From: Chloroflexota bacterium
Lineage (GTDB): Bacteria; Chloroflexota; Anaerolineae; Anaerolineales; Villigracilaceae
Direction of reading: 5' to 3'
Assembly: GCA_021795965.1 (NCBI GenBank)
Contig: JAJYOU010000009.1
Location: forward strand, 951-64,950
Length of the DNA stretch: 64,000 nucleotides
Shown here: positions 1 through 64,000 of the stretch, one piece after another
How the letters are laid out: each line of letters opens with the position of its first letter
Numbering within the stretch: the first letter of the stretch is position 1
Position numbers and translations under genes: made by a program
The notes under the pieces: generated by a model
Told to the model about the DNA's origin: nothing
Seen by the model: the letters and a program-made list of their open reading frames with translations, nothing else
Databases searched by the model: none

Positions 1-243
1 TAATACCAGGTCGTTCAGCATCTCGGCATCGGCATCTTTAAGGAATTCCGGATCAATTTCGATCTCCTTGCACTTTTGATCACCAGTCATGGTCACCTTA
101 ATCGCACCGCCCCCTGCAGTAGCGGTCACGGTTTCGATGGCAAGCTGTTCCTGTGCAGCAGCCATTTGAGCCTGAAGCTTTTGTAATTGCGCCATCATTG
201 GATTGCCACCCATGCCAGGCATTTTGTTAAATCCTTTTGCCAT
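1..243 (-). CDS. ybaB: YbaB/EbfC family nucleoid-associated protein (partial; C-terminus runs off the window)
   Basis: Hand translation from the minus-strand ATG at 243: MAKGFNKMPGMGGNPMMAQLQKLQAQMAAAQEQLAIETVTATAGGGAIKVTMTGDQKCKEIEIDPEFLKDADAEMLNDLVL. It lies directly downstream of dnaX, the common arrangement. It is absent from the ORF track because there is no stop codon in the window. Confidence 0.85.
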   Translation of the reverse strand, partial: MAKGFNKMPGMGGNPMMAQLQKLQAQMAAAQEQLAIETVTATAGGGAIKVTMTGDQKCKEIEIDPEFLKDADAEMLNDLVL

Positions 244-321
244 ATCAATCTCCTGATCAGTAAAATTTTAATAAATATTCAACGGTTCAGATGAAATATT
301 TTTAGGTATGCCGCCAGCGGC

Positions 322-1884
322 TTACTGAATATCCACAATCTCTCCGCCAAGCTGACTGGCTGCGGCGACCATTCCATCTTGTTTAATATGAGATGGGAGC
401 GCATTTTTGCTGCCAGAAACGACTGCCTGGATGGGAAGGTCCACTTTCAATAACTCAAAGAGAGCTTTTCTGGTAATTTCCAGATTTTCAGGGCGATTGA
501 ATCTGCCTTGAAGTATCTCACTGGCAAAGGAAATGATCAGGACGCCTTCTCGAATTTCGAGCAATTTTCCAGAATTAATCAAACCTGCCAGGGTGGGATC
601 CTGTGGTTTTACCGCAAAGTGTAGTTGCTTCCAAACAGCGGAAATTTGTTCAATCGTTACCGTTGATCCAGTTGCAGATTTCACCTGTTTGATTCCCTGG
701 TTTGGAGGTGTGGGGTCAATTTTTTCCTGCCTCACAGGTTGTTTTTCAGCCTCCACCGGTTTTTCTCTCCGCTCATAAACCGCAGCCTGAGTCTGAACGA
801 CAACCGGCGAAGGTTGTTCCACCGCTTCCACAACAGCCAATTCAAGACCAAGCGACGAGGAACCACCCCGTGAATCTGTCGTAGCGGCATTGAACAATCT
901 TAAAATGCGCAGTGTTTCAGCCGAAGTTAAAGCATTGGCGTGTAGATTCATCACCGTTCGAATTTCCGAAGTCACATCAACTTGATCATTATTCCCCATT
1001 TGGAACAAAAGGATATTTCTCAAATACTCCACAACCTGTTTCGCCAGGTTTTGAACATCAGCACCGCCATCCAGCGCAGCCTGAATTTGATTTAACCCTG
1101 TTCCCGCTTCCATATCAATCACCGCTTGGATGATATTGATGACAGCCTGGCTGGGAGCTGTACCAAGAACAGTTTGCACCATTCCGATCGTGATTTTCTC
1201 TCCATTGGTCGCTAACTGATCCAACAGAGAGATGGCATCTCTCATTCCTCCCGAAGATTGGCGGGCAATCGAGATTAATGCTTCGGGCTCCGCCTGAATA
1301 TTTTCTTTTTCGCAAATTGCTTTCAGGTGTTTGACGATATCAGCCATCTGCACACGCTGAAATTCGAAGCGTTGGCAGCGGGAGAGCACTGTTGCAGGGA
1401 TCTTGTGAATTTCAGTGGTGGCAAGAATAAATATGGCGTGTGCCGGCGGTTCTTCGAGCGTTTTCAACAGGGCATTAAATGCCGGGGTGGATAACATGTG
1501 GACTTCATCGATAATGTAAATTCGGTATTGTCCTTGTGATGGGGAAAAATTGATCTTGTCCCGCAGTTCCCGGACATCATCCACCCCATTATTGGATGCC
1601 GCGTCAATTTCAACCAGGTCCATAAATCGATTTTCATTGACACTCTTACAATGCTCGCATTCATTACAGGGTCTTTTGGATGGATCCGGATTAAGGCAGT
1701 TGACCGCCTTCGCTAGCAAACGTGCCGCGGTAGTCTTCCCTGTCCCGCGCGGACCGCTGAACAAATAGGCGTGTGCGACCCGATCCGCAACTACGGCATT
1801 CTTCAGCGTGCGAACAATATGCTCCTGGGAGATTACTTCATCCCATAACTTTGGACGCCATTTTCGATAAAGGGCTTCAGACAT
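322..1884 (-). CDS. dnaX: DNA polymerase III subunit gamma/tau
   Basis: 520 aa. N-terminus YRKWRPKLWDEV, Walker A GPRGTGKTT, zinc module CNECEHC, Walker B IYIIDEVHML and sensor SRCQRF. Confidence 0.95.
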   Translation of the reverse strand: MSEALYRKWRPKLWDEVISQEHIVRTLKNAVVADRVAHAYLFSGPRGTGKTTAARLLAKAVNCLNPDPSKRPCNECEHCKSVNENRFMDLVEIDAASNNGVDDVRELRDKINFSPSQGQYRIYIIDEVHMLSTPAFNALLKTLEEPPAHAIFILATTEIHKIPATVLSRCQRFEFQRVQMADIVKHLKAICEKENIQAEPEALISIARQSSGGMRDAISLLDQLATNGEKITIGMVQTVLGTAPSQAVINIIQAVIDMEAGTGLNQIQAALDGGADVQNLAKQVVEYLRNILLFQMGNNDQVDVTSEIRTVMNLHANALTSAETLRILRLFNAATTDSRGGSSSLGLELAVVEAVEQPSPVVVQTQAAVYERREKPVEAEKQPVRQEKIDPTPPNQGIKQVKSATGSTVTIEQISAVWKQLHFAVKPQDPTLAGLINSGKLLEIREGVLIISFASEILQGRFNRPENLEITRKALFELLKVDLPIQAVVSGSKNALPSHIKQDGMVAAASQLGGEIVDIQ

Positions 1885-2047
1885 GATCGGTAGTTCCTTC
1901 TGATCAATTTCTCAAGGAAATGAAAATACTATTAAGGCTTGGGCAAATCCTGTCGCTCTGTTTCGAATCATAGCATGTTTTCCGTAGATTCGCCTGAAAA
2001 GAAATGGAGATTGTCCCCTCTCTTTTTCTCAGATTCGAATGAGTTAA

Positions 2048-2989
2048 TTAACGCTTCATGGTCAGCGCGACCCAGTCATTGATTTGAAGCCGGTCGACCA
2101 GTGTCAAACCAAATTTTTCTCCAGCAGCAATCACATCCGCAGCTTGATGCTCCAGGATTCCCGAAAGGATAATCACCCCATCCGGAGTTACCAGGTCAGC
2201 CAACCCGCCCTCAAAGAGACGAATCAAGACTGGAGCGAGAATATTTGCCATCACCAGCGGAGCGTGGCGAATGTCAAATTTTCCGGCTATGACCTCGGCG
2301 ACTGAGCCCAAGCCAACCTGGAATTGTTCGGCGTTTACACCGTTATTCTCTGCGTTTTCCCGGCTATTTTTAACCGAAGCTTCATCGATATCGACCCCCA
2401 GGGCGAACACAGCCCCAAGTTTAATGGCTCCCACCGATAAAATACCCGATCCGCAGCCGACATCGATGACCGTCATGGGTTTTGATAAAAGATTGGGTGA
2501 ATCAAAAACTCTTTCCATCAATTCCAGGCAGAGTTGTGTGGTGGGGTGCGTTCCCGTACCGAAAGCCATCCCGGGGTCAATTCGAATCGAGATCCGTCCT
2601 GGTTCGGGAGAATCCATCCAGACCGGGACAATGATCAGTCGTTTACCGATCGTAATGGGTTGGTATCGCACTTTCCAGGCTTCCATCCAATTTTGATCTT
2701 CGATTGGGCTGAAGGTGGGTCTGGGGAGTGGCTGGATCATACCAAGATAAAAAAGAGATTCTTCCAATTTTTGCCGGGTTTCTTCCAGTGTTTCGTCTGC
2801 AGCCAGGTATGCCCTGACGGTGATGTCCCCGCTGGGTGTGCCTTGATCTTCTTCGTCCAAAAACTTCACGGCTTGTTCAGTCATCACACCATTCGGCGCA
2901 AAGCGAGCCATCACATCCGCTACAGCTTCGGCCAGCTCGCCGTTCACAGTCATCGAAACTTCCAGCCAGTTTGTCATTTCCTCATCCAT
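2048..2989 (-). CDS. prmA: Ribosomal protein L11 methyltransferase
   Basis: The PrmA-like N-terminus reads WLEVSMTV..GELAEAVADV and the SAM motif is VIDVGCGSGILS. The ORF track opens at a TTG (3007); the first ATG is at 2989 and another at 2977, so the start is ambiguous. Confidence 0.88.
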   Translation of the reverse strand: MDEEMTNWLEVSMTVNGELAEAVADVMARFAPNGVMTEQAVKFLDEEDQGTPSGDITVRAYLAADETLEETRQKLEESLFYLGMIQPLPRPTFSPIEDQNWMEAWKVRYQPITIGKRLIIVPVWMDSPEPGRISIRIDPGMAFGTGTHPTTQLCLELMERVFDSPNLLSKPMTVIDVGCGSGILSVGAIKLGAVFALGVDIDEASVKNSRENAENNGVNAEQFQVGLGSVAEVIAGKFDIRHAPLVMANILAPVLIRLFEGGLADLVTPDGVIILSGILEHQAADVIAAGEKFGLTLVDRLQINDWVALTMKR

Positions 2990-3030
2990 AATTCCAGTAA
3001 ATTTCAATTAATCTTGCCCAATGTGACCAA

Positions 3031-4155
3031 TTACCCGCCCAGGGTTTCATTCAACCAATCCAAAAAACCTTTTTGCTGAGGTCGGGGGGTTGTGCCCAGA
3101 GTACTGGCTAATTTTTCGAACAACTCCCTTTGCTCAGAGGTTAATTTTTTCGGAATGTCAACGTTGACAATCACTTTCTGGTCACCACGTCCACTCTGCC
3201 TGATGCGCGGAACTCCTTTTCCTCGCATATTAAAGACTTTTCCGGGCTGGGTTCCGGCTGGAATAGTTAAAGTTTCTTCCTTGGCATCGACGGTTGGAAC
3301 CATAATATCAGCCCCCAATACCGCTTGGGCGATGTTGATATCCAGATCAAGAATGATGTCCTCACCTTTTCGTTTAAAATATTCGTGAGGTTTCACATCA
3401 ACCGCAATAAATAAATTCCCGTTGGGTCCACCATTCGAACCCACCTGGCCCTCTGCGGGCAATCTGATCTGCATCCCATTATCCACACCCGCCGGGATGG
3501 AAACTGTCTTATTTATCTTTTTGCGCTCCTGACCGCGGCCGGAACATACATGACAGATCTTTTCGATAATCTGACCGCGACCCTGACAGGTCTGGCACGG
3601 CACCGTTTCCACCATTTGTATGATGAAAGTCTGTCTGACCTGCCTGACCTCACCCCTGCCGCCACAAGTGGGGCAAGTCTTTACGCTGCTGCCTGGTTCG
3701 GCGCCATTTCCATGACAGTGGGAACAAATTTCATCGCGCTCAAACTCAATTTCTTTTTCAACTCCGAAAATTGCTTCTTCGAAAGAAAGAGTCACTGCTA
3801 TTTGGAGATCACGACCGCGATGTGGGGTGTTCCGGCGCGAACTGCTTCGCCCCCCACCCATCCCGAAGCCGAATAACTCTTCGAAAATGTCCTCAAAGTG
3901 GACGTTATAATCCTGGGAGCCACCCATATCCCCCAGCCCTGCTCTTCCATATCGATCGTAGCGGGCTCGTTTTTCCTGGTCGGAAATTACGCTGTAAGCT
4001 TCATTGATTTCCTTGAATTTTTCTTCTGCATCCGATTCTTTGCTGACATCCGGGTGAAACTGCCGCGCCAGCTTTCGAAAAGCTGATTTAATTTCATCCT
4101 GGGTGGCTGTTCGCAAAACTCCAAGAATTTCATAATAATCACGATTAGTCGTCAT
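3031..4155 (-). CDS. dnaJ: Molecular chaperone DnaJ
   Basis: J-domain DYYEILGV..HPD, a G/F-rich linker and four CxxCxGxG zinc-finger repeats (CSHCHGNG, CPTCGGRG, CQTCQGRG, CHVCSGRG). Confidence 0.95.
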   Translation of the reverse strand: MTTNRDYYEILGVLRTATQDEIKSAFRKLARQFHPDVSKESDAEEKFKEINEAYSVISDQEKRARYDRYGRAGLGDMGGSQDYNVHFEDIFEELFGFGMGGGRSSSRRNTPHRGRDLQIAVTLSFEEAIFGVEKEIEFERDEICSHCHGNGAEPGSSVKTCPTCGGRGEVRQVRQTFIIQMVETVPCQTCQGRGQIIEKICHVCSGRGQERKKINKTVSIPAGVDNGMQIRLPAEGQVGSNGGPNGNLFIAVDVKPHEYFKRKGEDIILDLDINIAQAVLGADIMVPTVDAKEETLTIPAGTQPGKVFNMRGKGVPRIRQSGRGDQKVIVNVDIPKKLTSEQRELFEKLASTLGTTPRPQQKGFLDWLNETLGG

Positions 4156-4284
4156 GCTTTAATTCCATTTTTTTTGGCGGATTGAACGTCCAACCAATCT
4201 CACATACTTAATCTTGCCTGGCTATTAAAATTTGAAATAGTCGCAAATTGTGAATTGCGCCCAACTGGATCAATCCCACAAAAA

Positions 4285-4830
4285 CTATTGGGCGACCTTT
4301 ACCAAGGCTGGACGTAAAACCCGATCGCCTTGCATATAACCCTGCTGCAAAACAGCAATCACCGTTCCTGATTCATACTTGTCAGATGGTTCCTGCATAA
4401 TTGCTTCATGAAATTCCGGGTTGAAGGGCTGCCCCTCAGCGCGAATCCGCTCTACGCCTTCGGCTTCAAGAATCGTAAGAAATTTCCTGTACACCAGGTC
4501 AACCCCGTTGGACCAGGCGTCATCTGCGGGTCTATGTGCCAAGGCTCTTTCAAGGTCATCGATCGCTGTAAGGAATTTCTTGATGGTCGTACCTGAGGCA
4601 GTCCGGCTGACCTGGGCGTTTTCCTGCTCGATCCGGCGGCGATAATTCATAAAGTCGGCACGTTCACGTTGAAGTGCATCCAGGTATTCCTGCACTTTTG
4701 CTTTTGAGTCTGCTAATTTTGATTTTAATTCTTCGATTTCGGCTTCCGGGGAGATTTCTTCATCCGCTGGCGCTTCCATTTTTTTACCTTCATGCGCTTG
4801 ATGGTTAGTCTTGAATTTCTTTTCAGTCAT
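4285..4830 (-). CDS. grpE: Nucleotide exchange factor GrpE
   Basis: 181 aa with a coiled-coil N-terminus and GrpE core RERADFMNYRRR..FLTAIDDLERAL..FNPEFHEA. It sits between hrcA and dnaJ. Confidence 0.9.
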   Translation of the reverse strand: MTEKKFKTNHQAHEGKKMEAPADEEISPEAEIEELKSKLADSKAKVQEYLDALQRERADFMNYRRRIEQENAQVSRTASGTTIKKFLTAIDDLERALAHRPADDAWSNGVDLVYRKFLTILEAEGVERIRAEGQPFNPEFHEAIMQEPSDKYESGTVIAVLQQGYMQGDRVLRPALVKVAQ

Positions 4831-4889
4831 AATTATTTACTTTCTCAGTTTGATCTTACAAAAATAAATTTCGGAGGAGGGCTAATATT

Positions 4890-5936
4890 TCAAAACTCAA
4901 ATAATGTCTCGTTGACGAGATCAGTCAATAGGTTTGCCACGTAACGAACTGTTGGGATGGTTTTGCTGTAAGACATTCTCATCGGTCCAAGCACGCCCAG
5001 CATCCCTGTCAAGCTGCCAATCACCCCGTAACGAGCCAAAACCATTGAAAATTGACCCAATTCTTCCCATTTTCCTTCTCCACCGATCAACACCTGCACA
5101 CTCCCCAGCCCACTATTTAAGACCGTCCGGGAGAGTAAATCCTGTAAAGAGGATTGTTCATCAAATAACCTTAAAGCTTTCCGAGCATCATCCGGACCAT
5201 TAAATTCAGTCTCGCTTAGCACGTTGTTTAACCCGTCGTAATAGAGAGTGCCCGAGACTCTCTCATCTGCCCGCCGCATTTCCTGTGTGATCAGGTTAAA
5301 AATATCATTTTCAAGCGCTTCGTGGTGAAAAGAATTGCTGTTCATCTCCTCAACCGTGCGTCCCTGAAGGTCCATATTGAGACGGTTAGCTGCTCTGGAT
5401 AATAGCTCCTGGGGAACGGTCTCAGCCAAGGTTAAAACCTGCTGGCTCACTTCCCCCCCTTGCTTGACAAGCACCATCAAAACCTGGCGGCCTTGCGTGG
5501 AGATTAACTCAACGTGTTTAAACTGGGCGCGTTGTGCATGCGGGGCAGTCACCAGGGAGACCGCCTGGGACTGGTAAGCCAGGACAGATGCTGTCAGCGT
5601 CATCCATTGTTCCACGTTTGCACGCGACTGGTGGAACTGGTGGCTGATCGTGTTCTGGACTTCTTCAGGCAGCTCAGCCAGGTGCATCATGTGCCTGACA
5701 AAATACCGGTAACCTTCTTCGCTTGGGATCCTGCCAGCTGAAGTGTGCGGTTGGCGCAAGAATCCCAAGTCGGTCAAAGTTGCCAGCTCATTGCGAATGG
5801 TTGCGGAACTCATGTCCAAATGATAATGATCAACCAAGTGCATCGAACCCACCGGCAGCGCGGTTTCGATATAATCACGCACCACCAGCAGTAACAATGT
5901 TTTTTGACGATCAGTTAATTCAGAGTTCATTCTCAT
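4890..5936 (-). CDS. hrcA: Heat-inducible transcription repressor HrcA
   Basis: The N-terminal winged helix reads LTDRQKTLLLLVVRDYIETALPVGS, followed by SSATIRNELATLTDLGFLRQPHTSAGRIPS. The track start (GTG at 5951) lies inside the CIRCE palindrome, so the ATG at 5936 (or 5930) is more likely. Confidence 0.9.
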   Translation of the reverse strand: MRMNSELTDRQKTLLLLVVRDYIETALPVGSMHLVDHYHLDMSSATIRNELATLTDLGFLRQPHTSAGRIPSEEGYRYFVRHMMHLAELPEEVQNTISHQFHQSRANVEQWMTLTASVLAYQSQAVSLVTAPHAQRAQFKHVELISTQGRQVLMVLVKQGGEVSQQVLTLAETVPQELLSRAANRLNMDLQGRTVEEMNSNSFHHEALENDIFNLITQEMRRADERVSGTLYYDGLNNVLSETEFNGPDDARKALRLFDEQSSLQDLLSRTVLNSGLGSVQVLIGGEGKWEELGQFSMVLARYGVIGSLTGMLGVLGPMRMSYSKTIPTVRYVANLLTDLVNETLFEF

Positions 5937-5944
5937 GCTTTCAA

Positions 5945-5971
5945 TTAGCACTCACTTGTCCAGAGTGCCAA
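5945..5971 (-). promoter_or_regulatory. CIRCE operator (HrcA binding site)
   Basis: TTAGCACTC-N9-GAGTGCCAA. This matches the consensus TTAGCACTC-N9-GAGTGCTAA with one mismatch. It lies between the predicted promoter and the hrcA start codon. Confidence 0.9.
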
Positions 5972-5984
5972 GATTTCAAAATTA

Positions 5985-6013
5985 ATCATAACATGCGAAA
6001 AAAGGAGCGTCAA
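5985..6013 (-). promoter_or_regulatory. Sigma-70-type promoter of the hrcA-grpE-dnaJ operon
   Basis: On the minus strand: TTGACG (6013-6008), a 17-nt spacer, then TATGAT (5990-5985). CIRCE begins 13 nt downstream of the -10. Confidence 0.55.
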
Positions 6014-6285
6014 TAAGAATAATGTTAGATATCTCTATGCTTTCAGAAAGCTAAGATTGACAATGGAGGTAAAAACGGCAGGTTTTTACCAGTTTGATAT
6101 AAAATTCTGCGGCTTTCTGAGATCTGATTGGTTAAAAAAGAACCGGAAAAAATGTCCAATTTACATTCAATTCCCCCATTGAACATTATGTAATGAAAGG
6201 AATGGAAAAAAAGTGATCGATCCGCCCTTGAATTTGCTGGCAGTATAATATATTCCATGTTGATTTTCTAGCTCCGGAGCCAGAC

Positions 6286-6702
6286 GTGGATTGTCCAAAA
6301 TGCAGCAGGTCATTGACTAAAAAATATTATAAGGGGATGATGGAAGTGGATTATTGTCCGAACTGCCGCGGTTTGTGGCTTGATTACAAGGAACTTGACC
6401 GCTTGGAAGATGCTGCTTTTGACGAGGATCGTTTCAAAGGATCCTTGATCCATCATGAAGTAGAGGTTGGTTATCACTGCCCCATCTGTGATCAGCCGAT
6501 GCGGGAATTTCAATATCGTCTTTATGACTTGAAACTGGAATTATGTCCGGAACACCATGGTTTTTGGCTGGATGCCGGCGAGGATGATCATATTTTGCAG
6601 ATCATGACCAAAAAACGCTTGCAGCTTGCCCAACAAATAGAAACAGAACTTGAATGGAAGAAAATGTTGCGAGGTCTGCACTCCTTCGTCAAAAAATCAT
6701 GA
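6286..6702 (+). CDS. Tandem zinc-ribbon protein (TFIIB-type zf domain x2)
   Basis: Two repeats of CPxC...CPxCxGxWLD: CPKC..CPNCRGLWLDYKELDRL and CPICDQPM..CPEHHGFWLDAGEDDHIL. GTG start. Confidence 0.7.
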   Translation: MDCPKCSRSLTKKYYKGMMEVDYCPNCRGLWLDYKELDRLEDAAFDEDRFKGSLIHHEVEVGYHCPICDQPMREFQYRLYDLKLELCPEHHGFWLDAGEDDHILQIMTKKRLQLAQQIETELEWKKMLRGLHSFVKKS

Positions 6703-8729
6703 AAATCATTTCTCTCCTTAAAAAAGGTATCCTGCGTTTTCAAATCCCCCTCCTTCTATTAGGTGTGATTAGCTTGGCATATGGCTGGCAAATTGGTCAC
6801 CTGGGCTTTTATTGGGATGATTGGGTTTTTATCGGACGATACCAATCCATGGGGATATTGAACACTATTTTTTACGGCGGTACCCGCCAGCTTGGTGTAT
6901 ATGCCCTGATGCCCGGATTTTTGTTGGCAGGTGATTCTCCGCTAATCTGGCATGTTTACAGCCTGCTGCTGCGCTGGTTGGTCGTAATGCTTTTTTGGTG
7001 GGTTTTAAACAAACTTTGGCCTTCCCAGAAAACTGCGGTCACTCTCATGGCAGCCCTTTTTGCTGTTTATCCGGCTTTCAGTCAGCAGTCGATTTCTGTT
7101 GTATATAGCTTGCAGTTTGCAGATTATGCAGTTTTCCTGCTTTCACTTGGTTTGATGATTAATTCCATACGTTCACCTTCCCGGCGCTGGTTTTGGTTTG
7201 TTTTTGCGCTGTTCGCCCAGTCTCTCCATCTTTTTATCGTGGAATATTTTGTCGGGCTGGAGCTGATCCGCCCTCTAGTGATCTATTTCCTTGCTGAAAA
7301 CAAACCTGGCTGGATCCGCCTCAAAAGAACTTTCCTTTATTATCTTCCTTATTTGTGCATCCTTATTCTTTATGCTTTCTGGCGCTCGGGGGTTTTTGGA
7401 GGTGGTTTTGCAGATTATGGCTACAAAACCATTACCTCCTTTTGGCTTGCGGATCCAAAAATTGCACTGGTTGAAATCATCGAATATGGGTTGAAAGATA
7501 TTCTGGTGCTCCTGGTTCAGACCTGGTATGCCACCCTCTCTCCTTCAATCATCGATTTTAGTCAACCTTACAATTTCTTTTCTATGATTGTTGCGGGGCT
7601 TGCAGGTTTTGGCTTGTATACGGTCGTAATGGCTTCTGGTTTTGATCAAGTGATTCCAGAAGATTCCGATGAAAAAAAATCCCTGACCCAGGCAGCAATC
7701 CTTGGATTATTTGCTGTAATCGTCAGCTTCATCCCTGCATGGTTCGTCAGGCGTCATATTTACGAGCCGGGAAATTTCGGTGATCGTTTTGCTCTCGCAG
7801 GTCTTTTTGGAGCTTCCATCCTGCTGGTGGTGCTGTTCCGTTTCCTGGCTGGAAGAAATGGCAAGTTCCAATTAATGGCAGTAATTTTTATTGGTTTGGC
7901 AATTGGCATTCAGATTCGTTTTGAAAATAATTACCGCTGGGATTGGGAACGTCAGCTTCGAACCTACTGGCAGCTCTACTGGCGAGCTCCAGCCTTAAAA
8001 CCGGGGACTGTTGTGATTGGTTTTAATGCGATTTCTCCAACCACGGTTAATTATGTGGGTGCGTTTGCCATTAACGATCTCTATTTACCCGGGAAATTAA
8101 CCTCTTCGCCTCCCGTCTGGTTTGTAAATTATCCCAAAACTCCCATCAGCGCGAATATGGATAAATTCTTAACTGGGAATTGGGTTTATGTGGATCAGTT
8201 TGACAATATTTCAGCCCCAGTTCGCCCGGATAACAGCCTTGCGATTGATTATTCAGAGGGTCGCTGTTTAAAAGTAATTTCTTCGGATGACCGGGTCAAT
8301 CCTGATTTTCCGGATGGATATCGAACTGTTATAAACATTTCCTCTCCTGGCTTGATCCTTGGGGAAAGTACTCTCATTCCCTCACGGCGAATTTTCGGTC
8401 CCGCTCCAACCCCAAGCTGGTGTTATTATTTTGAAAAAGCAGACCTCGCCCGCCAGGAAGGTCAATGGGACGAGGTGCTCAAATTGAAGGAAAAAGCAGA
8501 TAAAGCTGGCATGGAACCATTAAGCAGCTTCGAATTGTTCCCATTTATAGAAGCTTATGCGATGCGATCTGATTGGGTGCATGCTCAAAAACTCAGTCTC
8601 GCCGCATACAAGGCAATGCCAAAAACATCAGCAGGGTTGTGCTTAATCTGGAAACGCGTCGGAACCACTTCGCCGGCAGGTTTCAGTGCAGCTTTTCAAA
8701 ACATCAGCGGGCAAATTGGCTGTCACTGA
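6699..8729 (+). CDS. Polytopic membrane protein with a C-terminal soluble domain (possible GT-C-like)
   Basis: About 12 hydrophobic segments. The first loop carries an acidic motif, GFYWDDWVF. The ATG at 6699 overlaps the upstream stop (ATGA). The track's earlier start at 6654 would overlap the zinc-ribbon gene by 49 nt. Confidence 0.45.
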   Translation: MKIISLLKKGILRFQIPLLLLGVISLAYGWQIGHLGFYWDDWVFIGRYQSMGILNTIFYGGTRQLGVYALMPGFLLAGDSPLIWHVYSLLLRWLVVMLFWWVLNKLWPSQKTAVTLMAALFAVYPAFSQQSISVVYSLQFADYAVFLLSLGLMINSIRSPSRRWFWFVFALFAQSLHLFIVEYFVGLELIRPLVIYFLAENKPGWIRLKRTFLYYLPYLCILILYAFWRSGVFGGGFADYGYKTITSFWLADPKIALVEIIEYGLKDILVLLVQTWYATLSPSIIDFSQPYNFFSMIVAGLAGFGLYTVVMASGFDQVIPEDSDEKKSLTQAAILGLFAVIVSFIPAWFVRRHIYEPGNFGDRFALAGLFGASILLVVLFRFLAGRNGKFQLMAVIFIGLAIGIQIRFENNYRWDWERQLRTYWQLYWRAPALKPGTVVIGFNAISPTTVNYVGAFAINDLYLPGKLTSSPPVWFVNYPKTPISANMDKFLTGNWVYVDQFDNISAPVRPDNSLAIDYSEGRCLKVISSDDRVNPDFPDGYRTVINISSPGLILGESTLIPSRRIFGPAPTPSWCYYFEKADLARQEGQWDEVLKLKEKADKAGMEPLSSFELFPFIEAYAMRSDWVHAQKLSLAAYKAMPKTSAGLCLIWKRVGTTSPAGFSAAFQNISGQIGCH

Positions 8730-8786
8730 TCACTCCTGAAAAGAGTACAATCAATTTATACTTTTTTCATTCATCAGGAGTGTTGT

Positions 8787-9410
8787 ATGGAAAATCACTA
8801 TATTCGAAGCATGTTAGGGGAAAACGAAAAAATCGTTCTGATAACCCGGCAGCACTGGTTTGTGCTTTTTAGCCACGTTTTTTTTGAAATCATAGTGATT
8901 CTGGTAATGCTCGTCGGTTTGGGTTTCGCCGTCAGCATCTACCCGATAGCAGGAATTGCTTATATTTTAATCATCATTCCTTTATTAAGCATTTTTTATG
9001 ACTATCTTAATTGGAAAAACCATGCATACCTGGTAACCAACCGCAGAGTCATCCAATTATCTGGCATATTTAATAAGAAAGTGATTGATTCCACCATAGA
9101 AAAAGTAAATGACGTCAAATTGTCTCAATCTTTTTGGGGGCAAATTTTTGATTTTGGTGATGTGGAAATTATGACTGCCAGTGAACTTGGTGTTAATGTT
9201 TTTGAGAAAATCGGTGAACCTGTAAAATTTAAGACTGCCATGTTAAATGCCAGGGAAAAGCTTGGGACGGATGGAACAAACAGTGTTAATCCAGATCGAT
9301 CCGATGAGATCCCTGGGATGATCGCAGAATTGGATGAGTTGAGCAAAAAGGGGATCATTACTGAAGCTGAGTTTCAGCAAAAGAAAAAGGAATTGCTCTC
9401 AAAGATCTAA
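8787..9410 (+). CDS. Membrane-anchored bacterial PH domain (YdbT/bPH_2-like) protein with a C-terminal SHOCT domain
   Basis: LITRQHWFVLF, then two TM helices, then a YLVTNRRVIQLSG..DVKLSQSFWGQIFDFGDVEI core. The C-terminal ELDELSKKGIITEAEFQQKKKELL is SHOCT-like. An AGGAG RBS precedes the ATG. Confidence 0.6.
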   Translation: MENHYIRSMLGENEKIVLITRQHWFVLFSHVFFEIIVILVMLVGLGFAVSIYPIAGIAYILIIIPLLSIFYDYLNWKNHAYLVTNRRVIQLSGIFNKKVIDSTIEKVNDVKLSQSFWGQIFDFGDVEIMTASELGVNVFEKIGEPVKFKTAMLNAREKLGTDGTNSVNPDRSDEIPGMIAELDELSKKGIITEAEFQQKKKELLSKI

Positions 9411-9425
9411 ACAGCCCGGCTGATA

Positions 9426-9471
9426 TTTTAAAACAACGGCACGCAGTGTGAAGCGTGTCGTTGTTTTAAAA
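9426..9471 (+). terminator. Rho-independent terminator-like hairpin
   Basis: TTTTAAAACAACGGCACGC / loop AGTGTGAA / GCGTGTCGTTGTTTTAAAA: a 19-bp stem with one mismatch, and a T-rich 3' arm. Confidence 0.6.
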
Positions 9472-9610
9472 TCGGTTATACTTTATCCGCTTAAATTTTC
9501 ATCTTTTCATATTCCCAAATACACCCCTTGGTGTGGCTGTTTAACCGGTTAGATACTGTTTCCTCAAGTTAAATATGCTCTTGAACTTGAATTTTTGACG
9601 AAAGAATTTA

Positions 9611-11410
9611 ATGTCAGCACATATCCGCAACTTTTGTATCATCGCCCATGTTGATCATGGAAAATCCACCCTGGCTGACCGGTTGCTCCAGGTCACCGGT
9701 ACTATCTCTGAACGCGATATGACTGAGCAGGTTTTGGACAGCATGGATTTGGAGCGTGAGAAAGGCGTTACGATCAAAGCCTCGGCTGTCCGGATGAAAT
9801 ACAAAGCCCTGGATGGGAAGGAATACGAACTTAATTTGATTGATACCCCCGGGCACGTTGATTTTGGTTATGAAGTCAGCCGGGCACTCAATGCCTGTGA
9901 AGGCGCTGTTCTCGTCGTGGACGCCACCCAGGGAATTGAAGCGCAAACACTCGCAAATCTTTATTCGGCAATCAATGCCAACCTGGAAATCATCCCGGTC
10001 ATCAATAAGATTGACCTGCCCTCTGCGCATCCTGATGACGTCGCTGAGGATATATCATCACTCATCGGCGGTAAACCCGAAGATGTGATCCGGATTTCAG
10101 CCAAGGCTGGAATCAATATCGAACAAGTTCTTGAAGCCATCGTTAAAAAGGTGCCTCCGCCTGCCGGTTTGGATTCCGATACTCCTCGCGCCCTCATTTT
10201 TGATTCTCACTATGATGCTTATAAGGGCGTGATTTGTTATGTTCGCGTGATTGAAGGTTCGTTTTCTGCAACTGAAAGTATTTATTTGATGGCGACCGGC
10301 ATTCATGTGAAACCGATCGAAGTGGGTATCTTTGCCCCCATTATGAAGCCAGTCGAGCGATTAAATGCAGGGGAAGTCGGTTACATCGCGACTGGTTTAA
10401 AAACCGTTCATGAAGCACGGGTTGGAGATACGGTCACTAGCTCCAATAACCCGGCGAGCTCTCCTCTACCGGGTTATTTACACCCCAAACCGATGGTCTT
10501 TGCCGGCATTTATCCGGTGGATGCTGATGATTACACAGACCTGCGGGACGCACTGGAAAAACTCCAGTTAAATGATGCATCCCTCACTTACACCCCTGAG
10601 ACCTCCCAAGCAATTGGATTCGGTTTCCGCGCCGGTTTCCTGGGGTTGTTTCACATGGAAATTATCCAGGAACGAATTGAGCGGGAATATAACCTGGACG
10701 TTCTTTTCACGGCTCCTTCGGTTGAATATGAAGTCATCTTGGCAGGCGGTGACGTCTTGACCATTGATTCACCCGCCCAACTGCCTGAAGAAGCAATGGT
10801 GGCCGAAATCCGTGAACCCTGGATGAATATTGAAATCATCACCCCAACGGATTATTACGGCACCATCATGGACCTAGTGATTAACCGCCGGGGAATTTAC
10901 AAAGGTCAGGAATATCCAGCGCCTCACCGTGTACAGCTCAATTTTGAGATTCCTCTGGCTGAATTGATCGTGGATTTTTTCGACACTTTGAAATCCCGTA
11001 CAAAGGGTTATGCTTCCCTCGATTATCAATTCGCTGAATATCGCACAGATAAGCTGCAAAAATTGGAGATCTTGGTGAATGGAGACCCAATCGATGCACT
11101 CGCATCCATTGTTCATGAAAAAGACGCCTATCACAAGGGACAATCGCTGATTACCAAGTTAAAAGAAATCATTCCCCGCCAGCTGTTTGATGTTGCAATT
11201 CAAGCCTCATCCGGAGGTCGCATCATCAGCCGCGCGAACGTCAAAGCTATGCGAAAAGATGTCCTGGCGAAGTGCTATGGTGGTGATATCACCAGGAAAA
11301 AGAAGCTGCTTGAGAAACAAAAAAAGGGGAAGCGTCGCCTCAAAATGATCGGAAACGTGGAGATTCCACAGGAAGCTTTCATGGCAGTTTTGAAATTGGA
11401 GGCCGAGTAA
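9611..11410 (+). CDS. lepA: Translation elongation factor 4
   Basis: [35 protein letters not shown], and the LepA C-terminal domain ...[26 protein letters not shown]. Confidence 0.95.
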
Positions 11411-11423
11411 CGAGCTGTTTGTG

Positions 11424-11465
11424 CGCACTCCCATTTTTTTGTCAAACCAGAAAAATGGGAGTGCG
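11424..11465 (+). other. Perfect 15-bp intergenic hairpin with no U-tract
   Basis: CGCACTCCCATTTTT (11424-11438) pairs with AAAAATGGGAGTGCG (11451-11465) around a 12-nt loop. It lies between the lepA stop and the next start. Confidence 0.4.
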
Positions 11466-11483
11466 ACCAGTATCGGAATATTT

Positions 11484-12518
11484 ATGTCCAATTTTCTAAG
11501 AGATTTTCGCCGCTTGCTTCCTGGTCTGGTGACCAGTTTTATCCTGGTCGCCGTGATTTTATATTTCGTGGACCTGCGCAAGACCATCGAGGCAATCAAG
11601 TCGGCGAACTATTTCATGCTTTTGGTCGTTCTCTTCCTGGGGATATTGTGGTTGTTGGTCCGCGGATTGGTCTGGCGAACTTTGCTGAGAAATCGCGCCT
11701 CCTATAAGGATGTATTCTTCACCCTGATGGAAGGCTACCTATTAAACAGCTTTTTACCCTTCAGGCTGGGAGAAATTGGTCGGGCTTTTCTGCTCAGCCG
11801 TAAAACCTCGTTGAACTTTATCGAAATACTCCCGACTATCATCGTTGAAAGGGTGATGGACCTGGCATTTTCCGCCGCAATCTTTATCATGGCGGTACCC
11901 TTTGTCGCAGGGGTGGGCAGCGCAAACCAGATTGGTTTTATCGTGGCAGGAATTGTCCTGCTGGGAATAGCAGCCATGTATTTATTGGCGCGCAACCGAC
12001 AATGGGCTCTCAATATTTTCCAAAAATTTGGACAGCGTTGGCCAAAAATCGGTGAGCTCGGTGGTAATCTCCTTGAATCATTTCTGAATGGTTTGGACAT
12101 ATTAACTGACCCGGTCCTTTTTGGTCGTTTTATTGGATTAATGACTTTGAACTGGGGCATGGCGATCGTCCAGTATTACCTTCTCACCAAGGCTTTTTTC
12201 CCACAGGCAACCTGGATCTGGGGCATGTTCGTGCTCGGAGCCGCTGCTTTTGGCGGGGCAATCCCATCCCTTCCGGGCGGAGTTGGCACCCTGGAAGGTG
12301 CCATGGCTGGGGCGGTGACCCTGCTCTCGGGCGATCAATCCGGTGCATTGGCAGTCGCCCTCAGCAGCCGTTTCCTTAATTATCTTTACAGTGGAGTATT
12401 TGGCTCAATTGGATTGTCCAAAGAAGGACAGACCATTTCCAGCATCTATCAACAATTAAAAAATTTGACCACTCGTTCTGAAGAAAAATCTTCCGGGACG
12501 GATTCCAAACAGGAGTAA
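11484..12518 (+). CDS. Flippase-like membrane protein (UPF0104 / lysyl-PG synthase TM-region family)
   Basis: About 8 TM segments, with the family-typical motifs FLPFRLGEIGRAFLL and PSLPGGVGTLEGAM. The first ATG is at 11484; the track's GTG at 11421 lies in the hairpin region. Confidence 0.7.
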   Translation: MSNFLRDFRRLLPGLVTSFILVAVILYFVDLRKTIEAIKSANYFMLLVVLFLGILWLLVRGLVWRTLLRNRASYKDVFFTLMEGYLLNSFLPFRLGEIGRAFLLSRKTSLNFIEILPTIIVERVMDLAFSAAIFIMAVPFVAGVGSANQIGFIVAGIVLLGIAAMYLLARNRQWALNIFQKFGQRWPKIGELGGNLLESFLNGLDILTDPVLFGRFIGLMTLNWGMAIVQYYLLTKAFFPQATWIWGMFVLGAAAFGGAIPSLPGGVGTLEGAMAGAVTLLSGDQSGALAVALSSRFLNYLYSGVFGSIGLSKEGQTISSIYQQLKNLTTRSEEKSSGTDSKQE

Positions 12519-12520
12519 AA

Positions 12521-13546
12521 ATGTCTGCCAATTATTTTGTAACCGGAGGAGCCGGGTTCATTGGTTCTAATTATGTTTCTCGCCTGATCAAGCGCGGCGA
12601 AAAAGTGACGATCTATGATAATCTGAGCCGGGCAGGTGCTCCCCGAAATCTAAAGTGGCTCCAGGATACTTACGGCGCAAAATCTTTTAACCTGGTAGCC
12701 GGGGATGTTCGCGATGCTGGTCAATTGGTCGTTTCAGCTCGCGAGGCAGATGTCATTGTCCACCTTGCCGGGCAGGTTGCTGTCACCACTTCAGTGGTCA
12801 ATCCCCGGGAAGATTTTGAAATCAATGCACAGGGCACTTTCAATGTGCTGGAAGCAGCCCGGCTCAATCAGCGCAACCCGATCTTTTTGTTCGCCTCCAC
12901 CAACAAGGTCTACGGCGGCATGGACGATGTCAAAGTCGTAGAAAGAGGTCAACGCTGGGAATATGAGAACCTGCCTTTCGGCGCAGCTGAGAACCAGCCA
13001 CTCGATTTCCATTCGCCTTATGGATGTTCCAAGGGCACTGGCGACCAATATGTGAGAGACTATCACCGAATTTATGGCTTGCGTTCGGTTGTGCTGCGCC
13101 AGAGTTGCATCTATGGTCCGCGACAATTTGGTGTGGAAGACCAGGGTTGGGTAGCCTGGATGGTAATCGCAGCTCAAACCGGCAAGCCCATTTCGATTTA
13201 TGGAGATGGCAAACAAATTCGAGATCTTTTACATGTCTATGATTTGAATGACGCTTATGACGCTGTCATTCAAAATATCGATCAGATTCAGGGGGAAGTC
13301 TTTAACCTGGGCGGCGGTCCCGAAAATACCATGTCCGTCTGGACGGAATTCGGTCCGCGGCTTGAGAGATTGCTGGGCAAAACCATTCCAGTCACCTATG
13401 GCGACTGGAGACCAGGGGACCAGAAAGTTTTTGTAGCAGATATTCGCAAAGCAGCAAAACTATTAGGTTGGAAACCACAATATTCGGTCGAAAAAGGTGT
13501 CAAACAGTTATTCGACTGGGTCAGCGAAAACAAGGATCTGTTTTAA
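12521..13546 (+). CDS. NAD-dependent sugar-nucleotide epimerase/dehydratase (SDR; CDP-paratose-2-epimerase-like)
   Basis: Rossmann motif VTGGAGFIGSN and catalytic YGCSKGTGDQY (YxxxK). It starts 2 nt after the previous stop. Confidence 0.8.
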   Translation: MSANYFVTGGAGFIGSNYVSRLIKRGEKVTIYDNLSRAGAPRNLKWLQDTYGAKSFNLVAGDVRDAGQLVVSAREADVIVHLAGQVAVTTSVVNPREDFEINAQGTFNVLEAARLNQRNPIFLFASTNKVYGGMDDVKVVERGQRWEYENLPFGAAENQPLDFHSPYGCSKGTGDQYVRDYHRIYGLRSVVLRQSCIYGPRQFGVEDQGWVAWMVIAAQTGKPISIYGDGKQIRDLLHVYDLNDAYDAVIQNIDQIQGEVFNLGGGPENTMSVWTEFGPRLERLLGKTIPVTYGDWRPGDQKVFVADIRKAAKLLGWKPQYSVEKGVKQLFDWVSENKDLF

Positions 13547-13553
13547 GGTTTTC

Positions 13554-14726
13554 ATGATGAAAATTCTGACAGTTCTCACCTATTATCGTCCACATACCTC
13601 CGGTCTGACAATTTATGCTGAGCGGTTGGCTGAAGCTTTTGTTCGTCGTGGACACGAGGTGACCGTACTTACCTCTCATTTCGACCCCTCCACTCCTGCC
13701 CAGGAATTTCGAAACGGCGTAAAAATCGTCAGGGCACCGGTGGCACTGCGCATCAGCAAAGGCGTGATCATGCCCACCTTCGGACTGCTGGCATGGAAAT
13801 ATGTTGCTGAAAATGACCTCATCCAGTTGCATTTGCCCCAGTTTGATGCTCCCGGGTTTGCATTACGTGCGCGTTTATTTGGAAAAGTGTCCATTCTGAC
13901 TTACCACTGTGATTTACAGCTCCCAGGTGGATTTTTCAATAATTTGGTCAACAAAGTTGTGGATTTTCAGAATTCCTCGGCTGCAGCTTTCGCGAACCAC
14001 ATCGTTACCTACACACAGGATTACGCGGATAACTCTCCTTTCCTGTCGCGTTACAAACATAAATTGACACCTATTTTGCCGCCAGTTCAATTACCGCCTG
14101 CACCCAGGGGTGCAATCGAAACCCTCGCGGGGGAAAATCAAATTTTCCCTGAGGGTCGTTGGCCAGTGATCGGCATGGCCACCCGCTTTGCTTCCGAAAA
14201 GGGCGTTGAGATCCTGCTTGAAGCCCTGCCTGAAATCCTGGCGAAATATCCAAATGCCCAGGTTCTTTTCGCTGGCCAGCATCTGAATGTGATGGGCGAA
14301 CAGGCTTATTTCAACCGTCTGAGTCCCATCATCCGCAAATTTGAAGAAAGTGGACATTGGAAATTTTTAGGCAACTTGAAACCGGAGCAAATGGCAGCAT
14401 ATTATCCCAACCTGGATTTGCTGGTTGTTTCGAGTCTGAATTCCACCGAAGCCTTTGGACTGGTCCAGATCGAAGCCATGCTCAATAACGTCCCCTGCGT
14501 GGCATCTGCGCTGCCTGGTGTCCGTCGACCGGTGCAAATGACGGGCATGGGTCTGGTAACGCCAATTGGAGATGCGAAAGCTCTTGCAGATGCGGTCTTG
14601 CAGATTTTGAATGAACCGCAAAAATATCGCCGCGATTCTGCGGAGATCGCCACCGTTTACGATCCGGATTCAATCGCTTCGGAATATGAAAAGCTTTTTG
14701 AAAAACTTAAAAAACAAAACCCGTGA
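13554..14726 (+). CDS. Glycosyltransferase family 4 (GT-B, WcaI-like)
   Basis: N-terminus MMKILTVLTYYRPHTSGL and C-terminal E-x7-E region STEAFGLVQIEAMLNNVPCVAS. The ATG at 13554 removes the overlap implied by the track start at 13497. Confidence 0.8.
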   Translation: MMKILTVLTYYRPHTSGLTIYAERLAEAFVRRGHEVTVLTSHFDPSTPAQEFRNGVKIVRAPVALRISKGVIMPTFGLLAWKYVAENDLIQLHLPQFDAPGFALRARLFGKVSILTYHCDLQLPGGFFNNLVNKVVDFQNSSAAAFANHIVTYTQDYADNSPFLSRYKHKLTPILPPVQLPPAPRGAIETLAGENQIFPEGRWPVIGMATRFASEKGVEILLEALPEILAKYPNAQVLFAGQHLNVMGEQAYFNRLSPIIRKFEESGHWKFLGNLKPEQMAAYYPNLDLLVVSSLNSTEAFGLVQIEAMLNNVPCVASALPGVRRPVQMTGMGLVTPIGDAKALADAVLQILNEPQKYRRDSAEIATVYDPDSIASEYEKLFEKLKKQNP

Positions 14727-14779
14727 GCAAATTTTTCATCCATTAATCTTAATTAAACCAACAGTGAGTCCTTCCAAAT

Positions 14780-15577
14780 ATGTCTGAAACCAGCACCAAG
14801 GATTTTTTATTTCTTCACACCCGAGATTTGCCTTATTTTCGCGCTTTTTTACGGGCGGTCGAATCGCGTTTTTACCAGAACTTGGATTTGCCATCGCCCA
14901 CCCTGGATATTGGTTGCGGGGATGGGCATTTTACCGAGTTAACATTCGACCGGAAACTTGAAGTCGGGCTGGATCCCTGGACAGGTCCGATTCATGAGGC
15001 GGGTACCCGCAGGGTCTACAACCTGCTCACCGAAGCGAATGGCGATGCCATGCCATACCCGGACGCTTTTTTTTCAAGTGCGATCAGCAACTCTGTCCTG
15101 GAACATATCCCCCAGTTGGACGCAGTCTTACTGGAAACCGCGCGCGTACTCAAACCCGACGCGATTTTCGTTTTTTGTGTGCCAAACCAAAATTTTTTAC
15201 CGAACCTGTCAATTGCAAAATTTTTCGACCGACTGGGACTAAAACCGCTAGCCAGGGCATATCGCGGGTTTTTTAATAAAATTTCGCGCCATATTACCTG
15301 CGAAAATCCAGATCAATGGAGGGAGAGGCTAGAGTCCGCAGGCTTTTCTATTGACAAATACTGGAATTATTTTTCCCCGAATGCCCTGGCGACCCTGGAA
15401 TGGGGACATTATTTTGGCGTTCCCTCCTTGATCCTCCATTTTTTAACCCGCCATTGGAACATCACAAAAGCCAAGTGGAATTTTGTGCCCATCATGTCCA
15501 TTTTGCGCAAATATTACAATGAACCAGTCCCGCAGGAAAAAGGCGCTTATACCTTTTATGTTACTCACAGAGTATAA
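14780..15577 (+). CDS. Class I SAM-dependent methyltransferase
   Basis: Motif I LDIGCGDGHFT and post-I/II region FFSSAISNSVLEHIP. Confidence 0.75.
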   Translation: MSETSTKDFLFLHTRDLPYFRAFLRAVESRFYQNLDLPSPTLDIGCGDGHFTELTFDRKLEVGLDPWTGPIHEAGTRRVYNLLTEANGDAMPYPDAFFSSAISNSVLEHIPQLDAVLLETARVLKPDAIFVFCVPNQNFLPNLSIAKFFDRLGLKPLARAYRGFFNKISRHITCENPDQWRERLESAGFSIDKYWNYFSPNALATLEWGHYFGVPSLILHFLTRHWNITKAKWNFVPIMSILRKYYNEPVPQEKGAYTFYVTHRV

Positions 15578-15616
15578 AGATTCCACCGCCTTTTGGTCTG
15601 AAGAGAGTATGCACGC

Positions 15617-17788
15617 ATGAAAGAACCCAGCGTTCTTGATTTTATAAAATCCAGGTTAAATCCCTGGCAAAAAGAAAAAATTCATATTCCTGCGGCTGCA
15701 ATTGGAGCATCAGAACCAAATATTTTAATTCCAGAAAACGCTTCTCAGGGCGAATCTCAATCAGCCAGCAGCTCTGGTAGGGAGCTAAATCCTGCTTCAA
15801 ATGGTGACTTGTTTAAGCTTTTCCCCTGGCGAACTTTAATTGCTCTTTTTCTTGCCCTGGTTGCCCAAAAAATGTTGGAACCACCTTCGCCTTCAATTCC
15901 AATGGCTCTTGGCCTGTATGTCATTTCGTTGGTTTTCCTTGTTTGGGCAAATTTTCGTCAGGAATTTGTCCTGCCCGGCAGGGAATCTGTACCGGAAGCT
16001 GTCGACCCGCAAACCTTCCGTACTCGCAGCCTGACATTTTCCATTTTTTTGGCATTGCTGGCATTCCTTTTATTTTCAAATAATTTATTTACAGCCCTGA
16101 ATGTCACCATCTGGTTGCTTGCCATCCTGATGTTTTTACATGGGCTCTGGCTGGGTGGATCATGGAAAACAGTTTTAATGAAAGGTTTCTCTTTCTTAAG
16201 GCAGGAAAACTGGAACCTGAAAATTTCGCGCCAGGCTCTGCTGCTGATCGCAATTATCCTAATCATACTTTTTTTTCGTTTTTATAACCTGAGCGGGGTC
16301 CCGGGTGAACCATTCAGCGACCACGCCGAAAAACTGCTGGATGTTTTCGATATCACACAGGGGCAAACCCACATATTCTTTCCCCGCAACACAGGGCGCG
16401 AATTTATTCAATTTTACCTGACTGCCCTCATTGCTGGCTGGTTGGGTACAGGTCTTTCCTTCCTTAGCCTAAAAATTGGGACCGCCTTGATCGGTCTCTT
16501 TACTCTACCTTTCATTTACTTGTTAGGAAAGGAAATTGGTGGCAAGCGGGTTGCAGTTTTCGCCCTGTTTTTGGCTGGCACATCTTACTGGTTAAATACA
16601 ATCAGCCGTATTGGCTTGCGGTTCCCGCTTTACCCGGCTTTCACTGCCCCGGCGTTATATTTTCTGATTCGCGGTTTACGGCGCCAGACTCGTAATGACT
16701 TCATTCTCTCGGGCTTATTCCTCGGATTAGGCTTGAACGGGTACAGCCCCTATCGAATAGTTCCGTTTGTCCTGGTACTTGCTGCTGGTTTATTCCTGCT
16801 CCACAAGCAATCCAGCGGGAAGCGAAAGCAAACCCTGATATTGTTTGCAATCCTGGTTCTGGCTTCTATCTTCTTATTTCTCCCGCTGGGCAGATACGCT
16901 CTCGAAAATCCGCAAATGTTTTCATACCGTGCCTTGACGAGGTTGACAGGTGAAGAGCAGGCGTTTACCGCTCCTGTCTGGAAAATTTTCCTTGACAATT
17001 CTTTCAATGCCATGCTGCTCTTCAATTATAACGATGGGGAGATTTGGGTTCATTCCATTCCACATCGCCCTGCCCTGGATGTCATCAGCGCCGTTCTATT
17101 TTTGTTCGGTTTCATCTTCCTCCTGGTTCGATATTTTCAAAAACGGGACTGGTTGGATTTATTCCTTTTACTTTCAATACCAATGCTTTTATTGCCTTCC
17201 ACCCTATCCCTGGCATTCCCCAACGAAAACCCATCTCTTAACCGGACCGGTGGAGCGGCGGTGATTGTCTTCATCATCGCTGCCATGGCGCTCGACGCGA
17301 TTTACACCAGCCTGATCAGGCAAAAGAGGCGGATCTGGCAGATTTCTGCTCTGGTCTTGGTTGGTGGAATGTTAACCATTTCAGCCAATCAAAGTTATGA
17401 TCTCGTTTTTCATCAATTTTCTGATGAATTCATGAACGGCGCGTGGAACACTTCGGATATCGGGAATGTGATTCACGCATTTGTCGAAGAAGGTAACAAT
17501 CCTGACAATGCCTTCGTGGTTCCCTACCCTTACTGGGTGGATACCCGCCTGGTGGGCATCCAGGCTGGATATCCAACCAAGGATTATGCGCTCTGGAGTA
17601 AAGACCTCAGTCAAACCCTGGCTGTAAGCGGAAATAAACTCTTTATCTTCAAGGAAGAGGATCAGGAAACCATGGATATCCTCAAAAAACTCTATCCGTC
17701 TGGCATGCTGGGACACTTTAACGCATCCTTGCCGGGCAAAAACTTCTGGATCTTTACGGTTTCCGAAAACCTGCCACCAGCCTCCTGA
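15617..17788 (+). CDS. Polytopic membrane protein, GT-C-type (GT39/ArnT/PMT_2-like) glycosyltransferase candidate
   Basis: 723 aa with more than 12 TM segments. The first-loop acidic motif follows RFYNLSGVPGEPFSDHAEKLLD. There is a C-terminal soluble domain of about 130 aa. Confidence 0.55.
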   Translation: MKEPSVLDFIKSRLNPWQKEKIHIPAAAIGASEPNILIPENASQGESQSASSSGRELNPASNGDLFKLFPWRTLIALFLALVAQKMLEPPSPSIPMALGLYVISLVFLVWANFRQEFVLPGRESVPEAVDPQTFRTRSLTFSIFLALLAFLLFSNNLFTALNVTIWLLAILMFLHGLWLGGSWKTVLMKGFSFLRQENWNLKISRQALLLIAIILIILFFRFYNLSGVPGEPFSDHAEKLLDVFDITQGQTHIFFPRNTGREFIQFYLTALIAGWLGTGLSFLSLKIGTALIGLFTLPFIYLLGKEIGGKRVAVFALFLAGTSYWLNTISRIGLRFPLYPAFTAPALYFLIRGLRRQTRNDFILSGLFLGLGLNGYSPYRIVPFVLVLAAGLFLLHKQSSGKRKQTLILFAILVLASIFLFLPLGRYALENPQMFSYRALTRLTGEEQAFTAPVWKIFLDNSFNAMLLFNYNDGEIWVHSIPHRPALDVISAVLFLFGFIFLLVRYFQKRDWLDLFLLLSIPMLLLPSTLSLAFPNENPSLNRTGGAAVIVFIIAAMALDAIYTSLIRQKRRIWQISALVLVGGMLTISANQSYDLVFHQFSDEFMNGAWNTSDIGNVIHAFVEEGNNPDNAFVVPYPYWVDTRLVGIQAGYPTKDYALWSKDLSQTLAVSGNKLFIFKEEDQETMDILKKLYPSGMLGHFNASLPGKNFWIFTVSENLPPAS

Positions 17789-17802
17789 ATGGATTAATAG
17801 AC

Positions 17803-20800
17803 ATGAAAAAATCAAACAATCGGCTCTGGCTTTACAACTTACTCTTCTTATTGATCCTTGGCTCGGCGGGCTATTTTCGTTTAATCGGTTTGGATTGGGA
17901 TCAGAGCCAGCATCTGCATCCGGATGAACGGTTTATGACGATGGTCGAATCGGCATTGGAACCCGTAAAAAGTCTTTCGGATTATTTCAATACCAAGATT
18001 TCTCCCCTTAATCCGAACAACCGTGGTTATTCATTTTATGTCTATGGTGACCTCCCCCTTGTGATTGTTCGGTACGCAGCCGAAGCGATGACATCCTTGT
18101 CCAAAATGGTGGATGGTCCGGCGTTTGTCAATTGGGCTGGATATGATCAAGTCACACTTGTGGGACGAGTCTTCTCTGCATTGTCTGATCTGGGTTCATT
18201 AATATTATTGTTCCTGATTTCCAGAAAATTATACGGCGAGAAGGTGGCTCTCCTTGCATCCGCCTTTTCAGCCTTGGCTGTGATGCAGATCCAGGAATCA
18301 CATTTCTTCACGGTAGACATGTTCGCCAATTTTTGCATGTTTTTGGCAACATTTTTTGCCGTTGAAATCATGCTTTTCCCTGAGAAAAATTTGATCGATG
18401 AAGACCAATCTGTACCGTCCAATCCTGAAACTCGGTTTATACATAATTTGCAAAATTATTTTCACAATCCACTTTTTTGGAACGTAATCGGCTTTGGACT
18501 GTCATTGGGCGCCGCGGCGGCATCCAAGCTGAATGCCGCACCGCTGGCGATCCTGCTCCCGGGCGCATTTTTGATCAGGTATTTCAAACAAAGCAAGCTC
18601 CCAAAAATCAATGCCGAGGACGAATCCCAACCTGATGATGAATCTGAACCGGGGAATGATACTGACAATGCTGCAAATCAACCTCAAAAAGCATTAAGCC
18701 TGGAAGCCATCTTCGGATTCCTCGTTTTGGGAGGAGTGGTTTCCATCCTGGCGTTCAGAATTTTGATGCCTTATGCCTTCAGTGGACCTAGCTTTTTGGG
18801 TGTCACCCCCAATCCCCAATGGGTATCGAACATTACGGAACAACGCGCCCAAGCCGGAGGTGATGTGGATTTTCCGCCCGCCCTGCAATGGGCGCGGCGC
18901 TCCATCCTGTTTTCCGGCTATAACCTGGCTGCCTGGGGCTTGGGTTGGCCTCTCGGCTTATTGGCATTGGCTGGTTTTCTATACATGGGTTGGCGCATCC
19001 TTAAAGGAGATTGGAAGGATCATCTCCTTTTATGGGCTTGGACAGGTTTGTATTTTGCCTGGCAATCCACCCAGTGGAACCCCACCATGCGCTACCAGCT
19101 TCCGATATATCCACTTTTGGCATTGCTGGCAGCCTGGTTCATATTTAATGGTCCCCGATTTATTTTCAAAAAACGAAATCAAAACCCGCAGACCCTTCCG
19201 GAACCGGCCAAGGCAGTTAATGTTTTTTATTTCATTCTTGCGAGTGTCGTCCTGATCGCAACAATTGCCTGGGCTTATGCCTTTACACGAATATATACGC
19301 GCGACCACACGCGAGTCCAGGCTTCGCATTGGATTTACCAGAATGTCCCCGGACCCTTTAACCTCAAAATCAAACAGGCGGATGGTTCAACTTATACCCA
19401 ACCCATGCCCATCCCGCAGGGATTTGTTCTTGCTTCCTCTGCTCCTTATGAGGTTCAATTTACAGCGTTCGCAACTGGGGAACTTTCCGCTATTTACATT
19501 GCCCATGCAGCAAACGTTGGAAATCCAGGCATGGTCAATCTCACTGTCGAACTTTACGCCACCCCCAATTTAAAAACTCAACCATTGGCGAAAGCCAGTC
19601 TTACCGCAGATTTTGGCGTCACATCCGACTCGCGCGGTGGAGATATCACCCTTAACCTGGATAACTCCGTTCCAGTTGCAGTCGATACAAATTACTTCCT
19701 AAGATTTTCAACCACTGGAAATCTTTCCATCTCAGGGTCCATCCCTGTTCATGAAACTTCCTGGGACGATGGCTTGCCTTTACGTATGGACGGCTACGAT
19801 CCGTACGGTGGAATTTACGAAGGCGATCACAACTTTGAGATGTACTGGGACGATAATGCCGATAAGTTGAATCGCTTCGAATCCAACCTGGATAGTGGGG
19901 ATTACATTTTTATCACTTCTGATCGCCAGTGGGCGACCACCACGCGGGTTCCTGAGCGCTACCCTCTTACCACGACTTATTACCGCGACCTGATCGGCTG
20001 CCCGGATAACATGGACGTAATCTGGTGTTACAACGTGGCCAATCCCGGTCAATTCAACGGCAAACTAGGCTTTGAATTGGTAAAAACGTTCACATCTTAC
20101 CCTGAAATCTTTGGGATTCAATTTAATACACAGTTTGCCGAAGAAGCATTTACTGTCTACGATGCGCCCAAGGTGCTTATTTTCAAGAAGACGAGTTCAT
20201 ATAATTCTCAGACCGTTCGAAAATTACTGGGCGCGGTGGATTTGACGCACGTTGTCCACGTTACACCGAGGCAGGCAGGCCGCTTTCCCGGCGACCTGAT
20301 GTTGCCAGGGGCGATGCTGGCAGCCGACCGTGCGGGCGGCACCTGGAGCGAGTTATTTTCCTACGATTCCCTACAAAACAAGTACCCTCTCCTGGGGTTG
20401 CTACTTTGGTATCTCGCAATTGGGATTCTGGGTTTGTTCACCTGGCCGATTTTGCGTTTATTTTTGCCGGGTTTATCCGACAGGGGTTATCCCCTCGCCA
20501 AACTGGGTGGCTTATTATTCCTCGCTTACCTTGTCTGGATGTTCGCCTCACTGGGCGGGACCTATTCCCGCACCACGATCGCGATTGCATACGCGGGGAT
20601 CATGGTGGTCGGAGCGGTCGCGTTTTTCCATCAAAGAGATTCAATCCTCAACGATTTGCGCACCAATGGGAAATATTACCTGATTGTTGAAATCCTCATT
20701 GCTGTTTTCTTTTTAATCGATTTTGCCATTCGCATGGGAAATCCTGATTTATGGCACCCTGCCCGTGGCGGCGAACGACCGATGGATTTCTCCTATTTAA

Positions 20801-22785
20801 ATGCGGTCATCAAGAGCACTGTCTTTCCGCCCTATGACCCCTGGTTCGCCGGCGGTTACATCAATTATTATTATTGGGGCTTTGTACTGGTGGGCACACC
20901 CATCAAATTGCTCGGAATTGTGCCTTCAATCGCCTATAATTTTGTCTTACCAACCTTGTTTGCCATGCTGGGAATAGGTGGTTTTTGTGTGGTCTGGAAC
21001 CTGACAAGCGGTTTCAACCTGAAGGAAACACGGACTTTTACACTTCAGTTGCTGGCCGGGCTGGCAGGTGGAGCAGGCTTGGTCTTAATCGGAAACCTGG
21101 GTACCATCCAGTTAATTTTCCACGCTTTGCAAAAAATGGTCATGACGAATGAGATTGTTGACGCCCAAAACGTCTGGATATTCCAGCGTTGGCTTTGGGC
21201 TGCCCAGGGTCTGGGTAAAATGCTTTCTGGTATCCCTTTGCCAATCGGCTTGGGGGAATATTATTGGGCTCCCAGTCGTGTGATGCCTGTTGGCGATCTG
21301 GCGATCACTGAATTTCCATTATTTACTTTTATTTACAGTGATCTCCATGCGCATATGATCGCTTTACCTCTGACGGTTATGGCAATTGCCTGGTCCCTTT
21401 CCACCCTTCGCGCCCGGAATCTTAGTCGCCTAGCCTGGCTGGCAACCATTGCCTTTGGTGGTCTGATCATCGGTGTGTTGCGTCCCATCAATACCTGGGA
21501 TTTCCCAACATATCTGATCTTCGGTTCAATCATCACGGGTTATTCACTCTTCCGATATGGGAGTCTGGATTTATTGCCAAAGATCAATTTAAACAATTCC
21601 ATCCGCAGGGTTCTATTAGCCCTCTTAGGCATGGGTCTCCTGGTCGGTTTTGCTTTCCTTTTCTTCCAGCCTTTTGCACATTGGTATGGGTTGGCTTATA
21701 CAAAAGTCAGCCTTTGGACGGATAACAAGACCCCAATCGGCTCCTATTGGACCCAATTTGGCTTCTTCCATTTTGTCATCATTTCATGGATGCTATGGGA
21801 AACACGTCAATGGATGGCTCAGACTCCAGCCTCGGCGCTTTTAAAACTTAAACCTTACCAACTTTTGATCGAGATCTTCTTCGCCGTAATGACCGGTTTA
21901 TACTTGGCTCTGCAGTTTATTTTGAATGTCCCGATTGCCTGGTTCGTCTTCCCGTTTGCAGTTTGGGCGCTCATCCTCATGCTGCGCCCTGGGCTACCCG
22001 ATGTCAAACGATTGGTTCTGTTCATGATCGGCACAGGACTGGTATTAACTCTTATTGTCGAGTTTATGGTTCTCTCGGGTGATATCGGGCGCATGAATAC
22101 CGTATTTAAATTTTATTTACAAGCCTGGGTTTTGTTTGCCATCAGCTCCGCTGCCGCCCTGGGTTGGATCTTCTATGAATTTGATGAATGGGGTCGGGTT
22201 GGAAAAATCGTTTTTCAGATCATTTGCAGCCTCCTGCTGGCTGGGACAATCCTTTTTACATTTACCGCAAGCATGGATAAAATTCGGGACCGAATTTCAC
22301 CAAATATTCCTTTCACACTTGATTCTATGACCTTTATGCAGTATTCCACATACCAGGATCAAACCAATATGGATCTCAAGCAGGATTATCTTGCCATCCG
22401 CTGGATGCAGGATAATATCAAAGGATCCCCGGTCATCGTAGAAGCCAACACTCCCGAATACCGCTGGGGAACCCGTTTCACAATTTATACTGGACTGCCC
22501 GGAGTGGTGGGTTGGAACTGGCATGAACGACAGCAACGCGCCTTGTTCCCGCCAGAATGGGTCACAAACCGTATACAGGAAATTTCCAATTTCTATAACC
22601 TGCCCGATTCATCCTCCATTAAAAGCTTCCTGGAAAAGTACGACGTAAAATATATTGTTCTGGGACAACTTGAGCGAGCGATTTATGATCCAACCGGCAT
22701 TGCAAAGTTTGAAACATTAAATGGCACACTTTGGAGTACGGTTTACCATGACGCAGACACGACCATTTACGAGGTGATGCCTTGA
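17803..22785 (+). CDS. 1660-aa fusion protein: N-terminal GT-C-like polytopic module, a central soluble region, and a C-terminal Chlor_Arch_YYY (DUF2298) module
   Basis: The N-terminus reads [25 protein letters not shown], followed by TM bundles. The soluble region spans about aa 500-850. From about aa 853 (nt ~20360) the protein is collinear with the whole 819-aa protein at 23173. Its YYY motif [11 protein letters not shown] is at 20866-20874. Confidence 0.65.
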   Translation: [1660 protein letters not shown]

Positions 22786-23150
22786 GTCTTATTTATCACA
22801 TTGCTCCTCGAAGTTCGGTTAAAGCAGCCCAAAAGGTGGGAGAATATCAAAATGAAAGCCTCCTGCGGGACGGTTTCATACACTTTTCCCAGCACAACCA
22901 GGTCCTGGGTGTGGCGACTGCGTTCTACAAAAACCAGAAAGATTTGGTCATCCTGGTCGTTGAGACGGACCTTCTAAAGGCTGATCTGAAATTTGAAGCA
23001 CCGGTTCACCCAGGTCAATCCACTGCCTCCACTACTCCTTCAGCCGGCCAGCTTTTTCCACATCTCTATGGACCGCTAAATTTCGATGCTGTCTTGGATA
23101 TTGTGGATTTTCCTCAAAAAGCGGATGGAAGTTTCGAATTGCCTTTCTAA
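22782..23150 (+). CDS. DUF952 family protein
   Basis: MSLIYHIAP..DGFIHFSQ..LVILVVETDLL..LKFE..LFPHLYGPLNFDAV matches my memory of the DUF952 pattern. The TTG start overlaps the upstream TGA (cTTGA). Confidence 0.6.
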   Translation: MSLIYHIAPRSSVKAAQKVGEYQNESLLRDGFIHFSQHNQVLGVATAFYKNQKDLVILVVETDLLKADLKFEAPVHPGQSTASTTPSAGQLFPHLYGPLNFDAVLDIVDFPQKADGSFELPF

Positions 23151-23172
23151 TTAACGACGAACCTGCGAGCCT

Positions 23173-25632
23173 ATGGAACACTTTCTTTTCTGGTACCTCT
23201 TCATCACACTATTAGGATGGTTAACTTTCCCCCTATCCTACAAATTATTTCCTGCGCTCGCGGATCGGGGTTACAGCCTGAGCCGGGCTCTCGGATTTCT
23301 GCTCTGGGGTTTTGTATACTGGATTGCCGTTTCATTTGGCCTGGTTTTGAATGAAATTGGAGGCTTGTTATTTGCACTGATCCTGGTGATTGGTCTCTCG
23401 CTTTGGGCATTACGAAAGCAAGCGGCAACACCCGGCGATAATTTCCTCGACGGTTTTCAATGGAACGAAGTTCTTGAATGGCTCAAAACCCACCTGAAGC
23501 TGGTTCTTTCCATTGAGGTCCTTTTCCTGCTGGCTTTTGCAGCCTGGACATTTGTGCGAGCCAATAACCCGGATATCGTTGGTACCGAAAAGCCCATGGA
23601 AGTCGCATTCATTAATGCGATTCTTCATTCTCCATTTTTTCCACCGCATGATCCCTGGTTAAGTGGTTATGGAATTTCATATTATTACTTCGGCTATGTG
23701 CTCACCGCCATGCTGGCAATGCTTACCGCTACCGAAGGAAATATCGCTTTTAACTTGATGCTGGCGTTGATTTTTGCCCTGAGTGTCATAGGTGCATATG
23801 GGCTGCTCACAAATTTATTGGCGGCTCACTGGAAGCACAATCACCGGGAAGATCGGGATTTTTCAGTCATTTTTTGGTCTCTATTCGGTCCGCTTTTCCT
23901 AGTGCTGCTTGGAAACATGGAAGGATTTTTGGAATTGTTATATTCGTTGGATATCGGCTGGAAAAACAAAACCACTAATTTCTGGCTCTGGCTGAACATG
24001 AAAGATCTTAACTTTCCACCTGTTTCTTCTTTATCCTGGAACCCGAGATTCTGGTTTTGGTGGCGTGCCTCGCGCGTGCTCCAGGATTTTGATTTGCGCG
24101 GAAATTTTGTCGAAGTGATAGATGAATTCCCCTTTTTCTCATATTTATTGGGAGATCTCCACCCTCATGTACTTGCAATGCCCTTCGGATTATTGGCGGT
24201 CTCACTTGGGCTCAACCTTTATTTGGGCGGCTGGCAGGGTGAAACGTCTTTTTGGAGTCTTTTTAAGATTAAAGTTTCCAGGGCTGGGCTCATCTTATCG
24301 GCGGTTGTGCTTGGGGGATTGGCTTTTCTCAACACATGGGATTTCCCGGTTTATCTGGCAGTCATCAGCAGTGCCTATATCCTTTTTCTGGTTAACCAGG
24401 ACGGTTGGGATTGGAGTCTGATCGAAGAATTTCTCAAGTTTTCGATCCCTCTCGGTCTGGCAAGTATTTTGTTGTACCTGCCTTTTTATGCCAGTTTTTC
24501 TTCGCAAGCAGGTGGCATTCTGCCGAATATCATTTTCCCAACACGTGGAATTTACATCTGGATCATGTTTGGAACCTTGCTGATTCCGATGTTTATGTTC
24601 ATGATCTTCCAGCAAAACCTGCGCCAGGCGAACTGGAAGAAAGGGCTTTTGATCGGATTTGGATTAACCCTCGCGTTGTTTTTGTTCTCCCTCATACTGG
24701 GCGTTATCGCTGGACAAACCGAAAGCGTTCAGGCTTATATCCAGGCTCAGGGATATTCGACCATCTGGAATTTGCTTCCCGCAGCCCTGCTGCGCCGGGT
24801 TGAATTCGGGGGTGGTTTAATAATCCTTATCCTTTTGGTTTCCGCTTCAATCGCTTTTTTGAGTGCCAAACAATCCACCAGCGAAGCTGAACCATCCGAA
24901 ACCCCTAATCCGATGCCGTTTATTTTCCTGCTCATTTTATTGGGCGGATTACTGGTCATGGCACCTGAATTTTTTTATTTGCGGGACCAGTTCGGCAATC
25001 GCATGAATACAGTCTTCAAGTTTTATTATCAAGCCTGGACATTCTGGGCGCTTGCCGCGTCTTTTGGTTTTGTTGTGATGATCACTGAGCTGCGCAGGTT
25101 TCGATCCTTAATAGTCGGATTTACGATGATTTTGGTTCTCTTTGCAGGACTGACCTATCCCATCCTCGCCCTGCCCAACAAAACAAATAATTTCAATTTT
25201 GCCAATCCACAGCTACGAACGTTGAATGGGGCTGCCTTCCTTGAATCCTCCAGCCCGGATGATTACCGTGCAATCGAATGGCTTTCTCATGCAAATGCCG
25301 GCATCGTGGCTGAGGCAGTCGGCGGCAGTTACTCCGAATTTGCACGTGTCTCCACCTTTTCTGGACAGCCCACCGTGCTTGGCTGGCCTGGTCATGAAGG
25401 TCAGTGGAGGGGCGGCTATACCGAAGTGGGGAATCGTGAAAAAGATATCGCCAAGCTTTATGTAACACATAATTGGTCAGACGCTGCATCAATTTTAAAT
25501 CTTTACGATATCCGCTACGTTTACATCGGTACATTGGAACGTACAACCTATGCCATGGATGATCGGAAATTTAAAGATCATTTAACAGAAGTTTATAATC
25601 AGGGTCAGGTGGTCATCTATGAAGTACCTTAG
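23173..25632 (+). CDS. Chlor_Arch_YYY (DUF2298) domain membrane protein
   Basis: 819 aa, polytopic. [35 protein letters not shown], with YYY at 23680-23688. It is a paralog of the C-terminal half of the 1660-aa protein ([11 protein letters not shown] vs [11 protein letters not shown]). Confidence 0.7.
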   Translation: [819 protein letters not shown]

Positions 25633-25683
25633 ATCCGATTTGCATTTCATTTTGATCCAAATTTTGGAAGTAAAATAACTCTC

Positions 25684-27408
25684 ATGACGGAACAATCCCG
25701 GGAACACAATTTTGAATTTGCGTTGTTCGGCTTGGCGTTTATTCTCGCGCTTGCGCTTCGTTTGTTTCGCCTGGATGTTTTACCCATGGGGGATGTTGAA
25801 GCTTCCTGGGCTTTGCAGGCTTTGAACCTTTCAAAGGGTCTCAGACCAGAGATTGGCGCTCAACCCGCCTATGTGATTTTTACTGGATTGTTGTTTTACA
25901 TTCTTCCAGTCACCAACTTTACCGCGCGATTGGTACCCGCAATTTCTGGCGCACTCCTTTGCCTGATCCCATTCCTTTTCAAGGATAAATTAGGCATTAA
26001 AGTTTCGGTGATCCTGGCTTTTTTCCTGGCTCTTGACCCAGGTTTTCTGGCTCTCTCCCGCACAGCCGGCAGTCCCATTCTTGCGCTTGCAGCCTTTCTT
26101 TTTGCACTTGGATATATTTATCGTGGTCAATCAGCCCAGGCTGGGGTCTTGCTCGGTATCGCCTTGCTAAGTGGACCAATCTTGTGGCCAGGTCTGATTG
26201 GGCTGGGTCTTGCTGCCAGTTTACAAAAAGGATTGTTCTCGAAAAATCTTTCCGGTGATAACCAAACCCCCGCTCCAATCCTGCACGCTCACGGGACACT
26301 CAAGAAATGGACAACAATTGCACTTTCTGCCGCGGGAACCTACGTCCTCCTGGGAAGCTTATTCTTTTTGGTACCAGGCAGCCTTGGATCAGGTCTCGAT
26401 TCGATCCCTGCTTACCTGAAAAGTTGGGTCAACGTCAGCGATGTTCCTATCACCCGCCTCATCCTGGGTCTGGTCTTCTATGAAATCCTGGCATTGGTTC
26501 TCGCTCTGATCGGCTTGGTGCGTGGAATAATCCAACGTGACAGGTTGGTAATTTTTCTCGGATTCTGGTTGTTGACCTCAGCCATCCTGGCAATCGCCAA
26601 CCCCTCGCGTACCACTGCTGATCTTATCTGGCTTCTCGTCCCTCTTTTGACCCTGGCTGCCCAGGAAGTATCCAGAAACATGCTTCCTGTTTTGGATGGC
26701 GCTTTGGAAACAATTGGAATGATGGTTTTCACGGTCGCAATTCTGGTTTTTTCATATATTAATTATTCAGCCATCGCATTGACCTCCATGGATCAAGTTG
26801 CGTTCCAATTGCGTGTATGGGTTTTGATTGGAGCGGTCAGCCTCCTGGCAATCAGCATCGTCCTGATCGCTTTTGGATGGTCTTTTCCAGTCGCTTTCCA
26901 GGGAAGCACCTGGGGAGTATTTCTTGTTCTGTTTTTCTACACCATTTCCACAGCGATGGCTGCCGGTGAACTTCGCTCGTATCAGACCCTTGAATTATGG
27001 CACTCAGGTCCTTATGCCGGACAGGTTCAGGTTATGACCAGGCAGCTGGATGATCTTTCCCGCTGGAAAACCGGGGTTGCCAAATCATTGGATGTGACAT
27101 TGGCAGAGATCGATTCCCCGGCAATTTTGTGGGCATTGAGAGATTGGCAAGTCAAAACAATTCCAGATGCCAATCTTTCAGATCAAACTCCTTCGATTGT
27201 GATTGCTCCAGATCAATTTACCAGCACAGAAATTGAATCTTCTTACCGGGGAAAAGATTGGATCTTGAGCACAAATCCTGCCTGGAATCAGGGTTTAATT
27301 TCTGATTGGTTGCGCTGGAGCGTATTGCATGTTTTCCCTCAATCAAACGAAAAAATTATCATGTGGGTGCGTAGTGATTTGTTTTTAGATTTTCAAAATA
27401 ACAGGTAA
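25684..27408 (+). CDS. Polytopic membrane protein, putative GT-C/TIGR03663-like partner of YYY proteins
   Basis: 574 aa with about 12 TM segments. The N-terminus reads LALRLFRLDVLPMGDVEASWALQAL. It ends with a soluble tail of about 130 aa. The family assignment is tentative. Confidence 0.45.
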   Translation: MTEQSREHNFEFALFGLAFILALALRLFRLDVLPMGDVEASWALQALNLSKGLRPEIGAQPAYVIFTGLLFYILPVTNFTARLVPAISGALLCLIPFLFKDKLGIKVSVILAFFLALDPGFLALSRTAGSPILALAAFLFALGYIYRGQSAQAGVLLGIALLSGPILWPGLIGLGLAASLQKGLFSKNLSGDNQTPAPILHAHGTLKKWTTIALSAAGTYVLLGSLFFLVPGSLGSGLDSIPAYLKSWVNVSDVPITRLILGLVFYEILALVLALIGLVRGIIQRDRLVIFLGFWLLTSAILAIANPSRTTADLIWLLVPLLTLAAQEVSRNMLPVLDGALETIGMMVFTVAILVFSYINYSAIALTSMDQVAFQLRVWVLIGAVSLLAISIVLIAFGWSFPVAFQGSTWGVFLVLFFYTISTAMAAGELRSYQTLELWHSGPYAGQVQVMTRQLDDLSRWKTGVAKSLDVTLAEIDSPAILWALRDWQVKTIPDANLSDQTPSIVIAPDQFTSTEIESSYRGKDWILSTNPAWNQGLISDWLRWSVLHVFPQSNEKIIMWVRSDLFLDFQNNR

Positions 27409-27513
27409 TTTATAATTTTGACCTTGTTATTTGGATCAATCCCTGAGTTAAATTTAAATAAACTCAGATAACCTCTTTCTCCAAAATATTTACCTGAAGG
27501 ATTTATTTTTAAT

Positions 27514-28191
27514 ATGCCTAAATTTTCTATTATTGCGATCGATGGCCCGGCAGCGTCTGGAAAATCTACACTTGCTTTCCGCCTGGCTGCCGCGCTCGGT
27601 TTTCTTTATTTTGATACAGGTCTCATGTACCGTGCAATTACCTGGGTGGCAATCAATCGCAAACTGAATGTGCTTGACGAAATTGGAGTTTCCAGGCTGG
27701 CTGAAAATGTCCAGATCGAGGTCTTGCCGCCTTCACTTTCAGATGGTCGTCCCTGTGATGTCGTCGTCGAAGGTCGCGACATCACCTGGGAAATACGAAA
27801 TCCGGATGTCGAAGCAAATGTCTCCATCGTTTCCGCCTATCCAGGTGTACGCCGAGCACTCACTCAGCAGCAGCGCCGGATTGGGCTGCACGGGCACGTC
27901 GTCATGGTGGGTCGGGATATCGGAACGGTTGTTCTACCCGAAGCAGATTTAAAAATTTACCTGGATGCTTCAGCCGCAGTAAGAGCACAGCGTCGCTTTA
28001 GCGAGTTAATCGGTCGCGGCATGAAAGTTAAATATTCTGAAGTTCTGGAAAAAGTGATCGAGCGAGATCGAATCGACACAAATCGCGACATTGCTCCTCT
28101 CATTCCTGCCAAAGACGCGGTGATTATCGATTCAGATAATCTGGATGCGGACAAGGTTTTTGAAAAGATTTTTGATTTATGCAATGATTAA
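27514..28191 (+). CDS. cmk: Cytidylate kinase
   Basis: IAIDGPAASGKST and FLYFDTGLMYRA, with the typical length of 225 aa. Confidence 0.9.
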   Translation: MPKFSIIAIDGPAASGKSTLAFRLAAALGFLYFDTGLMYRAITWVAINRKLNVLDEIGVSRLAENVQIEVLPPSLSDGRPCDVVVEGRDITWEIRNPDVEANVSIVSAYPGVRRALTQQQRRIGLHGHVVMVGRDIGTVVLPEADLKIYLDASAAVRAQRRFSELIGRGMKVKYSEVLEKVIERDRIDTNRDIAPLIPAKDAVIIDSDNLDADKVFEKIFDLCND

Positions 28192-28203
28192 CAGGTTTGA
28201 TTG

Positions 28204-28908
28204 ATGCTCAACGAGACAGGACGCCCTTACAGAGTGCCTTTGGTCAATCGAATATTGCGGGTATTAATGAAACCTGTATTCCAGGGATTGTTTCATATCT
28301 TGGCAGATATTCATCTGTTTGGCCGCGGGAATGTCCCTTTCGGTCGTCCTTACCTGGTGGCAATCAACCATGTTTCCACTTTTGATCCTCCCTTCCTCCT
28401 GGCTTTCTGGCCAGAAATGATCGAGGCAATGGGTGCTTCAGATATCTGGAGCCGCCCAGGTCAGGCACAACTGGTGCGGATGTACCACGCGATTCAAGTC
28501 CATCGCGGTGAATATGATCGGGAGGTTTTCAGCCAGGTAATTAATGTCATTCGTGCGGGCAAACCTTTGCTTTTGGCTCCAGAAGGCGGTCGATCGCACG
28601 TCATAGCGATGCGGCGTGCCCAACCAGGAATTTCTTATCTTGTGGAAAAAACCCAAGTGCCGGTTCTTCCAGTTGGGATCACCGGGACAACGGACGATTT
28701 TTTTACTCGGGCATCGCGTGGAGAACGCCCAACCCTCGAAATGCACATTGGAAAGCCCCTGATTCTTCCCCAGGTTTCAGGGAAAGGTCTCGATCGCCGG
28801 TTAATCAGGCAGCAAAATGCAGATTTGGTCATGGCACACATCGCCGGATTACTCCCCGAAGAATACCGTGGCTATTATGCGGCAGAAGCCATTTCCCCGG
28901 AGCAATGA
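28204..28908 (+). CDS. plsC: 1-acyl-sn-glycerol-3-phosphate acyltransferase
   Basis: H(x)4D motif NHVSTFD and the LAPEGGRS block. The ATG at 28204 is one codon inside the track's TTG start. Confidence 0.8.
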   Translation: MLNETGRPYRVPLVNRILRVLMKPVFQGLFHILADIHLFGRGNVPFGRPYLVAINHVSTFDPPFLLAFWPEMIEAMGASDIWSRPGQAQLVRMYHAIQVHRGEYDREVFSQVINVIRAGKPLLLAPEGGRSHVIAMRRAQPGISYLVEKTQVPVLPVGITGTTDDFFTRASRGERPTLEMHIGKPLILPQVSGKGLDRRLIRQQNADLVMAHIAGLLPEEYRGYYAAEAISPEQ

Positions 28909-29099
28909 GCATTTTGCCGTCACAAATATTCCTTTTTCATTTTCCGTCTGCTTTCCTGTCCCGGGCTACCTCATCGGATTAACCACACCGTTCTGCTAAA
29001 TTTACCCGATCATCAACAGATGCCAGGTTAATGGTTGGCAGGGAAAAGGAAACAGCGGTGGCGTTTGGGTAAATTCAATTCTTGGGTCGAAATATGCAA

Positions 29100-29126
29100 T
29101 TGATTTGAGTCCTTGTCTGCTAAAAT
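29100..29126 (+). promoter_or_regulatory. Candidate promoter giving a leaderless transcript
   Basis: TTGATT (29100-29105), a 15-nt spacer, then TAAAAT (29121-29126). The ATG lies 6 nt downstream at 29133 and no SD can fit. Confidence 0.35.
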
Positions 29127-29132
29127 ACAACC

Positions 29133-32100
29133 ATGGATTTCATCTTATCTTTGTTTGATACTTACCCCACACTCCTTGGACCGGCGACCTTAATCGGCTG
29201 GCTGGGGTGGTGTGTTTTTTTGGGTTTTATCATCAGGTTAATTTGGATCAACCGAAAAAGCGAGACGACCTGGAATAAATCTAAATGGAAAATCTTTGGC
29301 GGTTTGTTGGTCCTGGTCGCTTTCAGCAACTTGTTTATCGGATTTCGGCTGCCGCTTGGATCCACGCTGCCTTTGCCCGGCATTCCCCAGGATATCCAGG
29401 GCTCAGCCGTCATGGTTTTTTCTGCAGTTCCAATCCTCCTGGCTGGTGGAATTCTAGGTCCAGTTTCTGCTGCCCTTTTGGGCATGTTTGCCGGTTTCAT
29501 CCGTTTTTTTTGGGATAACCAAAGTATTTTTTCTCCCCTGGAATTTGCATTATTATCATTATTTTTCAGTTTTCTGGTGCGCCAACGCTATCGTTCCAGA
29601 TTTTTTGCCATCCTTCGAGAACCCCTGCTTGCGGTCCTGGCACTGCTCCTGGTGTTCGTACCCGTTTATATAGTCGATGGATTCCTGGTGTCCTCGGGCT
29701 CGATGGCTGTCCGTCTGGATTTCGCCCTCGCCAGTTTTGGTATGCGAATTGTTTCAACAGGGATTGAACTTCTCATCGCAGGTTTGATGATGCAAATTCT
29801 GGTAAAGGTTTCCCCCACGCTTTGGGGGCGCTTTTTACCCTTAACGCCATCTCCCATTGAAAGAAGTCTCGAATCACGCTTTTTGTTCGGAACCGGGACA
29901 CTGGTTATCCTGCTTTTGATAGCCCTGCTTGCCGGGGACTGGTTGGTTGCCGGCGCCGCTGCCCGTGAAATGCTCCATGCCCGCCTGGCTGCCACAGCCG
30001 AGTTATCCTCTGAGAATGTACCTTTTGTACTTGAAACAGGTCAAAATCTTGCCTCCCAGATTGCAATTCTTCCTGAATTGGCAGTTGGGTCAGGAGAAGA
30101 GCTAAACAATTTCCTGAAAAACGAAATTAATATCACTCCCTTTTTCGATGAATTATTGGTTTTTGATCAAAATCGAAATCTCATCAGTTCTTATTCACTC
30201 GATCCCACTGTTAAACCCCGCCTTTTTCCCGAAGAAAATTCTGGACTGGATTTGGCATTTAACAACGTCCTCAGGCAAATTTATACAATTCCACCCGCTG
30301 TTCAGAAGCAGGATGTATCTGCTCGGATTTCTTTTCTGATCACAATATCTGATGCCGTTTCCAGTCAACCGGTCAGGGTTTTGATCGCCCGGACTGATCT
30401 GATCAACAATCCATTTGCCTTGCCCCTGCTCACCAGTTTGCAATCCATGTCAAAACTGGGGGGAAGCGGAATCCTGCTCGATGAAAACGGGAGGATACTG
30501 ATTCACCCGGCTTCTTCACTGGTGATGACTCTTTACTCAGGACAACAAAAAAACGCCCCAGCTTTTTTTGACGATACCGCTCCAAATGGCACACGTAACC
30601 TTGTATATTACCAACCCGTGGAGGGTCGCGCCTGGTCGGTAGTGCTCACAGTTCCTGCCCAACAGACTCAAGAGCTGTCCCTATCGATTGCAGCACCTTT
30701 GACGTTGATGATCTTGTTATTGGGAATCATTGCCCTGATCTCGTTGAGGCTGGGGCTGAAAACAGTCACAACTTCTCTCCACAATCTCGCCGAAGAAACA
30801 GTCCGCATTGCACAAGGTCAATTGGATCACAAATTGACCGAAGAAGGTGTCGATGAAGTTGGGCAGCTCGGAAGATCTTTTGAACAAATGCGGATTAGTT
30901 TGCAGGCTCGACTGGACGAGTTAAACCGGCTTCTGTTGGTAAGCCAGGGAGTCGCTTCCAGTTTGGATGTTCGAAAAGCGGTCCAACCTGTGATGGAAGC
31001 AATCCTGGCGACGGGTGCGAGTTCGGTTCGAATGATTCTGCCCTCGGTTGATGAGGATAGTGAGCCAGGTAAAATCATATCGGTCAGCCTGGATCAAAGT
31101 AAGCCGGCTTATTCACACCTGGATGAACAAATAACCCTCCTGGCAGAACAAAAAGAAACCATCTTCGCTTCCAATTCTGATAGTGTTCTCGGACGCAGAA
31201 AAGAAGCCAGATTGAGTTATCCAAAATCGCTATGTGCCATCGCCCTCAAACATGAAAATCATAAATTTGGCGTACTTTGGGCTGGATACGATCAGAAGCG
31301 CCAATTCTCCGATTTGGATATCCGTTTCTTAACAACCCTGGCGGGGCAAGCCGCCCTGGCGGCGTCAAACCATAATCTTCTTCAAACTGCTGAAACCGGC
31401 CGGCAGCGACTTGCCATTATATTATCTTCCACACCCGACCCTGTCCTGGTGATCGACCAGAACAACCATCTTTTGCTCGCAAACCCTTCAGCATCCCATG
31501 CGCTTGGCGTGGACATGGTTTCCGCCAAAGGCAAGCCGGTTGAAAATTTCATCACCCAAGAGCCTTTGCTGAATATTTTAAAAACCTCTTCGAAAGAGAA
31601 ACTTTCAGTAGAAGTCATCCTGCCCGACGGACGGGTATATTTTGCATCCTCCTCGCTTGCAGTCGCAGAAGGGCGATCAGTGGGTCGTGTTTGCATCCTG
31701 AGAGATGTGACTCATTTCAAAGAACTTGACAAAATGAAAACTGATTTTGTTAATACGGTCAGCCATGATTTGCGGTCGCCGTTGACACTGATGCGCGGGT
31801 ATGCCTCCATGCTCGATATGGTCGGAAGCTTGAATCAACAGCAGCAGGATTTTGTGAAGAAAATGATTTTAGGGGTCGATAACATGGCAAAATTGGTCAA
31901 CACCCTGCTTGATCTTGGACGAATTGAAGCAGGTGTTGGCTTGCAGCTTGAAATTATTCCAGTTGTGCCCCTGATTGAAAAAGTTGTCAACCAGCTTCAA
32001 TTGCTGGCTATCCAGAAGAAAATCGAACTAACGCTTGTCACGCCGAAAGCCTCAAAATCATTAATAGAAGTGGATCGGGAATTATTTGAACAGGTGATTT

Positions 32101-32432
32101 ACAACCTGGTGGAAAATGCCATTAAATATACGCCGGTCAACGGGAAGGTCCTTGTCAGACTTCAAATAACGGATGATGACATGTTATTCGACGTCAAGGA
32201 TACCGGAATTGGGATTGATTACAAAGACATGCCGCATCTATTTGAAAAATTTTATCGTGGCGGACAAAGGGAAAGCCGTTCACAGCGAGGTTCTGGCCTA
32301 GGTTTGGCTATCGTTAAATCAATTGTTGAGCACCATGGCGGTCGGATTTGGGTGGACAGCGAAGTGGGCATTGGCAGTACTTTCATCGTGAAATTACCTT
32401 TGCGCCAGGTGAATATCAATCATCCCCGATAG
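29133..32432 (+). CDS. Multidomain sensor histidine kinase (polytopic N-terminus, extracytoplasmic domain, HAMP, GAF, PAS, HisKA, HATPase_c)
   Basis: H-box VSHDLRSPL, N-box NLVENAIKYT, G-boxes DTGIGI and GSGLGLAIV. About 7 N-terminal TM segments, and a second TM before the HAMP-like region. No response regulator is adjacent. Confidence 0.85.
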   Translation: MDFILSLFDTYPTLLGPATLIGWLGWCVFLGFIIRLIWINRKSETTWNKSKWKIFGGLLVLVAFSNLFIGFRLPLGSTLPLPGIPQDIQGSAVMVFSAVPILLAGGILGPVSAALLGMFAGFIRFFWDNQSIFSPLEFALLSLFFSFLVRQRYRSRFFAILREPLLAVLALLLVFVPVYIVDGFLVSSGSMAVRLDFALASFGMRIVSTGIELLIAGLMMQILVKVSPTLWGRFLPLTPSPIERSLESRFLFGTGTLVILLLIALLAGDWLVAGAAAREMLHARLAATAELSSENVPFVLETGQNLASQIAILPELAVGSGEELNNFLKNEINITPFFDELLVFDQNRNLISSYSLDPTVKPRLFPEENSGLDLAFNNVLRQIYTIPPAVQKQDVSARISFLITISDAVSSQPVRVLIARTDLINNPFALPLLTSLQSMSKLGGSGILLDENGRILIHPASSLVMTLYSGQQKNAPAFFDDTAPNGTRNLVYYQPVEGRAWSVVLTVPAQQTQELSLSIAAPLTLMILLLGIIALISLRLGLKTVTTSLHNLAEETVRIAQGQLDHKLTEEGVDEVGQLGRSFEQMRISLQARLDELNRLLLVSQGVASSLDVRKAVQPVMEAILATGASSVRMILPSVDEDSEPGKIISVSLDQSKPAYSHLDEQITLLAEQKETIFASNSDSVLGRRKEARLSYPKSLCAIALKHENHKFGVLWAGYDQKRQFSDLDIRFLTTLAGQAALAASNHNLLQTAETGRQRLAIILSSTPDPVLVIDQNNHLLLANPSASHALGVDMVSAKGKPVENFITQEPLLNILKTSSKEKLSVEVILPDGRVYFASSSLAVAEGRSVGRVCILRDVTHFKELDKMKTDFVNTVSHDLRSPLTLMRGYASMLDMVGSLNQQQQDFVKKMILGVDNMAKLVNTLLDLGRIEAGVGLQLEIIPVVPLIEKVVNQLQLLAIQKKIELTLVTPKASKSLIEVDRELFEQVIYNLVENAIKYTPVNGKVLVRLQITDDDMLFDVKDTGIGIDYKDMPHLFEKFYRGGQRESRSQRGSGLGLAIVKSIVEHHGGRIWVDSEVGIGSTFIVKLPLRQVNINHPR

Positions 32433-32564
32433 CATTTTGACATAATTCCATTTCCCTGAGATTCAACCTTTTAGATTTTTCAACTTTACGGTATAATGCC
32501 AAGCCGCTCATACGATTGAACGGCTTGCTTTTTGTAATTATCACGGTTTGCAGAGGTAACCAAA

Positions 32565-32738
32565 ATGTCTACGAAAAGAACGTATCAACCCCGCATTCGC
32601 CGCCGCATGCGCGTACACGGTTTTCGCGAACGAATGTCCACTTCCGATGGTCGCGAAGTGTTGCGCCGCCGCCGTTTGCGTGGTCGCATCAAGCTCTCGG
32701 TTAAAATTAATAACCATGTCAAACGGGTTCGCTGGTAA
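32565..32738 (+). CDS. rpmH: 50S ribosomal protein L34
   Basis: Hand translation: [57 protein letters not shown] (57 aa). It is below the ORF-track size cut-off and sits immediately upstream of rnpA. Confidence 0.9.
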
Positions 32739-32800
32739 GCCGAATTGCTCATAGCTTATAATTTTCGCCTGCCAGGCATCATTTTTAACTCATTTCAAAG

Positions 32801-33163
32801 GTGAAACATCGCTTTCGCCTGACTCGATCCAAAGATTTCAAGCGGGTGCGTCACCAGGGAAAGTCCTTCGCGCACCCGTTTGTAGTGTTGGTAACATTTC
32901 CTTCGAGTGAAAATCGATCCCGGGTCGGAATCAGCACCAGTCGTGCAGTCGGTAATGCGGTTCAACGTAATCATGCCAGAAGAGTGTTGCGAGAAACATT
33001 GCGACCGCTAACCAGCTTGATTATCCCGGGATGGGACTTGGTATTGATCGCACGTAATAATATAATTACCGCAGAATTCAAGGATGTCCAGACTGCAATT
33101 GAAAAACTTTTGCAGCGGGCAAATTTGTTGTTGCATGAAGAACAGAAAAACAATGAGTGCTGA
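32801..33163 (+). CDS. rnpA: Ribonuclease P protein component
   Basis: [17 protein letters not shown]...[23 protein letters not shown] (RNR motif region). GTG start. It follows rpmH. Confidence 0.85.
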
Positions 33164-33446
33164 ACACTTTTTACCACAGGAATATCCAAATGAACCCCGC
33201 TTGCGTGATTTGCCGCGAACCGTTTGGAATTTTCCTCGACTAATCCTTTTAGCTTTAATTCGCCTGTATCAGATGACCATTTCGCGGGGTTTACCAGCCA
33301 ATACCTGCAGATTTTACCCTTCGTGTTCACATTACGGATACCAGGCAGTTTATAAGCATGGCGCTTTTAAAGGCTTTTTTATGGCTGTGTGGCGCGTTTT
33401 GCGGTGCAATCCGTTTAACCCTGGTGGCTTTGACCCTGTTCCTTAG
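33153..33446 (+). CDS. yidD: Membrane protein insertion efficiency factor YidD
   Basis: [63 protein letters not shown]. The ATG at 33153 overlaps the rnpA end by 11 nt. Confidence 0.85.
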
Positions 33447-33503
33447 CCTCCGGTTTTCGTTGGAACGGATAAACACTTAGCGCGTTGGCAAATAGGAGAT
33501 TTT

Positions 33504-34610
33504 ATGAAGATCAACCGCATATTTTTATTTTTTTTGTTGGCAGCCATTCCCTTGTTTACCGCCGCCTGCGGTGCCGCGCCTGCGTCCACCTGGCCAGGGC
33601 TTGCAACAGACGGTAAATTGGCATACCTCGCTTCTGCCCAATATGTCTACAAGATTTCTGTCAGCGATGGCGTGGAAGTAACCACTCCGACTGTCGATGG
33701 TCCCGTCCCGGCACGATTTCCCCTCAAGGCAGAAAGCACCAAATCTTTTTATGCCACACCTGTCATATCTCCTGATGGTCAGCTTTTTATTGGTAGCGCA
33801 GCCACCAGCGACGCATCGTTTTACAGTGTTGACCTGAAAACAAACACCGTCAAATGGACCTTCAAGGACGGCAAGAATCCCTGGGTGGCAGGTGCTTTTG
33901 TTTCAGGTGACACGGTTTATGCAGCTGCTGGCGATGGCATTTTGTATGCGCTTGGGTTGGCAGATGGTCAGGTGCGTTGGCAGTTTAAAGCTTCCGATCA
34001 CAGTTTATGGAGCACACCGGTATCAGACGGCAAGTTAATCTTTATTGTTACCCTCGATCACGAGGTCTATGCTCTTGATCCAAAAGGAAACAAGGTTTGG
34101 AGTAGCGCTCTCGATAATGCCATAATGGCGCCTCCTTATATCGCCGGTGATACAATAATCGTTGGAACCCTTTCGGGTAAACTGTTTGCATTGAATGCCG
34201 CCAGTGGAAATCAAAAATGGGTCAGTTCACTGGATGGCAGTATTTGGGGTTCCCCGGCTTCTGATGGAGAAAATGTTTATATCGGAACGGTTAAGGATAA
34301 AGCTGGCAAATTTTATGCCGTCAATCTCCAGACAGGTCAAATCACCTGGTCCAAAGATGACCCCGGCGCAATAACTGCCAGCCCATTGGTAACCCCGACA
34401 CAAATTATTTATGTAACCGAAGCTGGCAAGATCCAATCCATTGACAAAAGTGGTTCGCCCAAATGGCAAGCGGTTATAGAAAACGCTAAACTGTATACTC
34501 CCCCGGTGCTTGCTAATGATTTGATTTTGGTAGCTCCGATGAACGCAACCTTTCTTCTGGGAGCCTACGATTTGAACGGCGCCCAGAAGTGGACCTTTAC
34601 GGGCAAATAG
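33504..34610 (+). CDS. PQQ-like / BamB-like beta-propeller repeat lipoprotein
   Basis: Signal peptide with lipobox LFTAAC. The protein contains repeated blades: GILYALGLADGQVRWQF, HEVYALDPKGNKVW, GKLFALNAASGNQKW and GKFYAVNLQTGQITW. Confidence 0.7.
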   Translation: MKINRIFLFFLLAAIPLFTAACGAAPASTWPGLATDGKLAYLASAQYVYKISVSDGVEVTTPTVDGPVPARFPLKAESTKSFYATPVISPDGQLFIGSAATSDASFYSVDLKTNTVKWTFKDGKNPWVAGAFVSGDTVYAAAGDGILYALGLADGQVRWQFKASDHSLWSTPVSDGKLIFIVTLDHEVYALDPKGNKVWSSALDNAIMAPPYIAGDTIIVGTLSGKLFALNAASGNQKWVSSLDGSIWGSPASDGENVYIGTVKDKAGKFYAVNLQTGQITWSKDDPGAITASPLVTPTQIIYVTEAGKIQSIDKSGSPKWQAVIENAKLYTPPVLANDLILVAPMNATFLLGAYDLNGAQKWTFTGK

Positions 34611-34619
34611 GAAAAGGAT

Positions 34620-35450
34620 ATGGGTAATATTTTTGATCTGCTAATTGTGACACCCTTTACCAATGTCCTGCTCTTGATTTATGCATTTGTGGGCAATTTT
34701 GGTATATCAATTATTTTATTTACGATTCTTATCAGGCTGGTAACCCATCCCATCATGGCCCAGCAGATTAAGTCCAGCACCGCGATGCAAGAACTGATGG
34801 CTTCGGATGAATGGCATAAAATCCAGGAAAAATATAAGAATGATAAGGAAAAGCTGGCGCAGGAACAAATGCGCATTTACAGCGAAAAGGGCGTTAGTCC
34901 CTTTAGTTCTTGTCTGCCGACCCTTATTCAATTCCCAATTCTGATCGGTTTTTACCAGAGTATCGTACGGGCGATTGGTGTCTCTCCTTTACAGCTGCTG
35001 GGACTGGTCCGAAGTATTTACCCGGGATTGGAAAATATTACCCATATGGCCAGTCTTTCCGCCCTGATCCCGATCAAGAGCCAATTTTTATGGATGAATC
35101 TTGGGCAGCCAGAAGGTATCCAGCTTTCTTTCCTGCCCTTCGCAATTCCAGTTCTCGCCATCATCGTGGGTTTGACAACTTATATTCAGACGAAATTAAC
35201 CATTCAACCTGCAGCCAGTCCAAATGATCAATCTGCTCAAATGAATAAAATGATGAGCCTTTATATGCCCCTCTTGCTCTTTTATTTTGCATTGAACTTC
35301 GCATCAGGTTTGGCTGTCTACTTTATCGCCAGCAACCTGGTTGGTATTGTTCAATATGCAGCATTGGGTAAAATTGATTTCAAAAATGTTTTTTCAATTG
35401 GACCTGCAAAGAAGTCCGATAGCCGGGCAAAACCTGGTAAACGCTCCTAG
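34620..35450 (+). CDS. yidC: Membrane protein insertase YidC (short, Oxa1-type)
   Basis: GISIILFTILIRLVTHPI, SCLPTLIQFPILIGFYQ and ASGLAVYFIASNLVGIVQ. Confidence 0.85.
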   Translation: MGNIFDLLIVTPFTNVLLLIYAFVGNFGISIILFTILIRLVTHPIMAQQIKSSTAMQELMASDEWHKIQEKYKNDKEKLAQEQMRIYSEKGVSPFSSCLPTLIQFPILIGFYQSIVRAIGVSPLQLLGLVRSIYPGLENITHMASLSALIPIKSQFLWMNLGQPEGIQLSFLPFAIPVLAIIVGLTTYIQTKLTIQPAASPNDQSAQMNKMMSLYMPLLLFYFALNFASGLAVYFIASNLVGIVQYAALGKIDFKNVFSIGPAKKSDSRAKPGKRS

Positions 35451-35459
35451 GAAAATAAA

Positions 35460-36173
35460 ATGAAAAAAACAAACTTGGAAGTTATTGCCCCCAGCGTCGA
35501 TGAAGCCATTTTTAAAGGCATGACCCAGTTGGGCGTTCCCCGGGAGCAGCTGGATTTCGAAGTGTTGGACGAAGGCTCAAAAGGCTTTCTGGGAATTGGC
35601 AGCCGGCAAGTTCGTTTGCGATTATCCATCAAAGGGGATGATTTAACTTCAACGGATCAAACACCGTCTGCTCCAGTTGAAGAAAAACAACCAAATTTGA
35701 TCGAAGACGACCTTTTGCAGTTCACCACCCGAACCGCCATTGAGTTGCTTTCCAAAATGAAAATTCAAGCCAATGTCACCGCTAAATATGGTGAAGCGGA
35801 TGGAAACAACGAAATGCCGGTCCTGGTGGATATTACCGGGGATGATTTAAGTGTATTGATTGGGCGCCGAGCTGAAACCTTGAACGCCTTGCAATACATT
35901 CTGGCGTTGATAGTCAGCAAGGAATCCAACAAATGGATGCAAGTCATCGTGGATGTGGAAGGATACCGCGTTCGCCGCGAGCGACAACTTCGCCAGCTGG
36001 CTGTTCGCATGGCGGAACAGGCTGTTCGTACGGGCAGGCGCCAATTATTGGAACCTATGTCTGCTTCAGAGCGCCGCATCATTCATCTTGAATTACGCGA
36101 TCACGAGGCAGTCACCACCGAAAGTGTCGGCGAAGAACCGAACCGTAAGGTGAGCATCCTCTTAAAAAAATAG
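35460..36173 (+). CDS. jag: Jag/KhpB RNA-binding protein (Jag_N, KH, R3H)
   Basis: N-terminal Jag domain EAIFKGMTQLGV and C-terminal R3H region LEPMSASERRIIHLELRD. It follows yidC. Confidence 0.8.
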   Translation: MKKTNLEVIAPSVDEAIFKGMTQLGVPREQLDFEVLDEGSKGFLGIGSRQVRLRLSIKGDDLTSTDQTPSAPVEEKQPNLIEDDLLQFTTRTAIELLSKMKIQANVTAKYGEADGNNEMPVLVDITGDDLSVLIGRRAETLNALQYILALIVSKESNKWMQVIVDVEGYRVRRERQLRQLAVRMAEQAVRTGRRQLLEPMSASERRIIHLELRDHEAVTTESVGEEPNRKVSILLKK

Positions 36174-36185
36174 CGAAACTCCCAC

Positions 36186-36222
36186 AAACAGCCCGGTGCT
36201 AACGCCGGGCTGTTTGTTATTT
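36186..36222 (+). terminator. Rho-independent terminator
   Basis: AAACAGCCCGG / 8-nt loop / CCGGGCTGTTT, followed by GTTATTT. Confidence 0.6.
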
Positions 36223-36241
36223 CTCGGATTATAATTTGGAT

Positions 36242-37093
36242 ATGTTTCACATTGTTCCACCACAACCGGTTGATTATCTTGTCATTGGTCACATCACCGT
36301 TGACCTCACTCCCACGAGCCTGACCCTGGGAGGTTCTGCTACATACGCAGCCCTGACTGCCCGCGCACTTGGAATGCGGGTTGGGATTGTAACCACCAGG
36401 GGTGACGAAATCCCTCTCGACCTTCCGGATGGCATCCAGGTTGTATCTGGGAAAGCAGAACACAGTACAACCTTCGAAAATATTTACACACCTGATGGGC
36501 GAATACAATATCTTCGTCATTTAGCTCCAAAAATTGATTTTTCTTCAGTTCCGGAAGCTTGGCGCCGTGCGAAAATTATTCACCTTGGACCAGTTGCCCA
36601 GGAAGTGGAACCTCAAATTCCTGCCGATTTCCACCCCGAGCTGGTCGGGCGCACTCCACAGGGTTGGATGCGAACCTGGGGTGATGACGGCAGGGTTAAA
36701 CCTAGCCCGTGGAAACCGCTTGGGGACCCTTTGGATCAGGCTGGGGCGGTCGTTTTCAGCGTGGAAGATGTCTTGAACGATGAAGAATATATTGAGCGCA
36801 TCGCCCAGGTTACCCGTGTCTTAGCCGTTACCGAGGGAGCATCCGGTTGCCGTTTGTTCTGGCATGGTGACAGTCGCCGTTTTCGACCACCATCAGTCAA
36901 GGAAGTGGATCCGACCGGGGCAGGTGATATTTTTGCTGCCGCTTTTTTTATCCGCCTCTTGAACACCCGCGACCCCTGGGAAGCTGCTCGATTCGCGAAC
37001 CGCATCGCTGCAATTTCCGTTACTCGTCCTGGAATTTCGGGCGTCCCAAGCGCCAGAGAAGTCCAGGATTGTTTGACCGAAGTGCTGGATTGA
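36242..37093 (+). CDS. PfkB-family carbohydrate/nucleoside kinase
   Basis: The C-terminal PfkB signature is DPTGAGDIFAAAFF. The first ATG is at 36242; the track uses the TTG at 36236. Confidence 0.75.
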   Translation: MFHIVPPQPVDYLVIGHITVDLTPTSLTLGGSATYAALTARALGMRVGIVTTRGDEIPLDLPDGIQVVSGKAEHSTTFENIYTPDGRIQYLRHLAPKIDFSSVPEAWRRAKIIHLGPVAQEVEPQIPADFHPELVGRTPQGWMRTWGDDGRVKPSPWKPLGDPLDQAGAVVFSVEDVLNDEEYIERIAQVTRVLAVTEGASGCRLFWHGDSRRFRPPSVKEVDPTGAGDIFAAAFFIRLLNTRDPWEAARFANRIAAISVTRPGISGVPSAREVQDCLTEVLD

Positions 37094-37121
37094 ATTAATA
37101 AAGGTTTTTGGAGGCAGGAAT

Positions 37122-37913
37122 TTGACGGCTTTTATTTATACATTGGTCAACCAAAAAGGCGGCGTAGGTAAAACAACAACTTCAATAAATCTTGGAGCTT
37201 ACCTCGCTAAATTTGGCCAAAAAGTCTTGATTGTTGACCTGGATCCCCAGGCAAACGCAACCTCCTGCCTGGGAGTGGATAAATATACCGTCAAAAATAG
37301 TATTTATGAAGCGCTTTTAAATACAGAGCCCGGGTCGGTTGGATTATTAACCAATCACACCCTGGGGTTAACCCTCTTCCCCTCCTCTCCTGCTCTGGCT
37401 GGTGCAGAAGTTGAATTGGTCAATGAGCCTGAGCGGGAGACTCGCCTGAAAAAAGTGCTGGAACCTTTGATCGAGCGTTACGATTACATCCTGATTGATT
37501 GCCCGCCTTCACTCAGCGTTTTAACCGTAAACGGGTTGGTCGCAGCCAAAGACGGTGTGATCATTCCGGTCCAATGTGAATACCTTGCCCTGGAAGGGGT
37601 GGGTCAATTAATGCAAACATTGCAGCGGGTAAGACACTCTCTCTTTCCTGGTTTAAAGGTTCGTGGAGTTGTCATGACCATGTTTGAAAGTCGGGCTCAC
37701 CTATCATCAGATGTAGTCGGAGAAATTCGAAAATATTTTTCCGACCAGGTCTTTACAACGGTCATCCCCCGCAGCATACGCCTGGCCGAAGCTCCCTCCT
37801 ATGGATTACCAATTTCAATGTATGCACCTTCCTCAACCGGCGCACAGGCTTATTCAGCCCTCGCAGCAGAATTAATGCTTGGCGATGGCAAAGAATTGCC
37901 TCAGAAACTTTAA
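37122..37913 (+). CDS. parA: Chromosome partitioning ATPase ParA/Soj
   Basis: Deviant Walker A NQKGGVGKTT and DLDPQANAT, IDCPPSL. TTG start, 7 nt after GGAGG. Confidence 0.9.
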   Translation: MTAFIYTLVNQKGGVGKTTTSINLGAYLAKFGQKVLIVDLDPQANATSCLGVDKYTVKNSIYEALLNTEPGSVGLLTNHTLGLTLFPSSPALAGAEVELVNEPERETRLKKVLEPLIERYDYILIDCPPSLSVLTVNGLVAAKDGVIIPVQCEYLALEGVGQLMQTLQRVRHSLFPGLKVRGVVMTMFESRAHLSSDVVGEIRKYFSDQVFTTVIPRSIRLAEAPSYGLPISMYAPSSTGAQAYSALAAELMLGDGKELPQKL

Positions 37914-37943
37914 CTGAATTTCGAAAAATTATTAGGAGTTGTA

Positions 37944-38840
37944 ATGCCAAAACATTCTGGCCTTGGTAAAGGACTTGACGCATTGATTCCATCCGGGTTC
38001 CAACCCGAAACCGTTCAACTTGACAATGCCCAAATCCCGGCAAGTGTGTTAATGATTCCCCTTGATCAGATTCTCCCCAATCCGCACCAACCCCGTGCGC
38101 GCTTCGAGGATTCTGCCTTAAGCGAACTGGCAGATTCAATCCTGGAGCATGGAGTGATTCAACCCCTGATTGTGAGCCGCAACCCCAAGGACGATCATTA
38201 TACGCTCATCGCGGGCGAACGCCGCTTACAGGCATCTCGGCGAGCCGGTTTGACCACCGTTCCAGTAATCATCCGCCAGACTACAGATCAACAGCGCTTG
38301 GAATTGGCGCTGATCGAAAATATTCAAAGAGCCGACCTCAACCCACTTGAAGAAGCCAATGCTTTCAGACAATTAGCAGACGAATTTCATCTTTCACATG
38401 AAGAAATAGCAAAACGTGTAGGTAAAAATCGGGTCACCATCACCAACACCCTCCGGTTGCTGAACCTGCCGGCTGAAGTTCAGCGATCCCTCATCGAAGG
38501 TGAAATCACAGAAGGTCATGCACGGGCGCTCCTGGGCTTGAACAACCCAAGGGCAATTGAAGCAGCAACAAGAACTGTCATCCTGCGACAATTAACCGTG
38601 CGCCAAACCGAAGACTTGGTAAACCGGTTGAAGGGGGAGAAAACAAGTTCCATTCCGATCATTGAACGATCTCCAGAAGAAAAAGCCCTCGAGGAGTTTA
38701 TTCAAGAGAACCTTAGCCTGAAGCTCAGTGTAAAAATCAGAAAAGATCAAAACAGTGGTACAGTAACTTTGCATTTTGGCTCGGAAGAAGAATTCCAGGA
38801 TTTAATGGTTCGATTGACCGGTCAAAAATATAATCCGTAG
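37944..38840 (+). CDS. parB: Chromosome partitioning protein ParB/Spo0J
   Basis: NPHQPR and the ParB box GERRLQASRRAGL, IENIQRADLNPLEEA, then an HTH region. Confidence 0.9.
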   Translation: MPKHSGLGKGLDALIPSGFQPETVQLDNAQIPASVLMIPLDQILPNPHQPRARFEDSALSELADSILEHGVIQPLIVSRNPKDDHYTLIAGERRLQASRRAGLTTVPVIIRQTTDQQRLELALIENIQRADLNPLEEANAFRQLADEFHLSHEEIAKRVGKNRVTITNTLRLLNLPAEVQRSLIEGEITEGHARALLGLNNPRAIEAATRTVILRQLTVRQTEDLVNRLKGEKTSSIPIIERSPEEKALEEFIQENLSLKLSVKIRKDQNSGTVTLHFGSEEEFQDLMVRLTGQKYNP

Positions 38841-38911
38841 ATTTTCTTTCCTGGATGTTCTCACATCCTTTAATATTTAATTTAATTGATTCATGGTATT
38901 TCAAAGGAATT

Positions 38912-39448
38912 ATGGAAATCTTATTTAACGCTCAAGTTTATGGCTTTGATCAAAATAATCAGGATCACACTGCGCTGGTTATAGACCAAGGCAGAATTAG
39001 CGTCTCACTGCAGCCAATCCACGCAACCTTGGATAGGTACGCGACTGAAAAATATTGGGGGGAACGTGCCGCGCTGGCATATGCCTGGCACGCACAACTC
39101 AACGCTGGAGCAGCTCTTGTGTTTGGTTCAGATGCCCCCATTGAAGCTCCAAATCCCTTTTGTGGTTTCTATAGTGCAGTCACTCGCCGCCGGTCTGATG
39201 GAAACCCCGCAGTAGCAGGCTGGCACCCGGAACAATGTCTTACCATGGCAGAAGCCTTGCAAGCCTCCACAACCGGGGCTGCTTATGTGGCAGGTCGTGA
39301 AAATGAACTGGTAACATTAACACCCGGTTATTTTGCTGATTTGATTGTTTTGGATGAGGATCCATTTCATTGCCCTCCAGAGAATCTATTGATCATGGAA
39401 TCAACTGGAACCATGATTAACGGAGAATGGGTTTGGCAGAAAAAATGA
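38912..39448 (+). pseudogene. Internally truncated Amidohydro_3 (YtcJ-like) metallohydrolase remnant
   Basis: The N-terminal beta-sandwich-like stretch MEILFNAQVYGFDQNNQDHTALVIDQGRISV is joined directly to a C-terminal part, ..LVFGSDAPIEAPNPF..GYFADLIVLDEDPF..INGEWVW. The HxH metal motif and the barrel core are absent. It is 178 aa, against more than 500 aa typical for the family. Confidence 0.5.
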
Positions 39449-39464
39449 ATCCGGGTTGAAGGAA

Positions 39465-40487
39465 ATGATGCAACTCATCAGTCCTGAGGTTTTGGTGCCG
39501 CGATTGGGAGACCAACTCGTAGAAATGGGCTTGCTAACGAACGATCAATTATCCGAGGCACTTGCCCTCCAGGATCAATATAATCAAAAAGAAAACCCAA
39601 TTCTCCTTGGGCAGGCTATTTTGGAGCTGAATTTCCTTGATCGCCCAAAACTCGACCAGGCCATTACGGAACAGATATTTCGTTTACGCCAGGCACTGGA
39701 GGACTCTAACTCAAGCCTTGAATTACGGATCCAGGCACGCACCCTTGAATTGCAGGAAGCCCTTCGGCATCTTTCCGAATTGAGCCAATTAAAGGAAAAT
39801 TTGATTGCCAATGTTTCGCACGAGCTTCGCACACCACTGACCCACATCCTGGGTTATCTTGACTTGCTGATCGCTGAAACACTTGGGAGTATTAACCCGG
39901 AACAAAAAAAAGCCTTGGCGGTCATTTTAAGAGCATCAAAACGCTTACAGACTCTGATCGATGACTTGATTCTATTTTCACAGGCATCCAAGGGACAAAT
40001 GACTTTGAACATCGCTCCCTTGGATGTAAAAACAATGACAGCCAAGCTTTTAACCCGTTTTCAACCACGAGCTAATGATCTCCAATTAAGTTTAGAAACA
40101 AATATTGATGAGAACTTACCCTCCATTCAGGTGGATGAAGATAAAATCACATGGGTCATTTCTCAACTCTTTGATAATGCCTTCAAATTTACAAATCCAG
40201 GAGGCAGGATCAATTTAACGATCAGGAAAAATGAAACTATTCCTGGGTCAATTCTTATCATCATTAGCGATACGGGGATTGGAATTTCTCCAGAACATAT
40301 AACTGATATTTTTGAGCCTTTTCACCAAATCGATGGTTCTGCCTCACGTCGATACGACGGAACCGGACTTGGCTTGTCCCTGGTGTTTCAGATCCTTAAA
40401 GCGCATGGATCTAAGATCAATATTCAATCCGAAATAGGAAAAGGTACTTCCATCTCTTTTCCCCTAATGTCAACAAAGGCATCCTAA
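39465..40487 (+). CDS. Soluble histidine kinase with an N-terminal MshEN/T2SSE_N-like domain
   Basis: N-terminus RLGDQLVEMGLLTNDQLSEALALQ ... LLGQAILELNFLDRPKLDQAITEQ, then a coiled coil, H-box VSHELRTPL and G-box DTGIGI..GTGLGLS. No TM segments. The ATG at 39465 follows GAAGGAA. Confidence 0.8.
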   Translation: MMQLISPEVLVPRLGDQLVEMGLLTNDQLSEALALQDQYNQKENPILLGQAILELNFLDRPKLDQAITEQIFRLRQALEDSNSSLELRIQARTLELQEALRHLSELSQLKENLIANVSHELRTPLTHILGYLDLLIAETLGSINPEQKKALAVILRASKRLQTLIDDLILFSQASKGQMTLNIAPLDVKTMTAKLLTRFQPRANDLQLSLETNIDENLPSIQVDEDKITWVISQLFDNAFKFTNPGGRINLTIRKNETIPGSILIIISDTGIGISPEHITDIFEPFHQIDGSASRRYDGTGLGLSLVFQILKAHGSKINIQSEIGKGTSISFPLMSTKAS

Positions 40488-40489
40488 AA

Positions 40490-41722
40490 TTGACCTCACG
40501 TGACGGAACATTTGATTACCTGAAAATCGCTGAAATTGTGAACCAAAAAGGTGATTGGAAACAAGCTCTTGATGAGATCCTGGAGTGTATCTTTCCTTTT
40601 TTTATTTTTGATAACATCGCCTTATTTTTACATAATCAAACCAAAAGCGATTTAACCGATATTCTTTACGCCAGGGCGGTAGGGCGGGGAAAATCTTCGG
40701 GACCAGACCTGGCATGGGGATCAGATATTGCCCGGCAGGTCATCCAAAATAACACGATCGTGCTCGAAGAGCCATCCAACAATCCACCAAATTCCGATCG
40801 ACTTAAAGAATCTTATTTACTCGGTCTGCCGCTAATTACTTCAACCGGAGTGCTGGGTGCCCTGGTCTTTGTCCGCTTCGCCGGACCATCTTACAGTGAG
40901 ACACACCTCATCCAGGCTCGGTATATCGCCTCACAATTTGCTGGTTTGATTGAACGCAAAAATTTAAATGAGGAAATTAATGCATTACACGAAGCCAGCA
41001 GCATGATTGCGTTACAGGATGATTTCATCTCAACTATATCGCATGAATTGCGAACACCCCTCGGGTTTATTAAAGGCTATTCGACAACTTTATTGCGAAA
41101 GGATGCAGTGTGGGACGAAGCCACCCGTCACGAATTCCTGAGCATTATCGAAAACGAAGCCGATTACTTGACGGGTTTAATTGAAAACATCCTCGAATCA
41201 TCCCGCCTGCAAAGCGACACTCTCCCCATGCAAACACACTTGACCCAACTTGACACCCTGATTATCGAAACCTCGGCTCGGATACAATCAGTGGTGAAGG
41301 ATTTACAAATTGATCACGATTTTGAAGTTCGCCCTGTAATCCGGATAGATAGTCTTCGAATTTCTCAAGTTTTAACCAATCTATTTAACAACTCGATAAA
41401 ATATGCACCTGGCTCACCCATCAAGATATCTTTAACGGAAAGCCCTGATTTTTACATCATAAAATTTTCCGATTCCGGCCCAGGCATTCTTCCCGAATAT
41501 TTGCCCAATCTTTTCCAGCGGTTTTACCGGGTGCCGGGCACGGGTGGGAGTGGCTCAGGGTTGGGGTTATTTATTTGTAATAAGATTATTGATGCTCATG
41601 GTGGTAAGATGTCAGTGGAATCTCAACCAGGTATGGGAACAACCTTCCTTATCAAATTGCCAAACAATCACGCCAGTAACCATGAAAGAGAAAACCATGA
41701 CCACGAAGATACTGATAGTTGA
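40490..41722 (+). CDS. Soluble GAF-domain histidine kinase
   Basis: A GAF-like N-terminal region of about 170 aa, H-box ISHELRTPL, N-box NLFNNSIKYA and G-box DSGPGI..GSGLGLF. TTG start; there is no ATG in the first ~170 codons. Confidence 0.8.
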   Translation: MTSRDGTFDYLKIAEIVNQKGDWKQALDEILECIFPFFIFDNIALFLHNQTKSDLTDILYARAVGRGKSSGPDLAWGSDIARQVIQNNTIVLEEPSNNPPNSDRLKESYLLGLPLITSTGVLGALVFVRFAGPSYSETHLIQARYIASQFAGLIERKNLNEEINALHEASSMIALQDDFISTISHELRTPLGFIKGYSTTLLRKDAVWDEATRHEFLSIIENEADYLTGLIENILESSRLQSDTLPMQTHLTQLDTLIIETSARIQSVVKDLQIDHDFEVRPVIRIDSLRISQVLTNLFNNSIKYAPGSPIKISLTESPDFYIIKFSDSGPGILPEYLPNLFQRFYRVPGTGGSGSGLGLFICNKIIDAHGGKMSVESQPGMGTTFLIKLPNNHASNHERENHDHEDTDS

Positions 41723-42404
41723 TGATGAACCCCGCTATCTTCGTCTTTTTGAAGCAAACTTACGCACGGAAGGTTATGAAGTCTTAACAGCGGCTAATGG
41801 ACTTCAGGCTGTTGAAACCTTCTCTTCTGAACCGGTTGATTTGATTCTGATGGATGTCATGATGCCTGAGCTGGATGGTTTCGCAGCCTGTCAACGCATC
41901 AGACAATTCTCCAACGTCCCAATCATAATTTTGACCGCAAAAGGTGAAGAACAGGATCGGGTGCGCGGTCTTGATCTGGGCGCCGATGACTACCTGGTCA
42001 AACCTTTTTCAGTTATAGAGTTGTTGGCGCGTGTTCGCTCAGTTTTACGACGGTCTCAATTCTCAAAGGATATTAATCAAAGTCATTTCTTTGCGCATGC
42101 CAATCTGCGAATAGATTTTGCCCGGGCAGAAGTATGGAAGGGGAACCAACTGGTATTTCTTTCAGCTACTGAATATCGACTTTTATTACAGTTTGCTCAT
42201 AACGTGGGTAGTGTTATGAGTGCTGAAGATTTACTCGCCAGTGTTTGGGGGGAGGAATATCGAAACGACAAGGAAATATTATGGGTCAGTATTGCCAGGC
42301 TGCGACAAAAGCTTGAGGATAACGCCCATAATCCCAAGCATATTGTTACCCGATCCGGCCTTGGTTACCTGATGCCACCCATTGAAAGCGGTGATAATAT
42401 TTAG
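41697..42404 (+). CDS. OmpR/PhoB-family response regulator
   Basis: The receiver domain reads KILIVDDEP..DLILMDVMMPELDG..LTAKG, and the winged-helix output reads LSATEYRLLLQF...VTRSGLGY. The ATG at 41697 overlaps the kinase end by 26 nt. Confidence 0.85.
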   Translation: MTTKILIVDDEPRYLRLFEANLRTEGYEVLTAANGLQAVETFSSEPVDLILMDVMMPELDGFAACQRIRQFSNVPIIILTAKGEEQDRVRGLDLGADDYLVKPFSVIELLARVRSVLRRSQFSKDINQSHFFAHANLRIDFARAEVWKGNQLVFLSATEYRLLLQFAHNVGSVMSAEDLLASVWGEEYRNDKEILWVSIARLRQKLEDNAHNPKHIVTRSGLGYLMPPIESGDNI

Positions 42405-42508
42405 TTTGGTCGGTAGATTTGAAGAAAGAAAAACAATTTGGTGTTTCAATCCCTGCATTTCACATTAGGAAATAATTTTTTAAAACCAATGATTTAGGAG
42501 AGGATGTT

Positions 42509-42805
42509 ATGAACCTTGAGTTCAACGAAAAGGGAAAATATTATACAGATGTCATTTCCAAAGCCACAGTCCCAGCGATCATTCAAACCGCCACCCACAG
42601 GATTGAAGGTTTTGTTCATGTTCGATTGAACGAAAGATTAAAGGATGAATTGGATCGTGGCGAGGCTTTTTTGGCGGTAACTGATGCAAAAGTGTTTTCA
42701 AATGCCGGATTATTAGTATACCAAGCTGATTTTTTAAGCGTCTCTCGGGCACAAATTATTTGGGTAATCCCAGCTGGAGACGAAAACAAATCAGGAGATC
42801 AATAA
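42509..42805 (+). CDS. Hypothetical 98-aa protein (predicted beta-rich, no TM or signal)
   Basis: An AGGAGAGG RBS lies 6 nt upstream. The stop overlaps the next start (TAATG). I do not recognise a family with confidence. Confidence 0.5.
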   Translation: MNLEFNEKGKYYTDVISKATVPAIIQTATHRIEGFVHVRLNERLKDELDRGEAFLAVTDAKVFSNAGLLVYQADFLSVSRAQIIWVIPAGDENKSGDQ

Positions 42806-44121
42806 TGACGCTTAATTCATCTTCAGGTTCCGCTGGTATCGCTCCAGCTGAACTTATCAGATTGAAGCATTTCCTAATCGATAGCATTTCGCGGGAATTG
42901 GAAGTTGAAAATCCAGAAATATCTCAGCGGGAATCATTCCTTAATAATAAAATAACCAGCCTGCTTGCTCGTTTGCCGTCAAGCATTCCTGCGAATGTCC
43001 GGCAGAAAATCATTCTGGAAGTGCGGGATGAAGTGCTTGGCTTTGGACCTATCCAACCTTTACTTGACGACCCTGAAATAAGTGAAGTGATGGTCAACGG
43101 TCCAAAACTCGTATTTGTTGAGAAAAAAGGAAAACTAATTAAAACATCTGTCACCTTCGAAAGCAACGAACAAGTTTTACGTGTTATTGATCGTATTATC
43201 CTGCCATTGGGACGTCGTGTTGATTTTGATTCTCCAACCGTTGACGCTCGTTTACCGGATGGTTCCCGTGTAAATGCAGTCATTCCTCCGGTTGCGATTG
43301 ATGGCCCCTCAATCACCATCCGAAAATTTGCAAAAGATAAACTCAAAATGCAGCAATTAATTGACCTTGGTTCTATTTCCCCGATGATGTCTGAGTTTTT
43401 AAAAGCTTGCGTCATCAGCAAGTTAAATATTGTCGTTTCTGGGGGAACAGGATCCGGTAAAACCACTTTTCTGAATATCCTTTCCAGTTTAATTCCTGAA
43501 AGTGAGCGTATTATCACCATTGAAGATGCAGCCGAATTACAGCTTCAACAGGAACATCTTGTCCGGTTGGAAACAAAAACTGCCGACATTGAGGGAAAAG
43601 GTCAAGTGACCGTTAGAGATCTTGTTAGAAACTCTTTGCGAATGCGTCCAGACCGTATTATCGTCGGTGAGTGCCGCGGCGGAGAAACCCTGGATATGTT
43701 ACAGGCTATGAACACAGGCCATGAAGGTTCGCTCACGACCCTCCATGCCAATTCATCACGCGATGCCCTCTCCAGAATGGAAACCATGGTTCTGATGTCA
43801 GGTATGGATTTACCAATCAAGGTTATTCGTCAACAAATCTCTGCTGCAATTGATCTAATCATTCAACAAACTCGTTATAAAGATGGCTCCCGAAAAGTTT
43901 CAGCAATTACAGAAGTGGCGGGGATGGAAGGTGATACTATCGTGTTGACAGATATATTCCGTTTTGAACAAACAGGAATTTCCTCTGAAGGAATGATCGC
44001 TGGAGAATTAAAACCGACCGGTATCCGCCCGCTTTTTACGCCACGCCTTGAAGCAGCTGGCTTCAAACTCGCCCCAGAAGTTTACGGGGCGAATTTGAGC
44101 GCTATCCTCAAAAGACGCTAA
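42805..44121 (+). CDS. cpaF: CpaF/TadA-family secretion ATPase (type II/IV secretion NTPase)
   Basis: Walker A GGTGSGKTT, Asp box ERIITIEDAAEL, Walker B RIIVGECRGGE and His box TGHEGSLTTLHAN. Confidence 0.85.
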   Translation: MTLNSSSGSAGIAPAELIRLKHFLIDSISRELEVENPEISQRESFLNNKITSLLARLPSSIPANVRQKIILEVRDEVLGFGPIQPLLDDPEISEVMVNGPKLVFVEKKGKLIKTSVTFESNEQVLRVIDRIILPLGRRVDFDSPTVDARLPDGSRVNAVIPPVAIDGPSITIRKFAKDKLKMQQLIDLGSISPMMSEFLKACVISKLNIVVSGGTGSGKTTFLNILSSLIPESERIITIEDAAELQLQQEHLVRLETKTADIEGKGQVTVRDLVRNSLRMRPDRIIVGECRGGETLDMLQAMNTGHEGSLTTLHANSSRDALSRMETMVLMSGMDLPIKVIRQQISAAIDLIIQQTRYKDGSRKVSAITEVAGMEGDTIVLTDIFRFEQTGISSEGMIAGELKPTGIRPLFTPRLEAAGFKLAPEVYGANLSAILKRR

Positions 44122-44232
44122 ATCACAACCCGGATGGGTTGTTGAAATAATTCCGTGATTTTTTGTCGAGTATAATCATCCTCACGGGCTGGTGCTGGCT
44201 CGAAAAAGGGAATAAATTAACGAGATGCAAAG

Positions 44233-44910
44233 ATGAGCGGTCAAATCCAGATTAATCTTCAAGCCCAAAAATTAGGAGCATTGATCAGCGCTGCGAGAAT
44301 GATGGCACACAAAACAGTTGGGGAATTAGCAGGAGCAATTGGAGAGATGCCAGCGGTTCTTCTTGATTACGAAGCGGGGCGTAAAACCCCGTCCTTACCC
44401 GAACTCGAAGTCATCGCTTTTTCTCTTAATTTACCAATTTCTCGTTTTTTGAGCGAGGAACCAGTCGAGTACGACACAACAAGCATCGATCCTGCCAGGC
44501 TTCCTCAACTCATCGGGCTTCGTCAAAGAATGATCAGCGCATTAATCCGGCAAAAACGCCTTCAATTGAATATTTCTATCGACCAACTTTCAGAAGAAAC
44601 CGGAATTTCTAAAAACCAGTTAAATAGTTTTGAATCCAACAATAGCGCTGTACCACTCTCCGATTTGGAAGCCGTTTTAAAAGTTCTTGGCGAAAGCACA
44701 GAAAACTTGTTGGATAAAAATGGACCAATAGGCAAATGGATTATTGACCAGGATGCCATTCAAAAATTTGTAAAACTGCCCCCTGAATTGAGAAGTTTTG
44801 TTATCGCGCCGGAAAATCAACCTTATCTAGAGCTTGCAGTAAATTTAAGCCAACTTTCAACCGAAAGGTTGCGCGCGATTGCGGAAGGATTGCTGGAAAT
44901 CACCTTATAA
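44233..44910 (+). CDS. Tandem XRE-type helix-turn-helix protein
   Basis: There are two HTH_3-like modules. The first is LGALISAARMMAHKTVGELAGAIGEMPAVLLDYEAGRKTPSLPELEVIA. The second is LIRQKRLQLNISIDQLSEETGISKNQLNSFESNNSAVPLSDLEAVL. Confidence 0.7.
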   Translation: MSGQIQINLQAQKLGALISAARMMAHKTVGELAGAIGEMPAVLLDYEAGRKTPSLPELEVIAFSLNLPISRFLSEEPVEYDTTSIDPARLPQLIGLRQRMISALIRQKRLQLNISIDQLSEETGISKNQLNSFESNNSAVPLSDLEAVLKVLGESTENLLDKNGPIGKWIIDQDAIQKFVKLPPELRSFVIAPENQPYLELAVNLSQLSTERLRAIAEGLLEITL

Positions 44911-45385
44911 ATGTTTTTTCAGGAATAATGTTACAAAAAATGCAGCCGCATTGTCTCCTGAATTCACTGCCTTTTTTGTTTGGATGTTGCTGATCTTGGG
45001 CGGGAGAAATGATGAATAATTTGAGTGTCGCATCAATTCAGGAAAGAGGTCCAAAAGCTTCCTTTGAAGAAGCAAACGAACCAGGACAAATACCTTATGA
45101 ACATGGCAAAACCCAAAAACAGGGAGGGGCTTATGGGAATGAAGCCACACCCTTGCTAAATCAGGTCGACTGGATGAAACCCCAAAAATTAATCGACTTT
45201 CCATCGAAACCTTGAACGGGATTGGTTCTGATCAATCCTTTTACATTATTTCTTATGCCCACTCAAGAAACCTGTAAAGCAGGGGCTATTGAGGCTGTTT
45301 TCTCCATTCGATATTCGCTTTCTTCCATTAAACATCCCTCGTTTATCAAACAAAATATTTTTAAAACCTTGATAAAAATCCGCCC

Positions 45386-46234
45386 ATGATCCCTCCGCAA
45401 ATTTTTGTTCGTCAAGCTAAACAGACCGATTATCACTCCATCGCAAATTTGATTTATTTCGAACCAACCGTTCATCGGCACCTCGATTGGCGCGGTCCGC
45501 TTGAATGGCTGGGTTCACCTGAGTATTGGGTCCTGATTCAATCCGGGACAGTACTCGCCACCTTGGCTTGCCCACCAGATCCCGAGGGGGTTGCATGGAT
45601 TCGCCTGTTTGCACACTCAAAATCTATTTCCACACAGGATGCCTGGAACACACTCTGGGAGCCAGCTAAAGAAGCCCTGCAGTCTCAAAAATTAATCGCT
45701 GCAGCTATTTCAGTGGTTAATTGGCTTGATCCATATTTATACCAGGCAGGTTTTGTCGTCAATCAGAAAATTGTGGTCCTGGAACATGACATGACTGTCA
45801 CCCCGCAGATCTTACCGTCTCCAAAGGTCATCCTTCGTACCATGAACGAATCTGATTTGCCAACCGTTGAGGAGGTGGATAAATCCGGATTTGTTCCTCT
45901 CTGGAGAAATTCAAGACCAGCCTTGATTTCCGGTTTCACCCAGCCCGGTTATTCCACAGTTGCATTGCTTGACGGTGAAATCGTTGGTTATCAGATCAGC
46001 ACGAGAAGCACCTTTGGAATTCACCTGGCGCGGCTGGCAGTTTTACCCCGCGTGCAGGGCCTGGGAATTGGCTATTTATTGGTTCAGGATTTAATCCTAT
46101 ATTGTAAAAGGTTGGGCATGCGTCGCCTGACTGTTAACACCCAGAATGATAATTTTGCTTCCCTCTCACTATATAAAAAAATTGGATTTGAATTAACCAC
46201 CGAAGCGTACACCGTTTTTTCTCAACAATTTTAA
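45386..46234 (+). CDS. GNAT-family N-acetyltransferase (two-lobed)
   Basis: C-terminal acetyl-CoA motif LAVLPRVQGLGIGYLLV..LTVNTQNDNFASLSLYKKIGF. Confidence 0.65.
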   Translation: MIPPQIFVRQAKQTDYHSIANLIYFEPTVHRHLDWRGPLEWLGSPEYWVLIQSGTVLATLACPPDPEGVAWIRLFAHSKSISTQDAWNTLWEPAKEALQSQKLIAAAISVVNWLDPYLYQAGFVVNQKIVVLEHDMTVTPQILPSPKVILRTMNESDLPTVEEVDKSGFVPLWRNSRPALISGFTQPGYSTVALLDGEIVGYQISTRSTFGIHLARLAVLPRVQGLGIGYLLVQDLILYCKRLGMRRLTVNTQNDNFASLSLYKKIGFELTTEAYTVFSQQF

Positions 46235-46429
46235 TCCCTGGGAATTTTTGCAAAAACCCACTCCTGATGCATTCCTCGCTTCTATGATCAAACAATCTTT
46301 ATCACAGCGGGGAACCTGGATAATAACCTGATGGATGGCAAAATCAGGTTGTGATGTTGAGATTACCTTTGCTTGATCGGAACGATGCTAATTTGGAGCC
46401 GGGTGATCGTTTTATTATGAAAGGATATT

Positions 46430-47116
46430 ATGATCATGAGTGAGCTGCAGGAACATTCAGTCAAAAAATCCCTCGATCAGCGCAACCAGCGCATTATGTT
46501 GATCGTGGGTACCACCCTGATCGCCCTTGCGGTAGCAATCTGGCTATATTTCGGCAGCTCAAACAATGGACAGCCAATAAAAATTCAACGCCCCATGATC
46601 CAGTTTAATGCGATGGGTGATCCAAATGCATCAGTTCAAATCATAGAATATTCAGACTTCCAATGCCCTTATTGCGCCTTGTTTGTTCGTAAAACTGAGC
46701 AGCAGATCATTGACTCATATATCAAAACGGGGAAAGTTCATTTTGAATACCGTTCTTTCGGTGGATTTGCCGGGCTGGAATCTGTCCGCGCAGCCGAGGC
46801 GGCTTATTGTGCGGGAGATCAGGGGAAATTTTGGAATTTCCATGATTTTCTCTTCGAAAATCAAAAGGGGGAAAACTCTGGCAATTTTAGTGATGATCGC
46901 CTGACTGGCTTCGCCAAACAACTTGGATTGGACATGAATCAATTTGACAACTGCTTCAAAAACAATCTGTATTTGGATCAGGTAACCCAGGATGGAAAAG
47001 ATGCAGCTGCCGCTAAAATTCGGGCAACACCTTCCTTTTTGATTAATGGGGTTTTATTGGAAGGGGCACAGCCATTTTCCGCCTTCCAGGCTCAGATTGA
47101 GCCCTTATTAAAATGA
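46430..47116 (+). CDS. Membrane-anchored DsbA-family thiol:disulfide oxidoreductase
   Basis: N-terminal TM IMLIVGTTLIALAVAIWLYF and active site FQCPYCALF. The start could instead be the ATG at 46436. Confidence 0.75.
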   Translation: MIMSELQEHSVKKSLDQRNQRIMLIVGTTLIALAVAIWLYFGSSNNGQPIKIQRPMIQFNAMGDPNASVQIIEYSDFQCPYCALFVRKTEQQIIDSYIKTGKVHFEYRSFGGFAGLESVRAAEAAYCAGDQGKFWNFHDFLFENQKGENSGNFSDDRLTGFAKQLGLDMNQFDNCFKNNLYLDQVTQDGKDAAAAKIRATPSFLINGVLLEGAQPFSAFQAQIEPLLK

Positions 47117-47290
47117 CTATTCGATTGTTTTTATTTCGAACTGTCTTCCCCGCCTAGATCAATGCCCGTGCAGAAATGGTTGAATCAGGTTTCCTGGAAT
47201 GATTTTGGATCGCGGTTGGAAAATACAACCCAATTTCTTAAAACCACAATTTCAGGTTCCTGAGAATTACGGCAGCGCGGTTTCAGTTTT

Positions 47291-47998
47291 TTATTTTCCT
47301 GGGATTAATTTAATCAAAAATACCACTAAAGGAGCGATCACCAGCGCAGGTAAAAAATTCCCCACCCTGATTTTCTTAATTTCAAGAAGACTGCTCAAGC
47401 CAATTCCGATCAAGAGGACACCCCCGGTGGCAGTCAGTTCATTCATCATGCTGGTGGTAATGATTGAATTCAATTGAGCAGCCAGCAGGCTGATTCCCCC
47501 CTGGTAGAAAAGCACCGGGAAGGCAGCAAATGCAACTCCGATCCCAAGGGTGGATGAAAACGCGATGGAAAATAATCCATCCAACATTGACTTGATCGAC
47601 AAAGTTAAATAATCGCCCCTCAACCCATCGCTGATTGCGCCCAACACGGCCATCGGACCTGTGCAAAATAAAACAGTGGCAGTCAGAAAACCCCTGGCAA
47701 ATTTACTGGATCCTTCTTCTGAGCTTTTTGAAAATCTTTTTTCCAACCAGATTCCCAGACCTTCAAGTCCGTCTTCGATTTGCCACCATTCGCCCAGTAT
47801 TGCTCCAGCGATAAGCGAGCCTAAAACGATCAACGAATTTTCAGTATTGAAAAACATTTGCACCCCAACTGCTGTTGTGAATAAACCCATGCCGTTGATC
47901 ACTGTATGTTTTAAATTTTCAGAAATGCGTGAACCAAACAATATTCCAATAAAACTGCCTAAAATAATCACGCTAAAATTTATTAACGTTCCAATCAT
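47291..47998 (-). CDS. DUF554 family membrane protein (YdfK/YqgA-like)
   Basis: MIGTLINFSVIILGSFIGILFG..., with about 6-7 TM segments. Its start overlaps the pduO-type gene's stop (ATGA). Confidence 0.7.
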   Translation of the reverse strand: MIGTLINFSVIILGSFIGILFGSRISENLKHTVINGMGLFTTAVGVQMFFNTENSLIVLGSLIAGAILGEWWQIEDGLEGLGIWLEKRFSKSSEEGSSKFARGFLTATVLFCTGPMAVLGAISDGLRGDYLTLSIKSMLDGLFSIAFSSTLGIGVAFAAFPVLFYQGGISLLAAQLNSIITTSMMNELTATGGVLLIGIGLSSLLEIKKIRVGNFLPALVIAPLVVFLIKLIPGK

Positions 47999-48543
47999 TT
48001 TTGTTTTGCCATCCTTGTTGATTTTCCTGCCTGTTGATTCTCAAATAATTCGAGCACAAAACAAAGTGAGGATAACCTGTTGAGATAAGCCAACAGCGCG
48101 GGATTATCAAGACCGCCTGCATAATATAATTCCACCACCCGCCTTTCAGCTCGCCGGATAATTGTTCGCGCCATGCCAACCAAGGCACCAACCGAGCTTT
48201 CACCTGAGAGGATAAATTCGTGAGGAATTTCCACTTTTCTGGTGATCCAATCCGTTTCATTCTCCAACCATTTGACCTGTCCATCTCCAATGGTCCGAAA
48301 TTTTTTGGAATTTTCCGGAGTTGCACCTACTTCGGTCATTAATTGGTACAAATCTTTTTGAATTTGCAGAGTAATTTGGTTCGTTTCAACCAAACGCGTG
48401 TTTGATCTCACCAGTCCCAGCGCGGCTGAAGCCTCATCAATTGCTCCGAGAGCTTCGATTCGAAGATCAAATTTCTGAACGCGACCTTCTCCAAGCAGAC
48501 CTGTCAATCCTTCATCACCTGTTTTTGAATAAATTGGAGACAT
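47995..48543 (-). CDS. PduO-type ATP:cob(I)alamin adenosyltransferase
   Basis: IYSKTGDEGLTGLLGEGRVQKFDLRIEALGAIDEASAALG and RTIIRRAERRVV. Confidence 0.85.
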   Translation of the reverse strand: MSPIYSKTGDEGLTGLLGEGRVQKFDLRIEALGAIDEASAALGLVRSNTRLVETNQITLQIQKDLYQLMTEVGATPENSKKFRTIGDGQVKWLENETDWITRKVEIPHEFILSGESSVGALVGMARTIIRRAERRVVELYYAGGLDNPALLAYLNRLSSLCFVLELFENQQAGKSTRMAKQK

Positions 48544-48854
48544 GGGCGTTATTATAACCGAACCCTTGCTGCACCTGTAAGCTCAAGCCAGGCATTCCGG
48601 CTTTGATGATTTTCAAACCAAATCTGAAGCGCTGAATTAGAAAATAACAGCCATTACGAGCCTGATTCCAGAAGATCGCAAATATTTCGAAAAAGATCGT
48701 TTGCCGTTAATCTCTAAATTCCTCCCGGTTTTGATTAACCTTTGGGTTGACCATTTCGAAATTGGTGGGATGTTTTGATTTCTGTCCGTAGCGTATAATT
48801 ACAAAACTTAATGTTTTCGACCTAAATCTGGAAAAATGATGGATAAATGATTTC

Positions 48855-49502
48855 ATGAAGACACGTTACCACCGCGAAATTACGGTTCAGGCGCTCGGTC
48901 CATATTTTCATCCGCTCGCACTCGAAGAAGTAATTCATGCCAACCTCGGTCAGGACGCCTGGTACTATCAATTGGGTCATGATCGTTATCATTTTGATAA
49001 CAACTCATTTGTCGCAGGTGATCAATATTGTGAAGAACAACGCCAACTGGTCATCACCAATTTAACGAATGGAATGATTTCAAAAGCACGGCAGGCAATG
49101 GGTCGATTGACTCATACCGTTCAGGATTTTTATGCACACAGCAATTATGTTGATCTCTGGCGAGCGCGCTTTCCAGATTCGCCAGCAAAAGACATCGACC
49201 CATTGGATGCTGAGATTTTGCGTAGTGCCTTGCTTCGATCCGGGAAAATAGTTTACCCGCTTGAAGCACTGTCATTTATCGACATCTTTAAACCTCTTGT
49301 ACTCCCTCTTCTTCCAAAGGATTCGCATGCCGGGATGAATATTGACGATCCCTCACGAAATAATTTTGATTGGGCATTCAATGCATCAGTGAACAGAACT
49401 GTAAAAGAATACTCTAATCTTTCCCAAAAAATGACTCAGGAAGAGATTTTTTGCCTGACGGGTCTAACCCAGGCCGCTGAAAAGAAAAATCTTATAACAT
49501 AA
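48855..49502 (+). CDS. Hypothetical protein with Het-C-like / zinc-phospholipase-C-like histidine motifs
   Basis: HREITVQAL, LGQDAWYYQLGHDRYHFDNNSF, THTVQDFYAHSNYVDLW and DSHAGMNIDDP. No signal peptide or TM segment. Confidence 0.4.
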   Translation: MKTRYHREITVQALGPYFHPLALEEVIHANLGQDAWYYQLGHDRYHFDNNSFVAGDQYCEEQRQLVITNLTNGMISKARQAMGRLTHTVQDFYAHSNYVDLWRARFPDSPAKDIDPLDAEILRSALLRSGKIVYPLEALSFIDIFKPLVLPLLPKDSHAGMNIDDPSRNNFDWAFNASVNRTVKEYSNLSQKMTQEEIFCLTGLTQAAEKKNLIT

Positions 49503-49533
49503 TGGTCTGCTATGGAAATAATTTTCGATAAAT

Positions 49534-49561
49534 TTGTTTAAAAAGATGAAAAGGTTATAAT
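49534..49561 (+). promoter_or_regulatory. Candidate promoter giving a leaderless transcript
   Basis: TTGTTT (49534-49539), a 16-nt spacer, then TATAAT (49556-49561). The ATG is 6 nt downstream at 49568. Confidence 0.4.
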
Positions 49562-49567
49562 CATAAA

Positions 49568-50014
49568 ATGGATATGAAAACTCGGCTTAATAATGCAGTT
49601 ATAGAAGCAATGAAAAGCGGTGATGAAGTCACTAAACGCACGCTGCGAATGGCTCTTGCCGCCATCAAACAGGTGGAAGTAGATCGACGAATTACCCTGG
49701 ATGATCCTGCAGTCCTTTCCATATTGCAAAAGGAGATAAAAATCCGCAGAGAAGCCTTTGACGAAGCGAAAAAGGCGAACCGGACAGATCTGGCTCTGGA
49801 AGCACAGGCGGAAATAGATGTTTTGTTGAAGTTTTTGCCAAAAGGACTCAGCCGGGAGGAAATTGTCGCTCTCGCTCAAGAAGCTATTGCAGAAAGCGGA
49901 GCCACCGGTTTACCAGATATGGGTAAAGTGATGAAATTACTGGTTCCGAAAATCTCAGGCAGAGCGCCAGGCGACCAGGTTAGTGCGATCATCCGGGAAT
50001 TGCTGCAAAATTAA
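49568..50014 (+). CDS. yqeY: GatB/YqeY domain protein
   Basis: RLNNAVIEAMKSGDEVTKRTLRMALAAIK..., 148 aa. Confidence 0.8.
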   Translation: MDMKTRLNNAVIEAMKSGDEVTKRTLRMALAAIKQVEVDRRITLDDPAVLSILQKEIKIRREAFDEAKKANRTDLALEAQAEIDVLLKFLPKGLSREEIVALAQEAIAESGATGLPDMGKVMKLLVPKISGRAPGDQVSAIIRELLQN

Positions 50015-50017
50015 AAC

Positions 50018-52117
50018 GTGAACACAAAACCGAATCACTCGCGGCAAAAGATCGCCCGACGCGATCTACTTTTATTCTTATTATTGGTTTTAACCGGCCT
50101 GGTTACTTATGCTGTGCTGGTAATACCTCTTTCCCTGCGACCATCAAGTTTGCCTTTAGTGGAAGGTCAGGTTTCGCCTCAGGACCTTCAAGCACCCATC
50201 AATGTTGAGTACATCAGCAGCGTCCGTACGAACCAGGCCAGGGATGCAGCGGAACGGGAAGTTCAGCCAGTTTATTCAGAACCCGACCAAAGTATCGCTC
50301 GACAACAAATAACCAAGTTAAGATCTACTCTGGATGCCATAAGCGCCATCCGTAGCGATGCAAAAACAACCTATGGCGAAAAATTTGACAAGATTTCTTC
50401 TTTACCTGAAGTAAATCTCGACGCCAAGACTGCAGGTTTACTCCTCCTGGTTTCAGATTCTCGCTGGTATGCCCTTCAACAGGATTCCCTGCGTGTATTG
50501 GAACAAATTGTTCGATCTCCAGTTAGACAGGACTCCATTTCCTCCTACCTGGATGGAGTTGCATCAATGGTTAGCTATGTCTTCAACGACAGCGAGTCTG
50601 CAGCCGTGGTGCAGCTTGTAACCCCATTTATCGTCCCCAATAGTTTTTATAGTCCAGATCTAACCGATGCCGCTCGCCTTCAAGCCCGTCAAACTGTTGA
50701 ACCAATTACGCAAACCTACCTCGCAGGAGAATTGGTAGTTCCCCGCGGAAAAGTTTTAACTGAAGCAAATATAGAAGCCCTGGAGATGATGGGTCTGGTC
50801 AGGATTTCCAATCCATTCTATGAGTATTTAAGTACGGCAGCCATGGTGTTGGTGTTGATGACCTTTATCGGGTTATATTACCAGCGTCGCAAGCCGGCTT
50901 ATTACAATGATAAATTCAGCCTGGTGCTCATTTCTGTTTTATTTGTCTTATTCATCGTTTCAGCCCGCCTGGTTATTCCCAACCGCGCAATTCTGCCATA
51001 TATCTTCCCATTGCCCGCTTTTGGTCTATTGATCGCCACCTTGTTTGGACCTGGTGGAGCGATAATTTTATCCATTGCCATCAGTATTCTGGTTACTTTT
51101 GGTTTACCCTCTGCCAGCACGCTGATGGTATTCTATTTGCTGGCATCCCTGACCGGGATCCTGTCTTTAGGGAAAGCACATCGCATAAGTTCATTTGCCT
51201 GGGCTGCCATTGTGTCAGCTGTTTCAGGAATGGCGGTGATCACAGCCTACCGCTTATCGGCAAATGATTTGGATTGGATTGGTTATATGACTCTTATAGG
51301 GGCAACTTTGTTGAACGGGATTGCCTCTGCAAGTGTTGCTCTCTTGCTCCAATATTTTTTAGCTGAGTTTTTTGGTCTCACCACCAGTCTAAGGCTGCTG
51401 GAAATGTCACGCCCAGATGCTCCTTTACTGAAATATTTTTTGAACCATGCCCCGGGAACTTACCAGCACAGCCTGATGGTTTCAAACCTGGTGGAGCAAG
51501 CCGCTGAGAGACTGGGAATGGATACCATGCTGGTCAGGGTGGGAGCGCTTTATCATGATGTTGGAAAGGCTGCCAACCCATCCTTCTTTATTGAAAACCA
51601 GCTTCCGAACAACCTGAATCCACATGACGATGTGGCACCTGAAGTTGCAGCCGCGACGGTGATTAGCCATGTCACCGATGGAGTTATTCTTGCGCAAAAA
51701 TACCGCCTGCCACGCCGGATCGTTGATTTCATCCTCGAACATCACGGCACCTTACTTGCCAGGTATCAATACAACCGGGCAGTGAGTGATGCGGGTGGAG
51801 ATGCGACCAAGGTGGATGAGAAGAAGTTTCGCTACCCGGGTCCGGAACCGCGTTCCAGGGAAACCGCCTTATTGATGCTCGCAGATAATGTTGAAGCTCG
51901 CACCCGTTCTGAACGACCCCGAACCGAGGAAGAAATTAAACAGGTGGTAATAAAAGCCATTGATTTTTGCCAACAAGAAAATCAACTGGTAAACACCCGC
52001 TTCACCCTGAAAGACATTTCTGTGATTACAGAAGTGTTCGTGACCACCCTCGTTGGTTTATATCATCCTCGAATAGCTTATCCTGCAGTCGAATCACTCC
52101 CCAGTGAGAATAATTGA
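50018..52117 (+). CDS. pgpH: 7TM receptor with intracellular HD hydrolase (PgpH/YqfF-type, c-di-AMP phosphodiesterase family)
   Basis: An extracytoplasmic N-terminal domain, 7 TM segments, and an HD domain HSLMVSNL..GALYHDVGK..EHHG. GTG start. Confidence 0.8.
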   Translation: MNTKPNHSRQKIARRDLLLFLLLVLTGLVTYAVLVIPLSLRPSSLPLVEGQVSPQDLQAPINVEYISSVRTNQARDAAEREVQPVYSEPDQSIARQQITKLRSTLDAISAIRSDAKTTYGEKFDKISSLPEVNLDAKTAGLLLLVSDSRWYALQQDSLRVLEQIVRSPVRQDSISSYLDGVASMVSYVFNDSESAAVVQLVTPFIVPNSFYSPDLTDAARLQARQTVEPITQTYLAGELVVPRGKVLTEANIEALEMMGLVRISNPFYEYLSTAAMVLVLMTFIGLYYQRRKPAYYNDKFSLVLISVLFVLFIVSARLVIPNRAILPYIFPLPAFGLLIATLFGPGGAIILSIAISILVTFGLPSASTLMVFYLLASLTGILSLGKAHRISSFAWAAIVSAVSGMAVITAYRLSANDLDWIGYMTLIGATLLNGIASASVALLLQYFLAEFFGLTTSLRLLEMSRPDAPLLKYFLNHAPGTYQHSLMVSNLVEQAAERLGMDTMLVRVGALYHDVGKAANPSFFIENQLPNNLNPHDDVAPEVAAATVISHVTDGVILAQKYRLPRRIVDFILEHHGTLLARYQYNRAVSDAGGDATKVDEKKFRYPGPEPRSRETALLMLADNVEARTRSERPRTEEEIKQVVIKAIDFCQQENQLVNTRFTLKDISVITEVFVTTLVGLYHPRIAYPAVESLPSENN

Positions 52118-52147
52118 ACCTGTTTCAATCATAGCCACGGAGAAACC

Positions 52148-52603
52148 ATGATTTTTTTGGAAAAAATCGAGTCCTTACATCCTGAAATTTCCACCGAGTT
52201 GATTGAAACTTGTGCTTTGACTGCATTAAAGCACCAGGCAGCACCTGAAGATTCAGAATTAACGATCGTTCTTTCAGATGATGACCAATTACATGAACTC
52301 AACCTTCATTGGATGGGTGTTGATGCTCCCACCGATGTCCTTTCCTTCCCCTCCGAGGAAATCGACCCGGAGACCGGAAATCGATATCTCGGCGACATTA
52401 TTATTTCGGTCCAGCGCGCCGCTGAGCAAGCCCAATCTGCCGGGCATTCCGCCGAAGATGAAGTCCAACTGCTGACGGTACACGGCATCTTACATTTGAT
52501 GGGTTACGATCACGGTGACCCGAAGGGAAAAGCAATAATGTGGAAATCGCAAGCTGAGATATTATCTCTCCTGGGTTTACCAAACCTCCAGATAATGGAA
52601 TAA
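52148..52603 (+). CDS. ybeY: rRNA maturation endoribonuclease YbeY
   Basis: TDVLSFP and the zinc motif HGILHLMGYDH. Confidence 0.9.
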   Translation: MIFLEKIESLHPEISTELIETCALTALKHQAAPEDSELTIVLSDDDQLHELNLHWMGVDAPTDVLSFPSEEIDPETGNRYLGDIIISVQRAAEQAQSAGHSAEDEVQLLTVHGILHLMGYDHGDPKGKAIMWKSQAEILSLLGLPNLQIME

Positions 52604-52614
52604 AACAAAAGAGC

Positions 52615-53004
52615 ATGAAAAACTTTTTTCGAACCAGGATCGAATCTTTTGGCCATGCCTTTCGAGGTTTGGGGTATGCCATTCGCAATGAGAAAAATGC
52701 CTGGATACATGCAACAGCAACAATTCTTGCCATTATTTTCGCATTTTGGCTTGAAATTTCACTCACCAAATGGGCAGTCTTGGTCTTAACCATCGCGATG
52801 GTCTGGTCGGCTGAGATGATTAACACCTCCATTGAAGCGGTTGTTGATTTAGCCAGCCCAGATCACCACCCGCTGGCAAAGGTCGGGAAAGATGTTGGCG
52901 CAGCGGCAGTACTCATTGCGGCATTCGCAGCTTTAATCATTGGGATGATTATTTTTGCTCCCCCTCTCTGGGGAAAAATTACTTCATTTTTTAAATTAAC
53001 CTAA
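52615..53004 (+). CDS. dgkA: Diacylglycerol/undecaprenol kinase (DagK family)
   Basis: FGHAFRGLGYAIRNEKN, AEMINTSIEAVVD and KDVGAAAVL, with 3 TM segments. Confidence 0.8.
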   Translation: MKNFFRTRIESFGHAFRGLGYAIRNEKNAWIHATATILAIIFAFWLEISLTKWAVLVLTIAMVWSAEMINTSIEAVVDLASPDHHPLAKVGKDVGAAAVLIAAFAALIIGMIIFAPPLWGKITSFFKLT

Positions 53005-53046
53005 TTAACCAGCGGTTATTCTCTTAATTTCCTGAAAGGAATAAAT

Positions 53047-53901
53047 ATGACCCTATCCTTTCGCTTTGGCACGGTCGGATCTCCGATTGGCACCCCCCGG
53101 AAACCGGGCGGTTCGCTCGGTGCGGTCCAGTTCAGCAATTCAATCGGCTTGAACGCGCTGGAATTAGGCTGGGTTCAATCTGTCAGAGTTTCTGAAGAAA
53201 CCTGCGAATTAATTAAGCAATCTTCACAATCTGAAAATGTCGCCATCAGTGTGCATGCGCCGTATTTTATTAATTTAAATGCAGGTGATGACGAATGGCC
53301 CAAATCACGTAAAAGATTAATGGATGCTGCGCACTACGGAAACCTGGCTGGGGCGACGGATATTATTTTCCACCCAGGGTCCTACTTTGAGAGAATGCCC
53401 GAGGAAGTCCTAAAAATTGCGATTCCGCGCTTAAAGGGCTGTGTTGAAGAAATTCGAAACCAGAATAACCCGGTTATCCTTCGACCAGAAACGATGGGAA
53501 AAAGTGCGATGCTGGGATCGCTGGAAGACACCTTGGAAATGTCAAAACAAATCAAGGGTGTTATGCCATGTATCGATTTTGCCCATTTGCATGCCCGCCC
53601 GGGGAATGGTTCAATGAATTCGTATACCGAATGGTCTCAGCGGTTGGATCAATACGGGAAAATGCTGGGAGAAGCTGCACTCAAACGGCTCCATATCCAT
53701 CTTTCAGGGATTGAATACGGCCCGAAAGGTGAAAAAAACCATTTACCCATTGCTGAATCTGATTTAAATCTAAAAGACCTCTTCCGTGCATTGTTAAATT
53801 CAAAAGCCGGCGGGCGGATTTTATGTGAGAGTCCCATAATGGAAGAGGACGCATTGTTTATGAAGCGTGTTTGGCAGGAGCTGAGTGGGGAAGAATCCTG
53901 A
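53047..53901 (+). CDS. nfo: Endonuclease IV-like TIM-barrel protein (AP endonuclease family 2)
   Basis: HAPYFINL, IFHPGSY, LRPETMG, CIDFAHLHA and HIHLSGIEY..NHLP. Confidence 0.65.
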   Translation: MTLSFRFGTVGSPIGTPRKPGGSLGAVQFSNSIGLNALELGWVQSVRVSEETCELIKQSSQSENVAISVHAPYFINLNAGDDEWPKSRKRLMDAAHYGNLAGATDIIFHPGSYFERMPEEVLKIAIPRLKGCVEEIRNQNNPVILRPETMGKSAMLGSLEDTLEMSKQIKGVMPCIDFAHLHARPGNGSMNSYTEWSQRLDQYGKMLGEAALKRLHIHLSGIEYGPKGEKNHLPIAESDLNLKDLFRALLNSKAGGRILCESPIMEEDALFMKRVWQELSGEES

Positions 53902-53922
53902 TTAATCCAGGTGAAATGAAGG

Positions 53923-54477
53923 TTATGCTTCGACATCCTCCCGGTCAATCGAATAGATGACGGCATCATAAACTTTATTTTTTACGACGATACCATTTTT
54001 CCGTTCGCAAACAAAATGGGCACCTGCCTTTAGTGCGGCGCGTTGGCTGGCTTTATTTTCAGTGGCAATCACTATATCCAGGCGAAGCAGCCCCGCAGTT
54101 AAAAAAGCATACTTTGCCGCCAAACGAATAGCCCGGCTCGCGACACCCTTCCGGGTGGCACTCGTTCGGACCCAGTATCCCAGGTTGCAAGTTTTCTGGT
54201 TTTCATCCAGATTGTCAAGCGAACAATTCCCCAGGTAAACACCGGATTTTGAATCGATTATTACGAAATAAAACGCCCGTGCATGCTCCCATGCCAGGCT
54301 GGCATGTTCGACCCAGCGCAAAGCGGATCCCTCATCAAATGTATCCGTTGCCCAATCCATCCATGGTTTCAGTTCATTGAGAGATTCCCGGACAGCCTGG
54401 TAAATTGAAGAAATATCTTCGGTTTTGGGAAGTCGAAGATTTATTGTTCCATCTGTAATTTGTAAACTTTGATTCAT
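53923..54477 (-). CDS. GNAT N-acetyltransferase (RimJ/RimL-like)
   Basis: INLRLPKTEDI..., NLGYWVRTSATRKGVASRAIRL. Confidence 0.75.
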   Translation of the reverse strand: MNQSLQITDGTINLRLPKTEDISSIYQAVRESLNELKPWMDWATDTFDEGSALRWVEHASLAWEHARAFYFVIIDSKSGVYLGNCSLDNLDENQKTCNLGYWVRTSATRKGVASRAIRLAAKYAFLTAGLLRLDIVIATENKASQRAALKAGAHFVCERKNGIVVKNKVYDAVIYSIDREDVEA

Positions 54478-54601
54478 GAGAATAGTTTCGCGTGCTGATT
54501 CCTGGTCAAAATCAATCTTCCAGGTTCATCTGTTTGATTCTTCCCGGTCATACCTTCGCCTGAAATTAAAAACAAAAAGTGCGGATTGCTCCGCACTTTC
54601 T

Positions 54602-55261
54602 TTAATTTTGAATGTATTCCTTCAAATTATGCTCTACGGCGTAAGCCGCAGCCTCTGCCCTGTTGTTTACGCCGAGTTTGGACAGGATGCTGCTGACATA
54701 ATTCCGGACTGTCCCTTCCCCCAAAAATAATGCCTTTGCAATTTCGCGGTTGGTTCTCCCTTCAGAGACCAAAAGAAGAACATGCTTTTCCTGCTGGCTC
54801 AGATGTGCAAAAGCAGAAGCTTCTTCTTCTTTCACTGCTTTTCGAACTTCCTGGAACACTCGTTGGGTCACAGCCGGGTCAAGCAGGGCTTCGCCCCGTC
54901 CAACTGCTTCAAGCGCACGAATCAAATCTTCGCTGGCGATTTGTTTGAGAATATACCCTGAGGCACCTGCTCGAATGGCAGAAAATAACATTTCATCCTC
55001 TGCATAAGAAGTAAGCATGATTACCTTTGTTTCCGGATAATATTGGATAATTTCTTCACAAGCCTCAATTCCAGATGTGCCCGGGAGACGAATGTCCATT
55101 ACGACGACATTCGGCAAAAGATTGGCCACCTGTTCAAGTGCCTCACGTGCAGAACTTGCCTCACCAACAACTTCAAAATTTGGGTGACGATCCAGGAGAG
55201 CTTTTAAACCCAGTCGTACAACTTCATGGTCATCCACCAGCAAAATACGCTGCTTTGACAT
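54602..55261 (-). CDS. NarL/LuxR-family response regulator
   Basis: Receiver [24 protein letters not shown] and the Lux[49 protein letters not shown]. The ATG at 55261 follows a GGAG RBS; the track's start at 55336 adds an implausible leader. Confidence 0.85.
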
Positions 55262-55339
55262 AATATCTCCAACCTCCGCAAAAATAAAAGTATAGTCGAG
55301 AGGTTGATGAATGGCAAGGGCAATCTGGATAAACATGGT

Positions 55340-55600
55340 TTAACCTACCTCAAATATCCTTTTCTGGATCCCGCAAACCATCAGCTGATACAGTTTTTGG
55401 CATGAATAACCGCAAAATCCTTGACAGGTGCGGCAAAAGCAACCTGCGAAATTGTTCTCAAGCACCAAGATTTCAATCACTTCGACCGTTCCCACCTGGT
55501 TTTCCCCCTGAAAAAGCGATGCTTTCAAGCTGTTGTCATCATTGGTCGAACACTTATTTCCTGGTTCAGGGCTGATCAGTTCAATTTTGTTGCTTGTCAT
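55340..55600 (-). CDS. Candidate small Cys-rich protein (86 aa), very uncertain
   Basis: It is the only long ORF in the 535-bp gap between the regulator and fabG. The C-terminal cluster reads AGCFCRTCQGFCGYSCQKLYQLMVCG. The RBS is weak and distant (AGGA 16 nt upstream). Confidence 0.25.
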   Translation of the reverse strand: MTSNKIELISPEPGNKCSTNDDNSLKASLFQGENQVGTVEVIEILVLENNFAGCFCRTCQGFCGYSCQKLYQLMVCGIQKRIFEVG

Positions 55601-55795
55601 GTAAATATTTTTATATTCCTACCCGGGGAAGCGTACAGGAGTGTTAAAAATAATTTTTCCTTTCCACGATCAACAGGAATAATTTAACCCGGTTTATAAT
55701 ATTCCTGTATTCCAATTAATTTCTCGCAAAAAAATTGAAAAGTCTATAGTTAAGATACCCTGATTTAAGCTTTCCTATTTCGTACAGGAGTAAAT

Positions 55796-56560
55796 ATGAG
55801 CATGAAGAAGAAAGTAGTCCTCGTTACAGGCGGTGCAAATGGAATCGGCAAAGCGACTGCCCTCAAATTTGCAGAAGCAGGCGCTGCGGTCGTTATTTGC
55901 GACCTGAATGAAACCGCCGGTGAGGAAACAATCAGGCTGATTGGCGAAAAAGCTGCCTTTTACAAAGTCAACGTCGCCAACCGTGCCGAAGTCCAGACCT
56001 GGGTCGATGATGTTGTCACCAGATTTGGTCGAATTGACGTCCTCGTCAATAACGCCGGGATCCTGCGGGATGGACAATTGATCAAATTCAAGGAAGGACA
56101 GCTGGTCGGGCAGATGTCTGAAGAAAATTTTGATCAAGTCATATCGATCAATCTCAAGGGAGTTTTTAATTGCACCCAGGCTGTTGCTCCGATCATGGCG
56201 CGGCAAGGTGGAGGGGTCATTCTTAGCGCGACCTCGGTCGTCGGGCTGGATGGTAATTTTGGTCAGACCAATTATGTCGCCGCAAAATCTGGTGTTATCG
56301 GCATGACAAAAGTTTGGTCGCGTGAATTAGGTAAATTTGGCATCCGGGTAAATGCAGTTGCCCCAGGTTTTATCGCAACCGATATGATCAAAGGCATGCC
56401 TGAAAAAATCCTGGAAGGATTGAAAACCCACTCACCCCTTGGGCGGATGGGGGAGCCGCGCGATATAGCCAATGCGTATTTTTTCCTGGCGTCAGATGAT
56501 GCATCATTCATAACCGGTGAAACTTTGCGCGTGGATGGCGGTGTCGTTGTCGGAACGTAA
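55796..56560 (+). CDS. fabG: 3-oxoacyl-ACP reductase / SDR family oxidoreductase
   Basis: VTGGANGIGKA, NNAGI and YVAAKSGVIGMTK (YxxxK). An AGGAG RBS lies 5 nt upstream. Confidence 0.8.
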   Translation: MSMKKKVVLVTGGANGIGKATALKFAEAGAAVVICDLNETAGEETIRLIGEKAAFYKVNVANRAEVQTWVDDVVTRFGRIDVLVNNAGILRDGQLIKFKEGQLVGQMSEENFDQVISINLKGVFNCTQAVAPIMARQGGGVILSATSVVGLDGNFGQTNYVAAKSGVIGMTKVWSRELGKFGIRVNAVAPGFIATDMIKGMPEKILEGLKTHSPLGRMGEPRDIANAYFFLASDDASFITGETLRVDGGVVVGT

Positions 56561-56977
56561 TTTCAGATCAAACTACCATTGGATTGATGATCAAACCCCG
56601 GCAAGGCCTCATTAAGGCAGCTGGGGTTGTTTTTAAATGGTCCAAATTTCCCCCTGGGTGTGCGTCCCAACGATGTGGATTAACGATCCTGAAAAAACGC
56701 TATTCAAAGGTTGCCAAAAAAATCAGGTTCTATAAATCGAGGATTTCCTAAATTTCCCGGTTGTGAGCGACCTCGCTCTGGAATTGGGCTCGCCTCACCG
56801 TACTTTGGAAATCATGAATGACGGTTTGATCCTGTAGGTAGTGAGCAGGAAAATCCGCCTGTAAATGTATCCAATCCTTCGCTGGCGGAAAAATTTTCCT
56901 TTCAACTGCCTGAACTCAGGATTTGAAATAAGCAGATTTTATGGGAATTAACCCTCCACGGACATTTTTAGCCCTGC

Positions 56978-57006
56978 TTGACATTCCCAACTGCTTCAGA
57001 TAGAAT
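56978..57006 (+). promoter_or_regulatory. Near-consensus sigma-70 promoter for the tRNA-Ala pair
   Basis: TTGACA (56978-56983), a 17-nt spacer, then TAGAAT (57001-57006). The tRNA 5' end is 17 nt downstream. Confidence 0.6.
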
Positions 57007-57023
57007 AGTTGGGCTAATAAAAT

Positions 57024-57096
57024 GGGCCTGTAGCGCAGTTGGGAGCGCGCCTCAATCGCACTGAGGAGGCCAGGGGTTCGAATCCCCTCAGGTCCA
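57024..57096 (+). tRNA. tRNA-Ala (anticodon CGC)
   Basis: Hand-folded cloverleaf: GGGCCTG/TA/GCGC-AGTTGGGA-GCGC/G/CCTCA-ATCGCAC-TGAGG/AGGCC/AGGGG-TTCGAAT-CCCCT/CAGGTCC/A. The G3:U70 identity pair is present. The 3' CCA is not encoded. Confidence 0.9.
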
Positions 57097-57142
57097 CTGG
57101 TTGACGGATTGCCGTTTATCATGTAGAATAGCCGTCGCATTA

Positions 57143-57218
57143 GGGCCCATAGCGCAGTTGGGAGCGCGTCTCAATGGCATTGAGAAGGCCGAGGGTTCGA
57201 ATCCCTCTGGGTCCACCA
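57143..57218 (+). tRNA. tRNA-Ala (anticodon GGC), CCA encoded
   Basis: GGGCCCA/TA/GCGC-AGTTGGGA-GCGC/G/TCTCA-ATGGCAT-TGAGA/AGGCC/GAGGG-TTCGAAT-CCCTC/TGGGTCC/A+CCA. G3:U70 is present. Confidence 0.9.
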
Positions 57219-57223
57219 AAACA

Positions 57224-57253
57224 GGGCAGGTCTTTGACCTGCCCGAATTTTTT
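57224..57253 (+). terminator. Rho-independent terminator after the tRNA pair
   Basis: GGGCAGGTC-TTT-GACCTGCCC, followed by GAATTTTTT. Confidence 0.7.
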
Positions 57254-57264
57254 GGAACTGATCG

Positions 57265-57273
57265 TGATATAAT
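57265..57273 (+). promoter_or_regulatory. Extended -10 promoter element for the leuS leader
   Basis: TGATATAAT (TGn + TATAAT). The -35 is weak. Confidence 0.45.
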
Positions 57274-57279
57274 ATTTTT

Positions 57280-57549
57280 AAAGTTTTTCAGGAGTAGTAG
57301 GTTATCCCGTCAGCGAGCCGGGAAAGCAAGGTGGAAGCCCGACGCTGTGCCCGCGGGAGCACGTTTAAACCGAACTCGCCTGACCCCTATCAAGGGAAGC
57401 TGCTCTGGTGAAATTAAGTAGTCAGAGCCGGGATGCCCGTTACAGCAGCTTGAGTGGTCAGCGGGATATTCCCTCTGGCAAACCGGGTGGTACCGCGGAG
57501 TCATACCTTCGTCCCTGTTATGTGGATGAAGGTATTTTTATTATTTTTT
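57280..57549 (+). promoter_or_regulatory. T-box leader (tRNA-Leu sensing riboswitch) of leuS
   Basis: Stem I elements are AGTA (57293-57296), the AG bulge AGCGA (57312-57316) and the distal GGTGGAA. The specifier context is GAA-CTC-G, with CTC (Leu) at 57375-57377. The T-box core GGGTGGTACCGCG is at 57485-57497. A 12-bp terminator (57503-57535) is followed by TTTTATTATTTTTT. Confidence 0.85.
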
Positions 57550-57756
57550 GCCTGACCATTTCATTTTTCAACATAATTGAGCTTGTTGAATAACAATAAT
57601 AAAATTTCAAAAATCTTCTGCCATATAACCTTTTCCACGTAACCTGGGGCTGCCGTCATCCATTATTAATTTACAGGAAGGATCGTGATAAGACGGTGAC
57701 CTGGATATTCATGATCAAAGGTAAAGTTTCACCATCAGTTTTGGAGTGAGGAAAGA

Positions 57757-60222
57757 ATGAACAAACCGTACAACTATTCAGCTATCGAGAAAAAATGGCA
57801 AGAAAAATGGGAAAACGATGGGTTGTACCACGCCGATATCAACCCGAACAAACCCAAGCATTATGCCTTGACCATGCTGCCTTACCCGAGTGGCGACCTG
57901 CACATCGGGCACTGGTACGCCATGACACCTTCCGACTCGCGGGCTCGTTACATGCGCATGAAAGGCTTCAACGTCATGTTCCCCATGGGTTTCGATGCCT
58001 TTGGTCTCCCGGCTGAAAATGCAGCCATCAAGAGTGGCATCCATCCCATGATTCGAACACGCGATAACATCATCCGCATGCGCAAACAACTCAGGTCCAT
58101 GGGAGCGATGTTCGATTGGAGGCGTGAAATCGTATCCAGTGAGCCAGAATATTACAAATGGTCTGAATGGTTTTTCATCCAGTTGTATAAAAACAACCTG
58201 GCTTATCGCAAGATGTCACCTGTTGATTTTTGCCCTCATTGCAATACCACCCTGGCTCGTGAACAGGTTTGGGGGGATGACCGCCACTGCGAACGCTGCG
58301 GCACGCCTGTCATCAAGAAGGACCTGGACCAGTGGTTTTTCAAGGCAACCAGTTATGCGGAAGAATTACTGAATTTTGATGGAACCGACTGGCCGGAAAG
58401 ATTAAAAACCCTCCAGACCAACTGGATTGACCGGTCTGAAGGTGCGAGTGTCATCTTCCAGACCGAGATGGGAGATCCCGTCGAGGTTTTCACGACGCGA
58501 CCCGATACGCTCTGGGGAGCCACTTTCATGGTATTTTCCCCGGAACATCCCTTAGTGGAAAAGATCACTACTCCTGAGAACCAGGCAGCCGTCACTGCTT
58601 ATAAAGCCCAGGCTGCCCGCCAGTCCGATATCCAGCGCGGTGCCTTGGACAAAGAGAAAACCGGCGTCTTTACGGGCAGTTACGCTGTCAATCCGGTGAA
58701 TCTAGCGCGCATCCCAATCTGGATTGCGGACTACGTCCTGATGAGTTATGGCACGGGAGCCATCATGGCTGTTCCCGCCCATGACGAAAGGGATTTTGCT
58801 TTTGCCCGCAAATTTAATCTACCAATTATCCCTGTCTTCCAACCGGAAAATGGAATTTCACTGGACGGGAACAGTATGGAAGCTGCCTTCATCGCCGAAG
58901 GTTTGATGATCAATTCCGATCATTTCAACGGAACCAGGGTCAACACCGAAAAAGGACGGAAGAACCCGGCTATAGCCGCTGTGATTGACTGGTTGGAACA
59001 ACAGGGCATTGGCAAAGAAACAGTGAATTACCGTTATCGCGACTGGTTGATCAGCCGGCAGCGATACTGGGGATCACCCATTCCGATGATCTATTGTAAA
59101 AATCATGGCTGGAACCCGGTGCCTGAGGATCAACTGCCAGTCCTGCTGCCGGAAGATGTCGCATGGAAACCAACCGGTGAAAGCCCTCTCAAGCTGCACC
59201 CGACCTGGTCAAAGACCACCTGCCCCATTTGTGGTGGTCCCGCCACGCGCGAAACAGACACCATGGATACCTTTATGTGCTCCTCCTGGTATCACCTGCG
59301 CTACTTGAGTCCACACTATGCTTCAGGTCCATTTGACCCGCAGGAATACAAGTATTGGATGCCCGTGGACACCTACACAGGTGGAATCGAACATGCCACC
59401 ATGCATTTGCTCTACACCCGGTTTTTCCACAAAGCCATGCGGGATATTGGCATTACCAGTGGAAAAGAACCCTGGATTCAAATCCGCAACCAGGGCATGG
59501 TCCTGGGTGAAGACAATGAAAAAATGTCAAAGAGCCGCGGAAATGTCATCGCTCCTGATATCCTCGTGGAAAAATACGGCGCGGATACAGTCCGAGCTTA
59601 CCTGATGTTCTTTGCCCGCTGGGAAATGGGTGCCCCCTGGGACAGCAAAGGAATCGAAGGTTCTGCCCGCTGGATTCGTCGGACCTGGTCGTTATTCACT
59701 GATGACCCCGTCAGTGGCAAACCGGATCCAGAAATGTTGCGAAGTTTGCGCCGGAAAGCGCATCAGACCCTCAAGCGGGTCACCCGCAATTTTGAGCAGT
59801 TTGAATTTAATACAATTATTTCGTCCCTGATGGAATTCCTGAATGAAATGTATAAAGCTCGCGAAGCAGGCGCAGTCGGCACAAAAGAATGGAAGGAATG
59901 CCAGGAGCTCTATCTGAAAATGTTGGCACCGGTTGCTCCGCATATCAGCGAAGAGTTATGGGCAGAAATTGGGAAACCATACTCCATCCACACCGAGACC
60001 TGGCCAAGTGTTGATGAAGAAGCTGCAAAAGAAGACGAAATCTCGATTGCAGTTCAAATCAACGGCAAAGTCCGTGACCATGTAATTGTTTCAGCCTCAG
60101 CGGATGATGAAATCGTCAAAGCCACTGCCCTGGCAGCCGAAGGTGTTGTCAAGACCCTGGACGGTAAAACACCCAGAAAAATCATCGTCGTTAAGGGAAA
60201 ACTGGTCAGTATTGTTGTCTGA
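57757..60222 (+). CDS. leuS: Leucine--tRNA ligase
   Basis: HIGH motif PYPSGDLHIGH, KMSKS motif KMSKSRGN and the editing-domain block, 821 aa. Confidence 0.95.
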   Translation: MNKPYNYSAIEKKWQEKWENDGLYHADINPNKPKHYALTMLPYPSGDLHIGHWYAMTPSDSRARYMRMKGFNVMFPMGFDAFGLPAENAAIKSGIHPMIRTRDNIIRMRKQLRSMGAMFDWRREIVSSEPEYYKWSEWFFIQLYKNNLAYRKMSPVDFCPHCNTTLAREQVWGDDRHCERCGTPVIKKDLDQWFFKATSYAEELLNFDGTDWPERLKTLQTNWIDRSEGASVIFQTEMGDPVEVFTTRPDTLWGATFMVFSPEHPLVEKITTPENQAAVTAYKAQAARQSDIQRGALDKEKTGVFTGSYAVNPVNLARIPIWIADYVLMSYGTGAIMAVPAHDERDFAFARKFNLPIIPVFQPENGISLDGNSMEAAFIAEGLMINSDHFNGTRVNTEKGRKNPAIAAVIDWLEQQGIGKETVNYRYRDWLISRQRYWGSPIPMIYCKNHGWNPVPEDQLPVLLPEDVAWKPTGESPLKLHPTWSKTTCPICGGPATRETDTMDTFMCSSWYHLRYLSPHYASGPFDPQEYKYWMPVDTYTGGIEHATMHLLYTRFFHKAMRDIGITSGKEPWIQIRNQGMVLGEDNEKMSKSRGNVIAPDILVEKYGADTVRAYLMFFARWEMGAPWDSKGIEGSARWIRRTWSLFTDDPVSGKPDPEMLRSLRRKAHQTLKRVTRNFEQFEFNTIISSLMEFLNEMYKAREAGAVGTKEWKECQELYLKMLAPVAPHISEELWAEIGKPYSIHTETWPSVDEEAAKEDEISIAVQINGKVRDHVIVSASADDEIVKATALAAEGVVKTLDGKTPRKIIVVKGKLVSIVV

Positions 60223-60245
60223 GATCAACCCCAAATTCAGAAAAG

Positions 60246-60285
60246 AAAGAAGCCCTTTCCTCACAAGGATCGGGCTTCTTTTTGT
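60246..60285. terminator. Bidirectional rho-independent terminator between convergent genes
   Basis: AAAGAAGCCC (60246-60255) pairs with GGGCTTCTTT (60272-60281). An A-run lies upstream and a T-run downstream. Confidence 0.6.
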
Positions 60286-60319
60286 GATTGCCAAAACTTC
60301 AAGCGTTGGATTTTAACGG

Positions 60320-61066
60320 CTAGGGTGTTGTTGCGCTGGGTTGAACCGTGGGCGAAATAGTGTTGGTTGGGTTGACCGCGCTCGTGGGTGTGCTGGTTGC
60401 GGGAACAGCAGTGGATGTGGCTTCGCTTGTTCCACCAGGAGTTGGAGTGAAAGTAGGCGCTGTATCAGAAACCGTAATGATCACCCAAACAAACTGTCCG
60501 AACGACTGTCCCTTGCTGTTTGCGAGGATCCAACTGCCCGTATAATCTCCCGGCTTGGTGGGTGCCGTAAGTCGGACGGTGATATTGGCTTCTTCTTGAG
60601 GCGCTACAGTCACCAGGATGGACCTCTGCTCACCATTCATTTTATCGCCGCTGTAATATGTGATCGTGTAACTTTGAGTCCAGGTGCATGAACCCGTATT
60701 TTTAAACTTCCAGGTTTTATCAAACACCTGCCCTGGCGCCATGACGGTATGGTCAGGGATCGTTACATCGCTAATATACAGCGAATTATCACAATAATTT
60801 TGCGTGACCGGGGTCGAGGTAATTTGTGTGATAGTTGCGGTTGGGGTTGCTGAAGGTATCGGTGTACTGGTCGGCAGGGGTGTTTGTGAGGGAACCGGGG
60901 TGGCGGTGATGTTTGTCGCCCTTGCAATAATCGTTTCTGCTGCAGCGGTGTAAACCGCATTAACCGCTTCCGTCGGACTTCCTCCCGCGCCAAAACTGCA
61001 TGCGCCTAGTATCAGCACAGCAGCCATCAAGCCTGGCAAAATAACCAAAAACTTTCTTTTTTTCAT
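60320..61066 (-). CDS. Secreted lipoprotein with an NBR1-like (FW / Ig-like) domain and Thr/Pro-rich linkers
   Basis: Lipobox LGAC. Linkers TATPVPSQTPLPTSTPIPSATPTATITQITSTP and C-terminal TPTPGGTSEATSTAVPATSTPTS. Core APGQVFDKTWKFKNTGSCTW...GDYTGSWILANSKGQSFGQFVWV. Confidence 0.55.
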   Translation of the reverse strand: MKKRKFLVILPGLMAAVLILGACSFGAGGSPTEAVNAVYTAAAETIIARATNITATPVPSQTPLPTSTPIPSATPTATITQITSTPVTQNYCDNSLYISDVTIPDHTVMAPGQVFDKTWKFKNTGSCTWTQSYTITYYSGDKMNGEQRSILVTVAPQEEANITVRLTAPTKPGDYTGSWILANSKGQSFGQFVWVIITVSDTAPTFTPTPGGTSEATSTAVPATSTPTSAVNPTNTISPTVQPSATTP

Positions 61067-61078
61067 AATCTTGTTTCC

Positions 61079-62377
61079 TTATATATCCTTTGTCATTATC
61101 CTGGCTGCTCTGCGCCCGATCTCCACCGCGAAATTAGTTCCACGATCCCACGGATACACCTGACTCATCGAGGCAAAATAAAGACCCTCAACTGGTGTTT
61201 CTATAGCAGGAATGTTTTTTGAATGATTTACAAATGGTACGGGCTGCCCATAGGCGGTGCGGTACAGCCAGGATTTGTTTACCCAGCCTGGTTCAAAATC
61301 CGGATTAAATTTCTTCAGGCTGGGTAAAAATTTTTCGAGTAAGTCTTCCTTGGTGAGCTGGAAATATTCATGCTCCGGTTCCAGGTAATCACCGATATAC
61401 AGGATGTGCTCACCGGCAAAATGATCCGGTGATACGTAGTTGGTATGTTCAACCACCGCAAGGAATGGAAACCCTGCGCTTTTAGGGATGTTGTACCAGT
61501 AATAACCTTCCCTAGACAATTGATGTTTGAGCGACAGAGTTAATACAACCGCTCCCATTGACTTTAAATTAAGCAGGCCATCCAGGTAAGCCTTTGGTAT
61601 TGATGGTACCACATTTGCAAAAGCCCCCGGAGAAAGGGTCACCAGCACCTTGTCCACAGTCTCCAGCCCGTTCGCTGTCGTGAGTTCAAGGCTTGCTGTC
61701 TCATCATTTCGCTGAATGTGAGTGACCGGGTTGGAGAGTTTAATTTCCACCCCCGCTGTCCTTAATTTTTCAGCAAACTGGTCCGCGAAAGCCTGAAAGC
61801 CACCCTCAAAAGTTCCCAACCGGGTTGTTCGTGCATGCAGGCGAGCCCACATCCAGGCCATATTAACTCGTTTGTAATATTTTTCCCCAAACTTGCCCAT
61901 CACGAGTGGTTCCCACATCAGCTCGTAAACTTTATTCCCGGTCCATTTACGCATCCATTCATCGACCGTAAATTTCTCCAGCTCTTTCCAGTTCGCCGTT
62001 AACCTCAAAAACAATCCCACCAGGCCAAAGCGGATTTTATCAATTCCCCAGCCCAAACCCGGGAACATGATCGCCTTTAGAATCGAATCAAGCGGGTAAA
62101 ACTTGCCCTTGTAATACATCACGGTGTAAGGACGGGGAAAGATGACTTTATCGCTCAGTCCAAGTTCTTCAATCAGCCCCAGCATGTCTTTATCGGATGC
62201 AAACCAGTGATGGTAGAATTTTTCCACCGACCAATCCCAGCCAGGTTCCTTGAAACCGCTGGCCAACCCGCCCACAAAGTCTGCTGATTCGTAAATGGTT
62301 ACAGTATGACCCGCCTTGCGCAAGTCCCATGCGGCAGCCATGCCGGCATGACCTGCGCCGATGATTGCAATTTTCAT
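61079..62377 (-). CDS. FAD/NAD(P)-binding oxidoreductase (amine oxidase / phytoene desaturase-like)
   Basis: N-terminal dinucleotide fold KIAIIGAGHAGMAAAWDL..TIYESADFVGGL. Confidence 0.75.
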   Translation of the reverse strand: MKIAIIGAGHAGMAAAWDLRKAGHTVTIYESADFVGGLASGFKEPGWDWSVEKFYHHWFASDKDMLGLIEELGLSDKVIFPRPYTVMYYKGKFYPLDSILKAIMFPGLGWGIDKIRFGLVGLFLRLTANWKELEKFTVDEWMRKWTGNKVYELMWEPLVMGKFGEKYYKRVNMAWMWARLHARTTRLGTFEGGFQAFADQFAEKLRTAGVEIKLSNPVTHIQRNDETASLELTTANGLETVDKVLVTLSPGAFANVVPSIPKAYLDGLLNLKSMGAVVLTLSLKHQLSREGYYWYNIPKSAGFPFLAVVEHTNYVSPDHFAGEHILYIGDYLEPEHEYFQLTKEDLLEKFLPSLKKFNPDFEPGWVNKSWLYRTAYGQPVPFVNHSKNIPAIETPVEGLYFASMSQVYPWDRGTNFAVEIGRRAARIMTKDI

Positions 62378-62457
62378 TACTTTCCTCCAAAAAGCTTAAC
62401 GCTCATGATCCCAAGGAAGTTCCCTCGAAACCTGTTGTTTCTTAAATTCCCCATTTT

Positions 62458-63459
62458 TTATTCAGCTTCCTTGCGCAGAGCGTCACTCCAGCGAATGCCT
62501 TCCCGGGCAAGGTAATAAGCGCCCAGCAAGGTAATGGGAATCCATAAGGCAGCATGTAATGTCAGCGTATAGGCGGCGGCAGTCGCCTGGTCCACACCAT
62601 ATGCCACCAGGACCGCAATACCCGGAGCATCAAAAGTGCCAATATACCCGGGCGCGGATGGAATGGTTGTAGCCAGGTTGACAATACCATTCATCAGCAT
62701 GAGTGCAAAGAACGAAACCGTAAAACCAAAGGCATGCATCACAAACCAATATTTAATTGTTTCCAGCAGCCAGATGATGACGGAAGTGACAAAAACCATC
62801 AGGATGTTGACGGGTGAACGCAGTGATGCCAACCCGTCCAGAAAAAGATGCATAATGTTGGACACTTTTCCGTGAAACCTGTCAGGCAGAAAGCGATCAA
62901 TCATCCATTGACCGACTCCGATGGTCCAGGTTGGAAACATGGCGGCGACCAGGAAAATGATCAAAGCCGCTGAAAACGCAGCCGTCCCGTAAAGAGCCAC
63001 TTGCTGAATATTCCCCAAAAATCCGGAGTTGCTGGTCAGGAGTGCCAGTTCGGGCAGATTAATAAAAACAAATCCAAGCATTACGACCCCGTCAAATATT
63101 CTTTCCACGATGATGGTCGCCAGGGATGCGGAAACTGGCACCCCTTCACGTCTTTTCAGGATGACCGCCCGCAACACTTCCCCTGCACGCGCCGGGTAAA
63201 TATTATTCCCCATATAACCAATGGCTGTGATTGGGAACATCTTTTGGGTTGAAATCGACTTGACCGGCTTGAGAAGGTAATGCCAGCGCCAGGCGCGCGC
63301 CCAAACAGCCACAAAATACACCGCGATTCCCGGTAAAATCCACCAGTAATTCGCACTTTTGATGACATCCCAGAATTCACCCAGCCTTAAGCCCCGCAGG
63401 GATATCCAAACGAAAAAAACGCTGATTAACACGCCGAGCCAAAAATGCCATTTTTTCAT
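62458..63459 (-). CDS. Flippase-like membrane protein (UPF0104 / lysyl-PG synthase TM-region family), second copy
   Basis: About 8 TM segments, with NNIYPARAGEVLRAVIL and PSAPGYIGTFD. These parallel the motifs of the 11484 paralog. Confidence 0.7.
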   Translation of the reverse strand: MKKWHFWLGVLISVFFVWISLRGLRLGEFWDVIKSANYWWILPGIAVYFVAVWARAWRWHYLLKPVKSISTQKMFPITAIGYMGNNIYPARAGEVLRAVILKRREGVPVSASLATIIVERIFDGVVMLGFVFINLPELALLTSNSGFLGNIQQVALYGTAAFSAALIIFLVAAMFPTWTIGVGQWMIDRFLPDRFHGKVSNIMHLFLDGLASLRSPVNILMVFVTSVIIWLLETIKYWFVMHAFGFTVSFFALMLMNGIVNLATTIPSAPGYIGTFDAPGIAVLVAYGVDQATAAAYTLTLHAALWIPITLLGAYYLAREGIRWSDALRKEAE

Positions 63460-63632
63460 CGTGAGGTGATTTTATCATGTCCAACTCTCAGAAGACTAGA
63501 AATTAGAATTCCCCACATTTTCCCATCCGGGGTTTCAGCAAACAAAAAAATGACAAGTGCAAGTGAAGGCACTTTAGTTTTTTGATTAAAAAGGGAAATG
63601 CAGTGATTGCCCTCCTGATCAAACTACCGAAT

Positions 63633-63661
63633 TTGTATCCTCTATCTTCTCAGGCTATAAT
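63633..63661 (+). promoter_or_regulatory. Candidate promoter giving a leaderless transcript
   Basis: TTGTAT (63633-63638), a 17-nt spacer, then TATAAT (63656-63661). The ATG is 5 nt downstream at 63667. Confidence 0.45.
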
Positions 63662-63666
63662 TCAGG

Positions 63667-64000
63667 CATGGATATTAACCAAGTTGCCGCTGATTTCAGC
63701 CTACCTGATGAAGCGGGTTTTCTCCATTCACTCGCTTCTTTTCGCGGAAAGATCGTGGTGATCAATTTCTGGTCGGCAGAATGTCCCTGGAGTGCACGCG
63801 CTGACCAATATTTACATCATGTTGGAGGAAAATATCCTGGGAAGGTCGCCATCCTGAACATTTCATCCAACCAGAACGAGACGCTTGAACAAATCCAACA
63901 ATCCGCCCGGGAGCATGACCTGCCTTTTGTCCTGCTGGATCAAAATTGCAAGGTGGCTGATGCTTGGGGGGCGTTGACGACGCCGCACATTTTTGTGTTG
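63667..64000 (+). CDS. Thioredoxin-fold redoxin (TlpA/AhpC-TSA-like), partial, CxxS active site
   Basis: Hand translation: MDINQVAADFSLPDEAGFLHSLASFRGKIVVINFWSAECPWSARADQYL...LTTPHIFV. It runs off the window, so it is absent from the ORF track. Confidence 0.7.

Follow-up and report, generated by a model that had tools for sequence, protein, structure and literature searches.

Nine clustered genes in this Chloroflexota genome form, we think fairly probably, one envelope-glycosylation unit that belongs to the core genome of the Anaerolineales. Most likely, if this is true, a lipid-carried sugar is made inside the cell, flipped, and then built into a sugar structure at the cell surface. In the scheme that we propose, g2, whose family is assigned from its sequence, would supply an epimerized nucleotide hexose in the cytoplasm, we infer of the CDP-glucose/CDP-mannose kind; the GT4 enzyme g3 would attach this sugar to a lipid acceptor in the membrane, on its inner side; g4 would methylate the g3 product in most lineages; and g1, judging from its homology to the MprF flippase domain, would bring the sugar, still linked to its lipid, to the outer side. 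Five GT-C modules (g5, both halves of g6, g8, and g9), three of which come from families without a studied member, would then use lipid-phosphate-linked donors to act on an extracytoplasmic acceptor, elongating or branching a wall-associated or lipid-anchored glycan or glycosylating surface proteins. g7 (DUF952, ART fold) would be an accessory gene. Such a pathway must have at least one essential activity encoded elsewhere: a polyprenyl-phosphate sugar synthase or priming phosphoglycosyltransferase and a nucleotidyltransferase for the activated sugar.

Organization and conservation of the cluster

The train of tightly spaced genes that an earlier note on this DNA had described is confirmed, with small corrections. 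The note counted ten genes; the ORF list and inspection of the start codons give nine (Table 1), which is also the sum of the note's own list. They occupy about 16 kb of a housekeeping, origin-proximal region. The successive gaps from g1 to g9 are 2, 7, 53, 39, 14, -4, 22, and 51 nt, so the claimed range of 2 to 52 nt was right at its lower end and 1 nt short at its upper end. The claimed overlap of start and stop codons occurs once, over 4 nt, where the TTG start of g7 lies over the TGA stop of g6. A promoter/terminator scan found promoter-like sites at chance level (26 versus 26.2 expected) and no terminator-like site in any intergenic gap of the cluster. The shared strand is not special to the cluster, because all ORFs of at least 150 aa from position 6654 to 42404, a run of about 36 kb, also lie on the plus strand. 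What is meaningful is instead how tightly the genes are spaced and how well their families fit together; all of the families assigned earlier to g1 to g9 were reproduced in Pfam and NCBIfam profile searches.

Table 1. Coordinates of the nine plus-strand genes (11421/11484-27408) and of the genes that flank them
Feature	Position	Strand	Length
lepA (upstream flank)	9611-11410		
g1	11484 (ATG) or 11421 (GTG) to 12518	+	344 or 365 aa
g2	12521-13546	+	341 aa
g3	13554-14726	+	390 aa
g4	14780-15577	+	265 aa
g5	15617-17788	+	723 aa
g6	17803-22785	+	1660 aa
g7	22782-23150	+	122 aa
g8	23173-25632	+	819 aa
g9	25684-27408	+	574 aa
cmk (downstream flank)	27514-28191		

The conservation of gene order in relatives that had been proposed was borne out, as the same order is seen in some 80 Anaerolineales species (g8 identity, 42 to 65%) and on many metagenome contigs. 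At 61 of 68 loci g8 has g6 upstream, and at 58 of 69 it has g9 downstream; g5/g6 follow in 20 of the 27 metagenome loci anchored on g2. However, the synteny also takes in lepA, cmk, plsC, and a histidine kinase, and conservation alone is therefore no proof of one functional unit. It could be argued that there is no single pathway here but a slowly rearranging housekeeping neighborhood with two or more independent envelope functions, such as a glycolipid module (g1 to g4) beside separate GT-C enzymes that use donors made elsewhere. The equal coverage of the flanking genes by the synteny and the long plus-strand run would fit such an arrangement, as would the occurrence of lone DUF2298 genes, the dispensability of g4, g5, and g7 in some lineages, and several metagenome loci in which g2 homologues, some with a g1-like match upstream, have no GT-C gene. 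We nevertheless hold it to be quite unlikely, given the gaps of 2 to 53 nt and the start/stop overlap, family functions that fit one another, a core of g1-g2-g3-g6-g8-g9 that is not split up even at the most strongly reduced loci (e.g., L069, L136, L139, and L153), and the archaeal linkage of DUF2298 to make-and-flip genes described below.

Cytoplasmic and flippase-like genes

If the nine genes do act as one unit, the candidate flippase is g1, which matches PF03706 (LPG_synthase_TM; 139.7 bits) and TIGR00374 (84.6 bits) and has no aminoacyl-PG synthase domain (16 bits with the bifunctional MprF model, whose cut-off is 600). It is predicted to be a stand-alone MprF-type flippase-like membrane protein, and it lies upstream of the g2 homologue at 49 of 58 evaluable metagenome loci. 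By its sequence, g2 belongs to the TyvE (CDP-tyvelose 2-epimerase) type of extended-SDR nucleotide-sugar epimerases and is a close relative of that enzyme: it matches PDB 9rl0 (TaTyvE) with an E value of 3.5e-97 (328.7 bits) and PDB 1orr with one of 9e-85, the next-best SDR scoring 135 bits, and its GxxGxxG and Y167-x3-K171 motifs are invariant. 9RL0 is a C2 epimerase that acts on CDP-glucose/CDP-mannose (PMC13098431). Homologues of g2 are found in unrelated contexts as well.

g3, which lies downstream of g2 in 39 of 51 metagenome loci anchored on g2, is a putative cytoplasmic GT4 glycosyltransferase of the GT-B fold. It matches the Pfam families Glycos_transf_1 (100 bits) and Glyco_transf_4 (50 bits) and scores under all NCBIfam equivalog cut-offs; its best PDB matches, Tll1590 (PDB 6kih), which we take to be a sucrose-phosphate synthase, and PimA, involve the C-terminal domain only. 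The earlier note had counted GT-B enzymes among the makers of GT-C donors. However, the established donor makers are GT2 (GT-A) enzymes, such as DPM1, ArnC, and GtrB, and we know of no GT4 (GT-B) enzyme with this role; a donor-making function of g3 is for this reason unproven. The view that the locus encodes a complete pathway is likewise not supported, as neither the cluster nor the window (the whole 64-kb stretch of DNA that was analyzed) contains a GT2-type polyprenyl-phosphate sugar synthase, a priming phosphoglycosyltransferase, or a sugar nucleotidyltransferase.

Two further genes of the cluster appear to be accessory. g4, a predicted class I SAM-dependent methyltransferase (Pfam Methyltransf_23 and Methyltransf_11), is missing from six loci that keep the remaining cluster (L069, L074, L075, L076, L079, and L082). 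g7 is present at 57 of 68 evaluable loci and matches PF06108 (DUF952; 92.8 bits) and PDB 2o0q (CC0527; E, 7e-12); it would have a CC0527-like fold of the ADP-ribosyltransferase superfamily, DUF952 being a member of the ART clan with a Tpt1-like fold (PMC8120803, PMC7955679).

Polytopic proteins

A Kyte-Doolittle scan gave 11 TM-like segments for g5, 20 for g6, 15 for g8, and 11 for g9. The suggestion that these proteins are GT-C-like has held up: g5 lies above the Pfam threshold for PMT_2, and the models of g8 and g9 match GT-C enzymes. In g5, residues 279 to 420 match PF13231 (PMT_2) with 39.3 bits (gathering score, 26.1), within a module that starts at about residue 203, and the motif D235-H-A-E238, which directly follows a TM helix, is shared by at least 92% of 49 orthologues. 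Profile comparisons of g5 are weak (E values of 4e-4 with the N-module of g6 and 8e-4 with g9), and it is by family match that this 723-aa polytopic protein is predicted to be a PMT_2-type GT-C protein.

g6 is a conserved fusion, retained as a single ORF of 1590 to 1844 aa in about 50 species. Its N-terminal, PMT_2-like module (residues ca. 1 to 490) probably has the GT-C fold; the PMT_2 match is weak (E, 7e-4) and is accompanied by a faint match to archaeal STT3, while the motif H39-P-D41-E42 after TM1 is invariant. The middle domain (ca. 490 to 860) is conserved, is free of TM segments, and has no family match in the PDB or Pfam. The C-terminal module (864 to 1658) is of the DUF2298/Chlor_Arch_YYY type, with 476 bits to TIGR03662 (cut-off, 300) and 340 bits to DUF2298, and its hhalign probability to g8 is 100.

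g8 itself reaches 513 bits with TIGR03662, again against the cut-off of 300, and also matches DUF2298; the homologues found numbered more than 7,400. Its AF2 model (pLDDT, 84.9; pTM, 0.90) has Foldseek matches with a probability of at least 0.99 only to DPY19 (E, 1.7e-4; probability, 1.0) and ArnT (E, 0.014; probability, 0.99) in the PDB and to the C-terminal domain of AglB-S2 (probability, 1.0; TMt, 0.48), and its TM-scores are modest (0.35 to 0.41). The model shows this stand-alone DUF2298/Chlor_Arch_YYY protein to have a GT-C-like fold and, at its C terminus, a globular domain resembling that of AglB. D31, the candidate EL1 aspartate of DUF2298, is conserved only to about 90%. No PDB sequence was matched by the profiles of the g6 N-module, g8, or g9.

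g9 has no Pfam match, and its family, for which there is no Pfam model, is large, with 1,339 cluster representatives at E values of 1e-30 or below in an exhaustive search. The AF2 model (pLDDT, 88.7) matches ArnT best in the PDB (Foldseek E, 1.9e-9; TM, 0.54/0.57), followed by ALG9, ALG12, STT3, AglB, PglB, Pmt4, and AftD, and all of its top 27 PDB matches (probability of at least 0.99) are GT-C enzymes, which identifies g9 as a GT-C-fold protein. Of the pair D37-x-E39 after TM1, E39 is kept by at least 92% of 58 orthologues, and a 46-sequence alignment (A2) shows no variation at either residue. Together with D235/E238 of g5 and D41-E42 of the g6 N-module, D37/E39 occupies the position of the GT-C catalytic residues, just after the first TM helix of the module.

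The locus had also been linked to TIGR03662 and TIGR03663. The first holds for g8 and the g6 C-module, both above the cut-off, whereas g9 falls below that of the second (54.7 versus 126 bits), over its N-terminal 135 residues only (135 of 435 model positions). The same is true of its family, 43 of whose 46 members match TIGR03663 below the cut-off (best E, 3.8e-19), and g9 may be regarded as a distant, subthreshold relative of TIGR03663/Agl23. The description of TIGR03663 as lacking a known function is outdated: its current NCBIfam name is "flippase activity-associated protein Agl23," and Agl23 of Haloarcula hispanica translocated M5GN2-PP-Dol in proteoliposomes and rescued a yeast rft1-delta strain (PMC11182771). 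One might accordingly see in g9, and possibly in other GT-C-like members, an Agl23-like translocase of lipid-linked sugars or a flippase partner, with g1 in a different lipid-related role. The activity of the archaeal protein and the consistency of the family matches speak for this, but the matching region is one that is common to PMT-like transferases, the acidic pair is retained at the GT-C catalytic position, and the fold aligns over its full length with ArnT, ALG9, and ALG12. We consider the idea improbable.

Protein O- or N-glycosylation, with the GT-C modules acting like PMT or oligosaccharyltransferase on secreted, S-layer, or sheath proteins, is a variant of our main explanation and not its opposite; we think it unlikely. 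It would account for the PMT_2 matches of g5 and the g6 N-module, the faint STT3 match of the latter, the resemblance of the g8 C-terminal domain to archaeal AglB, and the presence of STT3, AglB, and PglB among the structural matches of g9. However, neither MIR nor PMT_4TMC domains were found in g5 or g6, a WWDYG-type motif was not identified, and the best structural match of g9, ArnT, is a lipid-modifying enzyme. Moreover, five GT-C modules exceed the need of known protein-glycosylation systems, which to our knowledge is for fewer than five, and resemble the arabinan/mannan assembly lines of mycobacteria.

DUF2298 in other organisms

For the assembly of a surface glycan from lipid-carried sugars, the make-flip-transfer logic of the earlier note receives outside support from haloarchaea. 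In Halanaeroarchaeum and Halomicrobium, DUF2298 adjoins a GT2 gene and a GtrA_DPMS_TM gene; the best NCBIfam matches of the GT2 are polyprenyl/dolichyl-phosphate sugar synthases (AglJ, PpgS, Dol-P-hexose transferase, and ArnC), and the three genes form a classical three-component make-flip-transfer set. A Wzx-type flippase gene adjoins DUF2298 in Halobacterium, and on a plasmid of the firmicute Pseudobutyrivibrio, DUF2298 lies within a polysaccharide locus that also encodes two GT2 enzymes, epimerases, an aminotransferase, and a member of the O-antigen ligase family. No glycosylation neighbors were seen at three of the six archaeal loci or at one Brevefilum locus. According to its TIGRFAMs description, TIGR03663 tends to sit near TIGR03662 (Chlor_Arch_YYY), and the two had been said to co-occur; none of the six archaeal DUF2298 loci examined has a TIGR03663 neighbor. 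Overall, the earlier interpretation of the locus is partly supported.

Comparison with known systems

The cluster invites comparison with the three-component systems GtrA/GtrB/GtrC (enterobacterial O-antigen modification) and ArnC/ArnEF/ArnT and with the pentofuranose systems (PMC11127046), in all of which a lipid-linked sugar is made inside, flipped, and transferred outside by a GT-C enzyme. Like the cluster, the arn operon combines an SDR-type nucleotide-sugar enzyme, a flippase, and a GT-C enzyme, the last being the best structural match of g9. However, the cluster lacks a GT2 synthase and a small GtrA- or ArnEF-type flippase, and has instead a GT4 enzyme, a TyvE-type epimerase, a methyltransferase, and an MprF-type flippase-like protein. 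It has five GT-C modules where those systems have one, and it is core genomic, neither phage nor serotype linked.

A second parallel is the assembly of arabinogalactan and lipo(arabino)mannan in mycobacteria and corynebacteria (EmbA/B/C, AftA-D, MptA/B, and PimE, with the intracellular GT4 enzymes PimA/PimB), where a lineage-defining glycan of the envelope is assembled on the outer side of the membrane by several large GT-C enzymes. Some of those enzymes exceed 1,000 aa and have extra extracytoplasmic domains, as in the cluster, and PimA/B make a lipid-anchored primer inside, a role to which that of g3 may be likened; AftD is among the structural matches of g9 and PimA among the PDB matches of g3. 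The families here (DUF2298, the g9 family, and PMT_2) are different ones and show no relation to Emb, Aft, or Mpt at the level of sequence, and no DPA- or PPM-type donor-synthesis genes lie near the cluster.

g1 shares the flippase-type TM domain of MprF, the lysyl-phosphatidylglycerol synthase/flippase, but at 344 to 365 aa is without the synthase domain. In hopanoid loci, the UPF0104 protein HpnL is paired with the glycosyltransferase HpnI and the SDR HpnA, yet g1 gave no match at the HpnL level. Agl22/Agl23 of H. hispanica, which serve Dol-P-hexose synthesis and flipping, resemble the cluster in the consistent TIGR03663 match of the g9 N-terminal region; they differ in that this match is partial and subthreshold, in the full-length GT-C transferase fold and preserved acidic motif of g9, and in that no TIGR03663 gene adjoins DUF2298 at the six archaeal loci examined. 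The cluster thus differs from the known make-flip-transfer systems in gene content, yet it is the same kind of system.

Gene layout and setting

Nine genes (g1 to g9) lie between lepA and cmk, and we think it rather probable that they encode an envelope-glycan pathway in which a product is made, flipped, and followed by GT-C transfer. The intergenic gaps from g1 to g9 are 2, 7, 53, 39, 14, -4, 22, and 51 nt, as judged from the ORF list and inspection of start codons. An earlier note on this DNA had counted ten genes; its own list holds nine, as does our count, and the rest of its description is accurate.

Features of the cluster and of its surroundings
Feature	Position (nt)	Strand	Length	Assignment
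ORF	6654-8729	+	691 aa	
lepA	9611-11410			upstream flank of cluster
g1	11484 (or GTG 11421) to 12518	+	344 or 365 aa	LPG_synthase_TM/TIGR00374 "flippase-like domain"
g2	12521-13546	+	341 aa	extended SDR
g3	13554-14726	+	390 aa	GT4
g4	14780-15577	+	265 aa	class I SAM methyltransferase
g5	15617-17788	+	723 aa	PMT_2, over gathering score
g6	17803-22785	+	1660 aa	residues 864-1658, TIGR03662/DUF2298
g6 middle domain	19270-20397		~370 aa	g6 residues ~490-865; TM free
g7	22782-23150	+	122 aa	DUF952
g8	23173-25632	+	819 aa	TIGR03662/DUF2298
g9	25684-27408	+	574 aa	no Pfam match; sub-threshold TIGR03663
cmk	27514-28191			downstream flank of cluster
Histidine kinase	29133-32432	+	1099 aa	dCache-HAMP-GAF-PAS
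N_BRCA1_IG-domain protein	60320-61066	-		
Oxidoreductase	61079-62377	-		FAD amine-oxidase/PRK07233 type, 444 bits
Second flippase-like gene	62458-63459	-		stand-alone LPG_synthase_TM/TIGR00374, 186 bits

Co-directionality is not specific to the cluster, since all ORFs of at least 150 aa between 6654 and 42404 are on the plus strand. A consensus promoter and terminator scan returned promoter-like sites at chance level and no terminator-like site in the gaps between g1 and g9, all of those found being inside genes. The setting is a housekeeping, origin-proximal one: dnaX, prmA, dnaJ, grpE, hrcA, and lepA are among the genes upstream, and cmk, plsC, a large histidine kinase, rpmH-rnpA-yidD, yidC, jag, and parAB lie downstream. 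The long plus-strand run is headed by a 691-aa ORF, upstream of a bPH_2/SHOCT protein and lepA, that has no match in Pfam or NCBIfam. The histidine kinase, just past cmk-plsC, is kept beside the cluster in most Anaerolineales loci and has no cognate response regulator adjoining it; a regulatory tie to the cluster is possible.

Cytoplasmic, flippase-like, and accessory genes

Every family call of the earlier note was reproduced with Pfam and NCBIfam. In g1, PF03706 covers residues 38 to 323 of 365, so that the TM domain alone is present; the C-terminal aminoacyl-phosphatidylglycerol synthase domain is lacking (NF033480, 16.1 bits against a cut-off of 600). Toward the far end of the window, a second flippase-like gene with a weak HpnL match is preceded by an oxidoreductase gene with weak HpnE and phytoene-desaturase matches, and both are grouped with an N_BRCA1_IG-domain protein (60320-63459); the two may form a pair of their own for modifying and flipping a lipid.

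The g2 protein carries the invariant SDR motifs G9-x-x-G12-x-x-G15 and Y167-x3-K171. It scores 328.7 bits against TaTyvE (9rl0), 287.8 bits against Salmonella TyvE (1orr), and at most 135 bits against any other SDR class, and is specifically a relative of the CDP-tyvelose 2-epimerases. TaTyvE converts CDP-glucose and CDP-mannose into each other at C2 (PMC13098431, PMC7851689).

The small g7 protein belongs to the ADP-ribosyltransferase superfamily, being CC0527-like with a Tpt1-like fold. In most species its gene sits between two GT-C genes with translational coupling; it is cleanly missing in more divergent species (loci L016, L023, L060, L066, L069, L070, L074, L076, L079, L081, and L082). 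We know of no glycosylation system of which the DUF952 family is a part. A tie between this Tpt1-like protein and sugar-phosphate chemistry was considered, and there was no evidence for it.

Families and motifs of the polytopic proteins

A Kyte-Doolittle scan gave 11, 20, 15, and 11 TM-like segments for g5, g6, g8, and g9, respectively, in line with the at least about 8 to 13 TM helices of GT-C enzymes. Both g8 and the C-terminal module of g6 are members of TIGR03662 (Chlor_Arch_YYY; 513.4 and 476 bits, curated cut-off 300.25) and of its Pfam counterpart DUF2298 (354 and 340 bits, gathering score 27.8). The two modules are ~30% identical, and the YYY motif is conserved in each (S169-Y-Y-Y-F-G in g8, Y1022-Y-Y in g6). 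The g6 protein is a fusion in which a PMT_2-like N-terminal module (g6N) is followed by a TM-free domain of ~370 aa and then by the DUF2298 module. The g6N module has a weak PMT_2 match (E 7e-4), a faint match to archaeal STT3, and an hhalign match to g5 (E 4e-4). The middle domain is conserved, with invariant residues that include C733-P734, E651, D655, and D666, and with C742 and a Q777-x-A-E-E-x-F-T-x-Y-D stretch conserved at 90% or more; it has no match in Pfam, NCBIfam, or the PDB. Profile-profile comparison showed no relation of DUF2298 to g5, g6N, or g9 (probability at most 24%), and DUF2298 is thus not simply a diverged PMT_2.

The catalytic Asp or Glu of GT-C enzymes sits in the first extracytoplasmic loop, just past TM1. 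Acidic residues are conserved after TM1 in g5 (D235/E238) and in g9 (D37/E39), where E39 is present in at least 92% of orthologues and both residues are invariant in an alignment of 46 family members. In g6N, an H-P-D-E motif after TM1, which includes D41-E42, is invariant throughout the alignment of this module. The candidate in DUF2298 is g8 D31 (in D31-R32-G33), which is only ~90% conserved and is a Glu in the Halarchaeum protein.

No Pfam model matches g9, although it belongs to a large family, with 1,339 cluster representatives at E <= 1e-30. TIGR03663 is matched by 43 of the 46 aligned members, with a best E of 3.8e-19. The score of the window's own g9, the one member for which it was set against the cut-off, is 54.7 bits (cut-off 126.25), with residues 17 to 151 aligned on model positions 6 to 143 of 435, and g9 therefore falls outside TIGR03663. 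The earlier note had listed this model as having no known function, which is outdated; it represents Agl23 (flippase activity-associated protein), and Haloarcula hispanica Agl23, the one member known to have this activity, translocated M5GN2-PP-Dol in vitro (PMC11182771). The widespread matches raise the alternative that g9 is an Agl23-like translocase. Set beside the score below the cut-off and the fold comparison below, we consider this quite unlikely.

Evidence for a GT-C fold

When PDB sequences were searched with the sequences and profiles of g5, g6N, g8, g9, and the middle domain of g6, nothing usable was returned, so that the link to GT-C structures comes through fold comparison only. 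AlphaFold2 models built on homologue alignments were confident and gave helical bundles for both g8 (pLDDT 84.9, pTM 0.90) and g9 (pLDDT 88.7, pTM 0.87). When the g9 model was compared with the PDB by Foldseek, ArnT came first (E 1.9e-9, TM 0.54/0.57), followed by ALG9, ALG12, STT3, AglB, PglB, Pmt4, AftD, and ALG6; the best 27 matches (probability >=0.99) are GT-C enzymes without exception. The g8 model had just three matches at this level: the C-mannosyltransferase DPY19 (E 1.7e-4, probability 1.0), ArnT (E 0.014, probability 0.99), and the globular C-terminal part of archaeal AglB (TMt 0.48), the last of them aligned on the corresponding domain of g8. The modeled structure thus supports a GT-C fold for g8, less firmly than for g9 because the TM-scores of g8 are modest (0.35 to 0.41). 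With g5 counted as GT-C through its above-threshold PMT_2 match, the GT-C-like fold that the earlier note had proposed for the polytopic proteins is supported for g5, g8, and g9.

One variant of the envelope-glycan model is that the cluster serves protein glycosylation instead of building a glycopolymer. The C-terminal domain of g8 resembles that of archaeal AglB, and STT3, AglB, and PglB are among the matches of g9; no cluster protein matches PMT, MIR, or PMT_4TMC, even when g5, g6N, and g9 are scanned to E 10. We regard this variant as rather improbable.

Conservation across the Anaerolineales

The protein collection holds thousands of g8 homologues (at least 7,447), and this DUF2298/Chlor_Arch_YYY family extends over Chloroflexota, Archaea, and some Firmicutes. 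Scanning a single genome for each species gave 80 loci with g8 identities of 42 to 61%, of which 79 carry the labels Anaerolineales, Anaerolineae, Chloroflexota, or "uncultured Chloroflexia"; the exception is a contig binned as Syntrophothermus. As the earlier note had anticipated, the gene order recurs in relatives. In 82 g8-anchored loci searched by tblastn with the window proteins, the order g3 g4 g5 g6 g7 g8 g9 cmk plsC histidine kinase is near-universal, with g6 upstream of g8 in 61 of 68 evaluable loci, g7 present in 57 of 68, and g9 downstream in 58 of 69. With g1 alone, a metagenome scan turned up no relative, and a g2 alignment was then used as the anchor; in the resulting loci g1 lies upstream of g2 in 49 of 58, g3 downstream in 39 of 51, and g5/g6 farther on in 20 of 27. 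The g6 fusion is a single ORF of 1590 to 1844 aa in ~50 species. In another Chloroflexi genome, a gene-neighbourhood ORF table lists a DUF2298 ORF with two PMT_2 ORFs and a Rossmann-fold ORF (PMC8756737).

Some lineages lack g4, g5, or g7, and four loci (L069, L136, L139, and L153) have the reduced form lepA-g1-g2-g3-g6-g8-g9-cmk, which defines g1-g2-g3-g6-g8-g9 as the core. The flanking housekeeping genes are equally conserved, so synteny alone cannot prove a functional unit, and the cluster could be a conserved neighbourhood of independent functions. With the recurring core set beside the conserved flanks, we judge this unlikely and continue to favor a single glycan pathway.

Two side observations concern genes of the cluster found elsewhere. 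An uncultured Brevefilum sp. (L054, 6412-12400) has a lone DUF2298 gene outside any GT-C cluster, among housekeeping genes and two genes away from a LytR_cpsA_psr gene (glycopolymer-to-peptidoglycan ligase family); the Brevefilum fermentans locus is a full cluster. Four g2-anchored metagenome loci (L104, L114, L115, and L163) encode TyvE-type epimerases 58 to 72% identical to g2 in unrelated contexts, with neighbours such as an S1-domain protein, an M19 dipeptidase, a rhomboid, or a sulfatase, and with a g1-like tblastn match just upstream; none of the four has a GT-C gene close by. Local HMMs of g5, g6N, the g6 DUF2298 module, g8, and g9 found nothing near g2 homologues in the metagenome loci that lack the cluster, which are thus truly without GT-C genes.

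DUF2298 outside the phylum

In Pseudobutyrivibrio xylanivorans, tblastn against plasmids located DUF2298 on pNP95 within a polysaccharide locus that also holds wecB, two epimerase/dehydratases, two GT2 genes, a DegT aminotransferase, a glucosyltransferase-domain protein, and an O-antigen-ligase-family protein. The same search found DUF2298 on a Halarchaeum megaplasmid, and that protein as query led to further haloarchaeal members. In Halanaeroarchaeum sulfurireducens (L087, 6661-10277) and Halomicrobium salinisoli (L088, 6691-10379), DUF2298 is divergently adjacent to genes for a ~255-aa GT2 and a GtrA_DPMS_TM protein; the best NCBIfam matches of this GT2 are AglJ, PpgS, dolichyl-phosphate hexose transferase, and ArnC, all under their cut-offs. 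By domain content, GT2, GtrA, and DUF2298 make up the classical make-flip-transfer set of three components, DUF2298 taking the place of the GT-C enzyme. These neighbours in two haloarchaea point indirectly to a lipid-phosphate-linked sugar donor used at the outer membrane face. In other haloarchaea the neighbourhood is otherwise the same but the GT2/GtrA pair is missing. In Halobacterium a Wzx-type gene adjoins DUF2298, and a 447-aa neighbour has no NCBIfam match; the Halorussus, Haladaptatus, and Halarchaeum loci have no GT2/GtrA- or Wzx-type neighbours. None of six archaeal DUF2298 loci has a TIGR03663 gene alongside.

Proposed pathway and significance

The families, the motifs, the GT-C fold of g8 and g9, and the conservation are shown; from them we infer the substrates, how the steps follow one another, and that g1-g4 are coupled to g5-g9, as set out next. 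The g2 protein would yield an epimerised nucleotide hexose, the hexose would be placed on a membrane lipid at the inner face by g3, and the product would, in most lineages, be methylated by g4. It would then be flipped to the outer face by g1, where the five GT-C modules may take sugars from lipid-phosphate-linked donors and pass them to an acceptor outside the cytoplasm, producing a glycan conserved across the order.

The earlier note had suggested that the pathway here may be complete, which the window does not bear out. It was found to encode no GT2 polyprenyl-phosphate sugar synthase, no priming transferase, and no nucleotidyltransferase (Glycos_transf_2 matched none of the 45 proteins scanned), so that the pathway is incomplete as encoded here. 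GT4 enzymes are not known to make GT-C donors, and direct synthesis of the donor by the GT4 was considered but dropped for want of a precedent known to us.

A more far-reaching, and to us doubtful, proposal is that DUF2298 and the g9 family are two uncharacterised GT-C transferase families which, together with PMT_2-type modules, build a hitherto unknown lipoglycan or glycopolymer in the monoderm envelope of the Anaerolineales, throughout the order. Its precursor would pass from a TyvE-type epimerase through a GT4 and a methyltransferase to an MprF-type flippase, an unprecedented route replacing the GT2 and GtrA pair. If so, this glycopolymer or lipoglycan would play a part like that of arabinogalactan/LAM in mycobacteria.

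Filamentous bacteria of the Anaerolineales abound in digesters, sediments, and activated sludge, yet essentially nothing is known to us of the chemistry of their envelope; five GT-C modules in the core genome point to a defining envelope component. A literature search found no functional study of DUF2298, and a search of the PDB found no related structure. The cluster offers concrete targets for structural and biochemical work, and the GT2-GtrA-DUF2298 triads of haloarchaea make the function of the family accessible to genetic tests.

Comparison with known systems

Whereas the Gtr/Arn systems encode a GT2 synthase with the GT-C enzyme, the cluster has a GT4; and whereas they use a small GtrA- or ArnE/F-type flippase, the cluster has no GtrA_DPMS_TM or EamA-type small protein, the analogous place being taken by g1, a 344-aa MprF-type flippase-like protein. 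Lacking both the GT2 and the GtrA/ArnEF flippase, the cluster is not a canonical three-component system. Nor is g1 an MprF, since in MprF the flippase TM domain is fused to a synthase domain that g1 does not have. PMT enzymes proper (GT39) combine their core with luminal MIR and PMT_4TMC domains; g5 has the PMT_2 match alone, which sets the cluster apart from these as well. In its proposed way of working, the cluster nonetheless resembles the three-component Gtr/Arn systems, and in scale the Emb/Aft/Mpt assembly lines of mycobacteria. As a coherent cluster of the core genome, it suggests a function that can be tested for two large, uncharacterised families of membrane proteins.

What the first reader, a model, noticed from the sequence alone, without database searches (positions are those of the whole stretch)
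17803..22785. Natural fusion of a GT-C-like module to a full YYY (DUF2298) module in one 1660-aa protein
Seen in sequence:
- The C-terminal ~808 aa (from nt ~20360) are collinear with the entire neighbouring 819-aa protein. Start region: LFLPGLSDRGYPLAKLGGLLF vs LFPALADRGYSLSRALGFLLW.
- YYY region: [35 protein letters not shown] vs PMEVAFINAILHSPFFPPHDPWLSGYGISYYYFGY.
- Further matches: NTVFKFYLQAW vs NTVFKFYYQAW, and KYIVLGQLERAIYD vs RYVYIGTLERTTYA.
- The N-terminal ~850 aa form a separate polytopic bundle (HLHPDERF loop) plus a soluble domain of about 350 aa.

Inference: this is a Rosetta-stone-type fusion. It argues that the GT-C-like proteins and the YYY proteins, which are separate genes elsewhere in the operon, act together physically. 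The unfused YYY paralog 400 nt downstream indicates duplication and divergence.
Basis: partly seen in the sequence, partly recalled or inferred. Interest (0 to 1): 0.7.

Follow-up and report, generated by a model that had tools for sequence, protein, structure and literature searches.

The report
Conserved tandem GT-C glycosyltransferase fusion protein
The 1660-residue gene is a real fusion of two different membrane glycosyltransferase-type modules that is conserved across Anaerolineales bacteria; it is already in the databases but unstudied, so it is a useful lead rather than a surprise.

Summary
ORF 17803-22785 is uninterrupted. Its C-terminal ~800 aa are a complete YYY/DUF2298 module (TIGR03662, 476 bits), collinear with the 819-aa neighbour at 30% identity (E 4e-41 and 4e-21), including polar loops and the soluble C-terminal domain.

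The fusion is not an artefact and not rare. A genome scan matched at least 592 stretches, all named ones from Anaerolineae. In the 80 loci kept, 69 have one complete 1594-1756 aa ORF with both modules. There are no gaps across the junction, and no copy is split there.

The interpretation needs revising:
- AlphaFold2 plus Foldseek show that the YYY module is itself GT-C fold (AftA, STT3, AglB), with an AglB-like C-terminal domain.
- The N-module is also GT-C fold (AglB, Pmt4, EmbC, ArnT) with an invariant D41-E42. The protein is therefore a tandem of two distinct GT-C modules.
- The N-module is only remotely related to the 723-aa neighbour (hhalign 92%) and not detectably to the 574-aa one.
- No split form was found, so the Rosetta-stone argument is weak.
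- Functional linkage rests on a conserved cluster: lepA, flippase-like, SDR, GT4, methyltransferase, GT-C 723, fusion, DUF952, YYY 819, GT-C 574, cmk, acyltransferase.

Substrates are unknown. Interest is moderate.

The parts
17803..22785 (+). Complete 1660-aa ORF: a tandem of two GT-C modules (N-module, soluble domain, YYY module)
   Evidence: open frame; 69 complete orthologous ORFs of 1594-1756 aa; the same 1660-aa product is on record from NCBI.
17803..19344 (+). N-module membrane bundle (aa 1-514), GT-C fold of the PMT/ArnT type
   Evidence: AF2 pLDDT 88.2, pTM 0.87. Foldseek: AglB 1.6e-7, Pmt4 1.9e-7, STT3, EmbC, ArnT, ALG9/12. Weak PF13231 match, E 3e-4. hhalign against the 723-aa family: 92%, E 6e-7.
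17911..17934 (+). HLHPDERF motif (aa 37-44) in the first loop after TM1. H39, P40, D41 and E42 are at least 95% conserved; this is the candidate catalytic acid pair.
   Evidence: conservation; the motif aligns with the conserved VPxEPF loop of the 723-aa PMT_2 family.
19345..20367 (+). Soluble domain (aa 515-855): a beta-sandwich (about aa 519-650) plus an alpha/beta subdomain with a conserved Cys pair (C733, C742) and the EEAFTxYD motif. Inferred to be extracytoplasmic.
   Evidence: DSSP of the AF2 model. Foldseek hits of the beta-sandwich to PHR and lectin-like folds. Conservation. Positive-inside reasoning: K456, K457 and R458 precede the last TM.
20323..20442 (+). Module junction (aa 841-880): a conserved segment (GTW..F......N) leading into the first TM helix of the YYY module
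   Evidence: 0% gaps across 70 aligned full-length sequences. 186 of 240 database relatives have a single HSP spanning aa 830-900.
20386..22293 (+). YYY/DUF2298 membrane part (aa 862-1497), about 16 helices with a GT-C core. Conserved residues: E991, D995, D1012, Y1022-1024, E1170, D1180, H1182, H1184, N1230, D1233, R1430, N1432, K1436.
   Evidence: family match. AF2 pLDDT 89.3, pTM 0.92. Foldseek: AftA 4e-6, STT3A 2e-5, AglB 4e-5, ArnT 0.03. Conservation.
22294..22782 (+). C-terminal globular domain of the YYY module (aa 1498-1660), with the conserved GW..H..QQR motif at aa 1570-1579
   Evidence: Foldseek match to the AglB C-terminal globular domain 3vu0_B (probability 1.0, TM 0.53). hhalign against the C-terminus of the 819-aa family, E 5.5e-39.
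22782..23150 (+). DUF952 gene lying between the fusion and the YYY paralogue. Its start overlaps the fusion's stop codon.
   Evidence: PF06108, E 1.2e-26. Present directly after the fusion in 39 of 54 loci.
23173..25632 (+). Stand-alone YYY paralogue (819 aa)
   Evidence: TIGR03662, 513 bits. 30% identity to the fused module. Downstream of the fusion in 50 of 54 loci.
15617..17788 (+). 723-aa PMT_2-type GT-C protein, immediately upstream
   Evidence: PF13231, E 1e-9. Immediately upstream in 67 of 69 loci.
25684..27408 (+). 574-aa polytopic protein with an Agl23-like (TIGR03663) N-terminus
   Evidence: TIGR03663, 54.7 bits, below the cutoff of 126. Downstream in 43 of 51 loci. One homologue is annotated as a phospholipid carrier-dependent glycosyltransferase.
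11421..15577 (+). Upstream conserved cluster genes: flippase-like LPG_synthase_TM protein, SDR nucleotide-sugar dehydratase/epimerase, GT4 glycosyltransferase and SAM methyltransferase
   Evidence: families. (synteny).

Best explanation
The gene encodes one very large membrane protein of about 29 helices. It is conserved throughout Anaerolineales and joins two different GT-C-fold glycosyltransferase modules.

Module 1 (aa 1-855):
- It is a PMT/ArnT-like GT-C bundle with an invariant Asp41-Glu42 in the first outward-facing loop.
- It is followed by an extracytoplasmic beta-sandwich plus alpha/beta domain, which probably holds the glycan acceptor.

Module 2 (aa 862-1660):
- It is a YYY/DUF2298 module: a few extra N-terminal helices, then a GT-C core resembling AftA, STT3 and AglB, with conserved acidic and histidine residues in outward loops.
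- It ends in an AglB-like globular domain.

Topology: module 1 ends outside the membrane and YYY proteins begin outside, so the two join without any topological adjustment.

Proposed mechanism (inferred):
- Both active sites face the outer side of the cytoplasmic membrane.
- Both take sugars from polyprenyl-phosphate carriers.
- They act one after the other on the same envelope glycoconjugate, as a covalent version of the GT-C pairs Pmt1-Pmt2 or EmbA-EmbB.
- The surrounding conserved cluster supplies a nucleotide-sugar-modifying enzyme, a cytoplasmic GT4, methyltransferase(s), a flippase-like protein and three further GT-C-type proteins.

Shown here: the architecture, the folds, the conservation and the synteny. 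Inferred: the topology, catalytic competence, donor type, sequential action and the acceptor.
For: - The ORF is intact.
- It is one ORF with both modules in 69 of 80 genome loci, and at least 592 stretches matched in the GTDB species-genome scan.
- The junction has no gaps and is conserved. 186 of 240 database relatives span it in one HSP.
- Both AF2 models are confident: pLDDT 88 and 89, pTM 0.87 and 0.92.
- In both Foldseek searches, all significant full-length matches are GT-C enzymes.
- The C-terminal domain matches the AglB globular domain.
- Candidate catalytic residues of both modules are at least 95% conserved across 70 sequences that are only 46-69% identical. The 819-aa paralogue keeps the YYY-module set.
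- The DE loop aligns with the equivalent loop of the PMT_2-type neighbour.
- Charge distribution fits the proposed topology.
- The 12-gene synteny is conserved.
Against: - No biochemical or genetic data exist for any DUF2298 protein.
- No polyprenyl-phosphate sugar synthase (GT2) was seen in the conserved cluster.
- The topology rests on hydropathy and charge only. My rough count gives 12 helices for module 1, where an odd number is required.
- The full-length protein could not be modelled, so no contact between the modules has been shown.
- The PMT_2 score of the window's N-module is below Pfam's threshold.
- Agl23, a GT-C-like relative of the 574-aa neighbour, acts as a lipid-linked-sugar flippase rather than a transferase (PMC11182771). 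GT-C-like folds are therefore not always transferases.
Confidence: 0.6

Rival explanations
1. A catalytic GT-C module is fused to a non-catalytic YYY partner (an accessory, scaffold, carrier-lipid binder or flippase). The fusion would then report a physical complex between the GT-C and YYY proteins that are encoded separately in the operon.
For: - Fusion and tight synteny of GT-C-type and YYY genes.
- A stand-alone YYY gene sits next to an Agl23-like gene.
- Agl23 itself has flippase activity (PMC11182771), so GT-C-like membrane proteins can serve non-transferase roles.
Against: - The YYY module has a GT-C fold, and transferases are its only significant structural matches. MurJ and MATE transporters score a probability of 0.08 or less.
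- It keeps invariant acidic and histidine residues in predicted outer loops.
- The N-module is not detectably related to the 574-aa protein and only remotely to the 723-aa protein.
- No split state was found.
Confidence: 0.2
2. A protein-glycosylation machine. The YYY module would be an oligosaccharyltransferase-like enzyme that transfers a lipid-linked glycan to envelope proteins. The PMT-like N-module would add O-linked or further sugars to the same proteins.
For: - STT3A and AglB are among the top structural matches, and the C-terminal domain resembles the AglB globular domain.
- The N-module matches Pmt4 and Pmt1/2.
- From memory: the family co-occurs with the Agl23 family in Archaea, where N-glycosylation is well known.
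Against: - The best match of the YYY module is the arabinan-building enzyme AftA.
- The WWDYG motif that defines STT3, AglB and PglB is absent. The conserved motif in the C-terminal domain is GW..H..QQR.
- There is no sequence-level match to any STT3 or AglB chain in the PDB or to Pfam STT3.
Confidence: 0.15
3. Artefact: two adjacent genes joined by an assembly error, a frameshift or a lost stop codon in this one genome.
For: None beyond the unusual length. Many database relatives look truncated or stand-alone.
Against: - The same single ORF is found in 69 independent assemblies.
- The junction is conserved and has no gaps.
- Truncated relatives break at scattered positions, never at the junction.
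- Other truncated relatives come from assemblies in which lepA is also fragmented.
Confidence: 0.01

Closest known systems
TIGR03662 Chlor_Arch_YYY / Pfam PF10060 DUF2298 family (function unknown)
   Same: The C-module and the 819-aa neighbour are full-length members scoring above the curated cutoffs, and both have the YYYxG motif. Orthologues of the whole fusion are already in the databases under the name 'DUF2298 domain-containing protein', with PF13231 and PF10060 both listed.
   Different: Here the module is preceded by about 860 aa of a second, unrelated GT-C module plus a soluble domain. No published function or structure for the family was found.
GT-C glycosyltransferases that work as pairs: Pmt1-Pmt2 (6p25), Pmt4 homodimer (9i5k), EmbA-EmbB and EmbC2 (7bvc, 7bvh)
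   Same: Same fold for the N-module. An acidic pair in the first outer loop. In the Emb proteins, extracytoplasmic carbohydrate-binding-type domains. The concept of two GT-C units acting together.
   Different: Those pairs are made of separate polypeptides from the same family. Here two dissimilar GT-C families (no profile homology) are joined covalently in one chain. The literature search found no description of a tandem GT-C polypeptide.
AftA arabinofuranosyltransferase (8if8) and STT3/AglB oligosaccharyltransferases (9n9j_I, 5gmy, 3vu0)
   Same: These are the best structural matches of the YYY module. The C-terminal globular domain resembles that of AglB.
   Different: Sequence identity is 12-13% and there is no sequence-level match. 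WWDYG is absent. The module has extra N-terminal helices, so that it starts outside the membrane (inferred).
Agl23 / TIGR03663 (Haloarcula hispanica; flippase activity-associated protein)
   Same: The 574-aa neighbour matches the N-terminal third of the model. From memory of the TIGRFAMs description, the TIGR03663 and TIGR03662 families co-occur, as the 819-aa and 574-aa genes do here.
   Different: The score is below the family cutoff (54.7 against 126). The fused N-module does not match TIGR03663 at all and shows no profile homology to the 574-aa family.

Membership tests
TIGR03662 Chlor_Arch_YYY / PF10060 DUF2298 (C-module) | Score above the curated cutoff over the whole model | tested here: met
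   476 bits against a cutoff of 300.25, profile positions 3-726 of 727. PF10060: 340 bits against 27.8.
TIGR03662 Chlor_Arch_YYY / PF10060 DUF2298 (C-module) | YYYxG motif | tested here: met
   N1021-Y-Y-Y-W-G1026 in the window. N, YYY and G are at least 95% conserved in 70 sequences.
GT-C fold glycosyltransferases (N-module) | Polytopic fold matching solved GT-C enzymes | tested here: met
   27 PDB matches with E <= 1e-3, all GT-C enzymes: AglB, Pmt4, Pmt1/2, STT3, EmbA/B/C, ArnT, ALG9/12 and PglB.
GT-C fold glycosyltransferases (N-module) | Conserved acidic residue(s) in the first extracytoplasmic loop | tested here: met
   D41 and E42 are invariant in 68 sequences and at least 95% conserved in 70. 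They lie after TM1, which has a positively charged N-terminus. That the loop faces outward is inferred.
GT-C fold glycosyltransferases (YYY module) | Polytopic fold matching solved GT-C enzymes | tested here: met
   AftA E 4e-6 (TM 0.51), STT3A 2e-5, AglB 4e-5, ArnT 0.03. No other fold scores a probability above 0.6.
GT-C fold glycosyltransferases (YYY module) | Conserved acidic residue(s) in an outward loop that precedes the core helices | tested here: inconclusive
   E991, D995 and D1012 are conserved in the loop after the fourth helix. Equivalence to the catalytic Asp of AftA or AglB could not be checked, because no residue-level structural alignment or model coordinates were available.
GT-C fold glycosyltransferases (both modules) | Use of a lipid-phosphate-linked sugar donor | not testable with these tools
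   Requires biochemistry.
Pfam PMT_2 (PF13231; GT39/GT83-type) for the N-module | Score above the gathering threshold | tested here: not met
   20-21 bits against a cutoff of 26.1. Many orthologues do carry precomputed PF13231 or PF02366 hits, and hhalign to the PMT_2-type 723-aa family gives 92%. It is a remote relative, not a scored member.
STT3/AglB/PglB oligosaccharyltransferases (YYY module) | WWDYG motif in the C-terminal domain | tested here: not met
   No WWD[YWF]G in the sequence. The conserved motif there is GW..H..QQR.
STT3/AglB/PglB oligosaccharyltransferases (YYY module) | Sequence-level match to STT3 family models or chains | tested here: not met
   No Pfam STT3 hit even at E <= 10. 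No PDB sequence or profile hit.
Rosetta-stone fusion (in the sense of Marcotte et al.) | The two fused parts occur as separate proteins in other genomes | tested here: not met
   For the N-module family no true split was found. 0 of 80 loci are split at the junction. The 'stand-alone' database entries are frameshift fragments. More distant lineages could not be surveyed. YYY alone does exist separately (the 819-aa gene).
TIGR03663 / Agl23 (574-aa neighbour) | Score above the curated cutoff | tested here: not met
   54.7 bits against 126.25, N-terminal 135 residues only.

The most novel reading that the evidence does not exclude
The fusion and its conserved neighbours together provide five GT-C-type modules, plus a flippase-like protein, a GT4, methyltransferases and a sugar dehydratase/epimerase, all embedded among housekeeping genes. 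They may form the assembly line for a still undescribed, possibly essential envelope glycopolymer or lipoglycan of Anaerolineae, comparable in logic to mycobacterial LM/LAM or arabinogalactan synthesis. In that reading the tandem protein would be the first natural single-chain GT-C heterodimer. It would also give the widespread DUF2298/YYY family of Chloroflexota and Archaea its first functional assignment, as a glycosyltransferase with an AglB-like domain.
Probability: 0.3. Interest if true: 0.65.

Novelty: new variant of a known kind. Interest (0 to 1): 0.4.

Why it matters
- DUF2298/YYY is a large membrane-protein family with no known function. Showing that it has a GT-C fold, keeps conserved outward-facing acidic residues, and is permanently welded to a PMT/ArnT-like GT-C in a whole bacterial order gives a concrete, testable hypothesis: two sequential extracytoplasmic glycosyl transfers.
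- A natural single-chain pair could serve as a model for how GT-C enzymes cooperate.
- The result points to an unexplored envelope glycoconjugate pathway in Anaerolineae, which are abundant in sludge, sediments and soils.
- The architecture is already catalogued and nothing here overturns current ideas, so the value is that of a well-founded lead.

Tried and rejected
- **hhalign of A1 against A2.** The result was meaningless because both alignments contained the same long fused proteins. I repeated it with trimmed alignments.
- **PDB sequence and profile searches for both modules.** No relevant hits; only fold comparison worked.
- **Looking for true split forms.** Database proteins of 850-1075 aa without DUF2298 looked stand-alone. 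The two I examined (P0021, P0116) lie in assemblies where lepA and the YYY genes are also fragmented. The four broken or truncated GTDB copies I examined break at about aa 450-540, 1140, 1231 and 1507, not at 860. I rejected all of these as evidence for a split state.
- **Looking for 574-aa/YYY fusions.** None among the 120 listed homologues.
- **Exact look-up of the encoding contig.** Nothing on record. The cluster look-up shows the 1660-aa product exists in NCBI on a 79.7-kb contig, but without a name, so the organism could not be named. The nearest GTDB genome is Anaerolineales bacterium UBA5195 (63% identity in the N-module).
- **Literature searches for DUF2298, TIGR03662/3, the YYY domain and tandem GT-C.** No functional study found. 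The 'YYY domain' hits concern the unrelated Y_Y_Y domain.
- **Hydropathy-only helix counting.** Too noisy. It was replaced by AF2 secondary structure plus charge counts, which still leave the helix parity of module 1 unresolved.
- **Not used.** The search of 1.84 billion representative proteins was not run. It lists only the 150 best hits, which would all be close orthologues, so it could not answer the question of fused versus split.
Full report
**1. Observation**

ORF 17803..22785 (+) is an uninterrupted 1660-codon frame. Its C-terminal part, aa 864-1658, matches the whole TIGR03662 Chlor_Arch_YYY model (476 bits against a cutoff of 300) and PF10060 DUF2298.

BLASTP against the neighbouring 819-aa protein (23173..25632) gives two collinear blocks at 30% identity, with E 4e-41 and 4e-21. 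The second block covers the soluble C-terminal domain. Trimmed profile comparisons give E 1e-101 for the membrane part and 5.5e-39 for the C-terminal domain. The similarity is therefore real homology and not hydrophobic composition. All quoted motifs are present. The description of the N-terminal half, a polytopic bundle plus a soluble domain of about 340 aa, is borne out by the AF2 model.

**2. Artefact or real gene**

The 80 kept are all MAGs labelled Anaerolineales, Anaerolineae or Chloroflexota, apart from a few labelled Chloroflexia or Herpetosiphon.
- In those 80 loci, 69 carry one complete ORF of 1594-1756 aa containing both modules. Most of the others run off a contig end.
- The four broken or truncated copies I examined break at about aa 450-540, 1140, 1231 and 1507, never at the junction near aa 860.
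- Database proteins that look like a stand-alone N-module come from assemblies in which lepA and other genes are fragmented too.
- In an alignment of 70 full-length sequences (46-69% identical to the window protein), aa 841-880 has no gaps and contains conserved residues.
- 186 of 240 database relatives span the junction in one HSP.
- NCBI already holds this very 1660-aa product.

The fusion is genuine, old and the normal state of this gene.

**3. What the two halves are**

*N-module (model of aa 1-870; pLDDT 88.2, pTM 0.87).* Every significant Foldseek match to the membrane part is a GT-C glycosyltransferase: AglB, Pmt4, Pmt1/2, STT3, EmbA/B/C, ArnT, ALG9/12 and PglB. At sequence level there is only a sub-threshold PMT_2 hit. 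There is also a remote profile match to the family of the upstream 723-aa PMT_2 protein (hhalign 92%, E 6e-7). In that alignment the invariant HPDERF loop lines up with the conserved VPxEPF loop of the 723-aa family. The soluble domain is a beta-sandwich (PHR or lectin-like matches) followed by an alpha/beta subdomain with two invariant cysteines.

*C-module (model of aa 855-1660; pLDDT 89.3, pTM 0.92).* The best matches are AftA (E 4e-6, TM 0.51), STT3A, AglB and ArnT. The C-terminal domain matches the AglB globular domain (probability 1.0, TM 0.53). Transporter folds score a probability of 0.08 or less. The YYY/DUF2298 family is thus itself GT-C fold.

The two modules show no profile homology to each other. 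The protein is a tandem of two different GT-C families, not 'a GT-C plus something else'.

**4. Conservation and topology**

Residues conserved in at least 95% of the 70 aligned sequences:
- Module 1: H39, P40, D41, E42, Q362-W-A-R-R366, M429-R-Y-Q-L-P434, C733, C742 and E781-A-F-T.
- Module 2: E991, D995, D1012, Y1022-1024, E1170 (ITEFP), D1180, H1182, H1184, N1230, D1233, R1430, N1432, K1436 and GW..H..QQR at aa 1570-1579.

The 819-aa paralogue keeps the module-2 set. Both modules, and both paralogues, are therefore under purifying selection at candidate active-site positions.

Charge distribution suggests the following topology (inferred, not shown):
- The N-terminus (MKKSNNR) is inside, so the DE loop is outside.
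- The last helix of module 1 is preceded by K456, K457 and R458, so the soluble domain is outside.
- The first YYY helix runs from outside to inside, followed by a positively charged loop.
- After four helices, the GGERPMD...PPYDPW...YYY loop is outside.
- With about 16 helices in the module, the C-terminal domain is also outside, as in AglB.

The stand-alone 819-aa protein starts directly with the equivalent helix, meaning its N-terminus is outside. This explains why the fusion needs no topological adaptation. My helix count for module 1 is uncertain.

**5. Genomic context**

The window is core chromosome: dnaX, prmA, dnaJ, grpE and hrcA lie upstream, and yidC, jag and parA lie downstream. 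The gene order is conserved across the 80 loci:

lepA, flippase-like LPG_synthase_TM protein, SDR sugar dehydratase/epimerase, GT4, one or two methyltransferases, GT-C 723, fusion, DUF952, YYY 819, GT-C-like 574, cmk, PlsC-like acyltransferase.

Counts:

| Neighbour | Loci with it / loci with enough sequence |
|---|---|
| 723-aa gene immediately upstream | 67 / 69 |
| 819-aa gene downstream | 50 / 54 |
| 574-aa gene downstream | 43 / 51 |
| DUF952 directly after the fusion | 39 / 54 |

Intergenic gaps in the window run from -4 to 105 nt. This is strong evidence for a shared pathway. The YYY duplication predates the divergence of these lineages.

**6. Mechanism**

Best explanation (confidence 0.6): a two-active-site extracytoplasmic glycosyltransferase, that is, a covalent counterpart of GT-C pairs such as Pmt1-Pmt2 or EmbA-EmbB. 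Both modules would draw on polyprenyl-phosphate sugars and act successively on one envelope glycoconjugate.

The architecture, fold, conservation and synteny are shown. Catalysis, donor, acceptor and sequential action are inferred.

Rivals:
- A non-catalytic YYY partner (0.2). Agl23, a GT-C-like protein, behaves as a flippase (PMC11182771), so the idea is not absurd. The conserved acidic and histidine residues and the transferase-only structural matches argue against it.
- An OST-like protein-glycosylation role (0.15). The STT3 and AglB matches favour it. The absence of WWDYG, and AftA being the best match, argue against it.
- An artefact (0.01).

**7. Comparison with what is known**

The C-module is a scored member of TIGR03662 and PF10060. 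The N-module is GT-C by fold but below threshold for PMT_2. The YYY module is not an STT3-family member (the motif and sequence tests both failed). The 574-aa neighbour only partly matches Agl23/TIGR03663.

From memory, and not checkable here: the TIGRFAMs descriptions already note that TIGR03662 and TIGR03663 co-occur, and that some proteins carry extra N-terminal regions or two YYY copies.

Orthologues of the fusion are in public databases as 'DUF2298 domain-containing protein', with both Pfam domains listed. I found no paper on DUF2298 function or on tandem GT-C polypeptides.

**8. Verdict**

The fusion is real and the paralogue arose by an old duplication. However, YYY is itself a GT-C module, and the fused N-module is its own family. 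No split state was found, so the Rosetta-stone inference of physical interaction among the separate operon proteins is not established. Conserved synteny gives functional linkage instead.
- Novelty: a new variant of a known kind (a single-chain GT-C heterodimer), catalogued but unstudied.
- Interest: 0.4.

Noticed in passing
window 22782-23150 (+): A small DUF952 gene (122 aa; PF06108, E 1.2e-26) fills the 'gap' between the fusion and the 819-aa YYY gene. Its start overlaps the fusion's stop codon. It sits directly after the fusion in 39 of 54 related loci, and its role in a glycosyltransferase cluster is unexplained.
   Followed up: partly
window 9611-28908 (+); loci L001-L080: A 12-gene order is conserved across Anaerolineales: lepA, flippase-like, SDR dehydratase/epimerase, GT4, methyltransferase(s), GT-C 723, fusion, DUF952, YYY 819, GT-C-like 574, cmk, PlsC-like acyltransferase. 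The glycosylation genes are sandwiched between housekeeping genes, and no polyprenyl-phosphate sugar synthase (GT2) is in the cluster.
   Followed up: partly
window 6654-8729 (+): A 691-aa polytopic membrane protein has no Pfam or NCBIfam match. It carries a YWDDW motif after its first helix, reminiscent of GT-C-type loops. It is conserved only in the two closest loci (L001, L003).
   Followed up: no
loci L059, L061, L081, L082 (long-contig MAGs): Long genes of this cluster, and even lepA, are chopped into several ORFs in these assemblies. The result is many 'partial' or apparently stand-alone database proteins. Database length distributions for this family are therefore misleading.
   Followed up: yes
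window 18595-18699 (aa 265-299 of the fusion): An acidic loop with low model confidence (9 Asp/Glu in 35 residues; pLDDT 53-76) sits inside the N-module. Its length varies among orthologues (36-49% gaps).
   Followed up: no
window 57024-57097 and 57143-57218 (+): Two adjacent tRNA-Ala genes (anticodons CGC and GGC). These were the only Rfam gathering-level matches in the window.
   Followed up: no
window 29133-32432 (+): A 1099-aa sensor histidine kinase (PhoR/WalK-like C-terminal half) lies directly downstream of the cluster. A kinase gene is present in that position in only some related loci.
   Followed up: no
database proteins P0001, P0081, P0089, P0103, P0109: Several orthologues in the protein database begin at a position equivalent to aa 135-161 of the window protein, and so lack TM1 and the DE loop. 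This may be gene-start miscalling or contig truncation; it was not checked.
   Followed up: no
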